Below, piece by piece: positions 1 to 64,000 of a DNA stretch of 64,000 bases. The notes beneath the pieces are model-generated. The model did no database searches, had not been told where the DNA came from, and was given only the letters and a program-made list of their open reading frames with translations. The stretch is from Dehalococcoides sp. JdFR-54 (GTDB taxonomy: Bacteria; Chloroflexota; Dehalococcoidia; JdFR-54), in contig MTNP01000005.1 of assembly GCA_002011475.1 (NCBI GenBank), positions 15,336 to 79,335 on the forward strand. The letters run 5' to 3'. The position numbers were made by a program, and so were the translations under genes. Positions within the stretch are counted from its first letter, which is position 1. Every line of letters starts with the position of its first letter.

Positions 1-746
1 TATAGGTTGGGCAGGACCAGGACATCGAACTGCTCCGGGTTACGCACCAGTCGCATGCACAGGGTATCGACGATCACATCCTCGAATTCGATGTCGGTAT
101 AGCCCCTGGCCACCTCTCGGGCTACGCTCAAGAAGAGGCCATCGGAGAACTTCAAGATGTTAGCCTTGTGCACGGCGGTAACCTTTTTCCGCCCCTGGGC
201 CCGGGCGTATTCGAAGGCAAAACTCACAATGCGCCGGGTGCCCGCCTCGGAGATGACCTTGAGGCTGAAACCGGTATTGGGACCCAGGGTCTCGCCCCTG
301 GTCTCAGCGATAAGGCTGAGGAGCTTAGCGGTATCCGGGGTCCCGTCCTGGAACTCGATGCCCCGGTACAGGTCCTCGGTGTTCTCCCTGACAATCACCA
401 GGTCCACATTCTCGTAGCGGGAGGGGGCACCCGGATATCTCTTGCAGGGTCGAAGGCAGGCATAGAGGTCCAGGAGCTTGCGCAAGGCCACGTTGACGCT
501 CCGAAACCCAGAGCCTATAGGGGTGGTGATGGGGCCCTTGAGGGCCACCCGGTTGGCGCGGATGGACTCCAGGACATAATCGGGCAACGGCGTGCCGTGC
601 CTGTCCTGGGCCCTATCTCCGGCGTGGGCCAATGCCCACTTGAACCTGACCCCAGTGGCCTCCAGGACCCGCCGCGCCGCCTCGGTCACCTCCGGCCCGA
701 TGCCGTCGCCGGGGATGAAGGTTATATCGTGAATCTTCTCGCCCAT
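1..746 (-). CDS. icd: isocitrate dehydrogenase (NAD(P)+), N-terminal part; 3' end lies outside the window
   Basis: Translation of the minus strand from ATG at 746..744 gives MGEKIHDITFIPGDGIGPEV...KGPITTPIGSGFRSVNVALRKLLDLYACLRP...DLVIVRENTEDLY. This matches the E. coli-type ICDH core ([30 protein letters not shown]). It is absent from the ORF track only because it is truncated. Confidence 0.8.
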   Translation of the reverse strand, partial: MGEKIHDITFIPGDGIGPEVTEAARRVLEATGVRFKWALAHAGDRAQDRHGTPLPDYVLESIRANRVALKGPITTPIGSGFRSVNVALRKLLDLYACLRPCKRYPGAPSRYENVDLVIVRENTEDLYRGIEFQDGTPDTAKLLSLIAETRGETLGPNTGFSLKVISEAGTRRIVSFAFEYARAQGRKKVTAVHKANILKFSDGLFLSVAREVARGYTDIEFEDVIVDTLCMRLVRNPEQFDVLVLPNL

Positions 747-770
747 GACTATCCGCTCACATAGGTATGG

Positions 771-1949
771 TTAACCCCTCAGGGAGGCGACGAGAATATC
801 CCAGTCTCCCGGGGACTGGTCGGACCAGGCTATATACACCTTGTCCCCCCGACCCAGGGCGATGACAGGATCGCCGGACTCGGGCTTGTTATGGCTTATG
901 TTGATGGCCCGGGACCAGTCGCCCCCTTGGGGCTTGGTGGCATACAGGATGTCGTAAGTTTGATCGGGGCCCGGCGGCAAATAGTTCCAGGCCAGGTGAA
1001 GGGTGTCCTCGTCGTCTATGACCAGCCAGGGATAGCCGGCGCTGCCAATAATATCCTGATGGAGGTTGACCACAGGGGCCCAATCCCCGCCTGGCGGCTT
1101 GAAGGTATACATGATGTCCCAGACACCTTGCCATAGGCTATCATCGTGCCATAAAAGGTGGACATTGTTCCGGCTATCCACCGCCAGTCTGGGGCTTCGC
1201 GATTTGCCTTCATTGTTGGAGATATTGATCGGCTTTGACCACTGGCCGTGGGGGGGGGGGCGGCTCATGTACAGGATCTCCCAAGGTGTCTCGCCCTTGG
1301 AGCTCCAGGCCAGGTGCAGATTGCCAGCCCCATCTGCCACCAGGGCAGCATCCTGGGACTCATCGTCATCGAAGGTGAGATTGATGGGCTCAGACCAATC
1401 CCCTCCTTTGGGCTTGAAGGTATAATGAATATCCATGCTTATGCCAGTCCATTCGCTGTAGACCAGGTGCAGGTTGTCCTCCCGGTCGGCGATGATACAA
1501 GCCCTCTGAGAGTGCCGATCGGTCTGGGTCAGGTTCACCGGCTCAGACCAGTCCCCGCCGCTGGGTTTGGTGGCATAGAAGATATCCTCTTTCTCCCTGG
1601 GCGCCGGGGGCCCATGCCACACCAGGTGGAGGGTGTCCTGGCTATCAATGGCCAGGCAAGGCTCGCGGCTGTAACTCTCGGTGCGAGAGAGCCGGACTGG
1701 CTGAGACCACTCCCCACCCCAGGGTTTGGCGGCATAGAAGATATTATAGTGTCCCGGGGTGAGATCATACCAGACCAAGTGCAGGCCGCCCTGGCTGTCA
1801 GCCACAAGGCGAGCCCCCAGGGATTCCCTGGCACTCTGAGAGACATTGACCACCCCCTCCACCGCTGATTTGCAACTGCCCATAACCAGCACCAGGCCGA
1901 TCAGACCTCCGGGGAAAGCGATCCTGGTAAATAGGTTCAAAGCCCCCAT
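771..1949 (-). CDS. secreted lipoprotein with 7 ~47-aa repeats, predicted beta-propeller; paralog A
   Basis: The likely start is the internal Met MGALNLFTRIAFPGGLIGLVLVMGSC (signal peptide plus lipobox). Seven repeats share the motifs [LV]HL[VA]W ... DI[FL]Y[AT]xKPxGGDWSxP[IV]NL[ST]. The start ATG 1949..1947 lies 2 nt after the stop of paralog B. Confidence 0.6.
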   Translation of the reverse strand: MGALNLFTRIAFPGGLIGLVLVMGSCKSAVEGVVNVSQSARESLGARLVADSQGGLHLVWYDLTPGHYNIFYAAKPWGGEWSQPVRLSRTESYSREPCLAIDSQDTLHLVWHGPPAPREKEDIFYATKPSGGDWSEPVNLTQTDRHSQRACIIADREDNLHLVYSEWTGISMDIHYTFKPKGGDWSEPINLTFDDDESQDAALVADGAGNLHLAWSSKGETPWEILYMSRPPPHGQWSKPINISNNEGKSRSPRLAVDSRNNVHLLWHDDSLWQGVWDIMYTFKPPGGDWAPVVNLHQDIIGSAGYPWLVIDDEDTLHLAWNYLPPGPDQTYDILYATKPQGGDWSRAINISHNKPESGDPVIALGRGDKVYIAWSDQSPGDWDILVASLRG

Positions 1950-1951
1950 AG

Positions 1952-3133
1952 CTAGCCGCCCAGCGTGGTGGCGTAGATATCCCAGTGCCCCGGGGACTCG
2001 TCGGACCAAGCGACGTGGATCTTGCCCGCTGGGTCGATGACTATGGTGGAGTCATTGGAGTTGGGGTGGTTGCGGCTGAGGTTTTGAACCTTGGACCAGG
2101 TGCCACCTTTGGCCTTGGTGGTATAGAAGACCTCAAACGGCCCCTCATAGCCTGATTTGAAGTTAAAGCTCAGATGCACGCCATCTTTGTGGTCTATGGC
2201 GATGGCGGGCACAGCGCAGACCCCGTCTATCTCGGCGGTAAGGCTGACCACATACCATTCCTCGCCGGGGGCCTTGGTGGCATATAAAATATCCCAGGGG
2301 GCCGCGGTATCATCGTGCCACACCACATGCACCTTGTTCTCGCTGTCCACCGCCAGCTTGGCCTGCTCGGATCTGCCGATATTATTGGAGATGTTCGCTG
2401 GTTCTGACCAGTCGCCGAACCGGGGCTTATAGACGTAGAAGACCTCCGACGGTGCCTCCTCGGGCCCGGTTTTGGCCCTCAGGTCTTCATGCCACCACAC
2501 CACGTGGATAGTTCCATCACTATCTATGGCCAGGTCCGGCTGGCTGGAGTTGAATTTCTGGTTGCTGATATTTACCGGCTCGGACCAGGTACCGCCTTTG
2601 GGCTTATACATGTAGAAAACATCCCTGCCTATGCCGGTCCACTCCTCATAGACCAGGTGCAGCCCACCCTCCGGGTCGGCCACAATGGTCGGGTTTTGGG
2701 AGTGCTCATCGCTTTGGGTCAGGTTCTCCGTTGGAGACCAGTCCCCCCCTTTCGGCTTGGTAGCGTAGAAGATGTCATGCTTACCATCTGGGGGGCCGTA
2801 CCACACCAGATGGACAGCATCCTCATTATCTACAGTCAGAGACGGGTTTCTGGCCCACTTTGTCTCGCTGGCAATTAGGGCGGGGGAATACCAGCCCTTG
2901 CCCGGGGGCTTATATGAGTAGAAGATGTCGCCGCCTCCCCCGGTGATTGTGGCATCAAACCAGGCCATGTGGAGCGTGCCCTGGCTATCAACGGCCATGT
3001 GGGCGCCGAGGGAGTCCTTCACCGTCTTGGATACATTTGTCACTATGGGCAAAGCAGTTTGACAGCCGGCCACAAGATAAATGATCAGGCCCAGCAACAA
3101 TGCCCAGACGATGGGAAGCGCCACTTTCTTCAT
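1952..3133 (-). CDS. secreted lipoprotein with 7 ~47-aa repeats, predicted beta-propeller; paralog B
   Basis: MKKVALPIVWALLLGLIIYLVAGCQ has a signal peptide and an LVAGC lipobox. Seven repeats (TLHMAWFD, AVHLVWYG, GLHLVYEEW, TIHVVWWHE, KVHVVWHDD, GVHLSFNF, KIHVAWSDES) each carry FY..KPKGG[DT]WS. The start ATG overlaps the leuD stop as ATGA. Confidence 0.65.
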   Translation of the reverse strand: MKKVALPIVWALLLGLIIYLVAGCQTALPIVTNVSKTVKDSLGAHMAVDSQGTLHMAWFDATITGGGGDIFYSYKPPGKGWYSPALIASETKWARNPSLTVDNEDAVHLVWYGPPDGKHDIFYATKPKGGDWSPTENLTQSDEHSQNPTIVADPEGGLHLVYEEWTGIGRDVFYMYKPKGGTWSEPVNISNQKFNSSQPDLAIDSDGTIHVVWWHEDLRAKTGPEEAPSEVFYVYKPRFGDWSEPANISNNIGRSEQAKLAVDSENKVHVVWHDDTAAPWDILYATKAPGEEWYVVSLTAEIDGVCAVPAIAIDHKDGVHLSFNFKSGYEGPFEVFYTTKAKGGTWSKVQNLSRNHPNSNDSTIVIDPAGKIHVAWSDESPGHWDIYATTLGG

Positions 3134-3627
3134 GGCAGTTCAAAATCTCCGTATTTCTTGATATATTCTACCAGACCCCCCTCCTCCAGGATGCGCAGCA
3201 TCACCTCCGCCATCCTGCCCGAGGCGAGCTGGGTGCCCTTGGTCATGTTGTGCACCTTTCCACTGGCTAAGTCTACCTCGAGCTCATCGCCCTCGTCAAT
3301 GGCATCGGTATCGCAAATAAGTAAGGGCAATCCCACATTGATGGCATTGCGGAAAAAGATGCGGGCCGCCGACTTGGCCAGGACAGCGCCCACCCCGGCC
3401 ATCTTGAGGCTCAACGGGGCATGCTCCCGGCTGGAGCCCAGGCCGAAGTTCTTGCCGGCCACCAGGAAATCCCCAGGGCTGAGCCGAGAGACGAAGTCCG
3501 GCCTGAGGTCCTCCAGGACGTGTTTAGCCAGCTCGGGGAGGTTGCTGCGGAGGGGGGCCAACCGCCCGGGCACGATGTCATCGGTGGAGATATCGTCTCC
3601 GAACTTGAAGGCCTTGCCTTTGAGCAT
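3130..3627 (-). CDS. leuD: 3-isopropylmalate/(R)-citramalate dehydratase small subunit (archaeal-type, 165 aa)
   Basis: MLKGKAFKFGDDISTDDIVPGR...GKNFGLGSSREHAP is a typical LeuD/aconitase-swivel small subunit. Confidence 0.85.
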   Translation of the reverse strand: MLKGKAFKFGDDISTDDIVPGRLAPLRSNLPELAKHVLEDLRPDFVSRLSPGDFLVAGKNFGLGSSREHAPLSLKMAGVGAVLAKSAARIFFRNAINVGLPLLICDTDAIDEGDELEVDLASGKVHNMTKGTQLASGRMAEVMLRILEEGGLVEYIKKYGDFELP

Positions 3628-4881
3628 CTATAGGAACCCCCTGGGGTCAGCCACCTCACCGGCCAAGGCCGTGGCCGCGGCGGTGGCGGGGCTGGCCAGA
3701 TAGATAAAGGCCTCAGGGTTGCCCATCCGCCCCCTGAAGTTGCGATTGCCGGTGGAGACACAGGTCTCGCCATCGCCCAAAACCCCCTGATGGACGCCGA
3801 GGCAGGCGGCACAGCCAGGGGGCACCACCCCGGCCCCTGCCTCCACGAGGGTCTCCAGGTAGCCGGCATTCATGGCCTGGATTAGAATCGAGGTCGAGGC
3901 GGGGCCCACGATGAGTCGGGTATCGGGGTGGCGCCGTCTGCCCCTGAGAATGGAGGCGGCCACCGCCAAGTCCTCCAGGCGGCCACCGGTGCAGGTGCCG
4001 ATGAATACCTGGTGCACCTTAGTCCCCCTGAGCTCCTGGACAGGGGCAGTGTTATCCACGGCATGGGGTTTGGCTATCATGGGCTCCAGCCCGGCGACAT
4101 CCACCTCAATAGTGCGCTCGTAGCTGGCATCGGGGTCGGCGGCCAGGGGCCGATAGCCCTGCCCCCGACCATGTTCCTCCAGGTATCCCTTGGTGACCTC
4201 ATCACTGGGGAAGAGGCCCACCTTTGCCCCCGCCTCCACCACCATATTGGCCACGGTGAGGCGGTCGGAGATGCTCATCTTGGAGAGGGTCTCTCCGGTG
4301 AATTCCAGGGCCCGGTAAGTGGCGCCATCGGCGCCGATGCTGCCGATGAGATGGAGGATGAGGTCCTTGGCATAGACCCCCCTGGGGAAATCCCCACGGA
4401 GGCACACCCTAAAGCTTTCGGGCACCCGGAACCAGGTCTTGCCCAGAGCCATAGCCACAGCCACATCTGTGGAGCCCATGCCGGTGGCGAAGGCCCCCAG
4501 GCCCCCGGCGGTGACGCTGTGGGAGTCGGCACCCACCACCACCTCGCCGGGGCTGGCAAACCTCTCCGCCACCAATTGATGACAGATGCCCTCGCCCACC
4601 TCGAAGAGCTGAGCGCCCACCTGGTGGGCGAACTGGCGCAGGAGGCGGTGGTCGTTGGCCAGTTCCCGGTTGGGGCTGGGGGCAGCATGGTCCAGAAAGA
4701 CCACAGTCCGCCCCGGATTGGCTACCCGCTGAAAGCCGCTGGCCCGAAACTGCCTTACCGTCAAAGGACCGGTGGTATCCTGGATGAAGGCCAGGTCTAC
4801 CCTGGCGATAACTATATCTCCGGCCTGGGCGTCTTCCCCCGAGTTCCAGCTCAGGATCTTCTCGGCCAGTGTCTTGCCCAA
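3628..4881 (-). CDS. leuC: 3-isopropylmalate dehydratase large subunit (archaeal-type, 417 aa)
   Basis: Aconitase-family large subunit: MGKTLAEKIL..., GSTDVAVAMALG, IGTCTGGRLEDL, CxxC Fe-S ligands. It is immediately adjacent to leuD. Confidence 0.85.
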   Translation of the reverse strand: MGKTLAEKILSWNSGEDAQAGDIVIARVDLAFIQDTTGPLTVRQFRASGFQRVANPGRTVVFLDHAAPSPNRELANDHRLLRQFAHQVGAQLFEVGEGICHQLVAERFASPGEVVVGADSHSVTAGGLGAFATGMGSTDVAVAMALGKTWFRVPESFRVCLRGDFPRGVYAKDLILHLIGSIGADGATYRALEFTGETLSKMSISDRLTVANMVVEAGAKVGLFPSDEVTKGYLEEHGRGQGYRPLAADPDASYERTIEVDVAGLEPMIAKPHAVDNTAPVQELRGTKVHQVFIGTCTGGRLEDLAVAASILRGRRRHPDTRLIVGPASTSILIQAMNAGYLETLVEAGAGVVPPGCAACLGVHQGVLGDGETCVSTGNRNFRGRMGNPEAFIYLASPATAAATALAGEVADPRGFL

Positions 4882-4900
4882 AGCTGTGCCTTTGCCTTAA

Positions 4901-6847
4901 CTAGCCGATAATGGCCAGGACATCGCCCTTGGAGGCTTTGGCCCCGGGGGCCAGGCTGATCTGCTTTACCACGCCATCGGCGGGGGCAGGCAGTGTCGAT
5001 TGCATCTTCATGGCCTCGAAGATGACTATGGTATCGCCGGCCTTTACCGGGGTCCCCTCCTGCACCTCATAGCGAATGACAATGCCGGGCATGGGCGCCA
5101 GGATCGGGATGCCGCCTTTGACAGGGGGGGCCGGGGATGGTGCCGGCGCCGCCTCTTCCCTGACCTCAGCCTTGGGCGGGGCCGGGGCTGGTGGTGGTGG
5201 GGAAGGGGCCGCCGACAGCCTTGCCGGTGTCGCCGAGACCGCTGGTGGGGCCGGGGTGCCCCCCACCGGCTCCACCTCTACCTTGAAATACTCATCGTCG
5301 ACGAAGACGTTGAAGGCGCGCAACGCCGCCCCCTTGGCGGGCACCTCCTTCTCCACCTTCTCCACCAGCTTGCCCGCCTTGGCCTTGGCCACCAGCTCAT
5401 CCTCTCGCTTCACGTCCTCCATGGTCTTGGGCCTGACCTCGGGGGGAGGCTCCTCCAAACCGTATTTCCAGCGCAGGAAGCGCATCCCGGTGGTGGGATA
5501 AAGGGCATAGGTGAGGACATCCCCGATATCCCTGGCGATACCCTTGGTGGCCTCCTTGGCCTTATCCAGCTCCGGCTCCAGCATGTCAGCAGCCCGGCAG
5601 GTGATGGGCTTCTCGCCCCGCTTGTAGCCCTTGAGCACGATCTTCTGGACCTCAGGGTCGATGGGGGCGGGGGGGCGGCCATACAGCCCGTAGACATAGT
5701 CCTTGACCTGGTCGGAGACCATCTTGTAACGGCCGAAGAGGACATTCTGCACCGCCTGGATGCCCACGATCTGGCTGGTGGGGGTGACCAGGGGTGGGTA
5801 GCCCAGCTCCCGGCGAGTCCTGGGCAGTTCCTCATAGACGTCCTGAAGGCGGTCCAGGGCATCGGCCTCCCGAAGCTGGGCCACCAGGTTGGTGGTCATG
5901 CCGCCGGGTATCTGGTGCATCAGCACCCCGGTGTCGATGACGGCCATCTTGGTGGTATCCAAGAAGTCGCGATATTTGGGGGCGATGGACTCGAAATACT
6001 GGCCCAGCTTGAAGAGGTGGGCCAGGTCCAGCCCGGTATCCCGGGGACCGCCCTGTAAGGCCACCACTATGGGTTCCACCGCCGGTTGAGAGGAGCGCAG
6101 GGCGAAGGGGGCCAGGGCGGTACAAACCATATCCACACCAGCCTCGGCTGCCCTTAAATAGGCCATGGAGGCCATGCCGCTGGTGTAATGGGTGTGGAGG
6201 TGCACCGGTATCCTCAGGGCCGCCTTCAGGGCTTTCACCAGCTCGTAGGCATCGTCGGGGGCGATGAGCCCGGCCATGTCCTTGATGCAGAAGGAATCCG
6301 CCCCCATATCCTGGATGATGAGGGCCTTCTGGACGAAGTAGTCTATGTTATAAACCGGCCCGCCCAGCTTGGGCTGGGTCAGGGAATAGCACAGGCAACC
6401 CTGGATGTGCTTGCCCACCTCCTTGATGGCCTTGAAGGGTGCCTCGAAGTTGCGCTCGTCGTTGACGGCATCGAAGACGCGGAAGACGTCGATGCCCACC
6501 TCGGCGGCGTGGTGGACAAAGGCCCTGACCACATCGTCGGGGTAGTTACGGTAGCCCACCAAGTTCTGGCCGCGGAGGAGCATCTGGAGGGGGGTCTTGG
6601 GCATTAGCCTCTTCAGGGTGCGCACCCTGTCCCAGGGGTCCTCGTTGAGGAAGCGGGTGGCCACATCGAAGGTGGCACCCCCCCAGACCTCCATGGACCA
6701 GAACCCCGCCTTGTCCATCTCCTCGGCGATGGGCTCCATGTCTATGGTGCGCAGGCGGGTGGCCAGGGTGGACTGGTGCCCGTCACGCAGGGTGGTATCG
6801 GTAATTTTCAGGGGGTTTATGGCTTTGGCTGCTTCCGTCCTCGTCAT
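4901..6847 (-). CDS. carboxyltransferase 5S subunit fused to C-terminal biotinyl domain (oxaloacetate decarboxylase alpha / pyruvate carboxylase subunit B / transcarboxylase 5S-1.3S type)
   Basis: The N-terminal part has the TIM-barrel motif ITDTTLRDGHQS and the C-terminal part has the biotinylation motif EAMKM after a Pro/Ala-rich linker. The likely start is MTRTEAAK (ATG 6847..6845) with RBS GGAAAGGAA 8 nt upstream. No biotin carboxylase gene is in the window. Confidence 0.85.
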   Translation of the reverse strand: MTRTEAAKAINPLKITDTTLRDGHQSTLATRLRTIDMEPIAEEMDKAGFWSMEVWGGATFDVATRFLNEDPWDRVRTLKRLMPKTPLQMLLRGQNLVGYRNYPDDVVRAFVHHAAEVGIDVFRVFDAVNDERNFEAPFKAIKEVGKHIQGCLCYSLTQPKLGGPVYNIDYFVQKALIIQDMGADSFCIKDMAGLIAPDDAYELVKALKAALRIPVHLHTHYTSGMASMAYLRAAEAGVDMVCTALAPFALRSSQPAVEPIVVALQGGPRDTGLDLAHLFKLGQYFESIAPKYRDFLDTTKMAVIDTGVLMHQIPGGMTTNLVAQLREADALDRLQDVYEELPRTRRELGYPPLVTPTSQIVGIQAVQNVLFGRYKMVSDQVKDYVYGLYGRPPAPIDPEVQKIVLKGYKRGEKPITCRAADMLEPELDKAKEATKGIARDIGDVLTYALYPTTGMRFLRWKYGLEEPPPEVRPKTMEDVKREDELVAKAKAGKLVEKVEKEVPAKGAALRAFNVFVDDEYFKVEVEPVGGTPAPPAVSATPARLSAAPSPPPPAPAPPKAEVREEAAPAPSPAPPVKGGIPILAPMPGIVIRYEVQEGTPVKAGDTIVIFEAMKMQSTLPAPADGVVKQISLAPGAKASKGDVLAIIG

Positions 6848-6878
6848 ATCTCGTTCCTTTCCGCAGGCCGGGACCAAG

Positions 6879-7076
6879 TCAGAGGCGCAGGCTTTGTCCC
6901 CTCTTGCGGGCTGGCCAGAAGAGGGGCCTCAATTGCCGGTGGCGGCCACCGATCCGCCACGGGCTGAAGGCCAGGACCGGAGGGGGGACCGCCGGCCTGA
7001 GGGCTCTCGCCTCCATCTCCATATAGGCAGAGACCGCGCTCACGATGGCAGCGCTGAGCTTGGCCCTATCCCTCAT
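6879..7076 (-). CDS. possible small (65 aa) subunit ORF between the 12S and 5S genes (epsilon/delta-type small subunit?)
   Basis: ATG lies 18 nt after the 12S stop and the stop lies 31 nt before the 5S start. The N-terminal part is hydrophobic (LSAAIVSAVSAYM). The RBS is weak and no family can be assigned from sequence alone. Confidence 0.25.
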   Translation of the reverse strand: MRDRAKLSAAIVSAVSAYMEMEARALRPAVPPPVLAFSPWRIGGRHRQLRPLFWPARKRGQSLRL

Positions 7077-7094
7077 ATAACAGTCACGCCTTTT

Positions 7095-8645
<1,551 letters not shown>

Positions 8646-8708
8646 AGCGCCCGGGCTCCAGTTGTGAATGAAAGCACACATAATACTAGCATAAATTGGG
8701 GCCGCTTT

Positions 8709-9620
8709 TCAAGGGCGGGGCTGCTCGCCACTGGCAGCCAGTGTCTCCTTTTGGGCGATGGCCTCGGCCAGTTCCAGCAGCCTTTTGGCCCGCTCCGCCA
8801 CCGGGACATCCACCAGCTTCCCATCCACCGAGGTGGCTGCCGAGCCCCGGGCCTCCGCCTCCTGGAAAGCGGCCAGCACCCTGCGGGCGTGCTCCACCTC
8901 CTCGGGGGAGGGGGTGAAGAGGCGATTCACTGGCTCCACCTGGCTGGGGTGGATGAGGCAGCGGCCCTTAAAACCCATCTGCCGCGACCACTTGGTATCC
9001 TCGATGAGGCCGGCCTCGTCCCGGAAGTTCACATATGGGGTATCCAGCGGGATGACCCCGGCGGCCATGCCGGCAATGGCGGTAATGGTGCGAGGGTAAA
9101 TCAGCTCGATGCCCTGCTCGGAGCGCACTATGCCCATATCTAAGGTATAGTCGTCGGCGCCGAAGGCTATGGCGGAGATGCGAGGGGAGGCGGAGGCGAT
9201 TTCGAACACATTTACTATGCTCTTGGCGGTCTCGATCCAGGCGGCGATCTTTATCTTGCCCACCTCCACCCCCCGCTCCCTCTCCAGGGCCTCTATCATC
9301 CCCTCCGCCCGGTGTATGTCCTGGGCCGAGCTGGGCTTGGGCAAGGTGATGCCGTCCAGTCGAGGGCCCACCACCGCCTTCAAGTCGGCCTCGGCCAGGC
9401 CGGAGACCAGCGAGTTGATGCGCACATACACCTGCTGCCCCTTAGGGGGCATGATGTCTTTTAGGAGCTCCGCTATCTGGCTGCGGGCAGTCTCCTTCTC
9501 GACAGCGGGCACCGAGTCCTCCAGGTCGAAGATGAGGGCATCGGCGGGCTGCTGAAGGGCTTTCTGGATCATATCGGGTCGGTTGCCGGGGACGAAGAGC
9601 AGGCTTCGCAGCGGTCGCAT
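8709..9620 (-). CDS. citE: HpcH/CitE-family acyl-CoA lyase (citrate lyase beta / (methyl)malyl- or citramalyl-CoA lyase-like)
   Basis: MRPLRSLLFVPGNRPDMIQKAL...DLEDSV...IHPSQVEPVN are CitE/Mcl hallmarks. Confidence 0.75.
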   Translation of the reverse strand: MRPLRSLLFVPGNRPDMIQKALQQPADALIFDLEDSVPAVEKETARSQIAELLKDIMPPKGQQVYVRINSLVSGLAEADLKAVVGPRLDGITLPKPSSAQDIHRAEGMIEALERERGVEVGKIKIAAWIETAKSIVNVFEIASASPRISAIAFGADDYTLDMGIVRSEQGIELIYPRTITAIAGMAAGVIPLDTPYVNFRDEAGLIEDTKWSRQMGFKGRCLIHPSQVEPVNRLFTPSPEEVEHARRVLAAFQEAEARGSAATSVDGKLVDVPVAERAKRLLELAEAIAQKETLAASGEQPRP

Positions 9621-9760
9621 TTCCAGATTCCCTCCGCCACAGTGGCTTCTGGCCTAGTATGCGCTATGCCATCGCCATTGTCAAGGAGCCCCCAGAACCG
9701 CCCACCCATTTGCCCCGCACGGGCCTATGTGTTAAACTAAACCCCCTGGAGAGAGGGATT

Positions 9761-10582
9761 TTGAAAATCTTGGTCAGCAATGACGACGGCATCTACGCCC
9801 GGGGGATGTGGCTGCTGGCGGAGAGGCTGAAGCAAGGGGCTGAGGTGGTGGTGGTGGCCCCTGACCGGGAGCAGAGTGGCGCGGGCACCGCTGTCAGCCT
9901 TCATCATCCCCTCCGACTGCACAGGATGCGTCCCCTGGTAGCCGGCATCGAAACCTACAGCGTGGAGGGCACCCCCTCCGATAGCATCATCCTGGCCCTG
10001 GGCACCGTGCTCAAGGATGGGGTGGACCTGGTAATCTGCGGCATCAACGAGGGGGCAAATTTGGGCAATGATGTGCTCATCTCCGGCACGGTGGGGGCAG
10101 CCCTTCAGGGCTTCTTCCACGGCATACCCTCCATCGCCTTGTCGGTGGCGGCCATCAAAGAGGCACGCTTTGAGGCAGCGGCGGAGCTGGGAGTGCTTTT
10201 GGCCCATCAGGTGGCTGAGGAGGCCATTCCCCGAGACATCCTGCTCAATGTAAACCTGCCCAACCTGCCAGCCCAGGAAATCCAAGGCATCGAGCTCACC
10301 CGGTTAGCCCAGCGAAGCTACGCCGACGTGGTCAGGGAGGGACACGATGGCAAGCGCAAGTATTACTGGATTGTGCGGGGAGAGCCCCAGTGGAATATCG
10401 ACGCCGGCACCGATATTTGGGCGGTGACCCACGGCCGGATATCCATCGCCCCTCTGGGCAGCAACCTGACCCAGGTGGCCATCCCCCCCCATTTTGGGGA
10501 GCTACTGCCGCGCCTTTGGCAGGAGCTTCGCCGCTTGGGCAGCCAGGCCCCTGGGAAGGTTGACGATGCTGAGGGTTTGTGA
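9761..10582 (+). CDS. surE: 5'/3'-nucleotidase SurE
   Basis: (M/L)KILVSNDDGIYARG from a TTG start with RBS GGAGAGAGGGA just upstream. The ORF-track start at 9659 is probably an upstream extension. Confidence 0.8.
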   Translation: MKILVSNDDGIYARGMWLLAERLKQGAEVVVVAPDREQSGAGTAVSLHHPLRLHRMRPLVAGIETYSVEGTPSDSIILALGTVLKDGVDLVICGINEGANLGNDVLISGTVGAALQGFFHGIPSIALSVAAIKEARFEAAAELGVLLAHQVAEEAIPRDILLNVNLPNLPAQEIQGIELTRLAQRSYADVVREGHDGKRKYYWIVRGEPQWNIDAGTDIWAVTHGRISIAPLGSNLTQVAIPPHFGELLPRLWQELRRLGSQAPGKVDDAEGL

Positions 10583-10658
10583 TAAAATTCGCTGCGGATT
10601 TGCGGCTAAAAGCATAGTCAAATAAACCCCAGGCCCAAACAAAGGAAAGGAGCGGGCA

Positions 10659-11165
10659 ATGGCCAAGGTGGCTTGCCGAGTGTTCAGAGACCCCCGGAAT
10701 GCCCAGGCCGCAATCGAGGAACTGGTGGCCAAGGGCTTTAGGGGGGAGGAGATCGGGGTGGTGGCCCGAGATAAGGAACTGGTGGCCAGGCTGGTGGGCC
10801 AGCAGGCAGTGGTGGAGCTCCAGCACCCCGAAATGGATAAGGTGACGGCAGCTGGGCCCCTGGCCGAGGTCATGGCCCGGGCGGGTCAGGATGGCGAGCT
10901 AACGGCGGCCATGGCCCAGGCCCTGGACATCTCTGAGGAGCGATATAACTACTACGAGTTCGGCATTTCGGTGGGCCAGGTCCTGGTCAGCGTCCATACC
11001 AGCGACCAGCAATTGGCCCAGGCCCGCCAGATCCTTAGGTCAGCCGAGGCACCCCCGCCCACGCTACCGGTCAGGGAGAGCAGCCCCGGCTTTGTGCAGG
11101 CGGAGCGGATGTCCGCCACCAACCCCATAGATGCCCCCATGTCTGGGGACTTCCGCAGATACTAA
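10659..11165 (+). CDS. YflT/general-stress-17M-like domain protein (hypothetical)
   Basis: N-terminal VFRDPRNAQAAIEELVAKGFRGEEIGVV resembles the YflT heat-induced stress protein fold. There is a good RBS AAAGGAAAGGAG. Confidence 0.45.
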   Translation: MAKVACRVFRDPRNAQAAIEELVAKGFRGEEIGVVARDKELVARLVGQQAVVELQHPEMDKVTAAGPLAEVMARAGQDGELTAAMAQALDISEERYNYYEFGISVGQVLVSVHTSDQQLAQARQILRSAEAPPPTLPVRESSPGFVQAERMSATNPIDAPMSGDFRRY

Positions 11166-11194
11166 GCGGCCATCAACCGAGGAGGATAGGCACA

Positions 11195-13417
11195 ATGTCC
11201 AGATATATAGCGACTTCGGCCATCAGGGGCGCCCGAGATATCGTGGCCGAGGCCGAAAGGCTACTCAAGGAGTCCCTGGAGACCATGGGGCCCGATACCC
11301 CGGTGGCCTTCCCCAATACCGCCTACTATCTGCCCGTTATTTACGGCATCACCGGCCATAAGGTGGAGAGGCTGGCCGACCTCCAGTGGCCCCTGGACCA
11401 CGCCAAGTCCCTGCTGCCCCCGGTGCCCCGACAGAGCCTATGGCTTCCCTATCTGGGGGAGACCCTGGATGCCGGCATGGCTACCCTGTTCGCCGAGGAG
11501 ATCATCGAGGGCATCCGCTTCGCCAAGGGCGAGCAGCCCGAGGTGCGCAACGGCTATACCTTCAACGGCCCCATCGACGATGTCCAGATGCGCGCCTGGG
11601 GTATCCAGATGGTGGACGGGCGTATGCCCGGATTTGCCGCCATCATCGGGGCGGCCAAGAGCAATGAGGTGGCGGTGAAGATCGTGCGCGAGCTCCAGTC
11701 CAAGGGACAGCTCGTCTTCCTCTCCGGCAATGTCAATGGCCGCTCCATTGTGGACCAGCTCCTGGAGGAGGGGGTGGAGCTGGGCTATGACACCTTTACC
11801 GTGCCCTTCGGCTCCGATACCATCTCGGCCATTTACGCCCTGGGCTACGCCACCCGCGCCGGCATCAGCTTCGGCGGCTTCAAGCCGGGCGATGCCCGGG
11901 CCAATCTCCTATATAACAAGTTCCGCTGCTTTGCCTTCGCCCTGGCCCTGGGGCAGGTGGATGACCTCAAATATGCCACCGCGGCTGGGGCTATTAACTA
12001 TGGCTTCCCGGTGGTGGCCGATACGGTCATCCCCAACATCCTGCCCGTGGGCATCACCCAGTATGAGCACGTGGTGAGCATGCCCTTCGACGACATACCG
12101 GGCAGGGACGACCTGGAGCGGGCAGAGAGGCTGGTGCAGCGCTGCATCGAGATCCGGGGCATCAAGGTCAAGATCGCCAAGGTTCCCATCCCCGTGGCCT
12201 ATGGCCCGGCCTTCGAGGGCGAGGTGGTGCGCCGCGAGAACCTGCGCCTCGAGTTCGGCGGCAAGGGCGGGCTGTGCTTCGAGTGGCTGACCATGCGGGA
12301 TATGGACGAGGTGGAAGACGGCAAGATCACGGTGGTCGGCCCCGAGCTGGATGCCTTCGAGGTGGGGGCAAAGGTGCCCCTGGGCATCATGGTGGATGTG
12401 GCCGGCCGCAAGATGCAAAAGGACTTCGAGCCGGTGCTGGAGCGGCAGATCCACCACTTCGTCAACGGGGCTGAGGGGGTGCAGCATCAGGGTCAGCGGG
12501 ACATCACCTGGATCCGCATCAGCAAAGCGGCCGCCGATAAGGGGTTCAAGATAAAGCACCTGGGGGACATCCTCCATGCCAACTTCCACAACCTGTTCGG
12601 CGCCATCGTGGATAAGATCCAGATAACCCTTTATACCGAACAGGATAAGGTGGCCGAGCTCATGGAGCAGGCCCGAGAGGTCTACCGGGAACGCAATAAG
12701 CGCATCGCCGACCTCACCGATGAGTCGGTGGACACCTACTATAGCTGCACCCTGTGCCAGTCCTTCGCCCCCACCCATGTCTGCATCATCAACCCGGAGC
12801 GGGTGGGGCTATGCGGGGCCTATAACTGGCTGGACTGCCGGGCCGCCTTCGAGATCAACCCCACCGGCCCCAACCAGCCTGTGCCCAAGGGCGAGGTGCT
12901 CGACCCGGTGAAGGGCGAATGGGAGGGGGTCAACAAGTTCGTCTACGACCATTCCCAGATGAAGGTGAACCGGTTCACCGTTTACTCCATAATGGATGCC
13001 CCTATGACCACCTGCGGCTGCTGCGAGTGCGTTATGGTGCTCCTCCCCGAGGCCAATGGCTTCATGATCGTCTCCCGCGACGACTATGGCATGACCCCCT
13101 GCGGCATGACCTTCACCACCTTGATGAGCACCGTGGGCGGCGGCCAGCAAACCCCGGGGATGATGGGCCACGGCAAATACTACATCCTGAGCAAGAAGTT
13201 CATCCCCGTGGAGGGCGGCCTCAAGCGCGTAGTGTGGATGTCCAAGAACCTCAAGGAGGAGATGGCCGAGGAGCTCCAGGCGGCCTGCGAGCGGGAGGGC
13301 GTGCCCGACCTGATGGATAAGATAGCTGACGGCACCATTTGCACCGATATCGATGGCCTCCTCCCCTTCTTAGAGGAGAAGGGACATCCCGCCCTCACCA
13401 TGGAGTCGCTAATATAA
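11195..13417 (+). CDS. acsB: acetyl-CoA synthase catalytic subunit (A-cluster protein)
   Basis: 740 aa. [4Fe-4S] ligands are in CTLCQSFAPTHVCIINPERVGLCGAYNWLDC, and the Cys-Gly-Cys Ni-bridging motif is in TTCGCCEC. Confidence 0.9.
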   Translation: MSRYIATSAIRGARDIVAEAERLLKESLETMGPDTPVAFPNTAYYLPVIYGITGHKVERLADLQWPLDHAKSLLPPVPRQSLWLPYLGETLDAGMATLFAEEIIEGIRFAKGEQPEVRNGYTFNGPIDDVQMRAWGIQMVDGRMPGFAAIIGAAKSNEVAVKIVRELQSKGQLVFLSGNVNGRSIVDQLLEEGVELGYDTFTVPFGSDTISAIYALGYATRAGISFGGFKPGDARANLLYNKFRCFAFALALGQVDDLKYATAAGAINYGFPVVADTVIPNILPVGITQYEHVVSMPFDDIPGRDDLERAERLVQRCIEIRGIKVKIAKVPIPVAYGPAFEGEVVRRENLRLEFGGKGGLCFEWLTMRDMDEVEDGKITVVGPELDAFEVGAKVPLGIMVDVAGRKMQKDFEPVLERQIHHFVNGAEGVQHQGQRDITWIRISKAAADKGFKIKHLGDILHANFHNLFGAIVDKIQITLYTEQDKVAELMEQAREVYRERNKRIADLTDESVDTYYSCTLCQSFAPTHVCIINPERVGLCGAYNWLDCRAAFEINPTGPNQPVPKGEVLDPVKGEWEGVNKFVYDHSQMKVNRFTVYSIMDAPMTTCGCCECVMVLLPEANGFMIVSRDDYGMTPCGMTFTTLMSTVGGGQQTPGMMGHGKYYILSKKFIPVEGGLKRVVWMSKNLKEEMAEELQAACEREGVPDLMDKIADGTICTDIDGLLPFLEEKGHPALTMESLI

Positions 13418-13437
13418 GGACACGCCAAATTTAAAAA

Positions 13438-13467
13438 ACAGGGGTCGAAGGGCGACCCTTGTTTTTT
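13438..13467 (+). terminator. intrinsic terminator/attenuator hairpin between acsB and acsD
   Basis: AAAAAACAGGGGTCG-AAGGG-CGACCCTTGTTTTTTGG: a 10-bp stem (one G.U), 5-nt loop, and A-tract/T-tract flanks. It could work on either strand, since acsB is plus-strand and no convergent gene exists. Confidence 0.6.
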
Positions 13468-13506
13468 GGGTTGAAGGTCTTAGTTTTTCGGGAAAGGAGA
13501 CCAAGG

Positions 13507-14448
13507 ATGGCTGTGGAAGTGCCCCTGGAGAAGTGGACCGGCAAGATACGGGAGGTGGAGCTGGGGGGCAATGGCCGGAAGAGCCTGGTGGTTGGCGGCG
13601 CAGCCACCCTTCCCTTCCTCCATTTCGAGGCTGCCATCCCCCACCGGCCGGCAGTGGCCATGGAGGTCCAGGATATATACCCTGGGGGCTGGTCGGCCCA
13701 TCTGGAGGCGGCCTGGGGGGATGCCTTGAAGGACGCCGGGGCCTGGGCCAGAAAGGCGACTGAGTTCGGCGCCGACCTCATTTGCCTGCGCCTGGTCAGC
13801 GCCCACCCCGAGTCAGGCAATACCGGCGCCGCCCAGGCCAAGGCCACCGTGGACAAGGTCCTCTCCGCCACTGACCTGCCTCTGATCGTGCTCGGGCCGG
13901 AGGTGCCCGAGAAGGATAACGAGGTTTTGGTAGCCGCCTCGGAGGTGGCCAAAGGGCAAAGGGTGGCCCTGGGCCCCTGCCTGGAAAAGAACCACCGCAC
14001 CATCGCCGCCGCCTGCCTCGCCGATGGCCATGTGGCCATCGCCAAGACCCCCATCGAGATCAACCTGGCCAAACAGCTCAACATCCTCCTCTGCGATGTG
14101 GGCATGCCCGCCAACTCCATCCTCATGGACCCCACCACCGGTGCCCTGGGCTACGGCCTGGAGTATACCTACTCGGTGATGGAGAGGCTTCGCCTGGCTG
14201 CCCTCATGGGCGACGGCATGACGGCCATGCCCATGATCTGCACCGTGGGCGAGGAATCGTGGCGGCAGAAGGAGTCCAGGGCAGCCCAGGGCGTGCCCGC
14301 CAGCTGGGGCGATATCGAAAGGCGCTCCCTGGTCTGGGAGGAGCTCACCGCCCTGAGCCTGCTGCACTCCGGCGCCGATATCGTGGTGCTGAGGCACCCT
14401 GGGGTGGTGGAGAGGGTCAAGGCCGCCATAGACCAGCTCATGGCATAG
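13507..14448 (+). CDS. acsD: corrinoid iron-sulfur protein small subunit
   Basis: Start MAVEVPLEKWTGKIREVELGG with RBS GGAAAGGAG. It has the TIM-barrel CFeSP delta family features. Confidence 0.85.
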   Translation: MAVEVPLEKWTGKIREVELGGNGRKSLVVGGAATLPFLHFEAAIPHRPAVAMEVQDIYPGGWSAHLEAAWGDALKDAGAWARKATEFGADLICLRLVSAHPESGNTGAAQAKATVDKVLSATDLPLIVLGPEVPEKDNEVLVAASEVAKGQRVALGPCLEKNHRTIAAACLADGHVAIAKTPIEINLAKQLNILLCDVGMPANSILMDPTTGALGYGLEYTYSVMERLRLAALMGDGMTAMPMICTVGEESWRQKESRAAQGVPASWGDIERRSLVWEELTALSLLHSGADIVVLRHPGVVERVKAAIDQLMA

Positions 14449-14463
14449 CGAGAGGAGGCAACC

Positions 14464-15816
14464 ATGGCATTAACCGGGATCGAAATCTATAAGCTCCTGC
14501 CCAAGACCAACTGCAAGAAGTGCGGATTCCCTACCTGCCTCGCCTTCGCCATGAAGGTGGCCCAGAAAGGGATAGAGATCACCGCCTGCCCCGACCTCAC
14601 CGAGGAGGCCAGGGGCGCCCTGGAGGCAGCGGCCCGGCCCCCCATCCGCCTGGTCACCGTGGGCAGCGATGAGCACAAGTTCGAGGTGGGCAACGAGGTA
14701 GTATTGTTCCGCCACGAGAAGACCTTCTACCATCCCCCGGCCCTTATGGTGAGGGTAAAAGACAACCTGGCCGCTGAGGAGCGGGATAAGCTGGTGAGTG
14801 AGGTGTCCCGCTACAGTGTGGAGAGGGTGGGCATAGTGATGAGCGCCGATGGCTTCGCCATCGACAACGACTCCCGGGATGCGGGCAAGTTTGCCGCCTG
14901 CGTAGAATCGGTCACCTCCCAGGTGAAGTCGCCCTTGGTGCTCATGGCCACCGACCCGGCGGCTATGGAGGCGGCCCTGGCCAAGGCGGCCGGGCGCAGG
15001 CCCCTTATCTATGCCGCCACCAGGGACAACCTGGATAGGATGGTGGAGCTGGCCAAGACATATAATTGCCCCCTGGCGGTGTCGGAGCCGGCAGGCCTGA
15101 GCGAGCTGGCCGAACTCACCGAGAGGGCAGCCCAGGCAGGCGTAGAGGATCTGGTCATCGACCCCGGGGCCACTGGCTTCAGCGCCTCGTTGCAGGTGCT
15201 GACCCAGCTCCGTCGCCTGGCCATAAAGAAGATGTTCCAGCCCCTGGGCTATCCCATAATCACCTTCCCCGGTGACGGGGCCACATCGGTGGAGGAGGAG
15301 GCCATGCTGGCTGGCCAGCATATCGCCAAATATGCCGGGATCATCGTGCTCAACCACTTTTCCCCGGCCACCCTGTACCCTTTGCTCACCCTGCGCCTCA
15401 ACATCTACACCGACCCCCAGAAGCCCATTCGAGTGCAGCCGGGCATCTATCAGATCGGCGAGCCCAAGGACTCCAGCCCCCTGTGCGTCACCACCAATTT
15501 CTCCCTGACCTACTTCTCCATTGCCGGCGAGCTGGAGTCCAGCGGTTTCCCCTCCTGGCTCTTGGTCTGCGATACCGAGGGCCTTTCCGTGCTCACCGCC
15601 TGGGCCGCTGGCAAGTTCGATGCTGACAGGATCGCCAAGTCGGTGAAGGAATACAAGGCCAACGAGAAGATCAACCATAATAGCCTCATCCTCCCCGGCA
15701 AGGTGGCGGTGCTCAGGGGCGAGCTGGAGGAGGAGCTGCCCGACTGGAAGATCAGGGTGGGGCCATTGGAGGCCATGGATGTGGGCAGCTATCTGAAGAC
15801 TCAGTGGAAGCCCTGA
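14464..15816 (+). CDS. acsC: corrinoid iron-sulfur protein large subunit
   Basis: N-terminal [4Fe-4S] motif CKKCGFPTCLAFA, and 450 aa as in Moorella AcsC. Confidence 0.9.
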   Translation: MALTGIEIYKLLPKTNCKKCGFPTCLAFAMKVAQKGIEITACPDLTEEARGALEAAARPPIRLVTVGSDEHKFEVGNEVVLFRHEKTFYHPPALMVRVKDNLAAEERDKLVSEVSRYSVERVGIVMSADGFAIDNDSRDAGKFAACVESVTSQVKSPLVLMATDPAAMEAALAKAAGRRPLIYAATRDNLDRMVELAKTYNCPLAVSEPAGLSELAELTERAAQAGVEDLVIDPGATGFSASLQVLTQLRRLAIKKMFQPLGYPIITFPGDGATSVEEEAMLAGQHIAKYAGIIVLNHFSPATLYPLLTLRLNIYTDPQKPIRVQPGIYQIGEPKDSSPLCVTTNFSLTYFSIAGELESSGFPSWLLVCDTEGLSVLTAWAAGKFDADRIAKSVKEYKANEKINHNSLILPGKVAVLRGELEEELPDWKIRVGPLEAMDVGSYLKTQWKP

Positions 15817-15817
15817 T

Positions 15818-16606
15818 TTGAGCCCGAAGACGGTTACCATAGCCATCGCTGGCAAGGGGGGCACGGGCAAGACCACCATCGCCGCCCTGCTGGCCAGCAT
15901 ATTTTCCCAGAAAGGGGTGGTGCTGGCCATCGACGGCGACCCCAGCACCAATCTGCACCTGTCCCTGGGCCTGTCCCTAGAGAATACGGTGGGGGCGGTG
16001 CGAGAGGACATGCTCCGACAGGCGAGGGGGGGAGGCCCCAGCCTGGGCATGGCCAAGCTGGACTATCTGGACCTGAAGATCCACGAGTGCCTAGTGGAAT
16101 CCACGGGCATCGATCTTCTGGCCATGGGCAGGCCGGAGGGGCCGGGGTGTTATTGCGCCGCCAACAATATGCTGCGCACCTGTATCGACCGCTTGGCCAG
16201 TAACTACGATTATGTGGTCATCGACACCGAGGCGGGTATGGAGCACATCAGCCGCCAGACCACCCGGGATGTGGACATCCTGCTCCTCATCTCCGACCCC
16301 ACCCTGAGGGGCGTCATCAGCGCCGTCCGGATGAAGGAGCTCATCGGGGAGCTCCGCACCCGGGTGGGTCGGATCGCCTTGGTGATAAACCGCCAGGATG
16401 GCGAGCTGTCGCCGGAGGTCCTGGGGGTGATCCGGGACCGGGGCCTGGAGCTGGTGGGCTCCCTTCCCAACGACCCCCACATGGCCGGGCTGGAAGCCCG
16501 GGGGAGACCCCTGACCGAGCTACCCCAGGATTCGCCCCTGCGGGTGGGCGTGCTCGCCATAGCCCGCCGGCTGGGCCTGGTCGAGGCCGAAAGCAAAGTC
16601 AGCTAG
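15818..16606 (+). CDS. cooC: CooC/AcsF-type Ni-insertion ATPase
   Basis: Deviant Walker A IAIAGKGGTGKTT plus a CxC region. The TTG start lies 1 nt after the acsC stop. Confidence 0.85.
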   Translation: MSPKTVTIAIAGKGGTGKTTIAALLASIFSQKGVVLAIDGDPSTNLHLSLGLSLENTVGAVREDMLRQARGGGPSLGMAKLDYLDLKIHECLVESTGIDLLAMGRPEGPGCYCAANNMLRTCIDRLASNYDYVVIDTEAGMEHISRQTTRDVDILLLISDPTLRGVISAVRMKELIGELRTRVGRIALVINRQDGELSPEVLGVIRDRGLELVGSLPNDPHMAGLEARGRPLTELPQDSPLRVGVLAIARRLGLVEAESKVS

Positions 16607-16618
16607 AGGAGAAAGGCT

Positions 16619-17539
16619 ATGTTCCTTATTGGAGAGTCCATCCATGTCATCTCGCCCAAGGTCAGGGCAGCCATCGAGAGCCGGGACAAGGCCCTTATCC
16701 AGGAACTGGCCCAGCGCCAAGTGGAGAAAGGAGCCCATTGCCTGGACCTGAACATCGGCCCCCAGAAGAAGGCCGGCACCGAGGTCATGCCCTGGATGGT
16801 TGAGACCGTCCAGGAGGTGGTCGATGTCCCCCTCTCCCTGGATACCACCAATGTCGCCGCCATGGAGGCTGGCCTTCAGGTGTGCAAGAAACAGGCCATC
16901 ATCAATAGCACCGATGCCACCCCGGAGCGCCTCCACGCCCTGATGCCCCTGGCCGCCAAGTACAATGCCCGGATCATCGCCCTGTCCTTGGCAGCCACCG
17001 GCCTGCCCACTAGCGCCGATGCCCGCATCACGCTGGCCTCAGAGAACCTGCTGCCGGCAGCTATGGAATACGGGGTGCCCTATGAGAATATTTACCTCGA
17101 CCCCCTGGTGCTCACCGTCAACGGCAACCAGGACCAGGCCCTGGCCACGGTGGAGGCGGTGCGCCTCTTCAAGCAGATGACCGACCCCCCCTGCCTCACC
17201 ACCTGCGGCCTGTCCAACGTCTCCAATAGCTGTCCCAATGAACTGCGCTCCCTGCTCAACCGGGTGTTCCTGGTGATGCTCATGGGCGCCGGCCTGGACT
17301 CGGCCATCGCCGATGCCCTGGATGACGAGCTTCTGGAAACCATCCGCATTGTGGAGAGCCGAGATACCTCCACCCCCAAGGGCCAGCTCTATATAGACCT
17401 CTTCGATACCTACCAAGCGGGCGGGGAGTTCGACCCCAGCGGCGTAGATATGAGCAACCCCGAGCTCAGCGACATCGTCAAGACCATAAAGGTCTTCGAG
17501 AACAAAACCCTGTACGCCCACGGCTACCTGAGGCTATAG
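16619..17539 (+). CDS. acsE: methyltetrahydrofolate:corrinoid/iron-sulfur protein methyltransferase
   Basis: MFLIGESIHV...GAHCLDLNIGP follows the Moorella MeTr pattern MLIIGERIN...GARALDLNVGP. Confidence 0.85.
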   Translation: MFLIGESIHVISPKVRAAIESRDKALIQELAQRQVEKGAHCLDLNIGPQKKAGTEVMPWMVETVQEVVDVPLSLDTTNVAAMEAGLQVCKKQAIINSTDATPERLHALMPLAAKYNARIIALSLAATGLPTSADARITLASENLLPAAMEYGVPYENIYLDPLVLTVNGNQDQALATVEAVRLFKQMTDPPCLTTCGLSNVSNSCPNELRSLLNRVFLVMLMGAGLDSAIADALDDELLETIRIVESRDTSTPKGQLYIDLFDTYQAGGEFDPSGVDMSNPELSDIVKTIKVFENKTLYAHGYLRL

Positions 17540-17541
17540 GT

Positions 17542-19215
17542 CTACCTCCGCCCGAACTCCTTAGCCAATTGGCCGGAGCTGAGGTGGATCAGGGTGGGGC
17601 GGCCATGGGGGCAGGTGTGGGGCTGGGCGGTCTTCTCCAGCTGGCGCACCAGCCCCTCCATCTCCTCGGCCTTCAGCACCTGGCCGGCCTTAACCGCCCC
17701 GTGGCAGGCCAGGGCTACCACCAGCCTCTCCTCCCAGGAGGCAGGAGATTCCTGGGCCAGGCCATCCAGGAGCTCCTGGATGGCCTGGCCCAGATTCTCT
17801 CTGGGCAATACCGCGGGCACTGCCCGCACCAAGTAGGTCTTGGGCCCGAAGGCCTCAATATCGAAGCCGTATCTGCGAAGGGTAGCCCCCTGCCCCCTCA
17901 GAATGGCCTCCTGCTGGGGACTCACCTCCAGCGTCACCGGCTCCAAGAGCCCCTGCACCTCGGCACCCCGTTGCTCTAGCTGCCCCTTCAGCCTCTCGAA
18001 GAGCACCCGCTCATGGGCAGCGTGCTGGTCGATGAGGTACAGCCCCTCCGGCCCCTCGGCAATGATATAGCTCTGGGAGAGCTGCCCCAAGACGCGCAGC
18101 AGGGGCAGGGGTTTGGCTGAGGCCTTCCTTTCCACCTGGGCCTCCGCCCACAAAGGAGGGCTTTCCACCGAGGCTGTAGCCACAGGCGTTGGCGCAGCTC
18201 GCTGGATTTGGGGCACCGGCGTGTGCTCCAGAAGGGTTTGCTGCACTGCCTGGTAAACAGCCCTGAATACCTTCCCCTCTTCGTGGAAGCGCACCTGGCT
18301 CTTGGTGGGGTGGACATTGACATCCACCTGGGCGGGGGGCAGGCTCAGGTTGATTATGGCGATGGGGTGTTTCTCGGGAGATATCATCCCCCGGTAGGCA
18401 TCCTCCACCGCCCGGGCCAGCATGGGGCTGCTTATCCAGCGCCGGTTGACGAAGAGGCGCAGGGAGCTTCGACTGGACCGGCTCAGCCAGGGGGGCCCCA
18501 CCAGCCCGGAGACGACGGGCGGCCCGACCTCCCCAGTGGGGGGCTGGGGTATCTCCAGCAGGGCCTGGGCCGTCTCCAGGCCGAACACAGCCAGGCAGAC
18601 ATCTCGGAGGGAGCCTGTCCCCGGCGAGGTCAGGCTGGCCCGGCCCTCCAGCATCAGGTCGAAGGCCACCTCAGGGAAGGCCAGGGCGTAGTCGGCCACC
18701 AGGGTGGCGATATGGCTGTTCTCGGTGGCGGTGGACTTGAGGAACTTGAGACGGGCGGGGAGGTGGCGGAAAAGATGGCGCACCGTCACCGTAGTCCCCA
18801 CCGCCCGCGCCTGGCTCCTGCGGGTTATGACCCCTTCCCGCAGGCTGAGCCTGGCAGCCACCGGATTGTCAGCGGTGCGGGTGACCATGTCGACCTCGGC
18901 CACGGCGGCGATACTGGGCAGGGCCTCACCGCGGAAGCCCAGGCTGGAGATGGCCCCCAGATCGGCGAGGTCGCTGATCTTGCTGGTGGCATGGCGCTGG
19001 AAGGCAAGCTCCACCTCCTCAGGGGATATGCCCGAGCCATTGTCGCTCACCCGGATGAGGCTCACCCCTCCGCCCCAGGCCTCCACCGTTATCCGAGTGG
19101 CTCCAGCATCCAGGGCGTTCTCCACCAGCTCCTTGACCACCGAGGCAGGGCGCTCCACCACCTCCCCAGCGGCGATTTTGGCCACCAGCTCTGGCCCAAG
19201 GACGTGAATAGGCAT
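17542..19215 (-). CDS. mutL: DNA mismatch repair protein MutL
   Basis: GHKL ATPase N-terminus: IAAGEVVERPASVVKELVENALDAG, ITVEAWGGG, SDNGSGI. Confidence 0.9.
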   Translation of the reverse strand: MPIHVLGPELVAKIAAGEVVERPASVVKELVENALDAGATRITVEAWGGGVSLIRVSDNGSGISPEEVELAFQRHATSKISDLADLGAISSLGFRGEALPSIAAVAEVDMVTRTADNPVAARLSLREGVITRRSQARAVGTTVTVRHLFRHLPARLKFLKSTATENSHIATLVADYALAFPEVAFDLMLEGRASLTSPGTGSLRDVCLAVFGLETAQALLEIPQPPTGEVGPPVVSGLVGPPWLSRSSRSSLRLFVNRRWISSPMLARAVEDAYRGMISPEKHPIAIINLSLPPAQVDVNVHPTKSQVRFHEEGKVFRAVYQAVQQTLLEHTPVPQIQRAAPTPVATASVESPPLWAEAQVERKASAKPLPLLRVLGQLSQSYIIAEGPEGLYLIDQHAAHERVLFERLKGQLEQRGAEVQGLLEPVTLEVSPQQEAILRGQGATLRRYGFDIEAFGPKTYLVRAVPAVLPRENLGQAIQELLDGLAQESPASWEERLVVALACHGAVKAGQVLKAEEMEGLVRQLEKTAQPHTCPHGRPTLIHLSSGQLAKEFGRR

Positions 19216-19361
19216 CGTCTTGACCTGGGGCTATTCTAACAGAGGCCAGCCCCCCTGGGAAGTCAGACAGAGGTAGGGGAATATCGAATCAGGAGAGGCC
19301 CGCCCTCAACTTGAAGGATGATAGCTCGGGTGTTACACTTAGTTAACCCGAGGCCACGGCA

Positions 19362-21212
19362 TTGAAAGGGCTGGTAATCGCTATCGTGATTTTGTCCATC
19401 CTATTGGTCAGCACAGGGCCGGCCTATTCGGCTTTGGCCGGCCCCCCCGCCCCATCCCAGCCCCCAGGCCACCACGACTTTGTGCCCGGAGAGCTCATCA
19501 TCAAGCTCAAACCTCAGGGGTTGGGCACCTGTCAGGAATCAGACCTTTCTTCACTGGCCGCCCTCAATAAGAAGTATGCCGTCACCGCCATGGAAAGGGT
19601 CTTCCGCAGGCCACCCCCAACCGAAGCCCGGAGCGCCTCGGCGTCGGCTGAGGCCACCCCCGACCTGTCCCGCATCTACAGGCTGCACCTGCCCCAGGAT
19701 GCCGACGTGCTGGCCATCGCCCAGGAATACCAGGCCAGCCCCGATGTGGAGTACGCCGAGCCCAACTACATTGTGCACACCGCCCTCGCTCCCGACGACC
19801 CCTACTATTGGTCCCAGGGGAGCTGGGGGCAGTCCTACCAGGATATGTGGGGCCTTCATAAGATTGAGGCTGGGGCCGCCTGGGACATCACTACGGGGAG
19901 CAGCGAGGTCGTGATAGCGGTGGTGGATACGGGGGTCGACTATAACCATGAGGATCTGGCAGCCAATATGTGGGTGAATATCGCAGAGCGCGATGGCATT
20001 GCGGGTGAGGATGACGATGACAATGGCTATATTGACGACATCTATGGCTGGGACTTCTTCAATGGCGATGATGTTATTATCGCCCACGACAACGACCCCG
20101 CCGACGACCACGGCCACGGCACCCACGTCGCCGGCATCATCGCCGCCGTGGGCAACAATGGCACCGGCATAGTGGGTGTCTCCTGGAATAGCCGGATTAT
20201 GGCGGTGAAGTTTTTGGGGGTTGATGGTCAAGGCACCTGTGAGGACGGGGCTGAGGCAATGGTCTATGCCGCCGACAACGGCGCCAAGATCATCAACCTG
20301 AGCTGGGGCGGGGAGGGTCCCTCGCAAATCCTGGGGGACGCCCTCGACTATGCCAGGAGCCGAGGCTGTCTCATCATCGCCGCTGCCGGCAACGATGACC
20401 ATGAGCTGGGAACCTATAAATTCTTCCCGGCAGAGGATCCCGATGTAGCAGCAGTGGCCGCAACCGACTGGGACGACGAGAAGGCTAGTTTCTCAAACTA
20501 TGAGCACATCGCTGTCTGTGCCCCCGGGGTGGACATCCTGTCGCTCAGGGCGGCGAACACCGATATGTATGGAAACGGCACGCATATTATAGATGAGCAC
20601 TACTATCGGGCCAGCGGCACCTCCATGGCAGCCCCCTTCGTCTCCGGGCTGGCCGCCCTTGTCTGGCAGCAGTATCCGGACTGGGATGCCCAAAGGGTGT
20701 TGTCGTGTATTAAGGCCAGCGCTGAGGATATCGATGAGGTCAATCCAGACTATGCCGGGCAACTGGGCAGCGGCCGCATCAATGCCCATCGAGCCCTGTC
20801 CCTGAGCCTCCTTCAGGGCCGGGTCCAGCTCCAGGGCCGCGATGATCACAGCGGGGTCATTGTCTCCGCCGCTGAGTATAGCACGGTCACCGATGACCAG
20901 GGCCACTTCTCCCTGTGGCTGCCCCCAGGGAGCTATGAGGTCACGGCCTCGCATCCCGGATACTTGAAGGCCTCGAAGCTGGACTTCCCTATAGGGGCGG
21001 CACCCACCGCCGATGCCGGCCTGGCGGTTCTCCTGGGGGGCGATGTGGCTGAAGACTATGGCGTCATCGACCTCCGGGACCTGGCCCACCTGGCAGCCCG
21101 CTTCAATACCGCCCAGGGCGACCCCGATATAAATGGAGATGGGGTGGTGGACATTTATGACCTGGTGATGGTGGGCTTAAACTATGGCAAGACGAAGAGC
21201 CCCTGGCCCTGA
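19362..21212 (+). CDS. secreted subtilisin-like serine protease (S8) with I9 propeptide, CarboxypepD_reg-like domain and C-terminal dockerin-like module
   Basis: TTG start, then signal peptide MKGLVIAIVILSILLVSTGPAYSA. Catalytic triad motifs are VVDTGVD, HGHGTHVAG and GTSMAAPFVSG. The C-terminal part has LRDLAHLAARF...DPDINGDGVVDIYDL, two dockerin-like Ca-binding segments. Confidence 0.85.
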   Translation: MKGLVIAIVILSILLVSTGPAYSALAGPPAPSQPPGHHDFVPGELIIKLKPQGLGTCQESDLSSLAALNKKYAVTAMERVFRRPPPTEARSASASAEATPDLSRIYRLHLPQDADVLAIAQEYQASPDVEYAEPNYIVHTALAPDDPYYWSQGSWGQSYQDMWGLHKIEAGAAWDITTGSSEVVIAVVDTGVDYNHEDLAANMWVNIAERDGIAGEDDDDNGYIDDIYGWDFFNGDDVIIAHDNDPADDHGHGTHVAGIIAAVGNNGTGIVGVSWNSRIMAVKFLGVDGQGTCEDGAEAMVYAADNGAKIINLSWGGEGPSQILGDALDYARSRGCLIIAAAGNDDHELGTYKFFPAEDPDVAAVAATDWDDEKASFSNYEHIAVCAPGVDILSLRAANTDMYGNGTHIIDEHYYRASGTSMAAPFVSGLAALVWQQYPDWDAQRVLSCIKASAEDIDEVNPDYAGQLGSGRINAHRALSLSLLQGRVQLQGRDDHSGVIVSAAEYSTVTDDQGHFSLWLPPGSYEVTASHPGYLKASKLDFPIGAAPTADAGLAVLLGGDVAEDYGVIDLRDLAHLAARFNTAQGDPDINGDGVVDIYDLVMVGLNYGKTKSPWP

Positions 21213-21240
21213 ACAGCCAGCGATGTAAGGTGGACCGGCC

Positions 21241-23781
21241 ATGGCCAAGATGACCCCAATCAGGAGCCAATACCTCAGGATCAAAAAGGCCTACCCTGGG
21301 GCCATTGTCCTGTTCCGGCTGGGCGATTTCTACGAGACCTTCGACGAGGATGCCAAGTTGGCGGCCCGGGAGCTGGAGATAACCCTGACCTCCCGAGAGA
21401 TGGGCAAGGGCTTGCGGGTGCCCCTGGCCGGCATCCCCTATCACGCCCTGGATGGCTACCTGGCCAAGCTGGTGAGCAAGGGCTACAAGGTGGCCATCTG
21501 CGAGCAGATGACGCCCGCCTCGGGGAGGGGGCTGGTGGCTCGGGAGGTGGTCAGGGTGGTCACCCCAGGGACAGTGGTGGAGACCGCCCTGCTCCAGGGC
21601 AAGGCCAACAACTATCTGGCGGCAGTGGTGGCCGAGGCCGATGAGGCGGGGCTTGCCTATGTGGACATCACCACCAGCGAGTTCGCCACCACCCAGCTTC
21701 CCTCCTCCAGCCTGGCCTTGGAGCTGGGCCGCCTCCAGCCCGCCGAGGTCATCGTCCCCGAGGGTTTCGATAGCCCGGATCTGCTGCCCTTCGCCCTGAC
21801 CCGTCTGGAGGGACGCTGGTTCGATGTGGAGACCGCTCGCCAGCGCCTCCTAGACCATTTCCAGGCGGCTACCCTGGAGGGCTACGGCTGCGCCCATCTG
21901 CCTCTGGCCATCAGGGCCGCCGGGGCCATCCTGCATTACCTAGAAGGAACCCAGAAGCCGGCCCTGGGGCAGTTGGGTCGTCTCACCACCTACACCACCC
22001 AGTCCTTCATGGTTTTAGATGCCCACACCCGAAACAACCTGGAGCTCTTTCAGGGCAGTCGCTGGGGAACCGCTACTGGTTCCCTGCTCTCCGTCATCGA
22101 CCTCACCCGCACCGCCATGGGGGGACGCCTCCTCAGGAGATGGCTGGGGCAACCCCTCCTGAACCTGGAGGAGCTGGTCCAGAGACAGGATGCCATCCAC
22201 TGGTTCTATGCCCACGCCATGCCCCGGGCCCGGGTGATGAGCCTGCTGGGCCAGGTGGCTGACCTGGAGCGCCTTATCAACCGGGTAAGGGGCAATATCG
22301 CCAGCCCCAGGGAACTCATCAGCCTCTGCCGCGGCCTGGAGCTCATCCCGGAGATAATGAAAAACCTGGATTCAGCCCCCGAGGAGCTCAAGCCCTGTCC
22401 TGAGACGGTGGAGCTTATTCATCGGGCCATCGCCGAGGCGCCCGGGGCCAGCCCCGGGGAGGGCACGGTGATAAAGGCCGGCTTTTCAGCGGAGCTGGAC
22501 GAGCTTCGGGAGCTGGCCCGCAATGCCAAGGCATACCTGGCCAATCTGGAGCGGCAGGAGCGGGAGCGCACCGGCATCAAGTCCCTCAAGGTGGGCTATA
22601 ACAAGGTCTTCGGCTACTATATCGAGGTATCCAGGCCCAACCTGCCCCAGGTGCCCGCCGACTACATCCGCAAGCAGACCCTCACCGAGGCGGAGCGCTT
22701 CTTCACCCCCCAGCTCAAGGAGTACGAATCCGCCATCCTCAATGCCCAGGAGAGGATCAACGAGCTGGAGACAAATCTTTTCCGTCAGGTGTGCCAGCAG
22801 GTAGCCTCTCAGGGCGAGCGCATTCTGGCCTCGGCCCGGGCCCTGGCCTGGCTGGATGTGGTGGCCTCCCTGGCCGAGGTGGCGGTGCGCTACGGCTACA
22901 CCAGGCCCAGGCTCACCCACGGAGACGAAATAATTATCAGGGGCGGCCGTCATCCGGTGGTGGAGCGTTTTTTGGGAGAGGGCGAGTTTATCCCCAACGA
23001 TACCTATCTCTCAAATAAGGATGCCCAGCTCATCATCCTCACCGGCCCCAACATGTCGGGGAAATCCACCTATATCAGGCAGGTGGCCCTTATCGTGCTC
23101 CTGGCCCAGATAGGCAGCTTTGTCCCCGCCCAAGAGGCCACCATCGGCCTGGTGGACCGCATCTTCACCCGGGTGGGGCTCCGGGACGATATCCCCGCCG
23201 GCCAGTCCACCTTCATGGTGGAGATGGTGGAGACGGCCCACATCCTCAACAATGCCACCCCCCGCTCCCTGGTCATCCTGGACGAGATCGGCCGGGGCAC
23301 CAGCACCTATGATGGCATCTCCATCGCCCAAGCAGTGGCCGAGTATATTCATAACCATCCTCATCTGGGCACCAAGACCCTGTTCGCCACCCATTATCAC
23401 GAGCTGACGGGACTGGCGGCTATGCTGCCCCGGGTGAAGAACTTCAATGTGGCGGTGGCTGAGGAGGGGGGCAAGGTGGTCTTCCTGCACAAGATCATCC
23501 CCGGCGGCTCCGACCGAAGCTACGGCATCCATGTGGCCCAGCTGGCGGGGCTGCCCCGCTCGGTGGTCTACCGGGCTCAAGAGGTGCTCTCCCAGCTGGA
23601 GGCTGACCGCCAGCACAAACCCAGCCCCAAGCCACCCCCCGCCCTTCAGTTGCCCCTCCTGGGGCCTGGCTCCCCCATCCTGGAGGAGCTCCAGAGGCTG
23701 GACATCGATTCTATGACACCCCTGGAGGCCATTACCAAGCTCTACGAGCTACAGCGGAAAGCCAGGGAAAGCCAGGCTTAA
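21241..23781 (+). CDS. mutS: DNA mismatch repair protein MutS
   Basis: TPIRSQYLRIKKAYPGAIVLFRLGDFYETF, Walker A GPNMSGKST, and 846 aa. Confidence 0.9.
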   Translation: MAKMTPIRSQYLRIKKAYPGAIVLFRLGDFYETFDEDAKLAARELEITLTSREMGKGLRVPLAGIPYHALDGYLAKLVSKGYKVAICEQMTPASGRGLVAREVVRVVTPGTVVETALLQGKANNYLAAVVAEADEAGLAYVDITTSEFATTQLPSSSLALELGRLQPAEVIVPEGFDSPDLLPFALTRLEGRWFDVETARQRLLDHFQAATLEGYGCAHLPLAIRAAGAILHYLEGTQKPALGQLGRLTTYTTQSFMVLDAHTRNNLELFQGSRWGTATGSLLSVIDLTRTAMGGRLLRRWLGQPLLNLEELVQRQDAIHWFYAHAMPRARVMSLLGQVADLERLINRVRGNIASPRELISLCRGLELIPEIMKNLDSAPEELKPCPETVELIHRAIAEAPGASPGEGTVIKAGFSAELDELRELARNAKAYLANLERQERERTGIKSLKVGYNKVFGYYIEVSRPNLPQVPADYIRKQTLTEAERFFTPQLKEYESAILNAQERINELETNLFRQVCQQVASQGERILASARALAWLDVVASLAEVAVRYGYTRPRLTHGDEIIIRGGRHPVVERFLGEGEFIPNDTYLSNKDAQLIILTGPNMSGKSTYIRQVALIVLLAQIGSFVPAQEATIGLVDRIFTRVGLRDDIPAGQSTFMVEMVETAHILNNATPRSLVILDEIGRGTSTYDGISIAQAVAEYIHNHPHLGTKTLFATHYHELTGLAAMLPRVKNFNVAVAEEGGKVVFLHKIIPGGSDRSYGIHVAQLAGLPRSVVYRAQEVLSQLEADRQHKPSPKPPPALQLPLLGPGSPILEELQRLDIDSMTPLEAITKLYELQRKARESQA

Positions 23782-23845
23782 CAGCTGCTGCCCTGGGGGA
23801 CCGTAGGCAGTAGGGTTTGAGATCATAGCATTGATATGAAGGGCA

Positions 23846-23878
23846 AACCATGCCTGGGGGGCCAGCCCGCGTTGCGGG
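23846..23878. terminator. perfect 15-bp stem / 3-nt loop hairpin between convergent mutS and sucD
   Basis: GGGGGGCCAGCCCGC-GTT-GCGGGCTGGCCCCCC. There is no clear U-tract on either side. Confidence 0.5.
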
Positions 23879-23911
23879 CTGGCCCCCCCAAACATCGTCT
23901 CCTTATGTCGC

Positions 23912-24796
23912 TTAGCCCCTCCCCTTCAGCACCTCCCTGAGGGTAAGGCCGATCTCGGCGGGGCTGGGGGCGATGGTTGCCCCTGCCGCCTGGAGGGCCT
24001 CGAGCTTGGCCTTGGCAGTGCCCGAGGCGCCGCTGATAATAGCGCCAGCGTGACCCATCCGGCGACCGGGCGGGGCGGTAGCTCCCACCACGAAGGCCAC
24101 CACCGGCTTGGTCATCTCGTTCTTGATAACCTCGGCGGCCTCCTGCTCCATGCTGCCCCCGATCTCCCCAATGAGCACTACTGCCTCGGTGTCAGGGTCT
24201 TTCTCGAAGAGGCGGAGCACCGGGATGAAGTCGGTGCCGGGGGTGGGGTCGCCCCCGATGCCGATGCAGGTGGATTGCCCCAGTCCCAGCTCAGTAAGCT
24301 GGGCCACTGCTTCATAGGTGAGGGTACCACTGCGGGAGACCACGCCGATGCTGCCCGGGTGGTGGATATCCCCAGGCATGATGCCTATCTTGCACCGGGC
24401 CGGTGGCGAGATGATGCCAGGGCAGTTGGGCCCGATGAGCCGGGTGCTTTTCCCCTCTAAATAGCGCAGCACTGCCACCATATCCAGGGTGGGGATGCCC
24501 TCGGTGATGCACACCGCCAAGGCCAGGCCGGCATCGGCGGCCTCCAGGATGGCATCGGCGGCGAAGGCGGGGGGCACAAAGATGAGGCTGGCGTTGGCGC
24601 CGGTCTCCTTTACCGCCTCCTCCACCCGATTGAATACGGGGATGGTGTCGTCGAACATGGTTCCGCCCTTGCCTGGGGTGACCCCGGCCACCACCTGGGT
24701 GCCGTATTGAATACAGCGTCGGGTATGGAAGCTGCCCTCGTTGCCAGTGATCCCCTGGACTACGAGCCTGGTATTCTCATCAGCGATGATGCTCAC
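23912..24796 (-). CDS. sucD: succinyl-CoA synthetase alpha subunit
   Basis: GTG start gives [18 protein letters not shown] with RBS AGAGGAG. The ORF-track N-terminal extension overlaps sucC and is rejected. Confidence 0.9.
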
Positions 24797-24810
24797 CGTT
24801 GAGCTCCTCT

Positions 24811-25968
24811 TCAGATTCTGGCGGCGGCCACCTTTTGAGCGGCGTCCCTGAGGTCTGAGGCCAGAATGATGTTCATCCCCGACTCGGCCAGGATCTGCCT
24901 CCCCTCGTCCACGTTGGTGCCGCGCATCCTGACCACCATAGGCACCTTGACTTGGGTCTCCATGGCGGCGGCCACGATGCCCCGGGCGGCCACATCGCAC
25001 CTGAGGATGCCCCCGAAGATGTTGATGAGCACCCGCTTCACCTTCGGGTCGTTGAGGATTATCTTGAGCGCGGCGGCCACCTGCTGCTCGTTGGCACCGC
25101 CCCCCACGTCCAGGAAGTTGGCCGGCTCAGCCCCATAGAGCTTCACGATATCCATGGTGGCCATGGCCAGGCCGGCGCCATTGACCATGCAGCCCACATC
25201 GCCATCGAGCTTGATATAGCTCACATTCTGATTGCTGGCCTCCACCTCCAGGGGCTCCTCCTGCTCGGTATCCCGCAGCTCCCTGATCTCAGGGTGGCGG
25301 AAAAGGCCGCTATCGTCGAAATTGAGCTTGGCATCCAGGGCCAGGAGGCGACCATCGACGGTGATGACCAGGGGGTTTATCTCGGCCAGGGAGCAGTCCT
25401 TGGCCATAAAGAGCTTGTAGAGGTTGGCCATAAGCTGGGTGGCGGGGCGGACGAGCTCGCCGGGCAGGTTCATGCCGTAGGCCAGGCGGCGGGCCATAAA
25501 GGGCTGAAAGCCGATGACAGGGTCGATGTAAGACCTGACGATCCTCTCCGGGGATATCCGGGCCACCTCTTCGATGTCCACGCCCCCTGCCTCGCTGGCC
25601 ATCATCACCGGCATCCGCCGGCAGCCATCCACCAGAATGCTCAAGTATAGCTCCTTATGGATATCCAAGGCCTCCTCCACCAGGAGCTTGCTCAGGGGCA
25701 CCCCCTCGGGCCCCGTCTGGTGGGTGACCAGCCTCGTGCCCAGCATCTGGCCCGCCAGGTTTTCCGCCTCCTCTGGCGAGTTGGCTACCCTGATACCCCC
25801 CGCCTTGCCCCGGCCTCCGGCATATACTTGAGCCTTGAGCACCACCTTGCCCCCCAGCTCCTGGGCGCGGGCCCTGGCCTGGGCGGGTGCGGTGGCCAGC
25901 CCACCCCGGGGAACCGGGATGCCGAACTCAGCCATCAGGGCCTTTGCCTGATATTCATGGATCTTCAT
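24811..25968 (-). CDS. sucC: succinyl-CoA synthetase beta subunit (ATP-grasp)
   Basis: [22 protein letters not shown] is the classic SucC N-terminus. Confidence 0.9.
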
Positions 25969-26031
25969 AAAGCCACTCCCCTCCGAGACATCAATTGACC
26001 AGGCCTCATGGTGGCGGAGGGGGTGGGATTC

Positions 26032-26122
26032 GAACCCACGGCCCCGAGAATCGAGGCAGCGGTTTTCAAGACCGCCTCCTTAAACCGCTCGGACACCCCT
26101 CCTATGCAGGATAGTATACCTG
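26032..26122 (-). tRNA. tRNA-Ser (anticodon UGA), 91 nt with long variable arm
   Basis: The minus strand reads GGAGGGGTGTCCGAGCGGTTTAAGGAGGCGGTCTTGAAAACCGC...GTGGGTTCGAATCCCACCCCCTCCGCCA. It has a 7-bp acceptor stem, anticodon loop CUUGAAA, GTTCGAATC T-loop and encoded CCA. It resembles E. coli tRNA-Ser(UGA). Confidence 0.85.
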
Positions 26123-26132
26123 TGGGGATATT

Positions 26133-26161
26133 TCGCGTCAATTTGCCCCTCTGACCGGGGC
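26133..26161 (-). promoter_or_regulatory. sigma70-like promoter for tRNA-Ser
   Basis: On the minus strand: TTGACG, 17-bp spacer, TATACT, then 9 nt to the tRNA 5' end. Confidence 0.55.
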
Positions 26162-26200
26162 GTCTCTGGCCATCGTCCCTCCACTGCTGGTGTCCCATTT

Positions 26201-27208
26201 TCAGCAGATCCTGGGCAATAACTCGCCCACCAACATATCCAGGAGGCGGCTGGCCCCCAAGAGGGTTTTCATCACCACCCGCCCTGGATGCTGGGCAGTG
26301 ACCTCCCCGATGATGGCGGCCTGGGCACCATATCTATTGCCCTTCATTGCCGCCAGCACCCTTTCCGCATCCTCGGGGGCCACTACGGCCACCAGCTTGC
26401 CCTCGTTGGCCACATAGAGGGGGTCGAATCCCAGAAGCTCGCAGGCCGCCTGCACCGCCTCCCGCACCGGCACCCTGGCCTCCTCGATGCGGATGCCCAC
26501 CCCCGACTGTTGGGCCAGCTCGTTGAGGCTGCTCACCAGCCCGCCTCGGGTGGGGTCGCGCAGGCAATGGATATTGGGGGAGGCCCCGAGCATCTCGGCC
26601 ACCAGGTGGTTAAGGGGGGCGCAGTCGCTGTCCACCGGCACCGAGAACTCTAGGCCCTGGCGCCGGCTCATAACGGCGACACCGTGGTCGCCCACCGGGC
26701 CGCTGAGGATGACCTTGTCCCCGGGGCGAGCGTTGGCGCCCGATATATCAACCCCATGGGGTACCAGTCCTATGCCCGAGGTATTAATGAATATGCCATC
26801 GGCGCCGCCCCGGTTCACCACCTTGGTATCGCCGGCCACCACCTTGACCCCGGCCTCGGCTGCCGCCTCCCGGATGGAGGCCACTATCTGTTTCAGGCCC
26901 CCCAGGGCGAAGCCCTCCTCGATGACAAAGGACAGGGTGAGGTATAAAGGCCGGGCGCCGCTCATGGCCAGGTCGTTGACGGTGCCGCACACGGCCAGCT
27001 TGCCGATATCGCCGCCGGGAAAGAAGATGGGGCTCACCACATAGCTATCAGTGGTGAAGGCGAGGCGGCCGCTGAGGTCGAAGACGGCGCAGTCGTCCAG
27101 CCTATCCAGCAGGGGATTGCTGAGGAGGGGGACCAGGGTCTGCTGCACCAGGTCGTGGCTGAGCTTGCCGCCGCTGCCGTGGGCCAGCAGTATGGTATCC
27201 TCATTCAT
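26201..27208 (-). CDS. hypE: hydrogenase maturation protein HypE (AIR synthase-like)
   Basis: MNEDTILLAHGSGGKLSHDLV, ending in the C-terminal ...PRIC cysteine. It has PurM-like domains. Confidence 0.85.
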   Translation of the reverse strand: MNEDTILLAHGSGGKLSHDLVQQTLVPLLSNPLLDRLDDCAVFDLSGRLAFTTDSYVVSPIFFPGGDIGKLAVCGTVNDLAMSGARPLYLTLSFVIEEGFALGGLKQIVASIREAAAEAGVKVVAGDTKVVNRGGADGIFINTSGIGLVPHGVDISGANARPGDKVILSGPVGDHGVAVMSRRQGLEFSVPVDSDCAPLNHLVAEMLGASPNIHCLRDPTRGGLVSSLNELAQQSGVGIRIEEARVPVREAVQAACELLGFDPLYVANEGKLVAVVAPEDAERVLAAMKGNRYGAQAAIIGEVTAQHPGRVVMKTLLGASRLLDMLVGELLPRIC

Positions 27209-28292
27209 GGTCAGCTCCATATTGGTAGTAGGCGGCACAGCTCCCCTCCGAGGAGACCATGCACGGGCCTACCGGATGCTCCGGGGTGCACACCCTGCGG
27301 AACAGCTTGCAGTCCAGGGGGGTTTTGACGGCCCGGAGGATGTCTCCGCAGAGGCAGCCAGCCGGCTCCAGGGTGGGGCCGGGGTCTATTTGGAATTGGG
27401 CCTCGGCGTCGAAGCTGCGGTACTTCTCCCTCAGCTTCAGCCCGCTCTGGGGCACGGTGCCGATGCCTCGCCAGGTGGCTTGGCTCTCCTCAAAGACAGT
27501 GGCCATGAGCCTCAGAGCCTGGGGATTCCCCTCGGGCTTGACGCCCCGTCTATAGGCTATCTCCACTTTGGGCTCCCCCCTCTCCACTTGGGCCACCAGC
27601 ATCTCCACGCTGAGCAGGATATCCAGAGGCTCAAACCCCGAGACCACGCAGCCAATGCCGTAGCCAGTGGGGATAAATCCCCAGGGGCGGGAGCCGATGA
27701 CGGCGCTGACATGGCCGGGGCAGATGAGGCCATCCAGCCTCACCTCTCCGGAGTCGAGCAGGGCCTTGATCACCGGGGGGCACAGCTTGTGCAGGGGGAG
27801 GACGAAGTAGTTGTGGATGGCCTCCGCCTCCGCCTGGAGCACCGAGGCGGCCACAGTGGGGGCGGTGGTCTCGAAGCCGATGCCCAAGAACACCACCCGC
27901 TTATCGGGGTTGTCCCGGGCCATGGCCAGGGCATCCCGGGTGGAGTAGACCACCCTTATATCGCCGCCCTCAGCCTTGGCCTGCTGAAGGCTGGAGCGGC
28001 TGCCCGGGACTTTAAGCATATCGCCGAAGGTGGCTAGGATCACGCCCGGCTCCTTGGCCAGGGCGATGGCCTTGTCCAGCTCGGCGTTGGCGGTGACGCA
28101 CACGGGGCACCCCGGCCCGGAGAGCATCTCCACGGTGGGGGGGAGGAGCTGGCGAATACCATGCTTGAAAATGGTAACAGTATGCCCCCCGCAGAACTCC
28201 ATGATCCGGGCGGGCCTGGTGGAGAGCTTATGTATCCGATCCACCAAGCGCTTGCCCAGTTCCGGGTCACGATATTCGTCTACATACCTCAT
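27201..28292 (-). CDS. hypD: hydrogenase maturation protein HypD
   Basis: Motifs CGGH, GPGCPVC and C-terminal CxxH/CPVC-type cysteines, and 363 aa. Confidence 0.9.
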   Translation of the reverse strand: MRYVDEYRDPELGKRLVDRIHKLSTRPARIMEFCGGHTVTIFKHGIRQLLPPTVEMLSGPGCPVCVTANAELDKAIALAKEPGVILATFGDMLKVPGSRSSLQQAKAEGGDIRVVYSTRDALAMARDNPDKRVVFLGIGFETTAPTVAASVLQAEAEAIHNYFVLPLHKLCPPVIKALLDSGEVRLDGLICPGHVSAVIGSRPWGFIPTGYGIGCVVSGFEPLDILLSVEMLVAQVERGEPKVEIAYRRGVKPEGNPQALRLMATVFEESQATWRGIGTVPQSGLKLREKYRSFDAEAQFQIDPGPTLEPAGCLCGDILRAVKTPLDCKLFRRVCTPEHPVGPCMVSSEGSCAAYYQYGADHE

Positions 28293-28326
28293 TTTTTGAC
28301 CTCTTTCGGCCTGGGCCCTTCGTCTT

Positions 28327-28548
28327 TCAAGCCGACTCCTCGGCCAGCTCGCGCAAGAGCTTCAGGGTCTCCTCAGCCTCCCCGGCGTCGATGACATTTA
28401 TGGAATAGCCGGTGTGGAGGAGCACGTAATCGCCCACCTTCACTTCCGGGGTGAGGGCGATGCTGATGCGGCGGCCCACCCCACCCACCTCAACCTCCGC
28501 CTCCTGTCCTGTGACGGATTTGACCAGGGCTGGTATGGCCAGACACAT
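28327..28548 (-). CDS. hypC: hydrogenase maturation protein HypC
   Basis: MCLAIPA N-terminus with the essential Cys2, and 73 aa. Confidence 0.8.
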   Translation of the reverse strand: MCLAIPALVKSVTGQEAEVEVGGVGRRISIALTPEVKVGDYVLLHTGYSINVIDAGEAEETLKLLRELAEESA

Positions 28549-28550
28549 AG

Positions 28551-30854
28551 CTAATTCCTCTTCTTATTATCTAGAATGGCATTGGCGATCACCGCCTGAC
28601 CCAGGGAGATGCCACCGTCGTTGGTAGGCACGAGATTGTGGCTCAGGACTTGGAAGCCCGCCCCCTCCAACGCAACATGGGTCAACCTGAATAGCAGCCG
28701 ATTTTGGAAGACCCCGCCGCTCAGGGCCACCACTTTGAGGCCCGTCTTCTCAGAGATAAGCTGGCACATGCGCAGCACCATTCGGGTCACCGTATTGTGG
28801 AACCTGGCGGCGATGATCGGGTTGGGCGTGCCCCTCTTCATATCGGAGATGATGGCCACAAACAGCTCCCCAAGCTTGATGACGTATTTGCCTTCTTCCT
28901 CGGCAATGGAAAAGGGGTATTCCTCGGCCACGCCCGGGGCCGAAAGCATCTCCAGCTCGATGGCAGCCTGGGCCTCATAGTCGATCTCGCCCCTGAGGCC
29001 GATGAGCGCCGAGACCCCATCGAAGAGCCGCCCCAGGCTGGAGGTAAGGGGCGAGTTGAATTTCTTTTCCACCTGGCCCCGGACAATCCTTATTTCCTCA
29101 GCGGAAATCTCTTTGAGGAAAGCCAGCCCTGGGTCGAAAAGCCCCAGCTCCAACAAATAGCTCAAGGCCATACGATAGGGGCGCTTGATGGCAGCGGCGC
29201 CGCCGGGGAGGGGCATGTTTTCCAGGTGGCCCCAACGCTGAAATCGCCCATAGTCCGCCACCAAGAACTCGCCGCCCCAGATGAGGCCATCGGTGCCATA
29301 ACCCACCCCATCTAACGACACCCCGATAACGGGCTCCGAGACCCCGTTTTCCACCATACAGCTCACGATGTGGGCGTGGTGGTGCTGCACCGGGACGAAT
29401 GCCAGGTTGTTGGGCTGGGCCTGTAGTTCCTTGGTGTACTTGGTGGAGAGGTATTCGGGGTGCATATCGTAGGCCACAGCCTCGGGCTGGATACGGAACA
29501 GCTTCTTATATAGCTCGATAGTGGTCTCGAAGTGCTCCAGGGTCTCCAGGTTTTCCAGGTCGCCGATGTGCTGGCTGAGGAAGGCATGGCCCTCCCTGGT
29601 AAGGCAAAAGGTGTTCTTGAGCTCGGCGCCGCAGGCCAGGATCTGCCTTACGGGGAAGGGAAGGTGGATGGGGTAGGGGGCATAGCCCCGGGCCCGGCGC
29701 AGCACCCGAGTCCTGCCCAGTTCTACCATGGTCACGCTGTCGTCGTAGCGGGCGTAGATGTCCCGGTCGTGCATCAGGAAATAATCCGCCAGATTGCCGA
29801 GGCGGCGCAGGGCCTCGTCGTTGTCCTTGGCGATGGGCTCCTCGCTCAAATTTCCGCTGGTCATCACCAGGGGCAGACCTGTCTCCCGGAGGAGGAGGTG
29901 GTGCAAAGGGGTATAGGGCAGCATCACCCCCAGGTATCTCAGATTGGGGGCCACCTCCGGGGTCACTGGGGAGCCCGCCTTCCAGGGCAGCAACACGATG
30001 GGGCTCTCCGGGGAGAGGAGCAGCCTCTCCTCCTCGGCGGATACCTGACAATGCTTCCTGGCCTCCTCCAAGCTGGCCACCATGATGGCCAGGGGCTTGA
30101 AGGGGCGCCTCTTGCGCTGCCTCAGAAGTCTCACCGCTTCCTGGCTGGTAGCATCACAGGCGAGGAGGAATCCCCCCAGGCCCTTGACGGCCACGATTTT
30201 GCCCCCTTGGAGCAATTGGCTGGCCGTGGTGAGGACATCTTCGGCGGGTATGGGGTTGCCTCTATTATCCGTTAGCTCCAACCGGGGCCCGCACCGGGGA
30301 CAGGCGTTGGGCTGGGCATGGAAGCGGCGATCCAGGGGGTCGTCGTATTCCCGCTGACAGTGGGGACACATTCGGAAGCGCCGCATGGTGGTCAGGGGCC
30401 GGTCATAGGGGATGTCCTCGATGATGGTGAAGCGGGGGCCGCAATTGGTGCAATTGGTAAAGGGATAGCGATAGCGCCGGTTCTGGGGGTCGAAGACCTC
30501 CTTTTGGCACGGCTGACAGGTAGCGATATCGGGGGAGACGAGCTGATATTTGTCGGCCTCAGCGATGCTCTCCCGGATATGGAAGTCGGCGTAGCCCACG
30601 GGTGGCAGCCGGGTGGTGGCGATGCTCTCGATGCGGGCCAGGGGCGGGGCCTGGCTTTCCAGTTCAGCCAGGAAGCGCTCCAGGGCCTGGCCCTCTCCCT
30701 CCACCTCGATCTTGACATCCCCTGAAGTGTTGCACACCCAGCCCTTGAGGCCATGCTTGGCAGCCAGCTGATATACGAAGGGCCGGAAGCCCACCCCTTG
30801 AACTACGCCCCGGACACTGATGCCGAGGAGCTCCACGGTTTTGGTCTTGGCCAT
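28551..30854 (-). CDS. hypF: carbamoyltransferase HypF
   Basis: N-terminal acylphosphatase domain (VRGVVQGVGFRPFV), two Zn-finger CxxC pairs, then YrdC-like and Kae1-like domains. 767 aa. Confidence 0.9.
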   Translation of the reverse strand: MAKTKTVELLGISVRGVVQGVGFRPFVYQLAAKHGLKGWVCNTSGDVKIEVEGEGQALERFLAELESQAPPLARIESIATTRLPPVGYADFHIRESIAEADKYQLVSPDIATCQPCQKEVFDPQNRRYRYPFTNCTNCGPRFTIIEDIPYDRPLTTMRRFRMCPHCQREYDDPLDRRFHAQPNACPRCGPRLELTDNRGNPIPAEDVLTTASQLLQGGKIVAVKGLGGFLLACDATSQEAVRLLRQRKRRPFKPLAIMVASLEEARKHCQVSAEEERLLLSPESPIVLLPWKAGSPVTPEVAPNLRYLGVMLPYTPLHHLLLRETGLPLVMTSGNLSEEPIAKDNDEALRRLGNLADYFLMHDRDIYARYDDSVTMVELGRTRVLRRARGYAPYPIHLPFPVRQILACGAELKNTFCLTREGHAFLSQHIGDLENLETLEHFETTIELYKKLFRIQPEAVAYDMHPEYLSTKYTKELQAQPNNLAFVPVQHHHAHIVSCMVENGVSEPVIGVSLDGVGYGTDGLIWGGEFLVADYGRFQRWGHLENMPLPGGAAAIKRPYRMALSYLLELGLFDPGLAFLKEISAEEIRIVRGQVEKKFNSPLTSSLGRLFDGVSALIGLRGEIDYEAQAAIELEMLSAPGVAEEYPFSIAEEEGKYVIKLGELFVAIISDMKRGTPNPIIAARFHNTVTRMVLRMCQLISEKTGLKVVALSGGVFQNRLLFRLTHVALEGAGFQVLSHNLVPTNDGGISLGQAVIANAILDNKKRN

Positions 30855-30867
30855 AGCTGTGGGCGGT

Positions 30868-31209
30868 CTATTCTACCTCGATGCTCTCCAAATAGCACTC
30901 TCCGCCGCAGAGGAGCTCGCCACGCATGCTGTGGCATTGGGGACAGACCCAGGTGGGGTCCTGGGCCGAGGAGGTAGCACCGCAGTCGCGACAACGCATC
31001 TGGGTGCCGATGTGGCGGAAGGTGATGTCGGCCTCGGCGGCCAGGCTATCCTTACGGAGCATATCGAAGTAGAAGCGTATAGAGTCCTCGGTGTAGCCGG
31101 AGCCATCACCGAGAGCGATGTTCAGCCTGAGGACCTTGGAGGCGTTGGCGGCCCGGGCTTGCTCCAGGGCGGTCTTGAGCAGGCTTTCCGTTATGTGTAA
31201 CTCATGCAC
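30868..31209 (-). CDS. hypA: hydrogenase Ni-incorporation protein HypA
   Basis: MHELHITESLLK N-terminus (MHE Ni site) and C-terminal CxxC...CxxC Zn site. Confidence 0.85.
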   Translation of the reverse strand: MHELHITESLLKTALEQARAANASKVLRLNIALGDGSGYTEDSIRFYFDMLRKDSLAAEADITFRHIGTQMRCRDCGATSSAQDPTWVCPQCHSMRGELLCGGECYLESIEVE

Positions 31210-31288
31210 CCGATTAGCCTCCCGTCTTTCGGCAGGACCTGATTTTGTGTTGATTATAGACCATCCCCGCGCTTACTTCAAGAAAAGG

Positions 31289-31304
31289 TGTGACACATGT
31301 CACA
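31289..31304. promoter_or_regulatory. CRP/FNR-family consensus site TGTGA-N6-TCACA upstream of hypA
   Basis: tgtgaCACATGtcaca is an exact match to the CRP-type half-sites. Its centre is ~88 bp upstream of the hypA ATG. Confidence 0.45.
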
Positions 31305-31342
31305 TTCGGCCGCTGGCCGGATAAAAAATGGGGCGAGAATAG

Positions 31343-31394
31343 TTGTTTTTCTTTCACAAAATGGTTATAATTCCCGTTTGAACGATTTATAACC
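31343..31394 (+). promoter_or_regulatory. folD promoter (-35 TTGTTT, 17 bp, -10 TATAAT) overlapped by 8-N16-8 inverted repeat GGTTATAA-N16-TTATAACC
   Basis: The perfect inverted repeat covers the -10 hexamer and the predicted transcription start. The 16-bp spacing of half-sites matches NikR-type operator geometry. Confidence 0.45.
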
Positions 31395-31441
31395 TTGAAA
31401 CCGCGGGTAAGGCATCGCACCGGGGAGGTCAAAGTAGCGCC

Positions 31442-32332
31442 ATGGCAGCAAAGATTATCTCGGGGACGGAGGTGGCAGCGGAGATTCGGGGAGAGCTGAA
31501 GCAGAAGGTGGCTGAGCTGAAGGAGAAGGGGATAACCCCCGGGCTAGGGGTCATCCTGGTGGGGGAGGATCCAGCTTCCGTCTCCTACGTTACCGGCAAG
31601 GCCAAGGGATGTGAGGAGATAGGGATATTTGAGGAGACCTTCAGGCTCCCCGCCGAGGCTACGGAAGAGGAAGTCCTGGCCATGGTGGACAGGCTGAATA
31701 AGGACCCCAGGTTCCACGGCATCCTGGTGCAGCTTCCCCTGCCCAAGCATATCGACGAGAAGAAGGTGTTGGTGGCCATCTCGCCGGAGAAGGATGTGGA
31801 CTGCTTCCACCCGGTGAATGTGGGCAAGTTGCTCATAGGCGAGGCCGATTTCCTGCCCTGCACCCCCCACGGCGTGCAGCAGCTCTTGGTCAGGAGCGGC
31901 AACAGCCCCGAGGGCAAGCACGTGGTCATCTGCGGCCGGAGCAACATCGTGGGCAAGCCCCTGATGGCCATGCTGGTCCAGAAGGCCAAGGGGGCCAACG
32001 CCACCATCACCGTGTGCCATACCGGGACCAGGGACCTGGCCTCTGTTACCCGGCAAGCCGACATCCTGGTAGCAGCGGCGGGTTCCCCACAGATGATCAA
32101 GGCAGATATGGTTAAGGAGGGAGCCGTGGTCATCGATGTCGGGGTCAATCGCATCCCCGATGAGACCAAGAAGAGCGGCTTCCGCCTGGTGGGGGATGTG
32201 GACTTCGAGGCTGTGGCCGAAAAGGCTTCGGCCATTACCCCGGTGCCTGGGGGCGTGGGGCCGATGACGGTGACCATGCTCCTGGTGAACACGGTGCGAG
32301 CTGCCGAGAGGCAGGCCGCAGCCAGGACATAG
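31442..32332 (+). CDS. folD: bifunctional 5,10-methylene-THF dehydrogenase / methenyl-THF cyclohydrolase
   Basis: [37 protein letters not shown], and 296 aa. Confidence 0.9.
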
Positions 32333-32386
32333 TCCACCAAGCCCTCGCCATCCGCTAAATAAAGAATTATTAGTGGAGGAGGCCAG

Positions 32387-34150
32387 ATGCCTTATGATGC
32401 GCTAAAAATGAAGGATTGGGAGATCGCAGAAGCAGCCGAAGCTAATATGCCAACCCCCGATGAATGGCGAGAAAGACTTAACTTGCAAAAGGATGAGATT
32501 ATCCCCTATGGGAGACTGTGCAGACTTGATTTCATGAAGATCATCGAGCGCCTCAAGGACAAGCCGGACGGCAAGTACATTGAGGTGACGGCCATTACCC
32601 CCACGCCGCTGGGAGAAGGAAAGACCACAACCACCCTGGGCATCCTGGAGGGCCTGGGCAAGCGGGGCAAGAATGTGGGCGGCTGCATCCGCCAGCCCTC
32701 AGGTGGTCCCACCATGAATATCAAGGGAACCGCCGCCGGTGGTGGCAATGCCCTGCTCATTCCCATGACCGAATTCTCCATGGGACTTACCGGCGATATA
32801 AATGATATAGGCAATGCCCACAACCTGGCCATGGTGGCGCTTACCGCCAGAATGCAGCACGAGCGCAACTATAGCGATGAGGAACTGGCCAGTCGCAGCC
32901 GGATGCGCCGCCTGGACGTTGACCCTACCAGGGTGGAGATGTGCTGGGTTATGGATTTTTGCGCCCAGAGCCTGCGCAATATCATCATCGGCCTTGGCGG
33001 CCCCATGGATGGCTTCCTGATGCAGTCCAAGTTCGCCATCACCGTGAGCTCCGAGCTCATGGCCATGCTGTCCATTGCCAGGGACCTGGCGGACCTGCGG
33101 GAAAGGATGGATAACATCACCGTGGCGTTCGATAAAAGGGGTAAACCCATCACCACGGGCGATCTGGAAGTGGGTGGCGCCATGACGGCCTGGATGCGCA
33201 ACACCATCAATCCCACCCTGTGTTGCACTGTAGAGTATCAGCCTGTGATGGTGCATGCCGGCCCCTTTGCCAACATCGCGGTGGGCCAGTCCTCCATCAT
33301 TGCCGACCGCATTGGCCTGAAGATGTTTGACTACCATGTCACCGAAAGCGGCTTCGGGGCAGATATCGGTTTCGAGAAGTTCTGGAACGTCAAGTGCCGC
33401 TTGAGTGGTCTCAAACCACACGTTTCGGTGCTAACCACCACCATCCGGGCCCTGAAGATGCATGGCGGCGGACCCAGGGTGGTGGCTGGCCTTCCCCTAT
33501 CCGAAGAGTACACTAAGGAGAACCTGGAGCTCTTGGAAAAGGGCCTGGCCAACATGCTGCACCACATAAACATCATCAGAACCTCTGGCATTAACCCGGT
33601 GGTGTGCATCAACTCCTTCCACACCGACACCAAGGATGAGATCGCCATGGTCCGAAGGGCGGCCGAGGCGGCCGGTGCCCGCTGTGCTGTGGCTACCCAC
33701 TGGGCCCACGGGGGCGATGGCGCCCTGGAGCTGGCCGATGCGGTTATAGAAGCCTGCGAAGAGAAGAATGAATTCAAATTCCTGTATCCCATGGAAATGA
33801 AATTGCGGGAGCGGGTGGACAGGATCGCCAAAGTAGTTTATGGCGCCGATGGCGTGACCTGGACCCCTGAGGCCGAGGCCAAGGCCAAAATGCTCGAGGC
33901 CGATCCCAAATACGATGAGTACTCCACAATGATGGTGAAAACCCACCTGAGCCTCACCCACGATCCGGCCATCAAGGGTGTTCCCAAGGGGTGGACACTG
34001 CCCATACGCGACGTGCTGATCTATTCCGGGGCGAAGTTCCTCTGCCCCTGTGCCGGGACCATTAGCCTGATGCCGGGAACCAGTTCCGACCCGGCCTTCA
34101 GAAGGGTAGACGTCGATACCAGCACCGGTAAAGTGCGGGGGCTTTTCTAA
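32387..34150 (+). CDS. fhs: formate--tetrahydrofolate ligase
   Basis: [18 protein letters not shown]-loop motif and 587 aa. Confidence 0.9.
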
Positions 34151-34228
34151 AAACCCGGGGCCCACTTTTGTCCCGGTTGCCCCCGGCCGAACATGGGCGA
34201 GACGGAGGGTGGTTCTAAACTGTCTTCG

Positions 34229-34275
34229 GGGAAATCTTGGGGCAAGGCGGATGCCGCCTTGCCCCAAGATTTCCC
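34229..34275. repeat. perfect 22-bp stem / 3-nt loop palindrome downstream of fhs
   Basis: GGGAAATCTTGGGGCAAGGCGG-ATG-CCGCCTTGCCCCAAGATTTCCC. No U-tract follows. It sits at the transition to a lower-GC segment. Confidence 0.7.
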
Positions 34276-34361
34276 TGTGGCTAAGATGATAACAACAGGA
34301 ACACACCAGCCCCAGGCTTGGGGCGGAAGGCAATATCGTATCGGGAAAAGGAGACACGCCC

Positions 34362-35333
34362 GTGCTTGAAAGCGCTGAAAACTGGCTCACAGAGGTCAAA
34401 AACATAGCAGTACTTGGTGCCGGAACCATGGGACATGGCATCGGCCAGGTGTTTGCCCTGGCTGGATATGATGTCATGCTATATGATATAGACGACGCTA
34501 TCCTGCAAAGGGCCATGGCACGCATCGATTCCAACCTCGATGTTTTCATAGAAAATGGTTTGGCCACAGAGGAGGCGAAACAACGAGCGTTGTCGAAAAT
34601 CAACACCACCACAGACCTAGCTACTGCGGTCGGAGAGGCCGATTTTGTCCTAGAGGCAATCCCTGAAATGCTGGAGCTGAAACAAAAGACCTTTCACGAT
34701 GTGGAGAGGATGTGTCGTGAAGGCACTATATTGGCCAGTAACACCTCCAGCTTTACCATAAGCGATATCGGCGCCCTGTGCCAGCGGCAGGACAATCTCG
34801 CCATCGCCCACTGGTTTAACCCACCGCACATCGTGCCCCTGGTAGAGGTGGTCAAAGGCCCCAAAACCTCCCCCCAAACTGTGGAATGTATCTGTGCCCT
34901 TCTGGACAAGGTGGGCAAAAAGCCGGTGAGGATCATGAAGGAGGTGGCCGGCTTCCTGGCTAACCGGATGCAGATGGCCCTATTTCGTGAGGCCTGTTCC
35001 CTCCTTGAAAGGGGGGTGGCCGGGGCTGAAGATATCGACACCGCAGTGAAGGCCAGTTTCGGCTTCCGCTTGCCCACCATCGGCGTCTTTGAAACCATGG
35101 ACTTGGCTGGATTGGACACCGTTCTCCGGGTGGCTGAGGAACTATTCCCAGATATCGAAAACTCGATTGAGGTACCGCGATTGATAAGAGAGCTGGTGAG
35201 GCAAGGCAAGTTCGGAGCCAAGACCGGAGAGGGTGTTTACCAGTGGCCCAAACAAAAACTGGATGCCCTCATCAGAGAGAGAGACAGACAATTCCTACAA
35301 AGGTTGAAGCAGCTATATCTGGACAAGGCGTGA
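34362..35333 (+). CDS. 3-hydroxyacyl-CoA dehydrogenase-family NAD-dependent dehydrogenase (Hbd / L-carnitine dehydrogenase-like)
   Basis: GTG start with RBS AAAGGAG. It has a Rossmann N-terminus IAVLGAGTMGHGIGQVFALAGYDVMLYD and the 3HCDH C-terminal domain. Confidence 0.8.
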   Translation: MLESAENWLTEVKNIAVLGAGTMGHGIGQVFALAGYDVMLYDIDDAILQRAMARIDSNLDVFIENGLATEEAKQRALSKINTTTDLATAVGEADFVLEAIPEMLELKQKTFHDVERMCREGTILASNTSSFTISDIGALCQRQDNLAIAHWFNPPHIVPLVEVVKGPKTSPQTVECICALLDKVGKKPVRIMKEVAGFLANRMQMALFREACSLLERGVAGAEDIDTAVKASFGFRLPTIGVFETMDLAGLDTVLRVAEELFPDIENSIEVPRLIRELVRQGKFGAKTGEGVYQWPKQKLDALIRERDRQFLQRLKQLYLDKA

Positions 35334-35385
35334 GGCTGGTGCTCAGCGCGAGCAAGGCGTGGCACACATAGGAAGGAGGCAAATC

Positions 35386-36306
35386 ATGAGGAAGGTGTTC
35401 ATAACGGCGGCCATCACAGGGGCTATCCATACCCCTACTATGAGCCCCTACCTCCCCATCACCCCCGACGAGATCGTGGAAAATGCGGTAGGGGCCTGCG
35501 AGGCTGGGGCAGCTATAGCCCATATTCACGTGCGAGATCCGGAGACCGGACGGCCTGTCTCCAGGGTTGACCTCTTCCGAGACATAGCGAGCAAAATCAA
35601 GAAACGGTGCAATATGGTCCTCTGCGTCACCACCGGGGGAGGTCTGGGCCAGACCGACGAGGAGCGGCTCAGGGTGGTGCCCGAGCTACAGCCCGAACTA
35701 TGTTCCTTTAACCAGGGCTCGATGAACTTCGGCATTTTCCCCCTGCTGGAGAAGATCCCAGAGTTCAAATTCCCCTGGGAAAAATCATACATCGAAATGA
35801 CCTACGATTTTATTTTCCCGAATACCTTTAAGAGCCTCTCCAACTTCGCTCGAGCCATGTCCCAATACGGGACAAAGCCGGAGTTGGAAGTTTACGACGT
35901 GGGCATGATCAATAATGCCCGTTGGCTGATACAGCAGGGATTGCTGAAGCAACCGGTTTACATCCAGTTTGTGATGGGCATAATGGGGGGCATCCCAGCC
36001 ACGGTGGAAAACCTGGTCTTCCTCTACAAGACCGCCCGCGAGGCCATCGGCGATTTCATTTGGTCGGTAGCCGCGGCGGGGAGGAGCCAAATGCCTATGG
36101 CAGCCACCTCCCTGGCACTGGGAGGCAATGTCCGGGTTGGCCTGGAAGATGCCTTGTATGTGGGCAAGGGACAACTGGCCAAAAACAATGCCGAGCAAGT
36201 GGAGAAAGCGGTTCAAATGATAAATGCCCTTGGCCTAGAGGTGGCTACCCCTGACGACGTCAGGGAAATCTTGGGATTGAAGGGTCTGGATAAAGTGAAC
36301 TTTTAA
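35386..36306 (+). CDS. beta-keto acid cleavage enzyme (BKACE / 3-keto-5-aminohexanoate cleavage enzyme family, DUF849)
   Basis: MRKVFITAAITGAIHTP with Zn ligands of the HIH...E type. RBS GGAAGGAGG. 306 aa. Confidence 0.8.
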   Translation: MRKVFITAAITGAIHTPTMSPYLPITPDEIVENAVGACEAGAAIAHIHVRDPETGRPVSRVDLFRDIASKIKKRCNMVLCVTTGGGLGQTDEERLRVVPELQPELCSFNQGSMNFGIFPLLEKIPEFKFPWEKSYIEMTYDFIFPNTFKSLSNFARAMSQYGTKPELEVYDVGMINNARWLIQQGLLKQPVYIQFVMGIMGGIPATVENLVFLYKTAREAIGDFIWSVAAAGRSQMPMAATSLALGGNVRVGLEDALYVGKGQLAKNNAEQVEKAVQMINALGLEVATPDDVREILGLKGLDKVNF

Positions 36307-36337
36307 ATCCATGCAGTCGGGTATGGTCCCGGTGCCT

Positions 36338-37600
36338 TCAGCCGGGCAACTCGAAGTATTGCATGGTGATATCGGGCACCACCGCTACCTTCGCCTTGTT
36401 GCCGAAATCGGCCTTGAGCATGCCGATCACCTCGTCCCATGTCCCAACCACATTTATGTCCTCCAGGGGGGCAAGCCAGTCTAGGCTAGCTCGATCCATA
36501 TAGGGCATGAGCAGGATGAACTTCCTGGCCCGGCTCAACTTGGGGGGGTCTTTCCACAACTGCCCCCCCGTATTCCTGCCGTGCTTCCGCATCAGGTAGT
36601 GGGGCACCTCGCCCACGGGGTTATTGCTTATCAGCACCAGGGTGCCGCCCCTTTCGGGCAGCGTGGCCTCAGCCACCCGGGCCCCGACCACGGCCTCGGT
36701 TACCTTGGCATTGCCGTTGGCCACCACTATATCGGCATCCTCTACCACGGGGCTGAGATAATGTTCCTTAGCCAGCTTCACAGCCTCATCGTACTCCAAG
36801 ATGGGGTCACCGACGAAGAGGGCCGTGGTATCCCGCTTCAGGTTGACCACGGCATCGACCTTGACATCCAGGCCCGACATCCGGCACACATCCTCCATGT
36901 CCAGGCGCATCTCGCAATCCTCGTTTCGTCCCATGCCGCCCAAGGCCTGGGGGCCCATTTTCTGAGCCTTAGCGCGGACGACCCCGTGGTTATGGACGAT
37001 GGTCTCCATGGAGGACACGCCAGGCATGATGATCTTAGCTCCGCCGCCATAGCCCACCAAGTAATGCGGTACCACACTGCCTATGCCCACCTTGAGGTCG
37101 CATCGCAGGACCTCCGAATTCACGGCCACCAGTGTGCCCCGACCGGTCTTGCCTATGTAGGTACAGTTCTCATAGGGGTTATGGTTATATACAGGGTAGC
37201 GGGCCACCACATCACTGCCCAGCTTCTTTCTGAAGTCGGCGGCGGTACAGGCTCCGTGGGTGCCCACGGCACAGATAAACTGGATGTCATCGTCCTTTAT
37301 GCCTCCCTCCCTCAGCTCCGCCAAGACATAGGGCACGATTTCCGCCGCCTTGGTAGGACGGGACAGGTCATCGAAAAGGATCACTGCATCCTTCTTGCCC
37401 CTGGCCAGCTCCCTTATAGTCTTGGTTCCTATAGGATTGGCGAACGCCTTTCGAAAGCCTTCATCGCTGAGCTTGGGAGCATCATGGCCCTTCATATGGC
37501 AGGTGATCACCTCCCAACCCTCAGGAAAAGGAAGCTGGGTATCCACATCTCCCCACCAGGAAAGCTGGGGCACCGTTGCTACATTCTCGGTCTCGAGCAT
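36338..37600 (-). CDS. larA: LarA-family Ni-pincer-cofactor-dependent 2-hydroxyacid racemase/epimerase homolog
   Basis: 420 aa with N-terminal DUF2088-type domain. Its size and overall composition resemble lactate racemase LarA. No larB/C/E are in the window. Confidence 0.65.
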   Translation of the reverse strand: MLETENVATVPQLSWWGDVDTQLPFPEGWEVITCHMKGHDAPKLSDEGFRKAFANPIGTKTIRELARGKKDAVILFDDLSRPTKAAEIVPYVLAELREGGIKDDDIQFICAVGTHGACTAADFRKKLGSDVVARYPVYNHNPYENCTYIGKTGRGTLVAVNSEVLRCDLKVGIGSVVPHYLVGYGGGAKIIMPGVSSMETIVHNHGVVRAKAQKMGPQALGGMGRNEDCEMRLDMEDVCRMSGLDVKVDAVVNLKRDTTALFVGDPILEYDEAVKLAKEHYLSPVVEDADIVVANGNAKVTEAVVGARVAEATLPERGGTLVLISNNPVGEVPHYLMRKHGRNTGGQLWKDPPKLSRARKFILLMPYMDRASLDWLAPLEDINVVGTWDEVIGMLKADFGNKAKVAVVPDITMQYFELPG

Positions 37601-37747
37601 CTTATCCTCCTCTGAGACGGGGAACCTGGGCCGACAGAGGTTCCGCCGGTTCCTTGAAAATCCAGAACAGGACGGGTATCATGTTAGCATATTATGTCCC
37701 ATTTGGGCAATCCGTGAGCGCCCTGCTTGAGAAAGGAGCCGAGAAGT

Positions 37748-38824
37748 ATGAACCGGGCAGACCTTGTCGGCAAGGTGCAGACCGTACTGGGAATCATTGA
37801 CCCCCAGGATCTGGGTATCACCCTCACTCATGAGCATTGCCTCCTCGATATGGCGGTTTGGTTTATGGAGCCCGCCGAGGCTAGCCAGAGGGCCCTGGCC
37901 CACCAGCCCATCACCCTGGAGAACATCGGTTGGGTGCGCTATCACCCCATGAGCCACCGGGAGAACCTGCGACTCCTCGATGAAGAGCTGGCCATAAAGG
38001 AGCTGCAACTCTACAAGTTGGCCGGGGGCCACAGTCTGGTCGATGTCACCAATATCGGCCTGGCCCGGGACCCTATGGCGCTGAGGCGCATCGCCCGAGC
38101 CACCGGCCTCAACATCATTATGGGCTCGGGCTACTACGCAGGGCCAGCCCATCCGCCGGAGGTGGAGGGAAAGACCGAAGAGGAGATCGCCGAGGAAATC
38201 GTGCATGACATCATGGTGGGGGTAGCCGATACCGGGGTTCGCGCCGGGATCATCGGCGAGCTCGGCTGCTCCTGGCCGCTCATGGACAGCGAGCGCAAGG
38301 TGCTGCGGGCCGGCGCCCGGGCGCAGCAGCTCACCGGGGCAGCCTTGACCATCCACCCCGGACGCCACGAGTCCGCCTACCGCGAAGTCCTTGACTTCCT
38401 GGGCAATGCCGGGGCTGACCTCAGCCGCACCATCATCGACCATTTTGACCGCTGCCTTTTCGACCGTGACCGGCGCCTCAAGCTGGTTGAGGATTGCGCC
38501 AAAACGGGCTGTTACATCGAATACGACCTCTTCGGCTGGGAAGGCTATTATCCCTTCGCCCTGGCCCCCCAGGCGGGGTTCGATCTGCCCAACGACCGGC
38601 AGCGGGTGGACGATATCTCCAGGCTGATCGACCGGGGATACTTGAACCAGATAGTGGTGGGGCAGGACATGTGTATGAAGATGCGCCTCTGCCGCTATGG
38701 TGGTCATGGCTATGCCCACATTCTGGACAATGTGCTGCCCCGGATGCGGGACCACGGCATCTCCGATGAGGCCATCCATACCATCCTGGTGGAAAATCCG
38801 AGGCGGGTGCTCACTTTCGTCTAG
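37748..38824 (+). CDS. phosphotriesterase-homology protein (PTE-like amidohydrolase, probable lactonase)
   Basis: ITLTHEHCLLD matches Php YTLAHEHLHID. There are binuclear-metal His motifs. RBS AAAGGAG. Confidence 0.8.
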   Translation: MNRADLVGKVQTVLGIIDPQDLGITLTHEHCLLDMAVWFMEPAEASQRALAHQPITLENIGWVRYHPMSHRENLRLLDEELAIKELQLYKLAGGHSLVDVTNIGLARDPMALRRIARATGLNIIMGSGYYAGPAHPPEVEGKTEEEIAEEIVHDIMVGVADTGVRAGIIGELGCSWPLMDSERKVLRAGARAQQLTGAALTIHPGRHESAYREVLDFLGNAGADLSRTIIDHFDRCLFDRDRRLKLVEDCAKTGCYIEYDLFGWEGYYPFALAPQAGFDLPNDRQRVDDISRLIDRGYLNQIVVGQDMCMKMRLCRYGGHGYAHILDNVLPRMRDHGISDEAIHTILVENPRRVLTFV

Positions 38825-38845
38825 GCGAATATCCGGGAGGCGACC

Positions 38846-39493
38846 ATGCTTGCCAAAGAGGAAGCCCTGAAAGCCATCGCGGGCTGCGGCGTCATCGCCG
38901 TGATCAGGACGGAGAGCAGCGCTCAGGCCGTAGCTGTCGCCACAGCTATCAAAGAGGGCGGCATCACTCCCATCGAGATAACCATGACCGTCCCCGGGGC
39001 CCTGGATGCCTTGAAGGAGGTGGGCCATCTCCTCAAGGGCACAGGCTTGCCGGGGGCAGGCACTGTCCTCGACCCAGAGACGGCCCGCGCCGCCATCCTG
39101 TCGGGCGCCGAATTCGTGGTCAGCCCCACCCTAAACCTGGAGGTGATCAAGCTGTGTCAGAGGTATGACAAGGTGGTCATCCCTGGCGCCTTTACCCCCA
39201 CCGAGATCCTGACCGCCTGGGAGGCGGGGGCAGACATCGTCAAGGTCTTCCCGGCCACGGTGGGCGGGCCCCAATACTTCAGGGATTTGAAGGGGCCCCT
39301 GCCCCAGATAAAGCTCCTGCCCACCGGAGGGGTGAGCCTGGAGAACACCGCCGAGTTCATCAGGGCCGGGGCGGTAGCGGTGGCGGTGGGCACCGCCCTG
39401 GTAGACAGGCAAGCGGTGGCGGAGCAGAGGTTTGAGGTTATCACTGAAAGGGCCCGCCAATTCATCGAGGCGGTGCGCCAGGGCAGGCAGTAG
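38846..39493 (+). CDS. eda: 2-dehydro-3-deoxyphosphogluconate (KDPG) / KHG aldolase
   Basis: GCGVIAVIRTES, GITPIEITMTVPGA, and 215 aa. Confidence 0.85.
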   Translation: MLAKEEALKAIAGCGVIAVIRTESSAQAVAVATAIKEGGITPIEITMTVPGALDALKEVGHLLKGTGLPGAGTVLDPETARAAILSGAEFVVSPTLNLEVIKLCQRYDKVVIPGAFTPTEILTAWEAGADIVKVFPATVGGPQYFRDLKGPLPQIKLLPTGGVSLENTAEFIRAGAVAVAVGTALVDRQAVAEQRFEVITERARQFIEAVRQGRQ

Positions 39494-39527
39494 CCCACTT
39501 TCCGCAGTCCTACCCAAGGGGGATGCT

Positions 39528-40511
39528 ATGTACGATGTTGTCACCTTCGGCGAGGCGATGATCAGGCTCTCCCCGCCTCACTTCCAAAGGCTGGAGCAGG
39601 CCCAGAGCCTGGAGGTCCAGGTGGGAGGGGCTGAGTTGAATGTGGCGGTGGCCCTGAGCCGGCTGGGGCTCCGGGTATGCTGGGTGTCGCGCCTGCCCCA
39701 GAACCCCCTGGGGGCCATGATCCGCAATAAAGCCAGGGAGCAAGGGGTGGATACCAGCCACATCCTTTGGGCCAAGGAGGGCAGGGCAGGCCTCTACTTC
39801 GTGGAATTCGGCGCCTCTCCCCGGGCCAGCCGGGTGCTCTATGACCGGGCAGCCTCAGCCATAAGCCAGATACAGCCCGGAGAGGTGGGCTGGGAGGAAA
39901 TACTGAGAAAGACCAGGCTGTTTCATGTGAGCGGCATCACCCCCGCCCTCAGCACCAGCGCCGCCCAGGCCACCGGCGAAGCCCTCCAGGTGGCCAAAAA
40001 GGTGGGCTGTACGGTGAGCTATGACCTCAACTACCGGGCCCGGCTGTGGACGGAGGAGAAGGCGAGACAGGTCCAGACCCCGTTCATGGACAAGGTGGAC
40101 ATCCTCTTCTCCACCGAGGAGGATACGGGACGGGTGTTTGGCATCAGGGGGGATGACTACCGAGCCGTGGCCCACAAGCTGGCAGAGCACTTCGGCTTCC
40201 AGGTGGTGTGCATCACCCTCCGCGAGGATATCACGGTCTGGCGCAATCGATGGACGGCCATAGCCTACTCCGAAGGGAAATTCTACGACGACCGAAGCTA
40301 TGAGGTGGAGATCGTAGACCGCCTCGGGGCCGGCGACTCCTTCGCCGCCGGCTTTATTTACGGCTATCTCGCCGGAGATATCGCCCAGGGTGTAAGGTAC
40401 GGCAATGCCCTCGCTGCCCTGAAGCACTCCATCCCCGGGGATGTGAATTGGGCGACCGGGGAGGAGATGGAGGCCCAGATCAAGGGCGCTGGGCTGCGTA
40501 TCAGCAGGTAG
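39528..40511 (+). CDS. kdgK: 2-dehydro-3-deoxygluconokinase (PfkB family)
   Basis: MYDVVTFGEAMIRLSPP N-terminus and C-terminal GAGDSFAAGFIYG anion hole. The ATG at 39528 is preferred over the upstream extension. Confidence 0.85.
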   Translation: MYDVVTFGEAMIRLSPPHFQRLEQAQSLEVQVGGAELNVAVALSRLGLRVCWVSRLPQNPLGAMIRNKAREQGVDTSHILWAKEGRAGLYFVEFGASPRASRVLYDRAASAISQIQPGEVGWEEILRKTRLFHVSGITPALSTSAAQATGEALQVAKKVGCTVSYDLNYRARLWTEEKARQVQTPFMDKVDILFSTEEDTGRVFGIRGDDYRAVAHKLAEHFGFQVVCITLREDITVWRNRWTAIAYSEGKFYDDRSYEVEIVDRLGAGDSFAAGFIYGYLAGDIAQGVRYGNALAALKHSIPGDVNWATGEEMEAQIKGAGLRISR

Positions 40512-40557
40512 GCCCAAATTGGCGACTTTTGGCCTGGAAAGGTGGTGTGGAAAGAGT

Positions 40558-40959
40558 ATGAAAGAGGAACACAGAATCATCAGGCGATCGGGGGAACGAA
40601 GGATCATCATCGCAAACTCCATTGCAACCATAGACGAGAGTAACCGGAATGATGTGGTCATTACTGGCTCTCATTGCGGCATAAACGTCGGCGAATACGC
40701 TTCAAATTTAGGGGTTCGGGGAGTCATTGGAAACGATGCCGGAAAGGGCAGGGACAACGCCGGCATCGCCGGCTTGGAAATCCTAGAGAGGCATGGCATT
40801 CCAGGGGCCGCTGTCTCCACTATGTCAGCGCGCATCGGCAATGGGATGAGCACCTATGAGGAGGGCATAATCTCCGCAGCCAATGAGGTGGCCAGGGGAT
40901 TGGGTATTGCCATCGGGATGTCGGCCAGGGAAGCCGCAGATAAGATATTTGAAAGGTGA
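40558..40959 (+). CDS. hypothetical protein (134 aa), family unassigned
   Basis: The ORF has clearly lower GC than its flanks. MKEEHRIIRRSGERRIIIANSIATIDES...VITGSHCG. I cannot place it in a family. Confidence 0.4.
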   Translation: MKEEHRIIRRSGERRIIIANSIATIDESNRNDVVITGSHCGINVGEYASNLGVRGVIGNDAGKGRDNAGIAGLEILERHGIPGAAVSTMSARIGNGMSTYEEGIISAANEVARGLGIAIGMSAREAADKIFER

Positions 40960-41002
40960 AGCGCCTGCCCCCAAGCCCTGTCCAGGCAATCCTATCCTCT
41001 GA

Positions 41003-42034
41003 TCAAGGATATAGTAGCACTTTGCCCGTTTCCCCGCCTGCCGCCAGCTCCAGGGCACTGCTGAAGTCAGCCAAGGGGAAGCGATGGGTTATCACGGGCA
41101 TGGGGTCGAACCTTCCCGACTCTAGCAGGTATTGCATCTGCCACCATGTCTGCCACATTATCCGGCCCGTGCAGCCCAGCACCGTGGCCTCTTTATAGAT
41201 GATGTCCTCGGGGGTATCCAGCTCCACCGGCGCTGAGGGCATCCCGATCAGGCTGACCCTGCCCCCCCGCCGCAGTACCTGGAAGGCCATTTTGGTGGCC
41301 TCGGTGCTGCCACTGACCTCCAGGGAGACATCCACCCCCCGACCCTCGGTAGCCTCGAGGATGGCCCTGACCACATCTTCCCTTGCGGGGTTAAGCAACC
41401 TGGCCTGGGGGGCCAACCGGTGAGCCATGGCCAGTCGGGTGGGATTGGGCTCCAAGGCGAAGACCTTGGTTGCCCCCAGGGCAGCCACGACACCGACACA
41501 AAACAGGCCGATGGGCCCGCAACCGAAAACGGCCACGCTTTTGCCGTTGATCTCCCCCGAGAGGGCGCCGTGTACCGCCACCCCCAAGGGCTCCAAGATG
41601 GCGCCCAAGTCGGCAGGGGTGTCCTTGCTGAGTCGCCAACAGCAGACGGCGGGGATTCTAGCATATTCCGCAAAGGCGCCATCGGTGTGAACGCCGATAA
41701 TGGCCATTCTCTCGCAGATATGCTGGGCCCCCGTCTGGCACTGGTAGCATTGGCCACAGGGTATGTGCGTTTCCACAGCCACCAGGTCGCCCAGCTTCGG
41801 GGTGGTCACCTGGTCGCCCACCGCCACCACCTCCCCACACGCCTCGTGGCCGAAGATCAGCGGCGGCTTGAGCCTGGCCTGGGCAAAGGGAGTCCAGTGG
41901 TAGATGTGAATATCGGTGCCGCATATAGCCGCAGCCTTCACCCGGATCAGGACATCTGTGGCCCCGATGGTGGGTATATCCACATCCAGGAGTTCGGCTC
42001 CGGGAGCCCTGCCTGTCTTCACCAAGGCTTTCAT
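41003..42034 (-). CDS. Zn-dependent medium-chain alcohol/polyol dehydrogenase (threonine-3-/sorbitol-dehydrogenase family)
   Basis: GHEACGEV catalytic Zn motif, structural Zn CGQCYQCQTG, and Rossmann VFGCGPIGL. Confidence 0.8.
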   Translation of the reverse strand: MKALVKTGRAPGAELLDVDIPTIGATDVLIRVKAAAICGTDIHIYHWTPFAQARLKPPLIFGHEACGEVVAVGDQVTTPKLGDLVAVETHIPCGQCYQCQTGAQHICERMAIIGVHTDGAFAEYARIPAVCCWRLSKDTPADLGAILEPLGVAVHGALSGEINGKSVAVFGCGPIGLFCVGVVAALGATKVFALEPNPTRLAMAHRLAPQARLLNPAREDVVRAILEATEGRGVDVSLEVSGSTEATKMAFQVLRRGGRVSLIGMPSAPVELDTPEDIIYKEATVLGCTGRIMWQTWWQMQYLLESGRFDPMPVITHRFPLADFSSALELAAGGETGKVLLYP

Positions 42035-42144
42035 CTTGTTTCGTCCCCCACTGGTATGAGCGGCCGAGGCCCTTCCTAGATTCTATTCCGTGGGGTACGG
42101 CTTGTAAAGACAAAGAGGGTCCCCATAGCCCTTTCCGCGGAGTA

Positions 42145-42173
42145 TTGACAAGCGCTCGTTGCCTGCCCATAAT
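42145..42173 (+). promoter_or_regulatory. near-consensus sigma70 promoter (TTGACA-17-CATAAT) for cupin-iorAB
   Basis: ttgaca AGCGCTCGTTGCCTGCC cataat. Confidence 0.5.
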
Positions 42174-42260
42174 ACCCGCAAGGCCGTTATCGACGGTGTC
42201 GTGCTCGTCTTTGTGGCAAAACAGCCAGATTGTATATCCCACGCTTAAAGGGAGGCCATG

Positions 42261-42767
42261 ATGCAAAAGAAAGAGCCGCGTGCCACCCCAGAGGAGTTCA
42301 AAAAAGGGGTTGTTCGCTACCAGGATGTGCCCCTGGTGGAGCTGATGCCCCATGCCCACAGCCACATTGTCTCGGGCAAGAATGTGTTGGTCAGCTTTAT
42401 CACTATGAGCGCCAACTCCTCCTTCGCCCTCCATCGGCATGAAGCCGAACAGATCATGATCGTTGTCGATGGCTATTGCGATGAGATCATCGAGGGCAAA
42501 CTCTACCGGGTGCAGAAGGGAGATGTCATCCTTCTCCCTCCCAATATAGAACATGGCGCCTATGTCTATGAACAGCCCTGTAGCGCCATCGATATCTTCT
42601 CCCCGCCGCGGCAAGACTATCTAGACAAACTGAACAAGGCCATAGAGGCACAGGCCAATAACAGGGTGTGCCCGGCTTGTGTTTTCCGGGCAGGCCCTGG
42701 GCCGAGATTGGCCACAACGCTGTTGTCCCCGTTCTGCTATAATACGGGTGGCAAGCCGGCGGCTTAG
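42261..42767 (+). CDS. cupin-domain protein
   Basis: Conserved-barrel motifs HxH...E...H: HAHSHIV, ALHRHEAEQIMIV, PPNIEHGAY. Confidence 0.5.
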   Translation: MQKKEPRATPEEFKKGVVRYQDVPLVELMPHAHSHIVSGKNVLVSFITMSANSSFALHRHEAEQIMIVVDGYCDEIIEGKLYRVQKGDVILLPPNIEHGAYVYEQPCSAIDIFSPPRQDYLDKLNKAIEAQANNRVCPACVFRAGPGPRLATTLLSPFCYNTGGKPAA

Positions 42768-42799
42768 AGGGTCGCTTAGGTGCGTATTGGAGGAAGGGC

Positions 42800-44629
42800 A
42801 TGGTTCTCAAGGTGGAGACAGACTATTTGATGGGCAATGAGGCTATGGGGCGGGGCGCGGTGGAAGCTGGGGTGAGGGTGGTGGCCGGCTATCCGGGAAC
42901 ACCCGCCTCGGAGATTTTGACCTACCTCTCCCAGTACCCGGATGTCTATGTGGAGTGGTCGGCCAATGAGAAGGTGGCCCTGGAGATGGCCCTGGGCGCC
43001 TCCCTGTGCCGAGTGAGGGCCATGGCGGTCATGAAGCATAACGGCCTCAATGTGGTCACGGACTTCCTGATGCACCTCAACTTCACCGGGGTGCGGGGGG
43101 GTCTGGTGCTGGTGGCCGCCGATGACCCCGGCGGCCTATCCTCCCAGAACGAGGAGGATAGCCGCATCATAATCCAGCGCCATGCCCATCTACCCCTATT
43201 CGACCCCTGGCACCCCAGGGAGGCCAAGGAGATGGTCAAGGCCGCCTTTGAGCTATCGGAGCAGACGGAGCTCTGCTTTGTGCTGCGTCCGGTGATGCGC
43301 GTCTGCCATGCCCGCAGCGCCATCGGCCTGGAGGCGCTGCCCCAGACGGAAAGGCAGCCCGCGTTCGAGGACGACCGCTCCCGGTTTGTGATGAGCGGGG
43401 TGAGGGAGCCCAAATTTGGTGGCATGCTCCGCCCTGTTCTGAGGCACAGGTGGCTGAATGACAAGCAGCCGGAGATCGCCCGGATTATGGAAGAGAGCCC
43501 CTTCAATCACATCGAGGAGGGGGAGGGGAAGAGCGGCCTGGTGGCCTGCGGCATCGCTTATGCCTATGTAAAGGAGGCGGAGAGGCTCCTGGGCCATAAG
43601 CTGCCGGTGCTCAAGCTGGGCACCCTGCCACCGCCGCGCAGCAAGGTCCTGGAATTCGCCCGCCTCATGGACAAGCTGGTGGTCTACGAGGAGGTGGAGC
43701 CAGTGGTGGAGCGCTGGCTCAAGGAGCTGCTCTACGAGGCGGGCCTTAGGGTGGAGGTGGTGGGACGAAGCGGCTTTCTGCCCTCAGAGGGGGAATTATC
43801 CACGGAGGTGGTGCTGGATTCCATCGGGCGCTTGTATCCAAAGCTGAGGGTGCCCAAGCCGGAGGCCCCTCCCCTCCAGGTGCCGGTACGGACACGTACC
43901 CAGTGCGTGGGCTGTGGCTATCGGGGGCTGCTGCACGCCCTGAAGCTAACCGTCCGAAAGAGCCATGGGGTGGTCACCGGGGATATAGGCTGTTACGATG
44001 CCGGCGCCTTCGCGCCTTTGGAACTACAATCGACCATCTATTGCATGGGTTCGTCCATCCCTATGGCCCAGGGCATGGCCCATAGCGGCTTGGGGCGTCC
44101 CGTTTTCGCCATAATCGGCGATTCCACCTTCTTCCACAATGGCCTGCTCGGCCTGCTCAATGCCATCCATAGCGGGGTCAATCTGGTGGCCATCGTCTGT
44201 GACAACCGCACCACAGCCATGACCGGCTTTCAGCCCCACCCCGGGAGCGATACCGATATCAGGGGAGAGCCCGCCCAGGCCATCGACATCGCCAAGATGG
44301 CTGAGGCCATGGGAGCCAAGGTGCAGGTGGTCAACCCCTATGATATACCCCAAGTGCTCCAGGCTCTGGATAGGGCAGTGAAGGGGGGGGTGTCGGTGGT
44401 GGTGTCCCGGGCCCCCTGTTACTTGCTGGCCAGCAGGGCCGGAGAGACGCTCTTCACCCCCCGAAGGGTGAGGGTGGACCCCGAGCTGTGTAACAACTGC
44501 AAGATATGTGTCGACTACTTCGGCTGTCCCGCCATACACTTCAAGGATGACAAGGTCTATATAGACGAGGTCACCTGCGTTCAGTGCGGCATGTGCCTCG
44601 AGGTGTGCAAAAGGGGGGCTATAAAATGA
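42800..44629 (+). CDS. iorA: indolepyruvate:ferredoxin oxidoreductase alpha subunit
   Basis: LMGNEAMGRGAVEAGV, a TPP-binding GDIGCY...GDSTFFH motif, and two C-terminal 4Fe-4S CxxCxxCxxxC motifs. Confidence 0.85.
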   Translation: MVLKVETDYLMGNEAMGRGAVEAGVRVVAGYPGTPASEILTYLSQYPDVYVEWSANEKVALEMALGASLCRVRAMAVMKHNGLNVVTDFLMHLNFTGVRGGLVLVAADDPGGLSSQNEEDSRIIIQRHAHLPLFDPWHPREAKEMVKAAFELSEQTELCFVLRPVMRVCHARSAIGLEALPQTERQPAFEDDRSRFVMSGVREPKFGGMLRPVLRHRWLNDKQPEIARIMEESPFNHIEEGEGKSGLVACGIAYAYVKEAERLLGHKLPVLKLGTLPPPRSKVLEFARLMDKLVVYEEVEPVVERWLKELLYEAGLRVEVVGRSGFLPSEGELSTEVVLDSIGRLYPKLRVPKPEAPPLQVPVRTRTQCVGCGYRGLLHALKLTVRKSHGVVTGDIGCYDAGAFAPLELQSTIYCMGSSIPMAQGMAHSGLGRPVFAIIGDSTFFHNGLLGLLNAIHSGVNLVAIVCDNRTTAMTGFQPHPGSDTDIRGEPAQAIDIAKMAEAMGAKVQVVNPYDIPQVLQALDRAVKGGVSVVVSRAPCYLLASRAGETLFTPRRVRVDPELCNNCKICVDYFGCPAIHFKDDKVYIDEVTCVQCGMCLEVCKRGAIK

Positions 44630-45231
44630 AGCTGGACGTCTTCATCGCTGGCGTGGGCGGGCAGGGAAATCTATTTGCCTCCCGGGTTCTGGCCGTGTAC
44701 TCCCTGGGCAAGGGGTACACGGTGCTGGCCACGGAGACCATCGGCGCCGCCCAGCGCGGGGGCTCGGTGGTGTCTCATCTCAGGATAAGCGATGCAGAAA
44801 TATACTCGCCGCTCATACCCGTGGGCCAGGTAGATATTCTGATGGGCTTCGAGACCATCGAGATGCTGCGCAATATCAACCTGCTCAGCCCCCAGGGGGA
44901 GTATTTGCTCAATAAGTATCAGATCCCCACAGTGAGATGCAATATGGGGCTGGACACCTATCCCTCCGATGAGGCCATAATGGAGGCCCTCCAGGCCACA
45001 GGCAAACGCGGCTACGTCATCGAGGCCACTGAGGCAGCCTGGAGGGTGGGGGACAGCGTGCTCACCAACGTGGTGATGCTGGGGGCACTGTGTGAGATCA
45101 GCCCATTCTTCGACAGCGACGAGGTCAAAAGGGTACTGGCCGCCGAAGCCCCCAGAAAGGCGGTGGACTCCAATCTGAGGGCCTTCGAGGCGGGGAAGGC
45201 GCTGATGGCCGAGGTGGTGGGGAAAAGATAG
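44626..45231 (+). CDS. iorB: indolepyruvate:ferredoxin oxidoreductase beta subunit
   Basis: MKLDVFIAGVGGQGNLFASRVL. The start overlaps the iorA stop as ATGA. Confidence 0.85.
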   Translation: MKLDVFIAGVGGQGNLFASRVLAVYSLGKGYTVLATETIGAAQRGGSVVSHLRISDAEIYSPLIPVGQVDILMGFETIEMLRNINLLSPQGEYLLNKYQIPTVRCNMGLDTYPSDEAIMEALQATGKRGYVIEATEAAWRVGDSVLTNVVMLGALCEISPFFDSDEVKRVLAAEAPRKAVDSNLRAFEAGKALMAEVVGKR

Positions 45232-45290
45232 GGCAGCCCCTCGCCGGCCTGGCCCTCCTCAATCTTTATGTCCTCAAGCCCCAGCCCCGC

Positions 45291-47957
45291 TCAAAAATGG
45301 GCCAGTAACGCCTCAATCAGGGGCGTGGCCTGCTCCTCGCTGAGGCAGTACTTCATCTCGGTAAACCTGCTTCGGAACCGGGAAATGGTCTCGGGGCAAT
45401 CCCTACCGGCCAGCACTATATCCGCCATGTAGCCGGCCAGCTCTTGGAAGTCCGGCTCTGTCATGCCGAATCTGGTCATCTCCTGGACACCCATCCTCAC
45501 CCCGCTGCTGGCGGTGAAGGTCTCATCGCCCGGTATGGCTTGGTAGTTCACAACTATGTTGTTTGCCTCCAGCCGGTGGGCCACCTCGATTCCCTTGGCA
45601 TAGTCAAATCTCAGGATCACCTGGTGGGTCTCCGTGAAGTCGATCCCGGGGTCTCCCTCTACCCGAAATCCGCACTCCTTCAGTGCCAGGGCGAAGGCCT
45701 TGGCATTGGCGATCACTTGCCTCTGGTACTCGTCTTTGAAGGCATTCATCTCGTAGGTTGCCATCAGAAGCCCCAGCAGGGTGCCCAGGTGATGATTGCT
45801 CACGCTCCCCGGGAATATTCTCCTCACTATGGCCTCCCACAGTTCAAAGGCGTCTGTGCCTTTGCTCATGTTGCTGGCGATTATCCCCCTCTGCGTGCCG
45901 AAGAAGGTTTTATGCGTTGACGCCGTTATAATATCGGCACCTTCCTCAAGGGGCTGCTGGAAATAGGGGCCGAGGAGACCAAAGACATGGGCGGTATCAT
46001 ACATGAGCGTGGGCCTGGGTCTCATACCGGCAATCATGAGGGCTATCTCCGACACGGGCTCCCGATGCAACACCGCGCTCTTGCCCAAGATGATCAGCTC
46101 AGGCTTGTGCTCCGCTATGAGTTGGGCTGTCCTGTCCAGGTCTATCTGCCACGGGTTGTCCAGCGACCAGGGGAAGTTGACGACCGCCGGCCTTCCGGTC
46201 AGGGGACTGATGGCGACATAGTCCCTCAGCGCGCCCATGGGCTGTGAGCTGAGGTGGCCTCCCATCCCAATGAAATGGTTCATAACGCTCCGGAATCTCC
46301 GCGGCTCAGCCGTCCTGTCCACCCTGTTCAGGTATTCCAATAGGCCGCTGAACACCGCGGTGTTGGCCATCTGGCCGCTGATGGGTCGGGTTTCTACCTG
46401 AGAGCAGCCGAGGAAATCCCTCATCTGTTCGGCCAACTCCTCCTCCACCTCGGCTATGAACCTTGTCCCCTGATAATAGTACGTCTCCACCTCCCCCAGG
46501 GCCTTGACTATCCGGTGCTCCGCATACCTCCCTGCTGGATCGGAGATGCTGAGCAATCTCACCAGGGGCGAGGGGGTCTGCTCAGAGGGTATCAAGTTGA
46601 TGGTGGCCCTTTGCCGCCACCGGGCATTGTCCAGGGTTTTCCTCACCAGGCTGTGAGCCAGCCCTTCCAACGTCTTTCTTGCCCCAGATGCGACCGCCTT
46701 ATCCTGATCTTCAACCAGGATTGGCCTAGCGTAGGGGGCTGCCTCGCTGCCCAGGTGCCGGCTGACCACCATGGCCGGGAGTTGCCTATCCCTTACGGAG
46801 ATCAGTAGCTCCTGCCCCTCCTTCAGGTCGGCATCGAGGTAGGCAAGGCATATCGCCCTTTTGCCTGATTGGGCGCCTGGCTTCGAAGCGACGCCCTTGC
46901 CCTCCACCCTCCAGAATGGGACCACGGTGCCGCTGGTCACGCGGCCCACCAATGCCCCGTTTAGGTAAACCTCACACCCTGCTCTGGCTACCCCATCACC
47001 CAAGACCGCTACAGGCATTATCATCCTGGGGACCAGCTGGTCCGCCTTGGGCTTGTCGAGCAGACCTTGCAGCCTTAACTTCACTTCCTCGAACTGGTTG
47101 GCCAGGGCCTCCCGGCCTATATAGTAACCCTTGTTCCTGGCGAAGCTGATGCAGTTTCCGGCTAGCCGCCCGGAGAACAGGGGTATCTCTTTCCCCTCCC
47201 CATCGTTTCCCAGCTCATGCCCATAGAGGGGGAGGTTGGCCTCAAGCCTCAAGGTGTCCCTGGCCCCCAGCCCGACAGCTACCACCCCCTCCCTGGCCCC
47301 AATTTCCAGCAAGGTGTTCCAGAGGGGGACAGCTATCTCCGCAGGGGGGAACAGCTCGAAGCCGATAGGTTCGCCGGTATAGCCTGTTCTAGCTATCGGC
47401 ACCTTTGTGCCGAATATCTCGACGGTGGTGATGGTGTTCCTGGTGGGACCGGGCAATCTCAGCCCATCACCCCCCAACACGGTCTCCAGCACCGCCTTCG
47501 ACCTGGGCCCCTGGAGCGCCAGCATGGCGATGGCAGCGGTACGGTCTTCGAGCACCACGGCGCGGAACCTTTCCTTGCGCTCTTGCAGCCACTGCCAGTC
47601 CTTTTCCGTGTTCGCAGCGTTGACCACCAGCATATACTGCTGATGGTTTATCCTGTAGAGATAGGCATCGTCAACTGCTCCCCCACTCTCGTTTGAGATG
47701 ATCGTGTACTGGGCTTGCCCTGGCTCCAATGCCTCAACGTTATTCGTTAAGACATATTGCAGGAAGGGCAGGGCATCTTCGCCACTTATTAGCAGTCTGC
47801 CCATATGAGAGAGGTCGAACAAGCCGCCGAATTTCCTGGTTGCCAGATGCTCTTGGAATATGCCCGAAGCATAGTTCAGAGGCATTTCCCAGCCGCAGAA
47901 TTCAATCATATTGGCCGCTAGTTTTATATGCTCTTGATATAAAGGTGTGCGCTTCAT
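45291..47957 (-). CDS. fusion protein: glycine-cleavage T protein (aminomethyltransferase) N-terminal ~430 aa joined to a full-length serine hydroxymethyltransferase C-terminal ~450 aa
   Basis: The N-terminal part reads MKRTPLYQEHIKLAANMIEFCGWEMPLNYASGIFQEHLATRKFGGLFDLSHMGRL (GcvT). The C-terminal part has NLIPSEQTPSP, PISGQMANTAVFSGLL, HKPELIILGKSA, MYDTAHVFGLL, ITASTHKTFFGTQRGII (PLP-Lys) and FPGSVSNHHLG, all SHMT signatures. It is one uninterrupted 895-codon frame. Confidence 0.8.
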   Translation of the reverse strand: MKRTPLYQEHIKLAANMIEFCGWEMPLNYASGIFQEHLATRKFGGLFDLSHMGRLLISGEDALPFLQYVLTNNVEALEPGQAQYTIISNESGGAVDDAYLYRINHQQYMLVVNAANTEKDWQWLQERKERFRAVVLEDRTAAIAMLALQGPRSKAVLETVLGGDGLRLPGPTRNTITTVEIFGTKVPIARTGYTGEPIGFELFPPAEIAVPLWNTLLEIGAREGVVAVGLGARDTLRLEANLPLYGHELGNDGEGKEIPLFSGRLAGNCISFARNKGYYIGREALANQFEEVKLRLQGLLDKPKADQLVPRMIMPVAVLGDGVARAGCEVYLNGALVGRVTSGTVVPFWRVEGKGVASKPGAQSGKRAICLAYLDADLKEGQELLISVRDRQLPAMVVSRHLGSEAAPYARPILVEDQDKAVASGARKTLEGLAHSLVRKTLDNARWRQRATINLIPSEQTPSPLVRLLSISDPAGRYAEHRIVKALGEVETYYYQGTRFIAEVEEELAEQMRDFLGCSQVETRPISGQMANTAVFSGLLEYLNRVDRTAEPRRFRSVMNHFIGMGGHLSSQPMGALRDYVAISPLTGRPAVVNFPWSLDNPWQIDLDRTAQLIAEHKPELIILGKSAVLHREPVSEIALMIAGMRPRPTLMYDTAHVFGLLGPYFQQPLEEGADIITASTHKTFFGTQRGIIASNMSKGTDAFELWEAIVRRIFPGSVSNHHLGTLLGLLMATYEMNAFKDEYQRQVIANAKAFALALKECGFRVEGDPGIDFTETHQVILRFDYAKGIEVAHRLEANNIVVNYQAIPGDETFTASSGVRMGVQEMTRFGMTEPDFQELAGYMADIVLAGRDCPETISRFRSRFTEMKYCLSEEQATPLIEALLAHF

Positions 47958-47962
47958 CGTTA

Positions 47963-49435
47963 TCAAGTCCTTCTGCATCGATCATTCCCTTTCGGGGTCC
48001 AGCGCAGGTTCAGCTTTCTGGCAGCCGCCACCTCATCGAGACGCCTCATCGGGGTATTATGGGGCGCCGAGTGCAAGAGCTCGGGGTTCTCTTCTGCCTC
48101 TTTGGCTATCATCTTCATGGCAGCTATAAATTCATCGAGCGTCTCCTTGCTCTCCGTTTCGGTGGGCTCTATCATCAGGGCCTGGCTGACCACCAGCGGA
48201 AAGTACATGGTGGGCGGATGAAAACCGTAGTCGAGCAATCGCTTGGCAATATCCAGGGCGGTTACCCCTTTGTCCTTCTGCCGGCTCGCCGAGATCACGA
48301 ATTCATGCAGGCAGGTTCGATCGTGGGGCAGGTGATAGTCATCCTTTAGCTTCTTTTGCAGATAATTGGCGTTGATCACCGCGTTGTCGCTGACCTCTCT
48401 CAGCCCCCCGGCCCCCAGGGTGCGTATGTAGGCATAGGCCTTCACCAATACGCCGAAGTTACCGTAAAAGGCGCTCACTTTGCCTATAGACTTGGCGGGC
48501 CGGGCGAATTCGTAGGCCGCTTGCCTTCCTTCTCTATAAATCACTACAGGGGTTGGCAGGAAGTCCTTCAGGAATTCCTTGACACAAACCGGGCCTGCTC
48601 CAGGCCCTCCCCCTCCATGGGGGGTGCTGAAGGTCTTATGCAGGTTCATTTGCACGAGATCAAATCCCAACTCCCCCAACTTGGTCCGGCCGATAACGGC
48701 ATTCAGATTGGCGCCGTCGCAGTAGAGGAGGGCACCGCAGTCGTGGACCAGTCTGCTTATCTCGAGCGTGTTACGGTCGAAGAGGCCCAGGGTGTTAGGT
48801 ATAGTGAGCATCAAGGCCGCCACCCTATCAGAGAGCTTTGGGCGTAGGTCATCCAGGTCCACATCGCCCTCCTGGGTGGACCTGACGGTCATCTGCTCAA
48901 AGCCGCACATGGTCACGGTGGCCGCGTTGGTACCGTGGGCTGTATCAGGGACCAGCATTATGTTCCTTTGGCCCTGCCCTCGGTGGCGGTGATAGGCCCT
49001 GACCATCATGGCTCCGGTCAGTTCCCCCTGAGCCCCAGCCATGGGAGCCAGACTGGTCGCATCCAGGCCCACAATCTCCGCCAGATATCCTTGAAGCTCG
49101 AACATGAGGCGAAGCGCCCCCTGAACCGTGTCCACCGGCTGGAGGGGGTGCAATTGGCTGAACCCGGGAAGCTGGGCGATAGCCTCGTGCCACTTGGGGT
49201 TATATTTCATGGTGCAACTTCCCAAGGGATAGAACCCGGTATCCACGCTGAAATTTAGGCGGCTCAGGGCGGTGAAGTACCTCACCAGCTCTATCTCGCT
49301 TACCTCGGGGAGGACGAGTTCCTCCCTGAGGAGGGAGGCATCCGGCAGCTCAGAGGGCGGCACGTCCAAGACGGGCAGGGTGCACCCCCTTGCCCCAGCC
49401 TTGCTTCTATCCAATAGCAGATCCCTCTTGCTCAT
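47963..49435 (-). CDS. gcvPB: glycine dehydrogenase (decarboxylating) subunit 2
   Basis: PLGSCTMKYNPK and the PLP motif NLHKTFSTPHGGGGPGAGP. Confidence 0.9.
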   Translation of the reverse strand: MSKRDLLLDRSKAGARGCTLPVLDVPPSELPDASLLREELVLPEVSEIELVRYFTALSRLNFSVDTGFYPLGSCTMKYNPKWHEAIAQLPGFSQLHPLQPVDTVQGALRLMFELQGYLAEIVGLDATSLAPMAGAQGELTGAMMVRAYHRHRGQGQRNIMLVPDTAHGTNAATVTMCGFEQMTVRSTQEGDVDLDDLRPKLSDRVAALMLTIPNTLGLFDRNTLEISRLVHDCGALLYCDGANLNAVIGRTKLGELGFDLVQMNLHKTFSTPHGGGGPGAGPVCVKEFLKDFLPTPVVIYREGRQAAYEFARPAKSIGKVSAFYGNFGVLVKAYAYIRTLGAGGLREVSDNAVINANYLQKKLKDDYHLPHDRTCLHEFVISASRQKDKGVTALDIAKRLLDYGFHPPTMYFPLVVSQALMIEPTETESKETLDEFIAAMKMIAKEAEENPELLHSAPHNTPMRRLDEVAAARKLNLRWTPKGNDRCRRT

Positions 49436-50754
49436 GCTGGCACCTCACTCCCGATGGCCTCAAGCTCGCCAACGAGTCTATCTATGTCGCCCCTGGTGTG
49501 CAGTTCGGTGACACAGAGGAGCATGCCGTTCTCAACCGTGGGGCTTAAATCGAGTCCGCCTATGATTCCCCTCTCCAGCAGTCGTCTGTTTATGTACGAG
49601 GGGGCAACGGGGCAGCGGATGGCAAATTCCTTGAAGAAGGGCCTGTCAAAGACCAGGCTATAGCCCTTCAGTCTGGAGATCCGGGCTGCCGCGTAGTGGG
49701 CCTTGTGATAGCAAAGCTGAGATAGCTCCTTAAGCCCCTGTTTGCCCAGGGCTGCCAAGTATATGGTGGCAGCCAGGGCCAGCCAAGCGGAATTGGTGCA
49801 GATATTTGAGGTGGCCCGCTCCCGGCGAATGTGCTGTTCGCGGGTTTGCAGTGTCAGGACATATCCCGTCTCTCCGTCCATATCCACAGTCTGTCCCACT
49901 ATCCTGCCGGGCATATGCCTCAAATATTCCTCACGGCAGGCGAAAATGCCCAGAGAAGGGCCACCAAAGCTGGGCGGGATCCCCAAAGGCTGTCCCTCAG
50001 CAACCACGATATCGGCACCCGCCTCGCCCGGGGGCTTCAACAAGCCCAATGAGATGGGGTCCACCACGACCACCAACAGGGCCCCGGCCGCATGAGCCAG
50101 CTGGGCATAGTCCTCCAATCTCTCCAGACAGCCGAAGAAATCAGGGTTCTGCACCAGGAGACAGGCATGGTCCGGGCCTAGGGAAAGGGCCTTGGCTTCC
50201 ACAATAGCGGGTGTTATGCCCAGGCCCTGGCTATAAGTCCTCACCACCTCTTGGTAGGCGGGATTTACACCACTCAGGATGGCGACCACCTTTCTGCCGG
50301 TGATGCGGCACGCCATAAGCGCCGCTTCGGCCAGCGCTGTGGCGCCGTCGTACATCCCGGCGTTGCTCACCCCCATCCCGGTAAGCTGACAGACCAGGGA
50401 CTGATATTCATATATGGCCTGCAGGGTGCCCTGGCTCACCTCCGCCTGGTAGGGGGTGTATGGGGTCAGGAACTCGCTCCGGCCGATGAGGTTAGTGACC
50501 ACACCCGGTATGAAATGCCGATATGAACCGGCACCTAAGAAGCAGCTATACCGCCCTTGATGGGCGTTGCTTGCGGCGAGCTCATTCAGCTCTCGCACCA
50601 GCTCCGCCTCAGAGAGGGCGGGGGGGAGCCGGAAATTGGCCTGGCGCTGGCTCGGGGGTATATCGATAAATAGCTCTTCAACCGAGGTTACCCCTATCTC
50701 CCCGAGCATAGCCTGCCGGTCTTGGTCGTTGTTAGCTATGTAAGGCGAAGTCAT
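49432..50754 (-). CDS. gcvPA: glycine dehydrogenase (decarboxylating) subunit 1
   Basis: 440 aa. FLGAGSYRHFIPGVV, TPYQAEVSQGTLQAIYEYQ. Confidence 0.9.
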   Translation of the reverse strand: MTSPYIANNDQDRQAMLGEIGVTSVEELFIDIPPSQRQANFRLPPALSEAELVRELNELAASNAHQGRYSCFLGAGSYRHFIPGVVTNLIGRSEFLTPYTPYQAEVSQGTLQAIYEYQSLVCQLTGMGVSNAGMYDGATALAEAALMACRITGRKVVAILSGVNPAYQEVVRTYSQGLGITPAIVEAKALSLGPDHACLLVQNPDFFGCLERLEDYAQLAHAAGALLVVVVDPISLGLLKPPGEAGADIVVAEGQPLGIPPSFGGPSLGIFACREEYLRHMPGRIVGQTVDMDGETGYVLTLQTREQHIRRERATSNICTNSAWLALAATIYLAALGKQGLKELSQLCYHKAHYAAARISRLKGYSLVFDRPFFKEFAIRCPVAPSYINRRLLERGIIGGLDLSPTVENGMLLCVTELHTRGDIDRLVGELEAIGSEVPA

Positions 50755-50764
50755 GCCATCTCCC

Positions 50765-51151
50765 TCAGCCTTCTTGCCGGCTGATAAACTCCTGATACTC
50801 CTGGAAGCTCATCAGGTTATTGAGCTCGGAAACATCATCGGCCGTCAACTTCACCAGCCAGCTCTCCCCAAAGGGGTCTTTCCTGACAAGGTCCGGTTCT
50901 TCCTTGAGGGCCTCGTTTACCGCCACAACCTCGCCGGAGAGGGGTGAGAAGATAACGGCGACAGCCTTCACCGATTCAAGCTCACCCAGTTTCTCAAACT
51001 GCTTTACTTTGCTACCCACGCTGACAAGCTCCAAGAAGACTATGTCCCCCAAACGGGCCGCAGCGAAGTCAGTGATTCCTACGGTGGCTATCCCATCCTT
51101 CTCAAATACCCATTCGTGACTCTCGGCGTATCTCAGCTCCCTTGGGTCCAA
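50765..51151 (-). CDS. gcvH: glycine cleavage system H protein
   Basis: ATVGITDFAAARLGDIVFLEL and the lipoyl-Lys motif ELESVKA. Confidence 0.9.
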   Translation of the reverse strand: MDPRELRYAESHEWVFEKDGIATVGITDFAAARLGDIVFLELVSVGSKVKQFEKLGELESVKAVAVIFSPLSGEVVAVNEALKEEPDLVRKDPFGESWLVKLTADDVSELNNLMSFQEYQEFISRQEG

Positions 51152-51197
51152 ATCATCACCTCCGCATTCGATTTTTTGCTCCGTTTCCTGCGACCAT

Positions 51198-52076
51198 CTA
51201 GGTCTTCACCCGCGTTGACTTCCAGAGGCCCTCAGCGCTGAAGGAGCTGCGCACCAGAGGGCCTGAGGCTACTCCTCGAAAGCCCATTCTTTGGCCGAGG
51301 TCTTGGTAATGGCTGAACTCCTCAGGTGTCAGATACCTTACTACAGGGTGATGCCCCAGCGATGGCCTGAGGTACTGTCCCAGGGTTACGAAGTCGCAGC
51401 CCACCTGCCTCAGGTCTTCCAGGACCGCCACCACCTCCTCCTCCCTCTCGCCCAGTCCCAGCATCAGCCCGGATTTGGTGAGCAGTCCCTGGGCCGACGA
51501 CTTGGCCCTTCCCAGCAGCTCCAAGGAGCGGCGATAGTTCGCTTGAGGACGAATCTCGGGATACAACCGCGGCACCGTCTCCAGATTGTGATTGAGGACC
51601 GTGGGGTGGGCTTGAACGACCTTGTTCAAAGAAGATGGCGAACCCTTGAAGTCCGGTATGAGGACCTCTACCCCCTCGATAGCACCCAATTCCTTAAGAG
51701 CCCTTATGGTCTCGGCGAACTGGGCCGAACCGCCATCGGGCAAATCATCCCGGGTGACAGAGGTGACCACTACATAGGAAAGGCCTAGCTCCCTGGCCGC
51801 TGCCGCAATTCGCTCCGGCTCCGTGGGGTCTGGCGGAGCGGGTTTCCCCCGGGCAACGCCGCAAAAGGCGCAGTTTCTGGTGCAAATGTTCCCCAGTATC
51901 ATGAAGGTAAGTTTTCCCTGCGAGAAGCACTCATGGCGATTGGGACAGGAAGCGCTATGACAGACTGTGTGCAGCCTCCATCGGCCAAGCGCCCTCTGAA
52001 CCCTGTGCACGCCTTCACCGTGTGGCGCTGGTCTTCTCAGCCAGGTGGGAAGTCTCGTCTCAGCCGTCAGAGACAT
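51198..52076 (-). CDS. lipA: lipoyl synthase
   Basis: Radical-SAM CTRNCAFC plus N-terminal auxiliary-cluster cysteines. Confidence 0.9.
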   Translation of the reverse strand: MSLTAETRLPTWLRRPAPHGEGVHRVQRALGRWRLHTVCHSASCPNRHECFSQGKLTFMILGNICTRNCAFCGVARGKPAPPDPTEPERIAAAARELGLSYVVVTSVTRDDLPDGGSAQFAETIRALKELGAIEGVEVLIPDFKGSPSSLNKVVQAHPTVLNHNLETVPRLYPEIRPQANYRRSLELLGRAKSSAQGLLTKSGLMLGLGEREEEVVAVLEDLRQVGCDFVTLGQYLRPSLGHHPVVRYLTPEEFSHYQDLGQRMGFRGVASGPLVRSSFSAEGLWKSTRVKT

Positions 52077-52764
52077 GGCTCGCCTTTCTCAGCTTGAAGG
52101 GAAAAACGCTCTGGAATGCCTGGAGGACCCTCTCTTTCACCATGGACATCTCCAGACTGGCCCCGCATAATTCGGCCATCGAGGTCACGGCTACCTGGGG
52201 TATGCCACAGGAATCTATGTAATCGAAATAACGGAGGTCGGTGTTCACGTTGAGCGCCAGACCGTGCTTGCTGATGCCACAGCTGATGTGCAGACCTATA
52301 AAGCCGATCTTGGCGGCCCCGACCCAGATGCCGGGATATCCTGGTTTGCGCTGGCCTTGGATATTGAAGGCCTCGAGAACCTGTAAGGCCACCTCCTCCA
52401 GGCTGTGGACATATTGGGACACGCTCAGCCCCAACTGCTTCAGGCCAAGGATAGGATACACTAGCAACTGCCCCGGTCCGTGATAGATGACACCGCCACC
52501 CCGGTCGCTTTGGCAAATAGCTAGACCCTGGGCCAGGAGGCTGGCCCTGGATACCTTGAAGTCGTTGGCCCGTTTGAAGCGCCCTATTGTAAATGTGGAG
52601 GGATGTTCCGCCAATAGGAGGGTATTTGGCAGAGCGCCCGCGGCCCGCATACGCACCATCTTCTCCTGTATCTCGGCGGCATGGCTATAAGGGACCAGCC
52701 CTAGGTCCAAAGTGATACAACTGAGCTCCAGAGCCTCGCTTGTCTGATCAAGGTTCAGTATCAT
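52060..52764 (-). CDS. lipB: octanoyl-[ACP]:protein N-octanoyltransferase
   Basis: Motifs EHPSTFTIGR, GGGVIYHGPGQLLVY and catalytic C/K. It overlaps the lipA start by 17 nt. Confidence 0.85.
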   Translation of the reverse strand: MILNLDQTSEALELSCITLDLGLVPYSHAAEIQEKMVRMRAAGALPNTLLLAEHPSTFTIGRFKRANDFKVSRASLLAQGLAICQSDRGGGVIYHGPGQLLVYPILGLKQLGLSVSQYVHSLEEVALQVLEAFNIQGQRKPGYPGIWVGAAKIGFIGLHISCGISKHGLALNVNTDLRYFDYIDSCGIPQVAVTSMAELCGASLEMSMVKERVLQAFQSVFPFKLRKASHVSDG

Positions 52765-52807
52765 GGCTCATTCATTACTTGCTGAAACTGCCTTTTCAGC
52801 AGTGTGG

Positions 52808-53008
52808 AATAATAAAGGGCACGCAGCCATGCGTGCCCCCTGTCCCTTTGCCTGAGAGATTCGCCCTACAACGGGCCTTCCCCTTCGGCCCCCCACATTA
52901 CGGGGTGTCTCCAGGCGGTCATCACAACTGCAGTCCTTTTGCCTGAGAGTTTCGGCCCAAACCGCGCCTTGCCCCTTCGGCTCCCCAATCATGGGGCCTC
53001 TCCTGCAG
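52808..53008 (-). ncRNA. glycine riboswitch (tandem aptamers) with intrinsic-terminator expression platform, leader of lipB-lipA-gcvH-PA-PB-(gcvT::glyA)
   Basis: Aptamer 1 (minus strand): CUGCAGGAGAGGCCCC..GGGGAGCCGAAGGGGCAAGG...ACUCUCAGGCAAAAGGACUGCAG. Aptamer 2: CCUGGAGACACCCC..GGGGGGCCGAAGGGGAAGG...AUCUCUCAGGCAAAGGGACAGG. Both carry the conserved GGAGA, CCGAAGGGG and CUCAGGCAAA(A)GGAC cores. Then comes GGGCACGCA-UGGC-UGCGUGCCC followed by UUUAUUAUU. Confidence 0.85.
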
Positions 53009-53100
53009 TTGCATTTGCAACATAGCATATGGGACAGGGTTTGTCAACCGCCCCGATTGACCGCCGGGGGTGATGGAGCCATCAGTGCCGCTGGGGGCCC

Positions 53101-54366
53101 CTATTTAATGACCTCGACCCCGCCCATATAGGGCCTTAACACCTCGGGGATGGCCACACTGCCATCGCGTTGCTGGTAGTTCTCCAGGATGGCTATGACC
53201 ACTCGGGGCAGGGCCAGCCCCGAGCCATTCAGGTTGTGCACATATTGGGGCTTGGCGCCAGGCTCAGGGCGATAGCGGGTGTTGGCCCGGCGGGCCTGGA
53301 AATCGGTGCAGTTGGAGCAGGAGCTGACCTCCAGCCACTCCCCGCAGCCGGGGGCCCAGGCCTCCAGGTCGTAGGTCTTGCTGGAGGCGAAGCCCAAGGC
53401 CCCGGTGCACAACTGCATCACCCGGTAAGGCAGGCCCAGCCTCTGCAATACATCCTCGGCATCCCGCACCATGCTCTCCAGCTCCTGGTCCGAGCTCTGG
53501 GGCTCGGTGAGCTTGTAGAGCTCCACCTTGTCGAACTGGTGACCCCGCTTCAGCCCCCGGGTCTCCTTGCCCGCCGACATCTTCTCCCGGCGGAAGCAGG
53601 GGGTGTAGGCCACATAGCGGAGGGGCAGGGTGCCCGGCTCCAGGATCTCGTCGCGGTGGAGGTTGGTCAGGGGCACCTCGGCGGTGGGCACGAACCAGTA
53701 GTCCTCCTCGGCATCGTGATACAGGTTGTCGGCGAACTTGGGCAAATTCCCCGAGCCCACCATGCACTCCTGGCTGACCATGAAGGGGGGGTACACCTCA
53801 GTATAGCCATGCTCCCGGGTGTGGAGGTCGAGCATGAACTGGATAAGGGCGCGCTGGAGGGCCGAGCCCAGGCCGAAGAGGACATAGAATCGGGTGCCGG
53901 AGAGCTTAGCCCCCCGGGCGAAGTCGATGATGCCCAGGCGTTCCCCCAGCACCCAGTGGGGCCGGGGGTCGAAGTCGAACCCCTTGGGCTCGCCCCAGCT
54001 CCGCACCAGGATGTTATCGTTGTCGTCCTGGCCCTCGGGGATGCCGGGGTAGGGGAGGTTGGGCATCTCCAGGAGGAGCTGCTGGAGCTGGCCCTCGATG
54101 GCATTTATTCTGCTGTCCAGCTCCTTTATCTCGTCGCCGACCCGTCTCATCTCGGCGATAAGCTCGGGGGGCTTCTCCTTCATCCTGCCCATCTCTTTGC
54201 TCACCCGGTTGCGCCGGGCCCGGAGCTCATCCACCTTGGCGATAAGGCGGCGGCGCTCCTCATCCAGGGCGAGGACCTGGTCGAGGGGGGTCTCCTGGTG
54301 GCGCTTGGCCAGGGCCTGGCGGACGAACTCGGGGTTTTCCCTGATCAGTTTGAGGTCAAGCATATC
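53101..54366 (-). CDS. serS: seryl-tRNA synthetase
   Basis: [14 protein letters not shown], coiled-coil arm, and class-II motifs FRRE...[12 protein letters not shown]. Confidence 0.9.
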
Positions 54367-54393
54367 TAGCCTCGCTGGCTGGTGTCTTTTCAC

Positions 54394-54416
54394 ATTATAG
54401 AATAGTAGAACACAAA
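54394..54416 (-). promoter_or_regulatory. candidate serS promoter (-10 TATAAT)
   Basis: The minus strand reads ...TTTATCTTTGTGTTCTACTATTCTATAATGTG..., ~27 nt before the ATG. The -35 is weak. Confidence 0.35.
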
Positions 54417-54423
54417 GATAAAA

Positions 54424-54552
54424 CCCCGATAGCGTCTTGAGGCTGCTCGCGGAACCGGCCTCAGGTCGAAAAAGGCTTAGCCCTTCTTGGACGCCCCGAT
54501 AGCAGATTGGCGTTTCAGGAGAGCCGGCACTCAGGTCAAAAAGGGGGTTTGG
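54424..54552. repeat. two ~60-nt direct repeats (CCCCGATAGC...CCGGC-CAGGTC-AAAAAGG) in the lysS-serS spacer
   Basis: Copy A is at 54424..54483 and copy B at 54494..54552. Copy B runs into the last lysS codons. A related CAGGTCGAAAAGGG motif recurs at 58527..58540 by the ybaB stop. Confidence 0.5.
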
Positions 54553-56026
54553 ACTTGAGCTGGGGGAAGAGGATGACCTCTCTGATGGACTGCTGGCCGG
54601 TGAGGAGCATCACCAGGCGGTCGATGCCCACCCCCAGCCCCCCGGTGGGCGGCATGCCGTATTCCAGGGCCAGGAGGAAGTCCTCGTCAACGCGCTCCGC
54701 CTCCTGGTCCCCGAGCTGGGTGCGCCACCGCTCCTGCATCTGGAAGCGCTCTCGCTGCTCCAAGGGGTCGTTGAGCTCGGTGAAGGCGTTGGCGATCTCC
54801 ATGCCGGCGGCGAAGGCCTCGAACCTCTCCACCAGTCGGGGGTTGTAGGGGGTGCGCTTGGCCAGGGGGGACATCTCCACCGGGTAGTCGAGGAGGAAGG
54901 TGGGCTGCATCAGGTTGGGCTCCACCAGGCTGGAGATGAGCTTGTCCACCAGGTGGCTGGGGCTGGCCGTTTCTTCGACCTCGACGCCTATTTCCAGCAT
55001 GGCCCGTCTCAGCGAGGCGGGGTCTTCATAGGCCAGGAAGTCCAGGCCACAGCGCTCCTCGATCTCCTCCCTGAGGCTCTTCCGGGGCCAGGGCGGGGCC
55101 AGCTCTATAGTGACCTCCCCGAAGCTGACCTGGGTGGTGCCCAGTACCTCCTGGGCGATGGCGGAGACCATCGTCTCCACCATCCTCATCACATCATGGT
55201 AGTCGGCATAGGCCTGATAGCTTTCCAGGGTGGTGAACTCAGGGTTATGTTTGGTGGAGATGCCCTCATTGCGGAAGATGCGGCCGATCTCGTAAACCTT
55301 GTCGAAGCCGCCGATGATAAGCCGCTTCAGGTGAAGCTCGGTGGCGATGCGCAGGTAAAGGTCTTGATCCAGGGCGTGGTGGTGGGTGATGAAGGGTTGG
55401 GCGGCAGCACCCCCCGCCGCCGGCTGCAAGACCGGGGTTTCCACCTCTATGAAGCCCTGGTCATGGAGAAAGCGCCTCATGGCGGCGATTATCTGGCTTC
55501 GCTTGTGGAAGACCTCCCGTGATTGCGGGTTAGAGATGAGGTCAAGGTAGCGTTGGCGGTAGCGCTTCTCCACATCCACCAGGCCGTGCCACTTCTCGGG
55601 GAGGGGTTGTAAGGACTTGGCCAGCATGTGTAACTCTTGGGCCTCCAGGGTTAGCTCGCCGCTGCGGGTGCGGAAAAGGTGCCCCTTGACCCCGATGATG
55701 TCGCCCAGGTCCAGCTCCTTGGCCAGAGAATAGCTTTGGGCGCCCAGGACATCGAGCCGGAAATAGACCTGGATTTTGCCGGTGCCGTCTCGAATATCCA
55801 CAAAGCAGGCCTTGCCCATGTCCCGGCTGGCCGCGATGCGCCCGGCCAGGGCAAGCCTTCTTTGGGGCAGTCGGCCCGCCCTTTCAGTTCTCTCAAAAAG
55901 GGCTACCGCCTGCTGGACGGTATGGGTGCGGCGGTAGCGGTGGGGATAGGGATCGATTCCTGAGTCGCGTAGCCTTTGCAGCTTCTCCAGGCGCTGCTGG
56001 GTGATGCTTTCCAGTCGGCTAGGCAT
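54536..56026 (-). CDS. lysS: lysyl-tRNA synthetase (class II)
   Basis: OB-fold N-terminus and class-II motifs [21 protein letters not shown]. Confidence 0.9.
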
Positions 56027-56028
56027 AG

Positions 56029-56499
56029 CTAGTTTATCTCGGTGATGATGAGCTTGAGCACCCCGGCGGGGACGGTGATTTCCACCTCATCGCCCACCTT
56101 CTTGCCCAGGAGGGCCTGGCCCACCGGCGATTCGTTGGAGATGCGTCCCTCATTGGGATTGGCCTCAGCGCTGCCCACGATGAAGTAGACCTCGGGCTTG
56201 CCATCCTGGTTACGCAGGGTGACCCTGGAGCCCAGCTCCACGCGTTGCGGGGAGGCGTTGTCGCGCTCGATGACCACGGCATGCTTGATCATATTCTCCA
56301 GGGTGAGGATACGCCCCTCTACGAAGGCCTGCTCATTCTTGGCATCCTCATACTCGGCGTTGTTGGCGGTGCCCCCCATCTCCTTGGCACGCTGGATCTT
56401 CTCGGCCACCTCCTGACGGCGCACCTTACGGAGGTGGTCCAGCTCTGCTTCCAGCTTGGCTAGGCCCTGTGGAGTGAAGATATATTCCTTCTGTGGCAT
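56029..56499 (-). CDS. greA: transcription elongation factor GreA
   Basis: MPQKEYIFTPQGLAKLEAELDHLR and 156 aa. Confidence 0.85.
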   Translation of the reverse strand: MPQKEYIFTPQGLAKLEAELDHLRKVRRQEVAEKIQRAKEMGGTANNAEYEDAKNEQAFVEGRILTLENMIKHAVVIERDNASPQRVELGSRVTLRNQDGKPEVYFIVGSAEANPNEGRISNESPVGQALLGKKVGDEVEITVPAGVLKLIITEIN

Positions 56500-56603
56500 G
56501 CCGCAACCTCCCCCGTGGGTAGTAAAAAGACTGAGAGCCTACCAGCTAGTAGGCGCCCTCAGTTCAACTAATATTATAGTCCAAATCGCCGCCGTTGTAA
56601 AGT

Positions 56604-57062
56604 CTATGGCGGCCGCAACCGTTGCCACCTCCGCGCCCATTTGGCCAGGGTCGCCCTATGGGCATAGGCCAGATAGCTGAGTAGCCCCAGTCCGACCATA
56701 TCGGCCCCCAGGCCAAAGATGGAGAGATAAGCCTTCAGGACCTCAAAGGGCTTTAGGGGGCAGATATAGCTTTTGAAGGGATAGAACCAGGGGATAAAAC
56801 CGGCGGCATCCTGGCCCAAGTGCAGCAGGCCGCCAACCAGGGCACTCAGTCCACGCCAGCGGTTGAACAGGCCAAAGAGCACCGCCACCCCGAAGACGAA
56901 AGGCAGATTGTGGGCCACCAGCCGGCCTGGGACATCGCCAAAGTAGTATAGAGGCTTGTCCACCAGGTCGGGCAGGAGGACGGCGAAGGCGACCACAAGC
57001 AGGTTTAGTCTGAGAGGCCGACCCACGGCAAGGCTTATGCCCAGATGGCCGACGGGGAACAC
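56604..57062 (-). CDS. membrane-bound metal-dependent hydrolase (YdjM/DUF457-like)
   Basis: MFPVGHLGISLAV N-terminus and multiple TM helices. It sits directly after recO, spaced 4 nt. Confidence 0.5.
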   Translation of the reverse strand: MFPVGHLGISLAVGRPLRLNLLVVAFAVLLPDLVDKPLYYFGDVPGRLVAHNLPFVFGVAVLFGLFNRWRGLSALVGGLLHLGQDAAGFIPWFYPFKSYICPLKPFEVLKAYLSIFGLGADMVGLGLLSYLAYAHRATLAKWARRWQRLRPP

Positions 57063-57065
57063 TGG

Positions 57066-57845
57066 CTACGAAGTGGACACCGTCTGCTGGATGGACTCCC
57101 GCCTCAGCTCATCCAGCCAGGCCGCCGACTTGACCTCCCTCTCCAAGAGGTAGCGTAGGTAGCCGCGGAGCACTCCCTCCACCTCAGCGGATAGCTCCGG
57201 CGTCAGCTTCAGCTTGCTGGCTGCCGCAGGGCTGCTTCGCTGAAGGTAGCGGAGCACCTTGAGGGCATTCAGGGAGAGGGGGCGGGCCAACCCCGGGCCG
57301 CAGCGGGGGCAGAGGACGCCGCCGCTGGCCGGGCTGAAGAAGCTGGGGCGGGGCTGGAGGGGAGCACCGCAGCCCAGGCACCGCCCCAGCTCAGGCCGAT
57401 AGCCCAGGTGATGGCAAAGGTGGATCTCGAAGTAGCGCAGCACCAGCCCTCCATCCCGGGCCCAGCACAGCCAGCGCAGGCTATCCAAGAGGAGCCGAAA
57501 CAGGGGATAGTTTTCTAGGTGCTCCTCGGTGAAGCGGTCCACCAGCTCGGCAAGGTAGACGGCGCAGGAGATGCGCCACAGGTCGTCCCTGAGGGGGAGG
57601 AAGCTGTCCAGGGTCTGGCACTGGGAGACGATGTCTAGGTTCTGCCCCCGAGCCAGGAGCATCTGACTGTGGCTGAGGAGCTCCACATGGCCGCCCAGCT
57701 TGCTCTTGGGGCGGAGCGCCCCCTTGGCCACAGCCCGTATCTTGCCCAAATAAGGGGTGTACAGGGTGAGCAGGCTATCCGCCTCGCCCAGACGGGAGCG
57801 CTTGAGGACAATGGCCTCGGTTTTGTAGATCTTGGGCGTGGTCAC
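57066..57845 (-). CDS. recO: DNA repair protein RecO
   Basis: MTTPKIYKTEAIVLKRSRLGEADSLLTLYT and C-terminal CxxC...CxxC. Confidence 0.8.
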   Translation of the reverse strand: MTTPKIYKTEAIVLKRSRLGEADSLLTLYTPYLGKIRAVAKGALRPKSKLGGHVELLSHSQMLLARGQNLDIVSQCQTLDSFLPLRDDLWRISCAVYLAELVDRFTEEHLENYPLFRLLLDSLRWLCWARDGGLVLRYFEIHLCHHLGYRPELGRCLGCGAPLQPRPSFFSPASGGVLCPRCGPGLARPLSLNALKVLRYLQRSSPAAASKLKLTPELSAEVEGVLRGYLRYLLEREVKSAAWLDELRRESIQQTVSTS

Positions 57846-57849
57846 AAGG

Positions 57850-58461
57850 TCATGCCTCCTGTCGCCCCTCCAAGGCCCGGGTCAGGGTCACCTCGTCAGC
57901 ATACTCCAGGTCGCTGCCGAAGGGGAGACCTCGGGCGAGCCGGGTTACCTTCAGGCCCAGCGGCTTGAGCAGGTTCTGCAAATACATAGCCGTGGCCTCG
58001 CCCTCCAGGTTGGGGTTGGTGGCCAGGATGACCTCCTGCACCTCCCCATCCTTGAGCCGCTCCAGCAGCTCCCGTATCTTCAGGTCCTCGGGGCCCACGC
58101 CATCCATAGGGGAGATGACCCCGTGGAGCACGTGGTAGAGGCCCTTATAGCCGCCGGTGCGCTCCAGGGCCAGGATGTCCAGGGGCTCCTCCACCACACA
58201 GATCTGGGTGCGGTCGCGCTCGGGGTGGCGGCAGATGAGGCAGGGGTCGGCATCGGTGATGTTCTGGCACTGGGAGCAGAGGACTATTTTATCCTTTACC
58301 GCCAGGATGGCCTGGGCCAGGGCCCGGGCCTGCTCCTCGGGGGCGCGTAGCAGGTAGTAGGTGAGACGCTGGGCGCTCTTGGGGCCGATGCCGGGCAGGC
58401 GATGGAACTCCTCGATGAGGCGGGCCACCGGCTGGGCGGTGGGCAGGGACTCAAAATCCAA
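57850..58461 (-). CDS. recR: recombination protein RecR
   Basis: Hh[13 protein letters not shown], Zn finger [16 protein letters not shown], Toprim. Confidence 0.9.
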
Positions 58462-58541
58462 ACCAACCTCCGACTACTACAAAGGTTTAGATTTTCAAAG
58501 ATGGACGCAGCTCCAGTTGACCAGTCCCAGGTCGAAAAGGG

Positions 58542-58832
58542 TCAGAAGAGGCCGCCGGTGAGGGTGCTGAGGCGGCTTTTGGCCTCTTCCTGGGACTTGG
58601 CCATGGCCTCGTTGACGGCGGCCAGCACCAAGTCCTCCAGCATACCCACATCCTGGGGGTCAACCACCTCGGGGGAGATCTTGATGGACCTTATTTTATG
58701 GTCGCCGCTGACGGTCACCGTCACCATCCCGCCCCCGGAGCTCGCTTCCATAGTGGTATTGGCCAGCTCCTCCTGGATTTTGGCCAGCTTGGCCTTCATC
58801 TCCTCGGCCTGGCGCATGATGAACTTATTCAT
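58542..58832 (-). CDS. ybaB: nucleoid-associated protein YbaB/EbfC
   Basis: MNKFIMRQAEEMKAKLAKIQEEL..., 96 aa. Its ATG overlaps the dnaX stop as ATGA. Confidence 0.85.
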   Translation of the reverse strand: MNKFIMRQAEEMKAKLAKIQEELANTTMEASSGGGMVTVTVSGDHKIRSIKISPEVVDPQDVGMLEDLVLAAVNEAMAKSQEEAKSRLSTLTGGLF

Positions 58833-60367
58833 AATTCCTCCACATTGATGATCCTGGCCCCCATCTCCTGGGCGGCCCTGACCAGATGCCCCTTGACCGC
58901 CGACTGATTGGGGGCCTTCTTGCCTTTGGGCGTCAGGACGCAGCTGATTTTGTAGGGGGTCCCCAGGACCTGGCTTATCTTTGTCTCCACCAGGTGGGTA
59001 TACTTGGGGTCTTCTATCTTCTCCTTGTGGAACTGGTAATAGAAGCCCAGCACCAGGGTGTTGCCCTCCACGGCCACAGGCTCGCAGGCGCTGCGCAACA
59101 GGGCATCCAGGTTGCCCCGAGAGCCTGCCCCCCGCAGGCCCTCGATGACCTCCCGCCACCGGCTGCGGATATATTCCAGGTCGGGGGAGGCGGGTGCCAC
59201 CGCAGCCTCGACCATCTCCCCCTGGGCTGGTTCCTCCGGGGCTGGCGCCGGTTGGGCTATGGCCTCCGTTTCAGGAGGGGCTGCCGTTGTCTCTTCGGGC
59301 GCGGCACACTCCACCAGGGCTAGCTCCAGGGGCAGCGTGGAGGAGGCATCCAGCCTCAGGTCGAGGCCGCTGAAGCGCCTTACCGCCTCGGCGATTTTCT
59401 TGAGGGGGGCCTGGGCGGCCAGCTGCCTCAGCTCCTCCAGCTCCTCGGGGGTGAGCTCCACAGCTTCGGGGGAGCCGGCCTTCACCAGGAGCAGCTCCCT
59501 CAGGTATTCCACAAGCTCCCGGTGGAACTGGCGCAGGTCCACGCCATCGCTGGCCACGCGGTTGATGATGGCCAGCCCAGCGGAGACATCGCCCATCACT
59601 ATGTGGCGGGCCAGCTCCTTGGCCCGCAGGTCACCGCTGAGCCCGAGAAGATTCCGCACCTGGTTGAGCTCGATCTCCCGTCCATAGTAGGTGGCTAGTT
59701 GCTCCAGGATGTTCTCAGCATCGCGGAGGCTCCCCGAGGCCATCTTGGTGATGAGCCGGAGCGCCTCGGGCTCGACGGCGATGTCCTCCAGGTGGCAGAT
59801 GCGCTCCAATCGGGAGACCACTGCCGCTTGGGGAAGACGCCGGAAGTCGAAGCGTTGGCAGCGCGACATTATGGTGGGCAGCACCTTGTGGGGCTCGGTG
59901 GTGGCCAGCACGAAGATGATATAGGGAGGGGGCTCCTCCAGGGTCTTGAGCAGGGCGTTGGAGGCGGGTTCGGTGAGCATGTGGACCTCGTCCACAATGT
60001 ACACCTTATAGCGGGCGGAGCTGGGGGCATAGTTCACCCTCTCCCTCAGGTCTCGGATCTCATCGATGCCCCGGTTGCTGGCGGCATCCACCTCTATGAC
60101 ATCCAGGGCCCGACCCTCAGTGATGGCCAGACACATATCGCAGCTATTGCAGGGCTCTCCCCGGCCATTCTCGAGGCAATTCACCGCCTTGGCCAGGATG
60201 CGACCAATGCTGGTCTTGCCCGTGCCCCGGGGGCCGCAGAAGAGGTAGGCGTGGGCCACCTTTCCCCTCTCCAAGGCATGGCGCAGGGTTTGGGTCACGT
60301 GCTCCTGTCCCACCACCTCAGCCAAGGTCTGGGGGCGCCACTTGCGATAGAAGACCTGCGAGCCCAT
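58829..60367 (-). CDS. dnaX: DNA polymerase III subunit gamma/tau
   Basis: YRKWRPQTLAEVVGQEHV, Walker A GPRGTGKTS, Zn module CxxC..C. The start is taken at MGSQVFYRKW. No A-rich slippery site was found inside the gene. Confidence 0.85.
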   Translation of the reverse strand: MGSQVFYRKWRPQTLAEVVGQEHVTQTLRHALERGKVAHAYLFCGPRGTGKTSIGRILAKAVNCLENGRGEPCNSCDMCLAITEGRALDVIEVDAASNRGIDEIRDLRERVNYAPSSARYKVYIVDEVHMLTEPASNALLKTLEEPPPYIIFVLATTEPHKVLPTIMSRCQRFDFRRLPQAAVVSRLERICHLEDIAVEPEALRLITKMASGSLRDAENILEQLATYYGREIELNQVRNLLGLSGDLRAKELARHIVMGDVSAGLAIINRVASDGVDLRQFHRELVEYLRELLLVKAGSPEAVELTPEELEELRQLAAQAPLKKIAEAVRRFSGLDLRLDASSTLPLELALVECAAPEETTAAPPETEAIAQPAPAPEEPAQGEMVEAAVAPASPDLEYIRSRWREVIEGLRGAGSRGNLDALLRSACEPVAVEGNTLVLGFYYQFHKEKIEDPKYTHLVETKISQVLGTPYKISCVLTPKGKKAPNQSAVKGHLVRAAQEMGARIINVEEL

Positions 60368-60586
60368 CGCCTCTATTATAAACCGATAGTCCTCAGCTTG
60401 CATCTCTGCCCCCCGTAGGAGGGGCGACTTTTTGGCCAAAAAGTCAGGCCGTGGGCCGAGGCCGCGGCCAACGGGTCTATTGACTCCCCGCCTCAGCTTA
60501 TGGTAACATTTAAGGGCTCAGCCAGGTTTGTGGAGGGCTTTTTAGGCAAAGCCCCCTTTTATTTGTCGGAGCGGTGGCGACCTGAT

Positions 60587-61507
60587 ATGCTTCTGGAGAC
60601 GGAGCTGGCCCGGCATCGGCCGGAAAGGGATAGCTTCCTGGCTATCGGCGTTTTCGACGGGGTACATCTGGGGCATCAGCATCTCATAGCTCACCTCAGA
60701 CAGCGAGCCCAGGAGACGGGGTGGCTGGGTGGTGTGGTCACTTTGCGGCACCATCCCCTAGAGGTGCTGTCCCCCGGTGTGGAGCCAGCTTATCTGACCA
60801 GCCTGGAGGAGAGGACCCAGCTCCTGCACCAAAGCGGCGCCGATTTTGTGGCGGTGGTTTCCTTCACCCCGGAGGTGGCCCAAATGCGGGCCAGCCAGTT
60901 CCTGGAATCGGTGCAGCGCCAGCTGCGCATGAGGGGGCTGGTGGCCGGCCCAGATTTTGCCCTGGGCCGGGACCGGGAGGGCGATACCGCCGCCTTGAAA
61001 GCCCTGGGAGACAAAATGGGCTTTATTATGGAGGTGGTCCCCCCCAAAATGCTGGAGGCGGAGGTGGTGAGCAGCACCGCCATCCGTCGGGCCTTGGGCC
61101 AGGGCGATATGCCCCGGGTGAGCCAGCTATTGGGCCGACCCTATCGCCTGAGCGGCCGGGTGGTATCTGGGGTGGAGCGGGGACGCCAACTGGGCTTTCC
61201 CACCGCTAACCTGGAGATCGAGCCCACCCGGGCCATCCCCGCCGACGGCGTTTATATAACCAGAGCCTATCTCAGCCAGAGGGCACACCCCTCGGTGACC
61301 AATATCGGCCTCCGACCCACCTTCGGAGGCCAGCAGCGCACCGTGGAGGTCTTCCTCTTGGACTATCAGGGCGACCTCTACGGGGAGGAGCTGAGCATCG
61401 AGCTGGTGAAGCGGCTCCGGGGGGAGATAGCCTTCGCCTCGGCGGCGGAGCTCCAGGAGCAGATCGAGAGGGATGTGGAGCAGGCCCGGGCCTGGCTCCA
61501 AGAGTGA
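60587..61507 (+). CDS. ribF: bifunctional riboflavin kinase / FMN adenylyltransferase
   Basis: LAIGVFDGVHLGHQHLI and C-terminal riboflavin kinase GFPTANLE. Confidence 0.85.
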   Translation: MLLETELARHRPERDSFLAIGVFDGVHLGHQHLIAHLRQRAQETGWLGGVVTLRHHPLEVLSPGVEPAYLTSLEERTQLLHQSGADFVAVVSFTPEVAQMRASQFLESVQRQLRMRGLVAGPDFALGRDREGDTAALKALGDKMGFIMEVVPPKMLEAEVVSSTAIRRALGQGDMPRVSQLLGRPYRLSGRVVSGVERGRQLGFPTANLEIEPTRAIPADGVYITRAYLSQRAHPSVTNIGLRPTFGGQQRTVEVFLLDYQGDLYGEELSIELVKRLRGEIAFASAAELQEQIERDVEQARAWLQE

Positions 61508-61514
61508 GGGATAG

Positions 61515-62726
61515 ATGACTGTTCACAGTCTCGACTATATCCTGCGGCGCGGGGTGGCCGAGATCATAGTCGAGGAGGAGATGAGGGAACTCCTCCGCTC
61601 AGGCCGACCCCTGAGGCTCAAGGAGGGCTTTGACCCCAGCCGCCCCGATATCCACCTGGGCCATGTGGTGGGGCTGAGGAAGCTGCGCCAGTTTCAAGAG
61701 CTGGGCCACAAGGTCATCCTTATCGTGGGCGACTGGACGGCCCGGATCGGCGACCCCAGCGGTGAGTCGGCCACCCGACCCATGCTCACCGCCGAGGAGG
61801 TCAACGCCAATGCCCAGACCTACATGCAGCAGTTCTTCAAGGTGGTGGACAAGGGCCGTACTGAGGTGCGCTGGCAGAGCGAGTGGTTCGGCAAGTTCGA
61901 CCTTGGCGATGTCTTCAGGCTCACCAGCAAGTTCACCGTGGCCCAGCTCCTGGCCCGGGACGACTTCGCCAGTCGATACACCTCGGGCCGCCCCATTGCC
62001 CTCACCGAGCTCCTCTATCCCCTCCTTCAGGCCTACGACTCGGTGGTCATCGAGGCCGATGTCGAGTTCGGCGGCACCGACCAGAAGTTCAATTGCCTGG
62101 TGGGGCGGGAGCTTCAGGGGATGGTGGGGCAGAGGCCCCAGCAGGTGTTCCTGACACCGCTCCTGTTGGGCACCGATGGCTCCCAGAAGATGAGCAAGAG
62201 CCTGGGCAACTACATCGGCATCGACGAGCCGCCCCAAGAGATGTACGGCAAGGTGATGTCCATCCCCGATGGGCTGATGCTGGACTACTTCGAGATGCTG
62301 ACCGATGTCCCCGACGAGGAGCTGGCCGAGTTCCGCAGGCAATTGGCGGCCCAGTCGGTGAACCCCATGCTCATCAAGAAGCGCCTGGCCCGGGAGATCG
62401 TGGCCCAGTTCCACACCCAGACGGCGGCTCAGAGGGCCGAGGCGGAGTTCGAGCGGGTATTTCAAAAGAGGGGATTGCCCGCCGAGATACCGGAGTATAG
62501 CCTGCCTGTCGGCGGCACTGACATCATTTCCCTACTTTGTGATGCCGGCCTGGTCAAAAGCCGCAGCGAGGCCAGACGCCTCTGGGCTCAGGGGGCCATC
62601 GAGGTTGATGGCGTGAGGCTGGGTGGCGACCAACTACAGGTTAGCCTGCATCCCGGCAGCATAATCCAGGTCGGCAAGCGACGCTTCCTCAGGATCGTGG
62701 ACGCCGATACCGGGTCCAAAAACTGA
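61515..62726 (+). CDS. tyrS: tyrosyl-tRNA synthetase
   Basis: HIGH-class motif PDIHLGH, KMSKS motif KMSKS, and C-terminal S4 domain. Confidence 0.9.
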   Translation: MTVHSLDYILRRGVAEIIVEEEMRELLRSGRPLRLKEGFDPSRPDIHLGHVVGLRKLRQFQELGHKVILIVGDWTARIGDPSGESATRPMLTAEEVNANAQTYMQQFFKVVDKGRTEVRWQSEWFGKFDLGDVFRLTSKFTVAQLLARDDFASRYTSGRPIALTELLYPLLQAYDSVVIEADVEFGGTDQKFNCLVGRELQGMVGQRPQQVFLTPLLLGTDGSQKMSKSLGNYIGIDEPPQEMYGKVMSIPDGLMLDYFEMLTDVPDEELAEFRRQLAAQSVNPMLIKKRLAREIVAQFHTQTAAQRAEAEFERVFQKRGLPAEIPEYSLPVGGTDIISLLCDAGLVKSRSEARRLWAQGAIEVDGVRLGGDQLQVSLHPGSIIQVGKRRFLRIVDADTGSKN

Positions 62727-62757
62727 ATTCAAATTAAATCGCTCACGGAGGCCCCCA

Positions 62758-63858
62758 ATGCAACTGAGAATACCGGGACCAACCCCAGTTCCCCCCCACA
62801 TCCTCCAGGCCCTGAGCCAGCAGATGATCAACCACCGGGGACCAGGCTTTGCCGACATAATCTGGCGGGTTACCCAGCGGCTGAAGCAGGTCTTCCAGAC
62901 CCAGGGCGATGTCTATATCCTCACCGCCTCGGGCACCGGCGGCATGGAAGCGGCTATAGTGAACACCCTGTCCCCAGGCGACAAGGTGCTCTCCGTCTCC
63001 ATAGGCTTCTTCGGCGACCGCTTCGCCGACATCGCCCAACAGTATGGTGCCGAGGTGGAGCGCCTCGAATTCGAGTGGGGACAGGCAGCCGACCCCGAGA
63101 TGGTGCGCCGGGCCCTGAAGGCCCATCCCCAGGTAAAGGCGGTCCTGCTCACCCACAACGAGACCTCCACCGGCGTAACCAATGACCTGGGCACCCTGTG
63201 CTCTGTGGTCGGGGAGTTCGACAAGCTCCTGCTAGTAGACGCCATCAGCAGCCTCAGCTCCATAGACCTGCCGGTGGACAAGTGGGGCTGCGATGTGGTG
63301 GTCACCAGCTCCCAGAAGGGCTGGATGGTGCCCCCGGGGCTGGCCATGGTCAGCGTCAGCCCCAGGGCATGGCAGGCCTACGCCACCGCCAAGATGCCCC
63401 GCTACTACTGGGATTTCGCCAAGGCCAGGAGTTTTCTGGAGAAGGGACAGACCCCCTGGACGCCGGTCCTCTCCGTCTTCTTCGCCCTGGATATCGCCCT
63501 GGAGTTATTGCTCCAGGAGGGCTTGCCCAATGTATTCGCCAGGCATGCTCGCATAGCCGATATGGTGCGCTCCGGTATCAAGTCCCTGGGCCTTCGCCTC
63601 TTCGCCGATGAAAGGCATGCCTCCAACACGGTTACGGCGGTTGCCAACCCCGACGGCCTCGACAACAAGCAGTTCCTCAAGGTGCTCAGGGAGCAATACG
63701 ACGTGGTGCTCAGCGGGGGGCAGCAGAGGCTGGAGGGAAAGATCTTCCGCATCGGTCATCTGGGCTGGGTGGAGGACAAGGACGTGGCAGAGGTCATAGG
63801 GGGCATAAAGTCCGCCCTGGACAAGTTGGGATTTAAAACCGGGGTCTCCGCAAGATAA
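62758..63858 (+). CDS. serC: class-V aminotransferase (serine-pyruvate / archaeal-type phosphoserine aminotransferase)
   Basis: GPTPVPPHILQA, PLP-Lys in VVVTSSQKGW. It lies immediately upstream of serA. Confidence 0.75.
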   Translation: MQLRIPGPTPVPPHILQALSQQMINHRGPGFADIIWRVTQRLKQVFQTQGDVYILTASGTGGMEAAIVNTLSPGDKVLSVSIGFFGDRFADIAQQYGAEVERLEFEWGQAADPEMVRRALKAHPQVKAVLLTHNETSTGVTNDLGTLCSVVGEFDKLLLVDAISSLSSIDLPVDKWGCDVVVTSSQKGWMVPPGLAMVSVSPRAWQAYATAKMPRYYWDFAKARSFLEKGQTPWTPVLSVFFALDIALELLLQEGLPNVFARHARIADMVRSGIKSLGLRLFADERHASNTVTAVANPDGLDNKQFLKVLREQYDVVLSGGQQRLEGKIFRIGHLGWVEDKDVAEVIGGIKSALDKLGFKTGVSAR

Positions 63859-63870
63859 CCATGAGGGTTT

Positions 63871-64000
63871 TGGTCACCGAGCCCATAGCTCGGGAAGGCA
63901 TTGAAAGGCTCCAAAGCCGGGTGGAGGTGGTGTTCCGACCCGACCTGCCGCGTGACGAGCTTCTGGCCATCATCGGCGACTTCGAGGGGTTAGTAGTGCG
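63871..64000 (+). CDS. serA: D-3-phosphoglycerate dehydrogenase, N-terminal fragment (continues beyond window)
   Basis: MRVLVTEPIAREGIERLQ...LLAIIGDFEGLVV is a typical SerA N-terminus. Confidence 0.6.

Follow-up and report, generated by a model that had tools for sequence, protein, structure and literature searches.

Tandem seven-bladed beta-propeller genes for predicted lipoproteins inside a TCA/transcarboxylase gene cluster of an uncultured Dehalococcoidia

Several described beta-propellers are relevant to the two proteins discussed here. The propeller of the GH33 sialidases has six blades and carries an arginine triad together with a Tyr/Glu nucleophile pair and an acid/base Asp. In CylK, a calcium-binding domain is added at the N-terminus and the active site lies where the two domains meet; Ycf48, a seven-bladed BNR-type lipoprotein, is an assembly factor of photosystem II. 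In the PL42 (former GH145) and PL25 lyases, an anterior pocket holds a catalytic His with a second His next to it, and a neutralising Arg (PMC8377490). The putative S-layer protein of Dehalococcoides mccartyi (UniProt Q3Z6N3) carries a BNR/Asp-box repeat annotation and is highly abundant (PMC5102406, PMC6646388). A literature search on the "PDIAV" family and on seven-bladed BNR lipoproteins returned nothing relevant.

The two genes lie in tandem on the (-) strand of the window, i.e. the whole stretch of DNA that was analysed (64,000 nucleotides). Paralogue B (1952..3133) encodes a 393-aa prolipoprotein, predicted from its ORF, Pfam matches, an AlphaFold2 (AF2) model and seven blade-HMM matches to be a seven-bladed BNR_4-type beta-propeller. 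Paralogue A (771..1949; identical to P0002) encodes a 392-aa prolipoprotein, also predicted to be a seven-bladed propeller (ORF, AF2). Aligned end to end, the two are 45-46% identical, as expected from the original prediction of tandem paralogues, and the two junctions described there are also seen when the sequence is read again. The ATG of B (3133-3131) overlaps the TGA (3132-3130) of the upstream Aconitase_C gene, forming an ATGA overlap at 3130..3133 (-) that recurs in related genomes. The stop codon of B (TAG, 1954-1952) is separated by the two nucleotides "ct" from an ATG at 1949 (junction 1947..1954, (-)), so that A starts 2 nt after B. In the NCBI annotation, A instead starts at TTG 1940, 11 nt past the B stop, and the choice between these two start codons is ambiguous. 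An upstream start at TTG 2009, giving a 46-residue signal and a 58-nt overlap with B, is unlikely because the signals of the orthologues are only ~15-24 residues long.

Each protein contains seven copies of the motif [LIV]H[LIVMF]x[WYF]. As a blastp self-comparison did not list internal repeats, a blade HMM was used. Built from the blades of A alone, it detects seven units in B, no more and no fewer (E 1e-6 to 8e-21), and its top score among 200 shuffled B sequences is 4.4 bits. The blade motif reads x-P-x-[LI]-A-V-D-x-x-G-x-[LIV]-H-[LV]-V-W … D-I-F-Y-x-x-K-P-x-G-G-x-W-S-x-P-x-N-[ILV]-[ST]. The seven copies had been noticed before, with a length of ~47 aa; the number stands, but the period is 51-59 aa in both proteins. 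Similarly, the Asp-box-like hairpin is present in degenerate form, [ST]-K-P-x-G-G-x-W, and lacks the Asp itself. AF2 gives confident, closed seven-bladed models for both proteins, in agreement with the seven-bladed propeller proposed earlier: the model of B (pLDDT 91.4, pTM 0.89) has 28 strands in seven four-stranded blades and that of A (pLDDT 91.5, pTM 0.88) ~27 strands in seven blades. Strand D is missing from blade 7 in the blade alignment, and in the models this blade is completed by an N-terminal strand (residues 31-33 in B, 30-35 in A), which closes the ring. Thus, as modelled, both A and B are seven-bladed beta-propellers.

Both proteins begin with a signal peptide and a lipobox, and the cysteine noted originally is found on re-inspection, although A is less canonical. 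The criterion used for a lipoprotein was a positive N-terminal region, a hydrophobic core and a lipobox [LVI][ASTVI][GAS]C. In B (3062..3133, (-); MKKVALPIVWALLLGLIIYLVAG-C24) the sequence, alignment and model agree: the protein starts with MKK, has a canonical lipobox L-V-A-G-C24, and residues 5-22 are helical in the AF2 model. In A (1872..1949, (-); …LIGLVLVMGS-C26) the lipobox V-M-G-S-C26 is non-canonical and fits only a relaxed pattern, the hydrophobic core is weaker than that of B, and residues 1-25 have low pLDDT. By this sequence criterion the proteins are bacterial lipoproteins, i.e. predicted Lgt/LspA substrates, and are probably exported and lipid-modified.

Given that the two genes sit among those of cytoplasmic enzymes and that the signal peptide of A is weak, one could imagine that the N-terminus is neither cleaved nor lipidated and that the propeller faces the cytoplasm, where it scaffolds soluble TCA enzymes. 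We regard this as extremely improbable. Within the clade the lipobox Cys never varies: all 11 aligned relatives have it. Nearly all full-length relatives begin with a hydrophobic signal, and in many of them the predicted cleavage point falls directly before the closing strand, at which the mature protein then begins. Relatives also carry signal-peptidase-I-type signals, and distant ones T9SS sorting domains, dockerin-like tails or C-terminal membrane anchors.

The family, left unassigned at first with a Pfam search proposed as the check, can now be named. B passes the gathering cutoffs of both BNR_4 (PF15892; 50.8 bits, cutoff 27.3) and BNR_2 (PF13088; 37.9 bits, cutoff 31.4), and A scores 24.6 and 22.0 bits, respectively, both under the cutoff. 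Among named families, NCBIfam NF053835, "PDIAV motif-containing lipoprotein", comes closest (B 72.4 bits, A 44.8 bits). Its match covers profile positions 5-222 of 458, i.e. the signal peptide and first blades, and neither score reaches the curated cutoff of 90 bits. Judged by sequence, A and B thus belong to the BNR_4/BNR_2 sialidase-like propeller superfamily, close to the PDIAV lipoproteins. A PDB sequence search with B alone returned nothing meaningful, and one with the family profile gave a single marginal GH145-like match (E 0.01).

The BNR_4 match of B has to be counted against a non-enzymatic role, as this family includes polysaccharide lyases. A and B could then be extracellular carbohydrate-active enzymes, either of the BNR_4 group (PL42/GH145, PL25/PL24 lyases) or sialidase-like hydrolases, that cut an external or envelope glycan. 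However, almost every position with at least 90% conservation belongs to the repeat. The only blade-specific conserved residues are R95, N250, W280, N324, D361, S377 and W384, of which R95 and D361 alone are charged. Every conserved His is the repeat His of strand B, and neither a blade-specific His/His/Arg set nor an Arg triad is seen, as judged from alignment conservation. At the 10-17% identity that separates A and B from all these enzymes, no catalytic residue set is visible among the conserved positions, although an enzyme this distant might show no recognisable set. The sialidases have six blades rather than the seven found here, and a single blade-specific conserved Arg (R95) and no conserved Tyr/Glu pair do not fit GH33. 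Conservation is lowest in the B-C loops (0.44), followed by the D-A loops (0.56), compared with 0.62-0.70 for strands, A-B loops and C-D loops. The most variable face is therefore that formed by the B-C and D-A loops, the one that usually bears the pocket of such enzymes. Finally, the fold agrees equally well or better with the lectins and CylK. Taken together, these observations make an enzymatic role unlikely.

The two genes belong to a cluster of 17 same-strand genes with gaps of at most 63 nt. Its first gene is a HpcH/CitE-like C-C lyase (8709..9620, (-)), upstream of which lies a promoter-like site, TTGACA-17-CATACT (9656..9684, (-)), that is a consensus match only (10/12). It is followed by a carboxyl transferase (mmdA/12S-like; 7095..8681, (-)) and a 5S-type carboxyltransferase subunit fused to a biotin carrier (PYC_OADA + Biotin_lipoyl; 4901..6877, (-)). 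Between these two carboxylase genes, a 65-aa ORF (6879..7076, (-); called as gene L001:4865-5062) has no Pfam match and is conserved in L002, L005 and L006. Next come the aconitase/LeuC/HacA-family large subunit (417 aa, 3628..4881, (-); Pfam Aconitase 3.5e-101; NF001614 573.8 bits, cutoff 385) and the aconitase/LeuD-family small subunit (165 aa, 3130..3627, (-); Pfam Aconitase_C; NCBIfam TIGR02087, 192.9 bits), directly before B. The 5' part of an isocitrate/isopropylmalate dehydrogenase-family gene (icd; 1..746, (-)) begins 24 nt beyond A and is cut by the window's edge; its full length lies at L001:11207-12307. No terminator-like site is found on the (-) strand between 1 and 9620, and one lies downstream of the last cluster gene. 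A weak promoter-like site is also present at 3299-3270. The neighbours proposed originally are real, but the "leuCD" genes are two-subunit hydro-lyases of the HacA/LeuC family, and their surroundings are better called a TCA/transcarboxylase cluster than a leucine operon. A second secreted-protein gene, an unrelated LRR-dockerin gene, is also inserted in the cluster, and GC3 is lowest in B, A and this insert. B and A have the strand and the close spacing, and B also the stop/start overlap, expected of an operon; judged by this spacing only, they would be co-transcribed and translationally coupled with the cluster.

The order acnS-propeller-icd is found in three lineages: the window, L175 and a sediment group (L002-L007, L010, L093-L095); L001 is the window's own contig and is not counted as an independent syntenic locus. 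The window and L002, L004-L007, L010, L093 and L095 retain an ATGA/GTGA overlap, which in L175 is replaced by a 152-nt spacer. The sister lineages L172-L174 contain the same cluster without the propeller gene, and gene-bearing and gene-less lineages are separated in 197 of 200 bootstraps. Because the sister lineages hold the cluster without the gene, its position between acnS and icd, restricted to one Dehalococcoidia clade, is best explained by one old insertion. The unusual metabolic context, the one odd trait of the two proteins, is real but limited to that small clade, and none of the other 155 homologous loci has a TCA context. In the wider family, 148 neighbouring proteins fall into 132 different Pfam families, so there is no conserved genomic partner. 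Four DctM proteins are found among these neighbours and may not come from independent loci. The repeat type itself is very common. A word-indexed search gave only 50 matches and could suggest a rare family, but an exhaustive search found 67,023 cluster representatives, many of them giant multi-propeller surface proteins.

The propeller gene is under purifying selection, as dN/dS is 0.14-0.26, and a pseudogene or junk ORF is for this reason rejected. Together with the order common to three lineages, with the overlap, which the window and the sediment group retain but L175 does not, and with Ycf48 as a precedent, this selection would fit a partner of the pathway on the other side of the membrane. 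Candidate functions are a subunit on the outer face, or an assembly factor, of the succinate dehydrogenase/fumarate reductase membrane complex, or a surface receptor that supplies the cycle with organic acids, and such a role would explain the retention and translational coupling of the gene inside the operon. However, the same cluster runs without the propeller in the sister lineages, and thousands of relatives elsewhere lack such a context. In L008 the propeller gene has lost its aconitase neighbour, and L092 and L116 have an intact propeller gene but seemingly broken aconitase genes. The propeller also evolves far faster than the enzymes: compared with the flanking enzymes, its dN is 2.5-6 times as high, and its identity is 36-52%, compared with 63-84% for neighbouring genes. 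Further, the unrelated secreted LRR-dockerin gene sits in the same cluster of this genome, and the Ycf48/HCF136 model (Pfam PSII_BNR, PF14870) matches neither A nor B at E up to 0.1. A pathway partner of this kind thus appears very unlikely. That the exact junction and the overlap are kept across ~28% core-enzyme divergence could reflect a functional tie to the operon; still, we give only a slight chance to a true pathway component whose position and ATGA coupling were selected, in the window and sediment lineages, for stoichiometric co-production with the aconitase subunit.

We suggest that A and B have no enzymatic role and serve at the cell surface, in binding or as envelope proteins, with a housekeeping operon providing their expression, an explanation that we hold to be reasonably probable. 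A propeller gene would have entered once at the acnS-icd junction, in the ancestor of one Dehalococcoidia clade, and then have been retained under purifying selection. It would be read from the operon transcript, on which ribosomes would re-initiate at the ATGA overlap to translate B, and therefore the surface protein would be made in step with core metabolism, in which the propeller itself would take no part. In this genome, a duplication would then have given rise to B and A. Assuming, from general knowledge of the group, that the envelope of Dehalococcoidia is monoderm, the lipid-modified N-terminal Cys would anchor each propeller to the cytoplasmic membrane, on its outer face. The repeated D/H/W/Y/W residues would hold the fold together, and the B-C/D-A loop face is the probable binding site for an external ligand or an envelope partner. 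The role would thus be one of cell-surface binding or envelope structure, rather than catalysis or metabolism.

With this, the family, the fold and a probable location in the cell can be named for two "hypothetical proteins" of an uncultured Dehalococcoidia, and their puzzling metabolic context can probably be traced to one old insertion rather than to a metabolic role. The locus is a clear example of surface-protein genes within a housekeeping operon. The wider repeat family, with tens of thousands of clusters, has no characterised member, and a small single-propeller lipoprotein such as B is a convenient entry for structural and binding studies.

Among the known systems, the PDIAV lipoproteins share with A and B a lipoprotein N-terminus and a repeated strand, P-D-I-A-V(-D) in NF053835 and P-x-[LI]-A-V-D here (blade 4 of B reads QPDLAID), but the model is longer, 458 positions versus 393 residues in B. 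The BNR_4/BNR_2 enzymes (seven-bladed PL42/GH145 and PL25; sialidase-like propellers) are 10-14% identical to A and B, which differ from them in a hairpin without Asp, in having no recognisable catalytic residues and in the absence of an added carbohydrate-binding module. The lectins PLL/PHL of Photorhabdus, BP39L and CV39L are also seven-bladed but, unlike A and B, soluble and not lipoproteins; A scores 30.8 bits against the PLL/BP39L model NF052349 (cutoff 400) and is therefore not a member of that family, and B has no match. The C-terminal propeller of CylK (PDB 7ron/7roo; 13% identity) belongs to a cytoplasmic biosynthetic enzyme, whereas A and B are predicted to be exported. The S-layer gene of D. 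mccartyi, unlike B and A, does not lie inside a metabolic operon (PMC5102406, PMC6646388). The likeness is one of annotation and expression: the gene encodes a BNR-annotated surface protein from the same bacterial class, and its transcript tracks core catabolic genes, a co-variation similar to that proposed here (PMC5102406, PMC6646388).

Genes B (3133 to 1952, minus strand, 393 aa) and A (1949 to 771, minus strand, 392 aa) adjoin each other and are 45-46% identical over their full length, i.e., they are tandem paralogues as originally predicted. The predicted ATGA overlap is also present, as the ATG of B (3133–3131) overlaps the TGA (3132–3130) of the upstream 165-aa Aconitase_C gene. B stops at TAG (1954–1952) and the ATG of A lies two bases on, as had been claimed; however, the NCBI annotation of A (P0002) begins at TTG 1940, so A starts either 2 or 11 nt past the B stop. 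TTG 2009 is an unlikely start, as it would give a 58-nt overlap with B and a 46-residue signal, compared with about 15–24 residues in orthologues. The isocitrate/isopropylmalate dehydrogenase-family gene (icd) follows at ATG 746, 24 bases past the A stop, and continues out of the window.

Both genes are part of a cluster of 17 same-strand genes in which every gap is at most 63 nt. The gene order is: CitE-like lyase, mmdA-like carboxyl transferase, a conserved 65-aa ORF, a 5S-type carboxyltransferase fused to a biotin carrier, the large and small aconitase-family subunits, B, A, Iso_dh (icd), malate dehydrogenase, fumarase alpha, an LRR-dockerin protein, SdhA, SdhC, SdhD, SdhB and fumarase beta. 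The central-metabolism context of the original prediction is thus retained, while its leuCD label is not: these genes belong to the HacA/LeuC-LeuD family, and from the context the hydro-lyase is probably the aconitase of the cycle. By consensus match only, the best promoter-like site lies directly ahead of the first gene and a terminator-like site directly past the last.

The GC3 of B, A and the LRR-dockerin gene is the lowest of the cluster, 0.70–0.73 vs 0.78–0.87. The LRR-dockerin gene, with the lowest value (0.70), lies beyond the window start (positions 14088–15278 of L001, the reverse of contig DUEO01000012.1 from the Dehalococcoidia MAG GCA_011170395.1, which includes the window). Its 396-aa product has a signal of the signal-peptidase-I type, eight copies of the LRR_4 repeat and a dockerin at the C-terminus. 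It is absent from the place between fumarase alpha and SdhA in the related loci L002, L005, L006 and L172, and counts as the operon's second insert coding for a secreted protein. The small conserved ORF (6879–7076, minus strand; L001:4865–5062), which separates the carboxyl transferase from the 5S/biotin subunit, is found in most related clusters read, although it is not called in L173. It has 49–65 aa and the motif AAITAAIYSYMELE…SPWR, matches no Pfam or NCBIfam family, and could belong to the carboxylase complex as a small subunit.

Divergently adjacent to the operon, with SurE and YflT genes in between, is a Wood-Ljungdahl ACS/CODH cluster (11195–17539, plus strand) with ACS beta, two CdhD-type subunits, a CooC-like ATPase and a pterin-binding methyltransferase. 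Further on, mutL (17542–19215, minus) and mutS (21241–23781, plus) flank a subtilase (19362–21212, plus) with Peptidase_S8, a fervidolysin-like prodomain and CarboxypepD_reg. Judged by domain type it is probably exported, another such gene amid housekeeping genes. An Rfam search of the window matched only a glycine riboswitch aptamer (52921–53015, minus, 68.3 bits) and a tRNA gene (26015–26102, minus).

The motif [LIV]H[LIVMF]x[WYF] occurs seven times each in A and B, 51–59 residues apart, with D-I-F-Y-x-x-K-P-x-G-G-x-W-S and N-[ILV]-[ST] after most copies. A profile built from blades 1–6 of A only finds exactly seven units in B (E 1e-6 to 8e-21), while 200 shuffles of B reach a maximum of 4.4 bits; the repeat is therefore real. 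Seven repeats were predicted correctly, but their period is about 52 aa and not 47. Unit seven lacks its last strand in both proteins; in the alignment, this missing strand is matched by the segment that directly follows the lipobox (for B IVTNVSKT, for A GVVNVSQS). AlphaFold2, using a 32-sequence alignment as input, confidently models both as seven four-stranded blades (pLDDT 91.4 and pTM 0.89 for B, 91.5 and 0.88 for A), with blade 7 predicted to be closed by the N-terminal strand and the signal peptide of B as a separate helix. This agrees with the proposed 7-bladed beta-propeller. The N-[ILV]-[ST] tripeptide, with five sites each in A and B, lies in strand D of most blades and in the N-terminal closing strand, and is kept family-wide, archaeal members included. 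It matches the N-glycosylation sequon but may have a purely structural role.

The signal of B (MKK-hydrophobic-LVAG|C24) is of textbook lipoprotein type, while that of A is weaker and ends in VMGS|C26; both signal peptides and lipoboxes are thus as predicted. The cysteine is invariant in 11 of 11 aligned relatives, and a lipobox is found in all members of the clade, i.e., the Dehalococcoidia with a propeller gene in this operon context. The unlikely rival idea that A and B form a cytoplasmic scaffold has the metabolic neighbours on its side and these signals against it. More distant relatives outside the clade have signal-peptidase-I-type signals, and in many of them the signal stops directly ahead of the closing strand W-[ST]-x-P-x-N-[IV]-S. 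T9SS sorting domains, FlgD_ig, CarboxypepD_reg together with a dockerin-like tail, or a membrane anchor at the C-terminus occur in many of them too. From these varied signals and anchors, the same propeller appears to be displayed outside the cell by several anchoring devices.

The family of A and B, for which the original prediction had no name, can now be assigned. In Pfam, B passes for BNR_4 (50.8 bits) and BNR_2 (37.9 bits), and A is slightly under both cutoffs. Among curated families, "PDIAV motif-containing lipoprotein" (NCBIfam NF053835; B 72.4 and A 44.8 bits, cutoff 90) comes closest. Its PDIAV and the P-x-[LI]-A-V-D of A and B are one and the same strand-A motif; a literature search found no paper on this family. 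The C-D hairpin resembles the bacterial neuraminidase repeat (SxDxGxTW), as the Asp-box comparison had implied, but the Asp is replaced by Pro or Ala. An apparent rarity of the family (50 homology matches) was a word-indexing artefact: searching 1.84 billion cluster representatives exhaustively by profile gave 67,023 relatives at E ≤1e-3 and 6,324 at E ≤1e-30, many being proteins of 1,000–6,000 aa with several propellers each. The repeat type is common and uncharacterised; A and B add new members to a known kind of surface propeller that is very common and functionally uncharacterised. A third paralogue, P0011 (G4O03_07850; same MAG, different contig), has 581 aa; its propeller is the same, its signal is not of the lipoprotein type, and it ends in CarboxypepD_reg and a dockerin-like region. 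This paralogue and the LRR-dockerin protein hint that the organism has a surface assembly of the cohesin-dockerin type.

BNR_4 includes the seven-bladed PL42 lyase FoRham1 (PMC8377490); an adhesive role has been raised as a possibility for BNR_4-like domains too (PMC9210967). In a less likely, rival reading A and B are glycan-active enzymes. Nearly all positions at least 90% conserved in ten clade members recur in most blades: the final D (strand A), H and W (strand B), I/F/Y/K (strand C), G-G-x-W-S (hairpin), N-x-S (strand D) and, ahead of strand A, S-x-x-P. Conserved residues specific to one blade are limited to R95, N250, W280, N324, D361, S377 and W384, which do not make up a recognisable catalytic set. 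Conservation is lowest in the B-C loops (0.44), then the D-A loops (0.56), compared with 0.62–0.70 in strands, A-B and C-D loops; in propellers the ligand-binding face is conventionally the one made by the B-C and D-A loops, as it would be here. The propeller gene is under purifying selection (dN/dS 0.14–0.26), its dN is 2.5–6 times that of the flanking enzymes, and its between-lineage identity is 36-52% vs 63-84% for its neighbours. Of the two readings, a binding or structural protein exposed at the surface is the better match to these data, and an enzyme the less likely one.

A single propeller gene between acnS (aconitase-family small subunit) and icd, followed by mdh-fumA-sdh, is found in a group of sediment metagenome contigs (L002–L007, L010, L093–L095), with the ATGA or GTGA overlap kept. 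In a third lineage (L175, Icd 82% identical) the order is acnS, a 152-nt spacer, an A-type propeller gene and icd, while L008 (Icd 84% identical) keeps the propeller-icd pair with a different upstream gene. The acnS-propeller-icd context occurs in none of 80 GTDB species-representative loci and none of 75 other metagenome loci, and homologues outside the cluster have neighbours from 132 different Pfam families. The unusual place of a surface protein among metabolic genes is thus real, yet confined to one clade. In L172–L174, Dehalococcoidia contigs with an Icd just as similar to that of the window (74-75%), the same cluster has acnS followed directly by icd. The kept junctions speak for the unlikely rival possibility that A and B are real partners of the pathway's membrane complex, and these propeller-less clusters speak against it. 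A neighbour-joining tree of five concatenated cluster proteins separates propeller-bearing from propeller-less lineages in 197 of 200 bootstraps. The operon context is best explained by a single insertion, in the simplest reading in the clade ancestor, with core enzymes since diverged to about 72% identity. In the identity matrix A groups with the homologues P0004 and P0005 (49-52%), while B stands further apart, sharing 46% with A and 38-39% with P0004 and P0005; either the duplication predates these lineages with later loss of B there, or B diverged faster.

Two cluster variants were also seen. In L092 (1768–4957; also L116) the aconitase large subunit is cut short and its C-terminus frameshifted, there is no small subunit, and an extra 194-aa lipoprotein has almost the same signal peptide as the next, intact propeller gene; a rearrangement or a chimeric assembly could explain this. 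In the propeller-less L173, a malic enzyme (malic and Malic_M, 8085–9446) is at the malate dehydrogenase position and the cluster lacks the Sdh genes.

We suggest that A and B are most likely surface lipoproteins coupled to the operon transcript, which would carry both genes. Ribosomes ending the aconitase small subunit would re-initiate at the overlapping ATG of B, with the start of A within 2–11 nt of B. Both precursors would be exported, acylated at the lipobox cysteine and kept on the outer face of the cytoplasmic membrane, where the variable propeller face would touch an external ligand or envelope partner; the metabolic operon would give growth-linked expression, nothing more. The putative S-layer protein of Dehalococcoides mccartyi is annotated with a BNR/Asp-box repeat and very abundant, and its transcript is tightly linked to core catabolic genes (PMC5102406, PMC6646388). 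This protein, from the same bacterial class, is a precedent by annotation and expression.

Follow-up and report, generated by a model that had tools for sequence, protein, structure and literature searches.

Acetyl-CoA synthase (ACS) is usually investigated together with CO dehydrogenase, its partner in the CODH/ACS complex. In acetogens and carboxydotrophs (e.g., Moorella thermoacetica and Carboxydothermus hydrogenoformans), the acs operon has the order acsA-acsB-acsC-acsD-acsE with cooC/acsF. The monomeric ACS of C. hydrogenoformans (PDB 1RU3) is said, since the work of Svetlitchnyi et al. in 2004, to work unbound to CODH, on free CO; in this species the CODH gene lies next to acsB and a CODH/ACS complex is formed as well. 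To our knowledge, the only ACS without CODH to have been studied physiologically is that of Dehalococcoides mccartyi, a genome-reduced specialist. D. mccartyi encodes no AcsE (PMC7005905, PMC7857596). The passages of these two papers that summarize Zhuang et al. 2014 PNAS describe acetyl-CoA cleavage with CO release in D. mccartyi as demonstrated, and propose that the methyl group goes from the CFeSP directly to the core methionine synthase MesB. Known Dehalococcoidia genomes are stated to lack metF (PMC7005905), and a stand-alone CooS has been reported in Dehalococcoidia possessing a Wood-Ljungdahl pathway (PMC9751293).

The 64,000-nt stretch analyzed here (hereafter, the window) belongs to an uncultured Dehalococcoidia MAG from Juan de Fuca crustal fluid. 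Its GC content (0.58–0.65 across the window) agrees with the proposal, made in a sequence-only reading of the same DNA, of a high-GC lineage other than D. mccartyi, and the D. mccartyi AcsB is not among the 80 best relatives of the window AcsB (all at least 65% identical). Six genes on the + strand (10659-17539) encode a YflT-like protein, AcsB, AcsD, AcsC, a CooC/AcsF-type ATPase, and AcsE. Gene identities were assigned using Pfam, NCBIfam, and sequence searches against the PDB, and these bore out the acsB-acsD-acsC-cooC-acsE content and order given in the sequence-only reading. We regard the six genes, with moderate confidence, as one operon for an ACS/decarbonylase module that is not co-encoded with CODH, a reading that includes the roles proposed below for an RNA hairpin and a protein tail.

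The operon likely starts at a predicted sigma-70-like promoter candidate (10560..10588, + strand; TTGACG-17-TAAAAT with TG, 10/12 matches in a consensus scan) ahead of the YflT-like gene (G4O03_08465; 10659..11165, 168 aa), which is preceded by surE (9659-10582). The second gene, acsB (11195..13417), encodes a full-length, 740-aa acetyl-CoA synthase, the A-cluster subunit, which scores 1000 bits against the NCBIfam equivalog NF040764 (cut-off 800) and has C. hydrogenoformans ACS as its best solved-structure match (E 8e-224 in the PDB sequence search). Alignment to 7zkj/1ru3 located the A-cluster Cys motifs (CxxC...C...C and CGC), and the three-domain architecture includes the N-terminal CODH-docking domain. 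Both corrinoid iron-sulfur protein (CFeSP) subunits are encoded, each above its NCBIfam cut-off: acsD (13507..14448; NF003376, 386 bits vs. cut-off 280, positions 1-312 of 313) and acsC (14464..15816; NF003195, 579 bits vs. cut-off 306, with Pfam CdhD plus FeS). Translation of acsD starts at the ATG at 13507, as in the NCBI gene call, and not at the ORF start at 13459; its RBS, GGAAAGGAG (13491..13499, + strand), is a nonamer that also stands before the YflT-like gene at 10644. The CooC/AcsF-family nickel-insertion ATPase (15818..16606) carries the P-loop GKGGTGKTT and a CYC motif and matches CooC1 (PDB 3kje, E 5e-23); genomic context points to the A-cluster as its client. The last gene, acsE (16619..17539), encodes a methyl-THF:CFeSP methyltransferase with full-length homology to Moorella MeTr (2e7f/1f6y, E 8e-64), although its NF005719 score (256.9 bits) falls slightly below the cut-off of 259.

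The cluster had been described as lacking the CODH catalytic subunit, and this was confirmed: no Prismane/CODH domain was found in any scanned ORF of the window, and tblastn with two AcsA queries gave no match at E<=1e-4 in the window and two 10-kb extensions. The absence of metF from the window also stood, with no MTHFR domain in the window or its flanks, and the window showed no Meth_synt_2 domain. Overall, neither cooS/acsA nor metF occurs in 82 kb of the source contig (the window plus flanks), which corresponds to positions 34375-116281 of one 168-kb contig of an incomplete MAG (GCA_011170395.1). Pfam identified two methyl-branch genes outside the operon, folD (31442-32332, + strand) and fhs (32387-34150, + strand); at 31442..34150 they lie 13.9 kb downstream, in agreement with the 14 kb given for them earlier. 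The window also contains hypCDEF, and the gene content is heterotrophic (TCA cycle, succinate dehydrogenase, and a glycine cleavage operon under riboswitch control).

The same arrangement occurs in Dehalococcoidia genomes and in metagenome contigs, about 50 of each, and acsA was not found within +/-10 kb in any of these ~100 acsA-less loci. The acsA-less acs operon is the norm in a large clade of uncultured Dehalococcoidia, recorded in groundwater, sediment, and subseafloor crustal-fluid metagenomes. AcsA/CooS encoded with acsB, the mark of a bacterial CODH/ACS cluster, was thus seen neither in the window nor in the ~100 related loci; in CODH-linked clusters, acsA is directly upstream of acsB (27 loci from Anaerolineae, Thermoleophilia, and others). 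In one relative (L005; AcsB 80% identical), the same operon is divergently adjacent to a NiFe-hydrogenase-hycI-metV-metF cluster, showing that the methyl branch can be complete in the clade. Many relatives have RACo within the operon, which suggests heavy CFeSP turnover. In acsA-less clusters, the N-terminal domain with which AcsB docks CODH matches the catalytic domain in its degree of conservation, is as conserved as in CODH-linked clusters, and has no clade-specific indels; this conservation fits a CODH partner that is encoded elsewhere.

The missing genes allow two metabolic readings in addition to ours. In the first, the genome would have no Ni-CODH or MetF at all and, as in D. mccartyi, acetyl-CoA would be cleaved solely to provide methyl-THF for methionine synthesis, with CO as waste. 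The absence of acsA, cooS, and metF from the window and the 82 kb of contig, the ~100 related loci without acsA, the D. mccartyi precedent together with the reported lack of metF in known Dehalococcoidia genomes (PMC7005905), and the heterotrophic genes all agree with this reading. It is possible but rather doubtful, however, given that the cluster retains acsE, which D. mccartyi lacks, that metVF and a NiFe hydrogenase adjoin the same operon in L005, that RACo is present in many relatives' operons, and that the AcsB N-terminal domain shows no relaxation; moreover, the 82 kb is a small part of an incomplete MAG. The sequence-only reading had matched the cluster to the incomplete pathway of Dehalococcoides, which holds for the missing acsA and fails for acsE, the window cluster being more complete than that of D. 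mccartyi. Its rationale, that acetyl-CoA is cleaved for methyl-THF for want of metF, is not general, as L005 has metVF beside the operon.

The second reading is a complete or near-complete Wood-Ljungdahl pathway, with a CooS-type CODH and MetVF encoded elsewhere in the genome and an ACS that docks to CODH or takes free CO, for acetyl-CoA synthesis or acetate oxidation. It draws on the conserved CODH-docking domain, the presence of acsE, the hydrogenase-metVF neighborhood of L005, the hypCDEF genes, the stand-alone CooS reported in Dehalococcoidia with this pathway (PMC9751293), and the homology, described below, between the tail protein of the window and a protein of CODH-containing clusters. 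We hold it only tentatively, because acsA adjoins acsB in the 27 CODH-linked clusters but is absent within +/-10 kb in the ~100 acsA-less loci, the 82 kb of contig has no cooS, and no direct evidence of cooS was obtained in the clade genomes.

The first gene of the operon matches Pfam YflT (PF11181; E 7e-9, 36.5 bits vs. gathering score 26.2, residues 8-106), although membership of this family (YflT / general stress protein 17M) is a domain match that carries no functional meaning here. Of the earlier description as a YflT-like stress protein before acsB, the YflT-likeness therefore stands, whereas the gene is not an unrelated stress gene but a conserved operon member, found upstream of acsB at nearly all acsA-less loci. 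The alignment of the subfamily revealed a near-invariant C-terminal tail, SPGFVQAERMSATNPIDAPMSGDFRRY (11082..11162, + strand), and a six-frame motif scan placed the tail motif at the C-terminal end of the ORF preceding acsB in 63 further loci. The tail-bearing subfamily is small (83 matches in 5.8e9 proteins, ~60 clusters at 50% identity), and every member comes from uncultured organisms; an exhaustive profile search additionally returned many tail-less proteins that match profile positions 1-128 only. The searches found no Dehalococcoides-named homologue of the tail protein. In an AF2 model, the N-domain has a pLDDT of ~90 and the tail ~50, and the tail is probably disordered.

The C-terminal ~60 residues, including the tail, are homologous (hhalign 96.8%, E 2e-10) to small HMA (CopZ-like) ADHH proteins encoded upstream of acsA, which precede acsA-acsB in Anaerolineae and Thermoleophilia (loci L052-L076). 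These proteins share with that of the window the tail ...T[ND]xxDxxM[SA]GD[FY]R[KR]Y, and their genes likewise lead the acs operon. They differ in the N-terminal domain: the ADHH proteins have an HMA domain with a His-based metal motif, whereas that of the window protein is of the YflT type and lacks conserved His and Cys residues. No curated family covers either the tail-bearing YflT-like or the HMA/ADHH type. The tail would serve as a docking peptide for the ACS machinery, and the most parsimonious partner, judged from synteny, is AcsB, because it is the sole neighbor common to both types of tail-carrying protein.

The second distinctive element lies between acsB and acsD. The sequence-only reading placed an A-tract/hairpin/T-tract structure at 13438..13467, after acsB, and we found this structure with a longer full stem (13428..13472, + strand; 11-55 nt beyond the acsB stop): 20 bp capped by a loop of 5 nt, with A6 on the upstream side and T6 on the downstream side. 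The core stem CAGGGGTCG/CGACCCTTG, followed by T6, begins 22 nt beyond the acsB stop; the conserved arms (13435-13447, AAAACAGGGGTCG, and 13453-13465, CGACCCTTGTTTT) lie inside the full stem, and the acsD RBS starts 19 nt beyond it. The 89-nt acsB-acsD spacer folds at -34.1 kcal/mol (z = -4.36; 0/200 shuffles fold as well). For the hairpin alone, the sense strand has predicted energies of -24.5 kcal/mol at 37 C and -11.9 kcal/mol at 65 C, so that it is still stable at the higher temperature; the antisense strand folds more weakly (-6.3 kcal/mol at 65 C). It has the form of a Rho-independent terminator, with a G+C-rich stem-loop followed by a U-tract at a gene 3' end, and a terminator scan detects it on both strands; the U-tract is shorter in many relatives (TTTNATG). 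Other operon-end hairpins of the window consist of long GC stems and lack U-tracts. Rfam searches, both with a cut-off of E<=10 and with the gathering threshold, gave no match for the hairpin.

Comparison of the related loci revealed the conserved sequence AACARGGGTCG-loop-CGRCCCTTGTT. In an unselected set of 49 acsA-less genome loci, 37 have it 22–68 nt past the acsB stop, and several more have recognizable variants; three acsA-less loci lack a hairpin, and in four the hairpin is unrelated. Across 36 distinct sequences, pairing of the inner 11 bp is complete (100%) and all changes preserve it (UA 24 / UG 12; AU 31 / GC 3 / GU 2; CG 34 / UA 1 / UG 1), although these pairing statistics are inflated because the 36 aligned hairpins were chosen by a regular expression that allows R at the wobble positions. 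The G.U combinations can pair only in sense-strand RNA. Identity is 88–91% in the arms and 33% in the loop, compared to 46% at third and 71% at second codon positions of acsB; conservation does not extend to the outer 8 bp of the stem in the window, loop length varies from 5 to 9 nt, and the gap between hairpin and acsD is about 30–50 nt in most spot-checked loci. A covariance model run over 1.29 Mb gave matches at the acsB-acsD junction only, with + strand scores above - strand scores almost everywhere. A pattern scan of the JGI metagenome collection gave 77 exact matches, of which 50 are at the acsB-acsD junction; the other 27 are terminator-like hairpins in unrelated organisms, which makes the shape of the motif generic. 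CODH-linked clusters also have hairpins after acsB, unrelated in sequence.

On this pattern of conservation, the hairpin appears to be under selection as sense-strand RNA. Alternatively, it could be retained by descent as either a common intrinsic terminator or a palindromic DNA site (e.g., an operator or a site of recombination), with no stoichiometric or regulatory role, as its canonical bidirectional terminator shape, the 27 unrelated contigs, and the unrelated hairpins of CODH-linked clusters would allow. We consider this unlikely: a full terminator would silence acsDC, cooC, and acsE, none of which has its own promoter, the loop range of 5 to 9 nt is incompatible with DNA binding by a dimer, the G.U pairs hold on the sense strand only, and the arms are far more conserved than nearby synonymous sites, which argues for selection rather than passive retention. 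No promoter space exists between the hairpin and acsD, so that expression of the downstream genes requires read-through. Most probably, the hairpin works as a partial intrinsic terminator and/or stabilizes the 3' end, and it would yield more message for the tail protein and AcsB than for the CFeSP, the Ni-insertase, and AcsE. The role in AcsB:CFeSP stoichiometry suggested by the sequence-only reading is thus plausible, and conservation at the junction makes a function much likelier.

By homology, the products of the operon should be able to interconvert acetyl-CoA and methyl-THF + CO + CoA. Although the window does not constrain the direction, we favor acetyl-CoA cleavage and C1 exchange because the organism appears heterotrophic, having a TCA cycle and a glycine cleavage operon regulated by a riboswitch; CO would diffuse off or be taken by a CooS encoded elsewhere. 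It seems improbable to us that the operon encodes an ACS system dedicated to working independently of CODH, in which the tail protein replaces CODH on the conserved AcsB N-terminal domain and the hairpin is a specific regulatory RNA. In such a system, the tail protein might, for example, gate or cap the CO tunnel or deliver nickel, and the hairpin, recognized by a protein or tuned for read-through, would set the ratio of ACS plus tail protein to the methyl-transfer unit.

The acsA-less acs operon, which keeps AcsE and sometimes lies beside hydrogenase-metVF, is standard across a broad clade of uncultured Dehalococcoidia, and surveys that use acsB to mark Wood-Ljungdahl carbon fixation may therefore over-call autotrophy in this clade or miss a separately encoded CooS. 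The tail-bearing protein and the conserved hairpin are previously undescribed operon parts that bear on ACS assembly, partnering, and dosage. Both offer experimental handles, one through a tail common to CODH-containing and CODH-less clusters and the other as a sequence-conserved intercistronic hairpin.

The window shares with D. mccartyi, a member of the same class Dehalococcoidia, genes for AcsB, AcsC, AcsD, and a protein of the CooC type with no AcsA gene among them, and a location of fhs and folD away from these genes; it differs in having acsE and a close relative with adjacent metVF, whereas D. mccartyi lacks acsE and metF. Compared to the Moorella/Carboxydothermus operon, all non-CODH components are, with high confidence, orthologous and the AcsB domain architecture is identical, but acsA is missing, a tail-bearing YflT-like gene is found upstream of acsB, and a hairpin separates acsB from acsD. 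The CODH gene that C. hydrogenoformans has beside acsB has no nearby counterpart in the ~100 loci of the window's clade. Intercistronic hairpins or partial terminators set subunit ratios in pufBA-pufLMX of Rhodobacter capsulatus and at the rplL-rpoB attenuator of Escherichia coli. We know of no stem-sequence conservation across genomes with saturated synonymous sites for these elements, and in this respect the window hairpin, in its predicted role, differs from them. It shares with both a stable stem-loop between cistrons, downstream genes without a promoter, and an expected inequality of mRNA on its two sides.

The acs operon (10659–17539, + strand) contains the genes and families that the sequence-only reading had assigned to it. 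Based on ORF and Pfam calls, acsB is preceded, as that reading had it, by surE (9659–10582) and by the first gene of the operon, which encodes a YflT-domain protein of 168 aa (10659–11165, + strand). These are followed by acsB (11195–13417; 1000 bits vs. a cut-off of 800), acsD (ATG at 13507, behind GGAAAGGAG; 386 bits vs. 280), and acsC (14464–15816; 579 bits vs. 306), all three passing NCBIfam equivalog or subfamily models, and then by a gene for a CooC-family ATPase (15818–16606) and acsE (16619–17539). The start of acsD was corrected to this ATG from an upstream TTG. The ACS structures of C. hydrogenoformans and Moorella align with full-length AcsB, in which the A-cluster cysteines are kept. 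CooC1 is the closest solved relative of the ATPase, which carries a P-loop and a CYC motif, and AcsE matches the Moorella methyltransferase over its full length (E 8e-64), with a score 2 bits under the cut-off of its NCBIfam domain model.

The cluster lacks a CODH catalytic subunit, as had been claimed. No Prismane/CODH or MTHFR domain was found by Pfam in any sizeable ORF of the window, and two AcsA, one MetF, and one MetV sequences used as tblastn queries gave no match in the window plus two 10-kb contig extensions (together contig positions 34,375–116,281). The distal position of folD and fhs (13.9 kb downstream of the operon) and the lack of metF in the window (Pfam, tblastn) were likewise borne out. 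The window DNA is part of the 168,301-bp contig DUEO01000012.1 of MAG GCA_011170395.1 (NCBI label ‘Dehalococcoidia bacterium’), for which a literature search found no paper naming it. The same DNA is present in the Logan assembly of SRR3723048, a crustal-fluid metagenome from borehole U1362A on the Juan de Fuca Ridge flank (PMC5385130), and GC along the window is 0.58–0.65.

To see how common this arrangement is, one genome per species was scanned, which gave 80 loci with AcsB at 65–83% identity. acsA is absent in L001–L051 except L042, and the records of these acsA-less loci are nearly all labeled Dehalococcoidia or Chloroflexota. Their gene order is YflT-like, acsB, acsD, acsC, optional inserts, cooC, acsE, and a convergent mutL. 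The inserts are not hidden CODH genes: ORFs of ~645 aa encode RACo, and the others are an ACD-like CoA ligase and AOR. Another 27 loci, from Anaerolineae, Thermoleophilia, and a few other Chloroflexota, encode a Prismane protein of 660–830 aa directly upstream of acsB and are missing the YflT-like gene; one of these acsA-bearing loci reads metV-metF-hdrD-like-fchA-folD-fhs-HMA-acsA-acsB. Because the same acsA-less order recurs throughout the first group, the window operon is the normal form for a clade rather than the product of a local deletion.

The predicted fold of the 89-nt acsB-acsD spacer (-34.1 kcal/mol, z = -4.36) is dominated by a hairpin with a 20-bp stem (13428–13472, + strand), whose sense-strand stem is still stable at 65 °C. 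When this spacer was folded in every locus, nearly all of the acsA-less ones had a hairpin there. It was unexpected that the hairpin sequence, (A)AACARGGGTCG - 5 to 9 nt - CGRCCCTTGTT(T), is common to most of them. By our tally with a tolerant pattern, the motif lies 22–68 nt past the acsB stop in 37 of 49 acsA-less loci, and the remainder of the 1.33 Mb searched gave only loose chance matches in coding DNA. In an alignment of 36 distinct copies, a set picked by a pattern that permits purine wobble, pairing of the inner 11 base pairs is intact in each copy, with only wobble or compensatory substitutions; conservation does not extend to the outer pairs of the long stem seen in the window. Identity is 88–91% in the arms vs. 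33% in the loop, and in the adjacent acsB it is 46% at third and 71% at second codon positions. A covariance model built from this alignment and run over 1.29 Mb matched at the acsB-acsD junction only, including three copies outside the building set, and the + strand outscored the other strand almost everywhere. In the JGI metagenome collection, a search for the exact pattern recovered 77 stretches, of which 44 lie on the sense strand 24–65 nt past an acsB stop and six at a contig edge directly upstream of acsD; the general shape of the motif is that of an ordinary terminator, and the other 27 are terminator-like hairpins from unrelated organisms (39–65% GC). Rfam gave no match to the hairpin, either for the region at E<=10 or for the whole window at the gathering threshold. 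In the predicted minimum-energy fold, the acsD Shine-Dalgarno sequence is partly paired within a weaker second stem (GGUCUU...AGGAGACC; 13476–13502).

Several roles were weighed for this element. A DNA operator for a dimeric regulator was rejected, since the arms are separated by anything from 5 to 9 nt, and G.U wobbles, valid in sense RNA only, would be C.A mismatches on the other strand; the same features argue for an RNA hairpin rather than a protein-bound DNA palindrome. A dispersed REP-like repeat was rejected because the window has a single copy and 1.29 Mb of related DNA has none at other sites. An internal promoter was also rejected: only 34 nt, with the RBS inside, separate the stem from the acsD start codon in the window (30–50 nt in most spot-checked relatives), and a scan found no promoter-like site there. 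acsD, acsC, cooC, and acsE must therefore rely on read-through, which excludes a full terminator. The best-supported reading of the hairpin is the one first put forward, a putative partial terminator or 3′-end stabilizer, which would allow the first two genes a dosage independent of the last four. Setting the stoichiometry of AcsB to CFeSP (AcsC and AcsD) is a plausible predicted role, and the conservation of the element makes a function more likely. The U-tract is good in the window copy (T6), and many relatives have TTTNATG only. The acsB hairpin is atypical for this genome, because the other operon-end hairpins in the window have long G + C stems without a U-tract. These are perfect, G + C-rich palindromes: one follows fhs (34229–34275; 22-bp stem, about -46 kcal/mol), and the other (23856–23888; 15-bp stem, about -43 kcal/mol) follows mutS inside a 1-kb stretch (23782–24810) without any family-matched ORF.

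Relatives of the YflT-like protein are scarce, with 83 found in 5.8 billion clustered proteins and an exhaustive search giving about 60 clusters at 50% identity. They all come from uncultured organisms and carry the names ‘hypothetical’ or ‘general stress protein’. In the alignment, the N-terminal domain of the protein varies and has many indels, and its last 27 residues are nearly invariant (SPGFxxAxRMSATNPIDAPMSGDFRRY), a tail that also closes the ORF ahead of acsB at 63 other loci. The AlphaFold model is confident for the N-domain, with a pLDDT of about 50 in the tail; Foldseek against PDB found no structural homologue (top E-value 0.49), and neither Pfam nor NCBIfam holds a curated family for the tail. 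A RiPP precursor was set aside because no modifying enzyme is nearby and the sole constant neighbor is acsB. Used as a short BLAST query, the tail matches the C-termini of small ORFs preceding acsA in the CODH-containing loci L052–L076 (e.g., L060 7577–7909). These encode HMA-domain proteins of 105–116 aa in which an invariant ADHH motif replaces the CxxC of CopZ and whose C-terminus is the same tail; in a profile-profile comparison of the two types, the last ~60 residues align (probability 96.8%). No curated family covers either tail-bearing type. The HMA/ADHH proteins are candidate nickel chaperones of CODH/ACS. Because acsB is the only gene adjoining both types, we infer, from synteny only, that the tail is a docking element for the ACS machinery.

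Other genes in the window were also annotated. A glycine riboswitch aptamer (52921–53015, - strand; Rfam RF00504, 68.3 bits vs. 32) heads a lipB-lipA-gcvH-gcvP1-gcvP2 operon, which suggests that glycine induces C1 production to feed folD and fhs. The last gene of this operon (45291–47978, - strand) encodes an 895-aa fusion of GcvT (residues 1–408; NCBIfam gcvT cut-offs passed) and a serine hydroxymethyltransferase-like part (residues 445–874; 250 bits, under the 335-bit cut-off). Upstream of surE, a dense block of TCA-type genes adjoins the acs operon (window 4901–9620, - strand, and contig flank L083), comprising a citE/HpcH-type CoA-ester lyase, a carboxyltransferase, a biotin carboxyl-carrier/oxaloacetate decarboxylase-type protein, aconitase-type subunits, isocitrate/isopropylmalate dehydrogenase, malate dehydrogenase, fumarase, and succinate dehydrogenase. 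The hydrogenase maturation genes hypF, hypD, and hypE (26201–30854, - strand) are accompanied by two ORFs of 74–78 aa that may be hypC, with no hydrogenase structural gene in the window, and a tRNA-Ser lies at 26012–26102 (- strand).

The AcsB N-terminal domain is known to dock CODH and to carry the CO tunnel. Relaxed selection on it was not seen in the acsA-less clusters: residues 116–331 have a mean pairwise identity of 78.5% vs. 78.3% for the C-domain, and the group alignment shows no group-specific indels in the N-terminal domain. In the close relative L005, whose AcsB is 80% identical to that of the window, the same operon is divergent from genes for NiFe-hydrogenase small and large subunits, hycI, metV, and metF (3917–8444, - strand), a string which suggests that the methylene-THF reductase is H2-linked. 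The clade can therefore have a complete methyl branch, and the rationale that acetyl-CoA is cleaved to supply methyl-THF, drawn from the missing metF, is not general. For Dehalococcoidia that have a Wood-Ljungdahl pathway, a stand-alone CooS is on record (PMC9751293). Together with the AcsE of the operon, by which methyl transfer to THF is genetically possible, these observations keep alive the alternative of a full Wood-Ljungdahl pathway with a CooS-type CODH and MetVF encoded elsewhere in the genome. The incomplete, Dehalococcoides-like pathway first proposed agrees with the local absence of acsA; however, D. mccartyi has neither AcsE nor MetF, and its CFeSP is proposed to methylate a core methionine synthase directly (PMC7005905; PMC7857596), whereas the window operon includes AcsE. 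What is new is a clade-wide acsA-less, acsE-containing variant of known ACS operons, in which an intercistronic RNA hairpin and a tail-bearing accessory protein, both uncharacterized, are conserved.

Follow-up and report, generated by a model that had tools for sequence, protein, structure and literature searches.

A candidate CRP/FNR-type operator in the divergent hypA-folD promoter region of a Dehalococcoidia genome fragment

The hypA-folD gap and its predicted promoters

The window (the whole 64-kb stretch of DNA that was analysed) contains two divergently oriented gene sets separated by a 232-bp gap at positions 31210 to 31441 (Table 1). On the minus strand, hypA heads an operon with the order hypA-hypF-hypC-hypD-hypE, in which the downstream genes were recognized by their Pfam matches. 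On the plus strand are folD and fhs, which are methyl-branch genes of the Wood-Ljungdahl pathway. The Pfam families of HypA and FolD corroborate the gene assignments made in the original prediction from the sequence of this region. The hyp cluster (26201 to 31209) is without hypB, whose GTPase product usually partners HypA in inserting nickel, and 3' of the operon on the same strand are tRNA-Ser(UGA) (26012 to 26102) and sucCD.

Table 1. Genes, predicted promoter elements and symmetric motifs in and around the hypA-folD gap (window positions)
Feature	Positions	Strand	Details
hypA	30868-31209	-	113 aa, GTG start, MHELHITE..., Pfam PF01155, ORF listing
hypA ribosome-binding site GGGAGG	31218-31223	-	Read from sequence
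hypA -10 (predicted) TATAAT, context TCTATAAT	31253-31258	-	Promoter scan; identical in L087
hypA -35 (predicted) TTGAAG, 17-bp spacer	31276-31281	-	Promoter scan; CTTGA core kept in L087, L125 and L090
Palindrome TGTGACACATGTCACA	31289-31304	none	Perfect TGTGA-N6-TCACA, candidate operator
A-tract block GGATAAAAAAT	31319-31329	+	About -50 to -60 from predicted folD start; 31319-31327 identical in L087
folD -35 (predicted) TTGTTT, 17-bp spacer	31343-31348	+	Read from sequence; block GTTGTTTTTC identical in L087
Inverted repeat GGTTATAA-N16-TTATAACC	31363-31394	none	Arms 31363-31370 and 31387-31394
folD -10 (predicted) TATAAT, context ATGGTTATAAT	31366-31371	+	Read from sequence; kept in L087
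folD ribosome-binding site GGGGAGG	31422-31428	+	Read from sequence
folD	31442-32332	+	PF00763/PF02882
fhs, formate-tetrahydrofolate ligase	32387-34150	+	PF01268; 3' of folD

The window also encodes an acsB/cdhD/acsC/cooC/acsE cluster and a glycine-cleavage operon that a glycine riboswitch precedes. Together with folD-fhs and the hyp genes, this content identifies the neighborhood as one of anaerobic C1 and H2 metabolism. The acetyl-CoA synthase cluster (11195 to 17539; acsB/CdhC, cdhD, acsC, cooC and acsE) has no adjoining gene for the CODH catalytic subunit (cooS/acsA), an arrangement that resembles the incomplete Wood-Ljungdahl layout described for Dehalococcoides. The promoter of this cluster (10560 to 10588) appears to be TTGACG-17-TAAAAT, extended by a TG. 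The riboswitch comprises a single aptamer on the minus strand (52921 to 53015; 68 bits) and is followed by lplA, a radical-SAM gene, gcvH, gcvP1, gcvP2 and a GcvT-SHMT fusion (45291 to 53015, minus strand); the fusion protein is 888 aa in length (PF01571 plus PF00464).

The GC content of the gap region falls locally to 39 to 49%, compared with approximately 60%. As a check on population variation, a Logan contig (L002) was compared with the window and found to be 100% identical. The closest relatives of FolD and HypF were all encoded by Dehalococcoidia or Chloroflexota MAGs, and only one relative was close enough to align (L087/L088, from JGI 3300009150 and an ENA assembly; referred to here as L087). 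Compared with the window, L087 is 87% identical in HypA, 88% in hypA DNA and 80% at third codon positions, and approximately 67 to 70% identical in the intergenic DNA.

Judged from its sequence, the gap is an ordinary back-to-back promoter region with two predicted sigma-70-type promoters. The promoter scan placed the hypA promoter on the minus strand as TTGAAG-17-TATAAT (31281 to 31253; 10/12 matches), and CTTGAA-N17/18-(T/G)CTATAAT also is found 5' of hypA in L087, L125 and L090. This predicted promoter is well supported by its consensus match and by its recurrence in relatives. The gene order in L125 and L090 appears to be hypA-hypB-hypF, because approximately 700 nt of space lies between hypA and hypF in these loci.

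The predicted folD promoter, TTGTTT-17-TATAAT on the plus strand, is approximately 70 nt ahead of folD; its -35 hexamer fell below the promoter-scan threshold (3/6). In relatives, ATGGTATAAT or TGNTATAAT precedes folD or thyX-folD (L087, L003, L004, L008, L171, L172 and L176). The window resembles these extended -10 promoters (TGnTATAAT) in that ATGGTTATAAT occupies the spot equivalent to that of ATGGTATAAT before folD or thyX, but it contains one additional T, and its TG is therefore one position out of register. The predicted transcription start sites are approximately 31247 for hypA and 31378 for folD, and the A-tract block upstream of the folD promoter may be UP-element-like.

Several Dehalococcoidia folD genes combine the TGNTATAAT promoter with a downstream leader of 170 to 250 nt (L003, 5830 to 6000; L004, 5500 to 5675; L008; L176, 1335 to 1547). 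The leaders of L003 and L004 have short conserved blocks in common, e.g., GGAT(T)CCCTC(G/A)CC. An Rfam search of the Dehalococcoidia folD leaders gave no family match, and the long leader may represent an undescribed leader element. The folD leader of the window itself is only approximately 63 nt in length.

hypA was not found upstream of folD in 80 representative-genome loci or in the best metagenomic FolD relatives (80 to 82% identity). The genes upstream of folD in these relatives were thyX, a tRNA or unrelated genes, and such loci are informative on promoter type only. At L087 (positions 1 to 170, reverse strand), at least 150 nt separate the conserved folD-type promoter from the end of the contig. 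This stretch, which includes a hairpin, AGACTC-N18-GAGTCT, contains no start of folD or thyX, and adjacency of hypA and folD may therefore be peculiar to the organism from which the window derives.

The palindrome upstream of hypA

The original prediction reported two symmetric motifs in the gap, and both were found at 31289 to 31304 and 31363 to 31394 when the sequence was read. The first was described as a perfect CRP/FNR/CooA-family consensus approximately 88 bp upstream of hypA. This was borne out: TGTGA-N6-TCACA is matched at every specified position, the whole forming a perfect 7-N2-7 palindrome (TGTGACA-CA-TGTCACA), and the center of symmetry (31296.5) lies 87.5 bp from the GTG start of hypA. 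The palindrome is situated between the two predicted promoters, with 7 bp between it and the hypA -35 hexamer, and its center would be at approximately -49.5 relative to the predicted hypA start and approximately -82 relative to the predicted folD start. Unlike a typical repressor site, it overlaps neither predicted core promoter.

A perfect TGTGA-N6-TCACA is present once in the 64-kb window, compared with an expectation of 0.04; if only the 3.6 kb that is intergenic is counted, the expectation is approximately 0.003 by our own estimate. When one mismatch was allowed, three sites were seen against 0.95 expected. As 11 of 100 shuffled sequences also reached three, this count gives no sign of a regulon in the window. 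When two mismatches were allowed, 4 of the 14 matches were intergenic (intergenic DNA making up 5.6% of the window), and at least one of these four, that at 10578, is the -10 region of a promoter. Perfect repeats with 7-bp arms and a spacer of up to 6 arose in 10% of Markov-simulated 232-nt regions of the same composition, and as generic inverted repeats both the palindrome and the 8-N16-8 repeat discussed below are unremarkable. The statistical weight of the palindrome therefore lies in its match to a pre-existing consensus, a support that the 8-N16-8 repeat does not have. The promoter scan also marked the palindrome as a minus-strand hairpin resembling a terminator. This was rejected because no gene ends upstream on that strand and because the stem is only 6 to 7 bp with a loop of 2 to 4 nt.

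The original prediction proposed that other copies of each motif be sought in the genome. Such copies, as well as regulator genes, were sought in approximately 83 kb, consisting of the window and a further 19 kb of the contig to which it belongs, DUEO01000012.1 (GCA_011170395.1). The perfect palindrome was unique in the window, and within the 83 kb no second good site of either motif was found, the only other palindrome sites being weak near-matches. No CRP/FNR, Rex or NikR gene was encoded in the same 83 kb. The near-matches at 8663 and 10578 are both intergenic. That at 10578 was rejected as an operator, as it corresponds to TGTGATAAAAT, the extended -10 element of the YflT/acsB promoter. 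The sequence TTGTGAATGAAAGCACAC at 8662 to 8679, which has one mismatch as a CRP-type site and three as a Rex-type site, falls in a 63-bp gap flanked by an HpcH-like lyase gene and a carboxyltransferase gene; on the minus strand, it lies just 3' of a -10-like hexamer (TATTAT), a position typical of a repressor.

Comparison with L087 revealed only three islands with 15/16 identities in the intergenic alignment, namely the hypA -10, the palindrome and the folD -35. The longest unbroken identical run (31292 to 31306, 15 nt) falls in the palindrome. The L087 counterpart, TGCGACACATGTCACA, differs by a single change in one half-site (TGTGA to TGCGA), and the palindrome keeps, within 1 bp, its distance from both the hypA -35 and the folD -10. 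This is the pattern expected for a protein-binding site, though it comes from one comparison only. At a background identity of approximately 70%, 15/16 matches would occur in roughly 5% of 16-nt windows (our own estimate) and so are not rare.

The search was widened to 80 hypF loci (48 to 73% identity, 466 kb), whose operon layouts differ, being hypA-hypB-hypF or lacking hypA. Sites with up to one mismatch were not enriched among them (8, compared with approximately 14 expected). The sole perfect TGTGA-N6-TCACA in these 466 kb was at L145, in the gap directly 5' of the hyp operon. L145 is an unrelated soil-metagenome locus with a HypF that is 51% identical; at 2340 to 2395 it carries a perfect TGTGATACGCCTCACA and an adjoining TGTGAGATGTCAC directly 5' of hypF, with a divergent HEAT-repeat gene on the other side. 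In the hypA upstream regions of more distant Dehalococcoidia, the promoter was kept and no palindrome was present. The folD loci of other organisms (826 kb) contained no perfect site, and a HypA scan of JGI metagenome contigs gave no match.

TGTGA-N6-TCACA is the consensus of Escherichia coli CRP and is common to other proteins of the CRP/FNR family. HcpR1, a member of this family, is reported to bind exactly this sequence (PMC5701242). Our tentative reading, to which we assign a probability of approximately 0.45, is that the palindrome is the operator of a homodimeric regulator recognizing TGTGA/TCACA, most probably one belonging to the CRP/FNR superfamily, that would modulate the hyp genes. 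A homodimer would occupy the two half-sites 6 bp apart. From this site, which ends 7 bp short of the hypA -35, it would influence how the hyp operon, and possibly folD-fhs as well, is transcribed. That a protein binds at the palindrome, the family to which it would belong, the direction of regulation and the signal are all features that we infer; what was observed directly is the motif, its occurrence only once in the window, its placement with respect to conserved promoter elements and the fact that it is conserved in one relative. The CRP-type input into hydrogenase maturation that was originally proposed thus retains a basis in the perfect consensus, the location between the promoters and the rank of the palindrome among the three best-conserved islands. 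The accompanying choice of signal does not, since the effector (cAMP, O2/redox, NO or CO) is not inferable from the DNA site and any choice is speculation.

We consider it somewhat unlikely that the palindrome has no function, i.e., that it is a chance match in AT-richer intergenic DNA whose conservation in L087 reflects recent common ancestry. Such a match would be in keeping with the 10% frequency of 7-bp-arm palindromes in regions of this kind, with the single relative available, in which one half-site is already substituted, and with the lack of further sites or regulator genes in the approximately 83 kb and of the site in more distant hyp loci. However, the exact consensus was specified beforehand and is expected very rarely (0.04 per window and, by the estimate given above, 0.003 in its intergenic DNA), and the palindrome equals the promoter hexamers in conservation, in contrast to the diverged spacer DNA that flanks it.

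The presence of the ACS cluster, folD-fhs and the hyp genes in one window makes a shared redox or energy input plausible. It is unlikely, in our estimation, that the palindrome serves as one shared operator through which a CRP/FNR- or Rex-type sensor would coregulate [NiFe]-hydrogenase maturation and folD-fhs in both directions. The host, a non-dehalogenating member of the Dehalococcoidia, has an ACS cluster with no adjoining CODH catalytic-subunit gene, and one possibility in that case is a CO- or redox-responsive switch that would connect H2 metabolism with C1 flux.

If the palindrome were instead a Rex operator, an NADH/NAD+-sensing repressor would place hydrogenase maturation, and perhaps folD-fhs, under the control of the redox state. 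The 18-bp Rex consensus, TTGTGAANNNNTTCACAA, contains the TGTGA-N6-TCACA core that also is present here (PMC6391272; PMC2883068), and among the genes of known Rex regulons are those for [NiFe] and [FeFe] hydrogenases and one for hydrogenase maturation (PMC6391272). Wood-Ljungdahl pathway genes are present in this organism, which is an anaerobe, and the carboxyltransferase gene is preceded by a 63-bp gap containing the Rex-like TTGTGAATGAAAGCACAC, with its three mismatches. Nevertheless, we regard this as quite unlikely. Only 14 of the 18 positions fit, with mismatches at consensus positions 1, 7, 12 and 18 (GTGTGAC....GTCACAT here, compared with TTGTGAA....TTCACAA in the consensus), no -35 or -10 hexamer of either predicted promoter is overlapped, and no rex gene is present in the 83 kb of contig. 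CRP/FNR is ranked above Rex because the four off-consensus bases are retained in L087 and because there is no overlap with a core promoter. We know of no PerR/Fur box, ModE site, Helicobacter pylori NikR site or CooA site that fits the motifs better than the CRP/FNR or Rex consensus does.

The inverted repeat over the folD -10 element

The second motif, GGTTATAA-N16-TTATAACC, extends to an 11-N10-11 repeat with one mismatch, and the 8-mer GGTTATAA occurs in the 64 kb only at its two arm positions. In agreement with the original description, the repeat overlaps both the TATAAT -10 and the predicted folD start. The proximal arm contains the hexamer in part, the start at approximately 31378 lies between the arms, and the distal arm would correspond to approximately +9 to +16 of the predicted transcript. 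In the Markov simulations, 7% of the 232-nt regions contained a perfect repeat with 8-bp arms and a spacer of up to 20.

The symmetry is most likely incidental, being composed of a predicted -10 element and an unconserved AT-rich stretch at the start of the transcript. We base this assessment on the identity of one arm with the -10, the divergence of the other, the self-complementarity of TTATAA, the poor match to NikR half-sites and the absence of an RNA signal. The additional T in ATGGTTATAAT, compared with ATGGTATAAT in relatives, incidentally creates the GGTTATAA arm. The distal arm, TTATAACC in the window, is replaced by CGTAAACC in L087, and no inverted repeat was detectable at the equivalent L087 promoter. 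Furthermore, TTATAA reads the same on both strands. Two AT-rich hexamers of this kind will appear inverted in any case, and only the outer GG/CC pair adds true symmetry.

The original prediction saw in the spacing of this repeat the geometry of a NikR operator, through which a nickel signal would reach a folate C1 gene as well as hypA. The E. coli NikR operator is GTATGA-N16-TCATAC (PMC7055735), and the half-sites of the repeat match it at only 4/6 positions. The repeat lies on the folD promoter, approximately 110 bp from that of hypA, and folD and fhs have no nickel link. Taken with the -10 hexamer in one arm, the diverged distal arm and the 7% chance expectation, these observations leave the NikR reading unsupported. 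More broadly, the repeat might be a genuine repressor operator, NikR-like or with other widely spaced half-sites, that would cover -16 to +16 and shut off folD-fhs. Its perfection at 8+8 positions (10/11 when extended), the restriction of the 8-mer to this site in the window, its placement over a -10 and start site, which is classic for a repressor, and a spacing equal to that of the E. coli NikR operator (PMC7055735) would all suit such a role. We nonetheless judge it decidedly improbable, with NikR proper taking a small share of it, as the clade-wide ATGGTATAAT -10 element accounts for the proximal arm, no other copy exists in the 83 kb of contig, and the loss of the distal arm in L087, the self-complementary core, the chance expectation and the target genes count against it as described above.

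It is hardly credible that the repeat acts as an RNA hairpin, e.g., a folD leader or attenuator: the arms are able to pair, but shuffled sequence folds as well as 31355 to 31450 does (z = 0.44), no Rfam match was obtained even at E = 10, the predicted start lies between the arms with no U-tract following, and the repeat is unconserved in L087. An Rfam scan of the whole window and of the gap (E up to 10) returned nothing relevant to the gap motifs; the sole match in the gap-motif scan, a twister-sister match inside hypA (E-value, 0.34), was taken as chance.

Significance and comparison with known systems

Overall, the gap is best explained, on present sequence comparisons, as carrying one plausible operator of a known class, the second motif being promoter sequence plus chance. 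To our knowledge, gene regulation in uncultured Dehalococcoidia that bear the Wood-Ljungdahl pathway is essentially unstudied. Should the palindrome prove to be a genuine operator, it would rank among the first concrete means of approaching the regulation of hydrogenase maturation and C1 metabolism in these organisms, and it would provide a seed motif for whole-genome regulon reconstruction. The motif class itself is textbook, and the value of the finding lies in annotation rather than in surprise.

The NikR-like motif fails the comparison with relatives. It is similar to the E. coli NikR operator in having half-sites 16 bp apart, in overlapping a promoter and in the adjacent nickel-insertion gene. 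It is dissimilar in its half-sites (TTATAA/GGTTATAA, 4/6), in its location on the folD promoter rather than on a nickel-transport or hyp promoter, in its lack of conservation in L087 and in having a proximal arm that is a -10 hexamer. With the Rex operator TTGTGAANNNNTTCACAA, the palindrome has the same 10-bp core in common, and hydrogenase and maturation genes are common in Rex regulons (PMC6391272), but the palindrome differs at 4 of the 14 specified positions (outer T/A and inner A/T) and does not overlap a core promoter.

The classical activating positions of E. coli CRP are -41.5 and -61.5; positions of -72.5 and -82.5 also are compatible with activation by CRP/FNR proteins, and repression involves overlap of the promoter. 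The palindrome, which is present as a single copy in this fragment, is centered at approximately -49.5 and -82 from the predicted starts and not at -41.5 or -61.5. Otherwise, it has the half-sites, spacing and dyad symmetry of the operators of E. coli CRP, Desulfovibrio HcpR1 and Gram-positive Fnr, and like these CRP/FNR operators it lies in the promoter region of genes for anaerobic energy metabolism.

Follow-up and report, generated by a model that had tools for sequence, protein, structure and literature searches.

The locus downstream of fhs raises two questions: what is the long, flawless palindrome that separates this gene from the next, and what do the two comparatively GC-poor genes behind it encode? 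We addressed both within a 64-kb window, i.e., the whole stretch of DNA that was analysed (64,000 nucleotides). The fhs gene (32387..34150, + strand) encodes a formate--tetrahydrofolate ligase (NF010032, 1089 bits vs. a cut-off of 938; PF01268, E = 9e-215) and is the last gene of a conserved folD-fhs unit. The order thyX-folD-fhs is kept in relatives that are 88-90% identical; the genes downstream differ, and the synteny breakpoint in these relatives is the position right after fhs. [quoted passage not shown]

The hairpin in the 3' region of fhs

The palindrome (34229..34275, + strand; 47 nt) reads GGGAAATCTTGGGGCAAGGCGG-ATG-CCGCCTTGCCCCAAGATTTCCC, with arms at 34229-34250 and 34254-34275 on either side of the 3-nt loop ATG. 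It begins 78 nt 3' of the fhs stop (34150), and 86 nt separate its end from the GTG start codon of the dehydrogenase gene (34362). All 22 positions of the stem form Watson-Crick pairs, with no G-U pair and no mismatch, and the tail, TGTGGCTAAGATGAT, holds no T-run, which confirms the initial annotation's description of a perfect 22-bp stem with a 3-nt loop and no U-tract. Folding of the + strand RNA adds two pairs to the stem, giving 24 (34227-34277), at -49 kcal/mol (z = -10.6 vs. shuffles), and the site is among just three 50-nt windows below -44 kcal/mol, the background being -13.7 +/- 4.8. As expected of a terminator, a GC-rich stem-loop of high stability follows soon after a stop codon, but the U-tract that should stand directly behind the stem is absent, and the terminator scan did not call the site. 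The earlier view that the hairpin differs from an ordinary terminator therefore holds, in that the structure is exceptionally stable and is not a canonical terminator. An ORF of 58 codons (34193-34369) runs through the hairpin and stops 5 nt past the dehydrogenase start codon; it lacks a Shine-Dalgarno sequence, its GC is flat across codon positions (0.56/0.59/0.54), and it was treated as non-coding.

Searches for copies of the hairpin returned nothing of the same form. Within the 64-kb window, there was no second copy of the arm at <=3 mismatches, and such matches occurred in 0/100 shuffles. An 18-nt segment of the arm was searched for by exact match in three collections, which do not include the source assembly: 185,579 representative genomes gave 10 matches in unrelated genomes, JGI metagenomes gave 26, and IMG/VR viral contigs gave 0. 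All of the genome and metagenome matches were to a single arm and none was palindromic, consistent with chance level. No Rfam family matched the hairpin at its gathering threshold; with a looser E-value the sole matches were eukaryotic miRNA-precursor models, far under their thresholds, a generic similarity among hairpins. Relatives with 88-90% identical fhs genes carry no orthologous hairpin, and loci holding homologues of the dehydrogenase/BKACE pair carry no comparable inverted repeat. Three further candidates were set aside. REP/BIME-like elements and MITEs do not fit in core motifs, in size or, across the window and the three collections, in copy number. An integron attC site would have R''/R' cores (RYYYAAC ... 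GTTRRRY) at the palindrome ends, and these are missing; moreover, the palindrome is perfect, without extrahelical bases, and no integrase lies within +/-10 kb. A plasmid origin was represented by nothing beyond weak matches of 66-71%, confined to coding regions of homologous genes.

Readings of the hairpin

The sequence of the hairpin, its uniqueness in the window and its position are observed, whereas any function given to it is inferred. Our preferred reading is a stem-loop that marks the RNA 3' end or attenuates transcription, setting folD-fhs apart from the accessory pair, the pair being read through at a lower level. We hold this reading tentatively and give it a little less than an even chance. 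The folD-fhs transcript would carry the stem-loop in its 3' region, where it would either end or attenuate transcription without a U-tract or block 3'-exonucleases; in both cases, fhs mRNA would be stabilised and the accessory pair would receive only reduced read-through expression. The pair is without a recognisable promoter of its own, no sigma-70-like site having been found between the hairpin and the dehydrogenase start at the scan threshold of 9/12 matches. Across the scanned DNA, sigma-70-like promoters were enriched about twofold in two of three stretches (1-20 kb and 40-60 kb), and canonical U-tract terminators showed no enrichment (observed vs. expected: 10 vs. 10.1, 10 vs. 7.7, and 18 vs. 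13.6). Also in favour of the reading, the hairpin lies on the sense strand 78 nt past the fhs stop, and on that strand the stem gains two pairs (24 vs. 22). In one relative, fhs ends in a canonical terminator 22 nt past the stop. A second perfect hairpin in the window, with a 15-bp stem, a 3-nt loop and no T-run, lies 74 nt past the mutS stop.

Several observations run counter to an RNA element. The U-tract is missing, the hairpin is conserved in no relative, and 22 flawless Watson-Crick pairs fit a recent event at the DNA level better than an RNA element under selection. The idea that stem-loops behind genes are a habit of this genome draws on just two intergenic examples. The hairpin would be important only if transcripts in this lineage normally ended in long, perfect stem-loops without U-tracts, or if such stem-loops were footprints of an unusual DNA process.

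Among the other explanations, the one that fares best, although we consider it unlikely, is that the hairpin is a functionless product of mutation that makes or perfects palindromes in this lineage, i.e., template switching on quasi-palindromes, and is tolerated between genes. In its favour, three perfect palindromes of 33-47 nt occur in the 64 kb, one of them (42 nt) inside the mutL coding sequence, and no stem of >=15 bp was found across 144 kb of related Chloroflexi loci; the 0/22 G-U pairs of the hairpin fit the same origin. However, both intergenic palindromes stand on the sense strand 74-78 nt past the stop of a long gene, which would not be expected if placement were random.

A distinctly less probable explanation arises from a 15-nt sequence, CAGGGAAATCTTGGG (36261..36275, + strand), which lies within the 3' codons of the BKACE gene (V-REILG). 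Its 15 nt are the exact complement of 34263-34277 (right arm plus TG) and form a direct repeat with 34226-34241 (15/16 positions); no longer match to the hairpin occurs in the window. Matches of >=15 nt were found for 7 of 1500 random 57-nt segments, each compared with the next 2.5 kb (~0.005), and BKACE homologues use other codons for the same peptide. The palindrome and the repeat could be the junctions of a 2.03-kb dehydrogenase-BKACE segment that illegitimate or fold-back recombination placed behind fhs, with the palindrome as a DNA by-product. In favour of such an insertion scar are the coincidence of the repeat-bounded segment (34226-36275) with the GC minimum, the length and low empirical frequency of the match, the perfect complementarity of the arms without G-U pairs, the loss of synteny in relatives after fhs, and the disagreement between the closest contexts of the dehydrogenase and the BKACE. 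Nevertheless, the right copy is embedded in the conserved REILGLKG codons, 31 nt before the BKACE stop, where a clean boundary would cut the gene; no similarity extends past the arm, the match was spotted post hoc, the compositional anomaly already starts in fhs, and the surrounding +/-10 kb contain neither a tRNA nor a mobility gene such as an integrase or transposase. Derivation of the arm as a relic of the BKACE 3' end was rejected, as the similarity does not continue into the flanks, which are random. We regard as highly improbable the broader proposal that a hairpin or fold-back DNA process active in this Dehalococcoidia lineage both inserted a 2-kb metabolic cassette at these junctions and produced the window's other long palindromes, including that in mutL; if true, it would mean a mechanism of gene insertion or palindrome formation without a nearby recombinase gene.

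It is also very improbable that the palindrome acts as double-stranded DNA, as an operator bound by a dimeric regulator of a promoter for the dehydrogenase-BKACE pair. Its dyad symmetry is perfect, and a weak promoter-like arrangement, TTGCCC-17 nt-TAAGAT (34259-34264 and 34282-34287; 8/12 matches by eye), places a -35 hexamer in the right arm; this match falls under the scan threshold, however, and no sigma-70-like site was called in the intergenic region. Furthermore, at 47 bp with a 3-bp spacer, the palindrome far exceeds known operators in length, and the pair has no regulator gene beside it; the closest candidate, for a cupin protein, is 6 kb away. Least probable of all, with its shape alone in favour, is a low-copy REP-like or miniature mobile repeat with further copies outside the 64-kb window, given the one arm copy in the window, the single-arm matches in the collections (10, 26 and 0), and the lack of a GTAG-type REP head, an attC R'/R'' core or a target-site duplication; as far as could be tested, with no two-arm copy in three collections, the palindrome appears not to be the generic REP-like repeat that the initial annotation had considered.

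Composition and probable origin of the gene pair

The initial annotation had also described the dehydrogenase and BKACE genes as lower in GC than their flanks, with AT-rich codons. The first part stands: no stretch of the window is lower in GC than these two genes (0.533 and 0.549 vs. 0.615), and of all 2-kb windows that at 34251-36250 was both the poorest in GC (0.547, z = -2.8) and the most distant in tetranucleotide use (z = +3.1), i.e., composition across the region is not uniform. The second part is true only in relative terms, GC3 being above 0.6 in both genes. Compared with 48 genes of >=150 aa, the dehydrogenase gene deviated in GC (z = -2.7), GC3 (0.627, z = -2.8) and codon bias B (z = +2.9), and the BKACE gene in GC (z = -2.2) and GC3 (0.687, z = -1.7). 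The edges of the anomaly are blurred, with intermediate GC in fhs (0.577) and in the LarA-family homologue beyond the pair (0.587); the GC drop begins inside fhs, over which the dinucleotide deviation is maximal.

These values bear on the suggestion that the pair is a small catabolic module acquired by this genome. Its atypical composition is borne out, but the case for acquisition and for a boundary at the hairpin falls short of a demonstration: a +/-10 kb search gave no att site, no tRNA and no integrase or transposase gene, and the anomaly starts in fhs. Among the relatives compared, none was collinear enough to provide an empty site. The two genes have discordant closest neighbours: the 70% identical relatives of the dehydrogenase are paired with a BKACE just 57% identical to the one here, and the 88% identical BKACE relative has no dehydrogenase adjoining. 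The closest homologues of the dehydrogenase lie on contigs with 45-48% GC. Taken together, the composition, these low-GC homologues and the synteny breakpoint after fhs suggest that the pair was probably acquired from lower-GC Chloroflexi. What blurs the donor and timing of such an acquisition is that the anomaly takes in fhs and that the 88% identical BKACE relative lies on a 61% GC contig.

Predicted function of the pair and comparison with known systems

The first gene (34362..35333, + strand) encodes a 3HCDH-family dehydrogenase of 323 aa, with a GTG start, an AAGGAG Shine-Dalgarno sequence 8 nt upstream, and the domains 3HCDH_N (PF02737, E = 2e-62) and 3HCDH (PF00725, E = 2e-24). Against the NCBIfam equivalogs, acyl-CoA dehydrogenase models included, every score was under its cut-off. 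The enzyme retains the catalytic His-Glu dyad (H150, E162) with Ser and Asn (S129, N201), but the equivalents of Lys56 and Asn221 of Clostridium butyricum HBD are Leu67 and Arg236, so that the CoA-contact residues are missing; Arg236 is invariant across 120 homologues. The same signature, i.e., no equivalents of the CoA-contacting Lys56 and Asn221, has been reported for CsTfD (PMC10470551). Therefore, the predicted substrate of the dehydrogenase is a free (S)-3-hydroxy acid and not an acyl-CoA.

The second gene (35386..36306, + strand; ATG start, AGGAAGGAGG upstream) encodes a BKACE of 306 aa that scored 362.4 bits on PF05853 (gathering threshold 24.8) and covers profile positions 1-274 of 274. 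Its HxH and E-D metal/catalytic residues (H46, H48, E254, D255) are >=98% invariant in 120 homologues, and they presumably correspond to His46/His48/Glu230 of Kce. The top model, by a margin of 140 bits, was NF053538 (3,5-dioxohexanoate:acetyl-CoA acetone transferase), on which the enzyme scored 421.7 against an equivalog cut-off of 430, i.e., 8 bits under, and two of its relatives (L005 and L007) scored 403 and 342. By these scores, the BKACE appears closest to the 3,5-dioxohexanoate (triacetate) type, though under the equivalog cut-off. A lysine-fermentation Kce was rejected (NF052387, 280.4 bits vs. a cut-off of 382), and the top solved structure, 3LOT (372 bits), is an uncharacterised protein.

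The functional link between the dehydrogenase and the BKACE is sound, because genes of these families are neighbours in several other Chloroflexi arrangements too, including DctPQM-epimerase/racemase-3HCDH-BKACE-CoA ligase and, independently, DctPQM-BKACE-3HCDH-AtoE-like-epimerase-ACS. This recurrence, together with a characterised pathway (PMC10470551), makes the proposed beta-hydroxy-acid catabolic pair plausible as a two-step module, in which the 3HCDH-family enzyme, using NAD(P)+, would oxidise an (S)-3-hydroxy acid to its 3-keto form and the Zn-dependent BKACE would transfer the acyl part of the 3-keto acid to acetyl-CoA, yielding acetoacetate and an acyl-CoA. The more specific proposal of L-carnitine dehydrogenase with dehydrocarnitine cleavage did not survive, as the dehydrogenase failed both carnitine dehydrogenase models by a wide margin (NF005471, 151.9 bits vs. 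a cut-off of 414; NF005716, 170 vs. 592). The substrate of the pair is most likely of the 3-hydroxy-5-oxohexanoate/triacetate type, or a close neutral analogue, and not carnitine. Two observations speak against a triacetate-type substrate, i.e., the sub-threshold equivalog score of the BKACE and the absence of phloroglucinol partner enzymes within +/-10 kb.

Next to the pair lies a LarA-family homologue (36338..37600, - strand; PF09861 Lar_N, E = 7e-55), convergent with the BKACE gene across a 31-nt spacer; it scored far under the cut-offs of all NPN-racemase equivalogs and may be functionally linked with the pair. Beyond it are a PTE-family hydrolase gene (37748..38824, + strand), an Eda aldolase gene (38846-39493) and a PfkB KDG-type kinase gene (39528-40511), and PTE genes also lie upstream of 74-75% identical BKACE relatives. 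The main practical gain is a corrected annotation: the first gene stands in the record as '3-hydroxyacyl-CoA dehydrogenase family protein' and the second as '3-keto-5-aminohexanoate cleavage protein', whereas the results favour a free 3-hydroxy-acid dehydrogenase coupled with a triacetate-type BKACE. The same pairing is found beside TRAP transporters across many uncultured Chloroflexi, a hint that a route from a hydroxy acid to acetoacetate and an acyl-CoA may be widespread in anoxic sediments.

The closest known system is the phloroglucinol pathway of Clostridium scatologenes, where the same two families stand side by side as CsTfD, an (S)-3-hydroxy-5-oxohexanoate dehydrogenase, and CsTAL, a triacetate acetoacetate-lyase that is itself a BKACE (PMC10470551). 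The dehydrogenase resembles CsTfD in keeping the catalytic His/Ser/Asn without the CoA-contacting residues, and the BKACE resembles CsTAL in its best model, a comparison that covers families, residue signature and model score. Unlike in the C. scatologenes cluster, the genes called within +/-10 kb include no phloroglucinol reductase (SDR, adh_short) and no cyclase-family dihydrophloroglucinol cyclohydrolase (DPGC), the neighbours are the LarA homologue and the PTE-Eda-KdgK set, and the BKACE scores 8 bits under the cut-off. The carnitine system, as outlined in a secondary source, follows the same logic, a 3HCDH enzyme oxidising a free 3-hydroxy acid and a BKACE cleaving the 3-keto acid with acetyl-CoA, and one BKACE group has been linked with the breakdown of carnitine (Bastard et al., 2014, as cited in bioRxiv 10.1101/2023.02.15.528638); relative to that outline, the locus differs in its failed equivalogs and in having no betaine/carnitine transport or downstream genes nearby. 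Kce, as founding member of this fold, has the HxH and E-D metal and catalytic motifs in common with the enzyme described here, but its structure 2Y7D was matched at just 182 bits, NF052387 was under cut-off, and lysine fermentation genes are not nearby.

For the hairpin, read as an RNA 3'-end element, the nearest parallels are the protective 3' or intercistronic mRNA stem-loops, such as the hairpins of the Rhodobacter capsulatus puf operon and the REP stabilisers of E. coli malEFG, and the 'I-shaped' terminators without U-tracts described in mycobacteria. With its 22 perfect pairs, the hairpin behind fhs is longer and more perfect than those elements; it is present in a single copy in the window and is not conserved in relatives. 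Like these elements, however, it is very stable and GC-rich, has no U-tract, and stands just 3' of a probably well-expressed gene and ahead of genes for which a lower level of expression is expected to suffice.

Structure of the hairpin behind fhs

The 211-nt intergenic region (34151-34361) between fhs (32387-34150, +), which follows folD (31442-32332, +), and a 3HCDH-family dehydrogenase gene (34362-35333, +) contains a palindrome at 34229-34275, GGGAAATCTTGGGGCAAGGCGG-ATG-CCGCCTTGCCCCAAGATTTCCC, that starts 78 nt past the fhs stop, with 86 nt between its end and the dehydrogenase start. All 22 arm positions form Watson-Crick pairs around the 3-nt loop and the tail, TGTGGCTAAGATGAT, has no T-run, as described in the initial annotation. 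An identical copy of the region occurs in the Logan assembly of SRR3723048, which may stem from the same reads. Folded as RNA, the plus strand forms 24 pairs (-49 kcal/mol, z = -10.6) and the minus strand 22 (-45.8 kcal/mol), against a background of -13.7 ± 4.8 kcal/mol for 50-nt segments sliding over the whole window, where energies fell below -44 kcal/mol at 3 places only. A 58-codon ORF (34193-34369) crosses the hairpin and ends 5 nt past the dehydrogenase start codon; since it lacks a Shine-Dalgarno sequence and its GC is flat across codon positions, it is probably non-coding.

A textbook terminator, AAAGGGCGGCGCT-C-AGCGCCGCCCTTT, lies 22 nt past the fhs stop in L051, a related Chloroflexi locus; thus, it is normal in this group for a transcript to end behind fhs. 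In the window, a second intergenic hairpin (23856-23888), 74 nt past the stop of mutS (21241-23781), has a perfect 15-bp stem with a GTT loop (-38.6 kcal/mol), also without a T-run, and resembles the fhs hairpin in geometry while being unrelated in sequence. Canonical U-tract terminators showed no enrichment over shuffles in three scanned stretches (10 vs. 10.1, 10 vs. 7.7, and 18 vs. 13.6), and transcripts in this lineage may mostly be ended by other means. Sigma-70-like promoters exceeded shuffles about two-fold at 1-20 kb (12 vs. 5.2) and 40-60 kb (12 vs. 5.4), and intergenic regions provided good examples. They were not enriched at 31-40 kb (5 vs. 3.7), and the stretch from the hairpin to the dehydrogenase start had none. 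Taken together, the L051 terminator, the mutS hairpin, and the two scans suggest, as the most economical reading, that the fhs 3' region forms an RNA stem-loop on the sense strand, and we give slightly less than an even chance to its being an RNA 3'-end or attenuating element. Such a stem-loop would terminate or attenuate transcription in spite of the missing U-tract, or stop 3' exonucleases, and the promoter-less accessory genes behind it would then depend on residual read-through.

Other readings of the palindrome

Next to an RNA element, a neutral palindrome is an unlikely but still credible reading. Since its 22 perfect pairs include no G-U, the hairpin appears to be young and DNA-level in origin. 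Three perfect palindromes of 33-47 nt occur in the window, one of them within mutL, whereas the longest perfect stem in 144 kb of related Chloroflexi loci (L004-L055) is 13 bp and none reaches 15 bp. Therefore, a lineage-specific palindrome-making process is possible, and long perfect palindromes may be peculiar to this genome. The mutL palindrome, CTGGGCCAGGCCATCCAGGAG/CTCCTGGATGGCCTGGCCCAG (17752-17793; 42 nt, -45.5 kcal/mol), lies in the coding sequence (17542-19215, -) and encodes residues 475-488 (LGQAIQELLDGLAQ) of the MutL_C domain; because neither the ORF nor the domain match is interrupted, it is no insertion artefact.

We consider it improbable that the hairpin is the scar of an insertion. 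[quoted passage not shown] Put another way, 34226-34241 is repeated directly at 36260-36275 (15/16 positions), and this repeat bounds the low-GC segment almost exactly. The 15-nt match is the longest to the hairpin anywhere in the window, and when 1500 random 57-nt segments were compared with the 2.5 kb behind each, matches of 15 nt or longer turned up for only 7 (empirical frequency ~0.005). We take the match as a point for the scar reading. However, it was spotted post hoc, the similarity is confined to the arm with none beyond, and 36261-36275 sits in conserved REILGLKG codons that homologues spell differently.

Less probable still is an operator, for which dyad symmetry and an 8/12 promoter-like match read by eye are the sole support; the palindrome's length and the lack of a regulator close by speak against it. 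As to a repeat, which is similarly improbable, the hairpin is an orphan: its arm has no second copy in the 64 kb at up to 3 mismatches (shuffles gave 0 matches), it matches no Rfam family, and searches with an 18-nt segment of the arm returned only single-arm, chance-consistent matches in 185,579 representative genomes (10) and JGI metagenomes (26) and none in IMG/VR, three collections that do not include the source assembly.

Composition, neighbours, and history of the dehydrogenase-BKACE pair

The 48 genes in the window that encode 150 aa or more had a GC of 0.618 ± 0.031 and a GC3 of 0.789 ± 0.059. Both the dehydrogenase gene (GC 0.533, z = -2.7; GC3 0.627, z = -2.8; Karlin codon bias z = +2.9) and the BKACE gene (GC 0.549, z = -2.2; GC3 0.687, z = -1.7) fell below these values, and among all 2-kb windows, 34251-36250 ranked last in GC (0.547, z = -2.8) and first in tetranucleotide distance (z = +3.1). 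The lower GC initially ascribed to the pair is thereby confirmed, and composition is not uniform. The anomaly is a trough, not a box, with GC falling from 0.623 in folD and 0.577 in fhs to the pair and rising to 0.587 in the LarA homologue and 0.619 in the PTE-family gene that follow. Dinucleotide deviation peaks over fhs, and other genes are nearly as GC-poor (gcvH, 0.540; a cupin gene, 0.551; a 146-aa ORF, 0.535).

The hypEDCFA genes (26201-31209, -) precede folD. Convergent with BKACE is the LarA-family homologue (36338-37600, -), which has only the Lar_N domain and missed all NPN-racemase equivalog cut-offs by far; then come a PTE-family hydrolase (37748-38824, +), an Eda aldolase (38846-39493, +), and a KDG-type PfkB kinase (39528-40511, +). 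The stretch 36338-40511 resembles a cluster for lactones or sugar acids that would include an uncharacterised nickel-pincer epimerase. Beyond a hypothetical protein (40558-40959, +), a Zn-dependent L-threonine 3-dehydrogenase (41003-42034, -; equivalog passed, 391.8 vs. 380 bits) is a close neighbour of the glycine-cleavage operon (from 45291, -), with the cupin gene (42261-42767, +) and a 2-oxoacid:ferredoxin oxidoreductase (from 42800, +) between them. At the distal end of that same-strand gene run, an ORF of ~890 aa (45291-47978, -) with both GCV_T and SHMT domains is an apparent GcvT-serine hydroxymethyltransferase fusion; the run lies below a glycine riboswitch (52921-53015, -; 68 bits) with a promoter match, TTGACA-17-TATGTT, at 53047-53019.

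Dehydrogenases 70% identical to the one here occur in DctPQM-(epimerase or racemase)-3HCDH-BKACE-(ADP-forming CoA ligase) clusters, and a 65% identical BKACE clade in DctPQM-BKACE-3HCDH-AtoE-like transporter-epimerase-ACS clusters. This recurrent adjacency in several arrangements supports a functional link, as had been proposed. The two genes nevertheless have discordant histories. BKACEs partnering the 70% dehydrogenase relatives are only 57% identical to ours, dehydrogenases of 67% identity are solitary behind proBA, and the closest dehydrogenase homologues lie on contigs of 45-48% GC. An 88% BKACE relative (L004; gene GC 0.597, contig 61% GC) is flanked by aldehyde:ferredoxin oxidoreductase and pyridine-nucleotide disulfide oxidoreductase, with no dehydrogenase nearby. 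Relatives of 74-75% follow 3-4 tandem PTE-family paralogues in Chloroflexi bacterium RBG_13_52_14 and a related contig (L005, 2799-7855; L006, 109-4169); in L006, nitroreductase and a two-subunit CoA transferase come next. This arrangement suggests a pathway from lactone hydrolysis to beta-keto-acid cleavage.

Relatives with 88-90% identical fhs keep thyX-folD-fhs and have unrelated genes downstream; therefore, the site after fhs is a synteny breakpoint, and no empty site was found for comparison. No comparable inverted repeat was found at any locus with homologues of the pair; the hairpin is therefore not carried along with them. The ±10 kb around the pair contained no integrase, transposase, or tRNA, and the only tRNA is at 26015-26102. 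The pair is accessory, and it probably was acquired, or reassembled, in this lineage. To this extent, the initial annotation of an acquired module is partly supported; a discrete, hairpin-bounded form of it is not, given the GC trough and the lack of mobility genes.

Enzymes of the pair and their relation to known systems

The BKACE match is full-length (362 bits), and H46, H48, E254, and D255 are at least 98% invariant among 120 homologues. Its best curated model, NF053538 (3,5-dioxohexanoate:acetyl-CoA acetone transferase), scored 421.7 bits against a cut-off of 430, compared with 280 (cut-off 382) for lysine-fermentation Kce and 209 (cut-off 350) for the 3-oxoadipate model. Among solved structures, the uncharacterised 3LOT comes closest (372 bits); the Kce structure (2Y7D) gave 182 bits.

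The dehydrogenase has both 3HCDH domains and passed no equivalog model; its best solved relative, 4OM8, is an enzyme with a free carboxylate substrate. Carnitine, the substrate first proposed, is ruled out by scores far under the cut-offs of the carnitine dehydrogenase models (152 vs. 414 and 170 vs. 592), and the assignment to carnitine dehydrogenation and dehydrocarnitine cleavage falls with it. In alignment with C. butyricum HBD (4KUG), H150, S129, and N201 correspond to His138, Ser117, and Asn188, while Lys56 is replaced by Leu67 and Asn221 by Arg236, with a two-residue insertion there. Across 120 homologues, Arg236 is invariant and position 67 is hydrophobic. The same residue pattern was reported for CsTfD, the phloroglucinol-pathway dehydrogenase of Clostridium scatologenes, which oxidises free (S)-3-hydroxy-5-oxohexanoate to triacetate; TAL of that organism, a BKACE, converts triacetate and acetyl-CoA to acetoacetate and acetoacetyl-CoA (PMC10470551). 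Because of the model scores, the residue pattern, and the likeness to CsTfD, we read the pair as a putative free 3-hydroxy acid dehydrogenase with a BKACE, and substrates of the triacetate type are the leading candidates. The C. scatologenes pathway is not present here as a whole, since no SDR reductase or cyclase-family hydrolase was found within ±10 kb of the pair. The pair is a TfD-like dehydrogenase with a BKACE, a known kind of pairing, and not a carnitine system.
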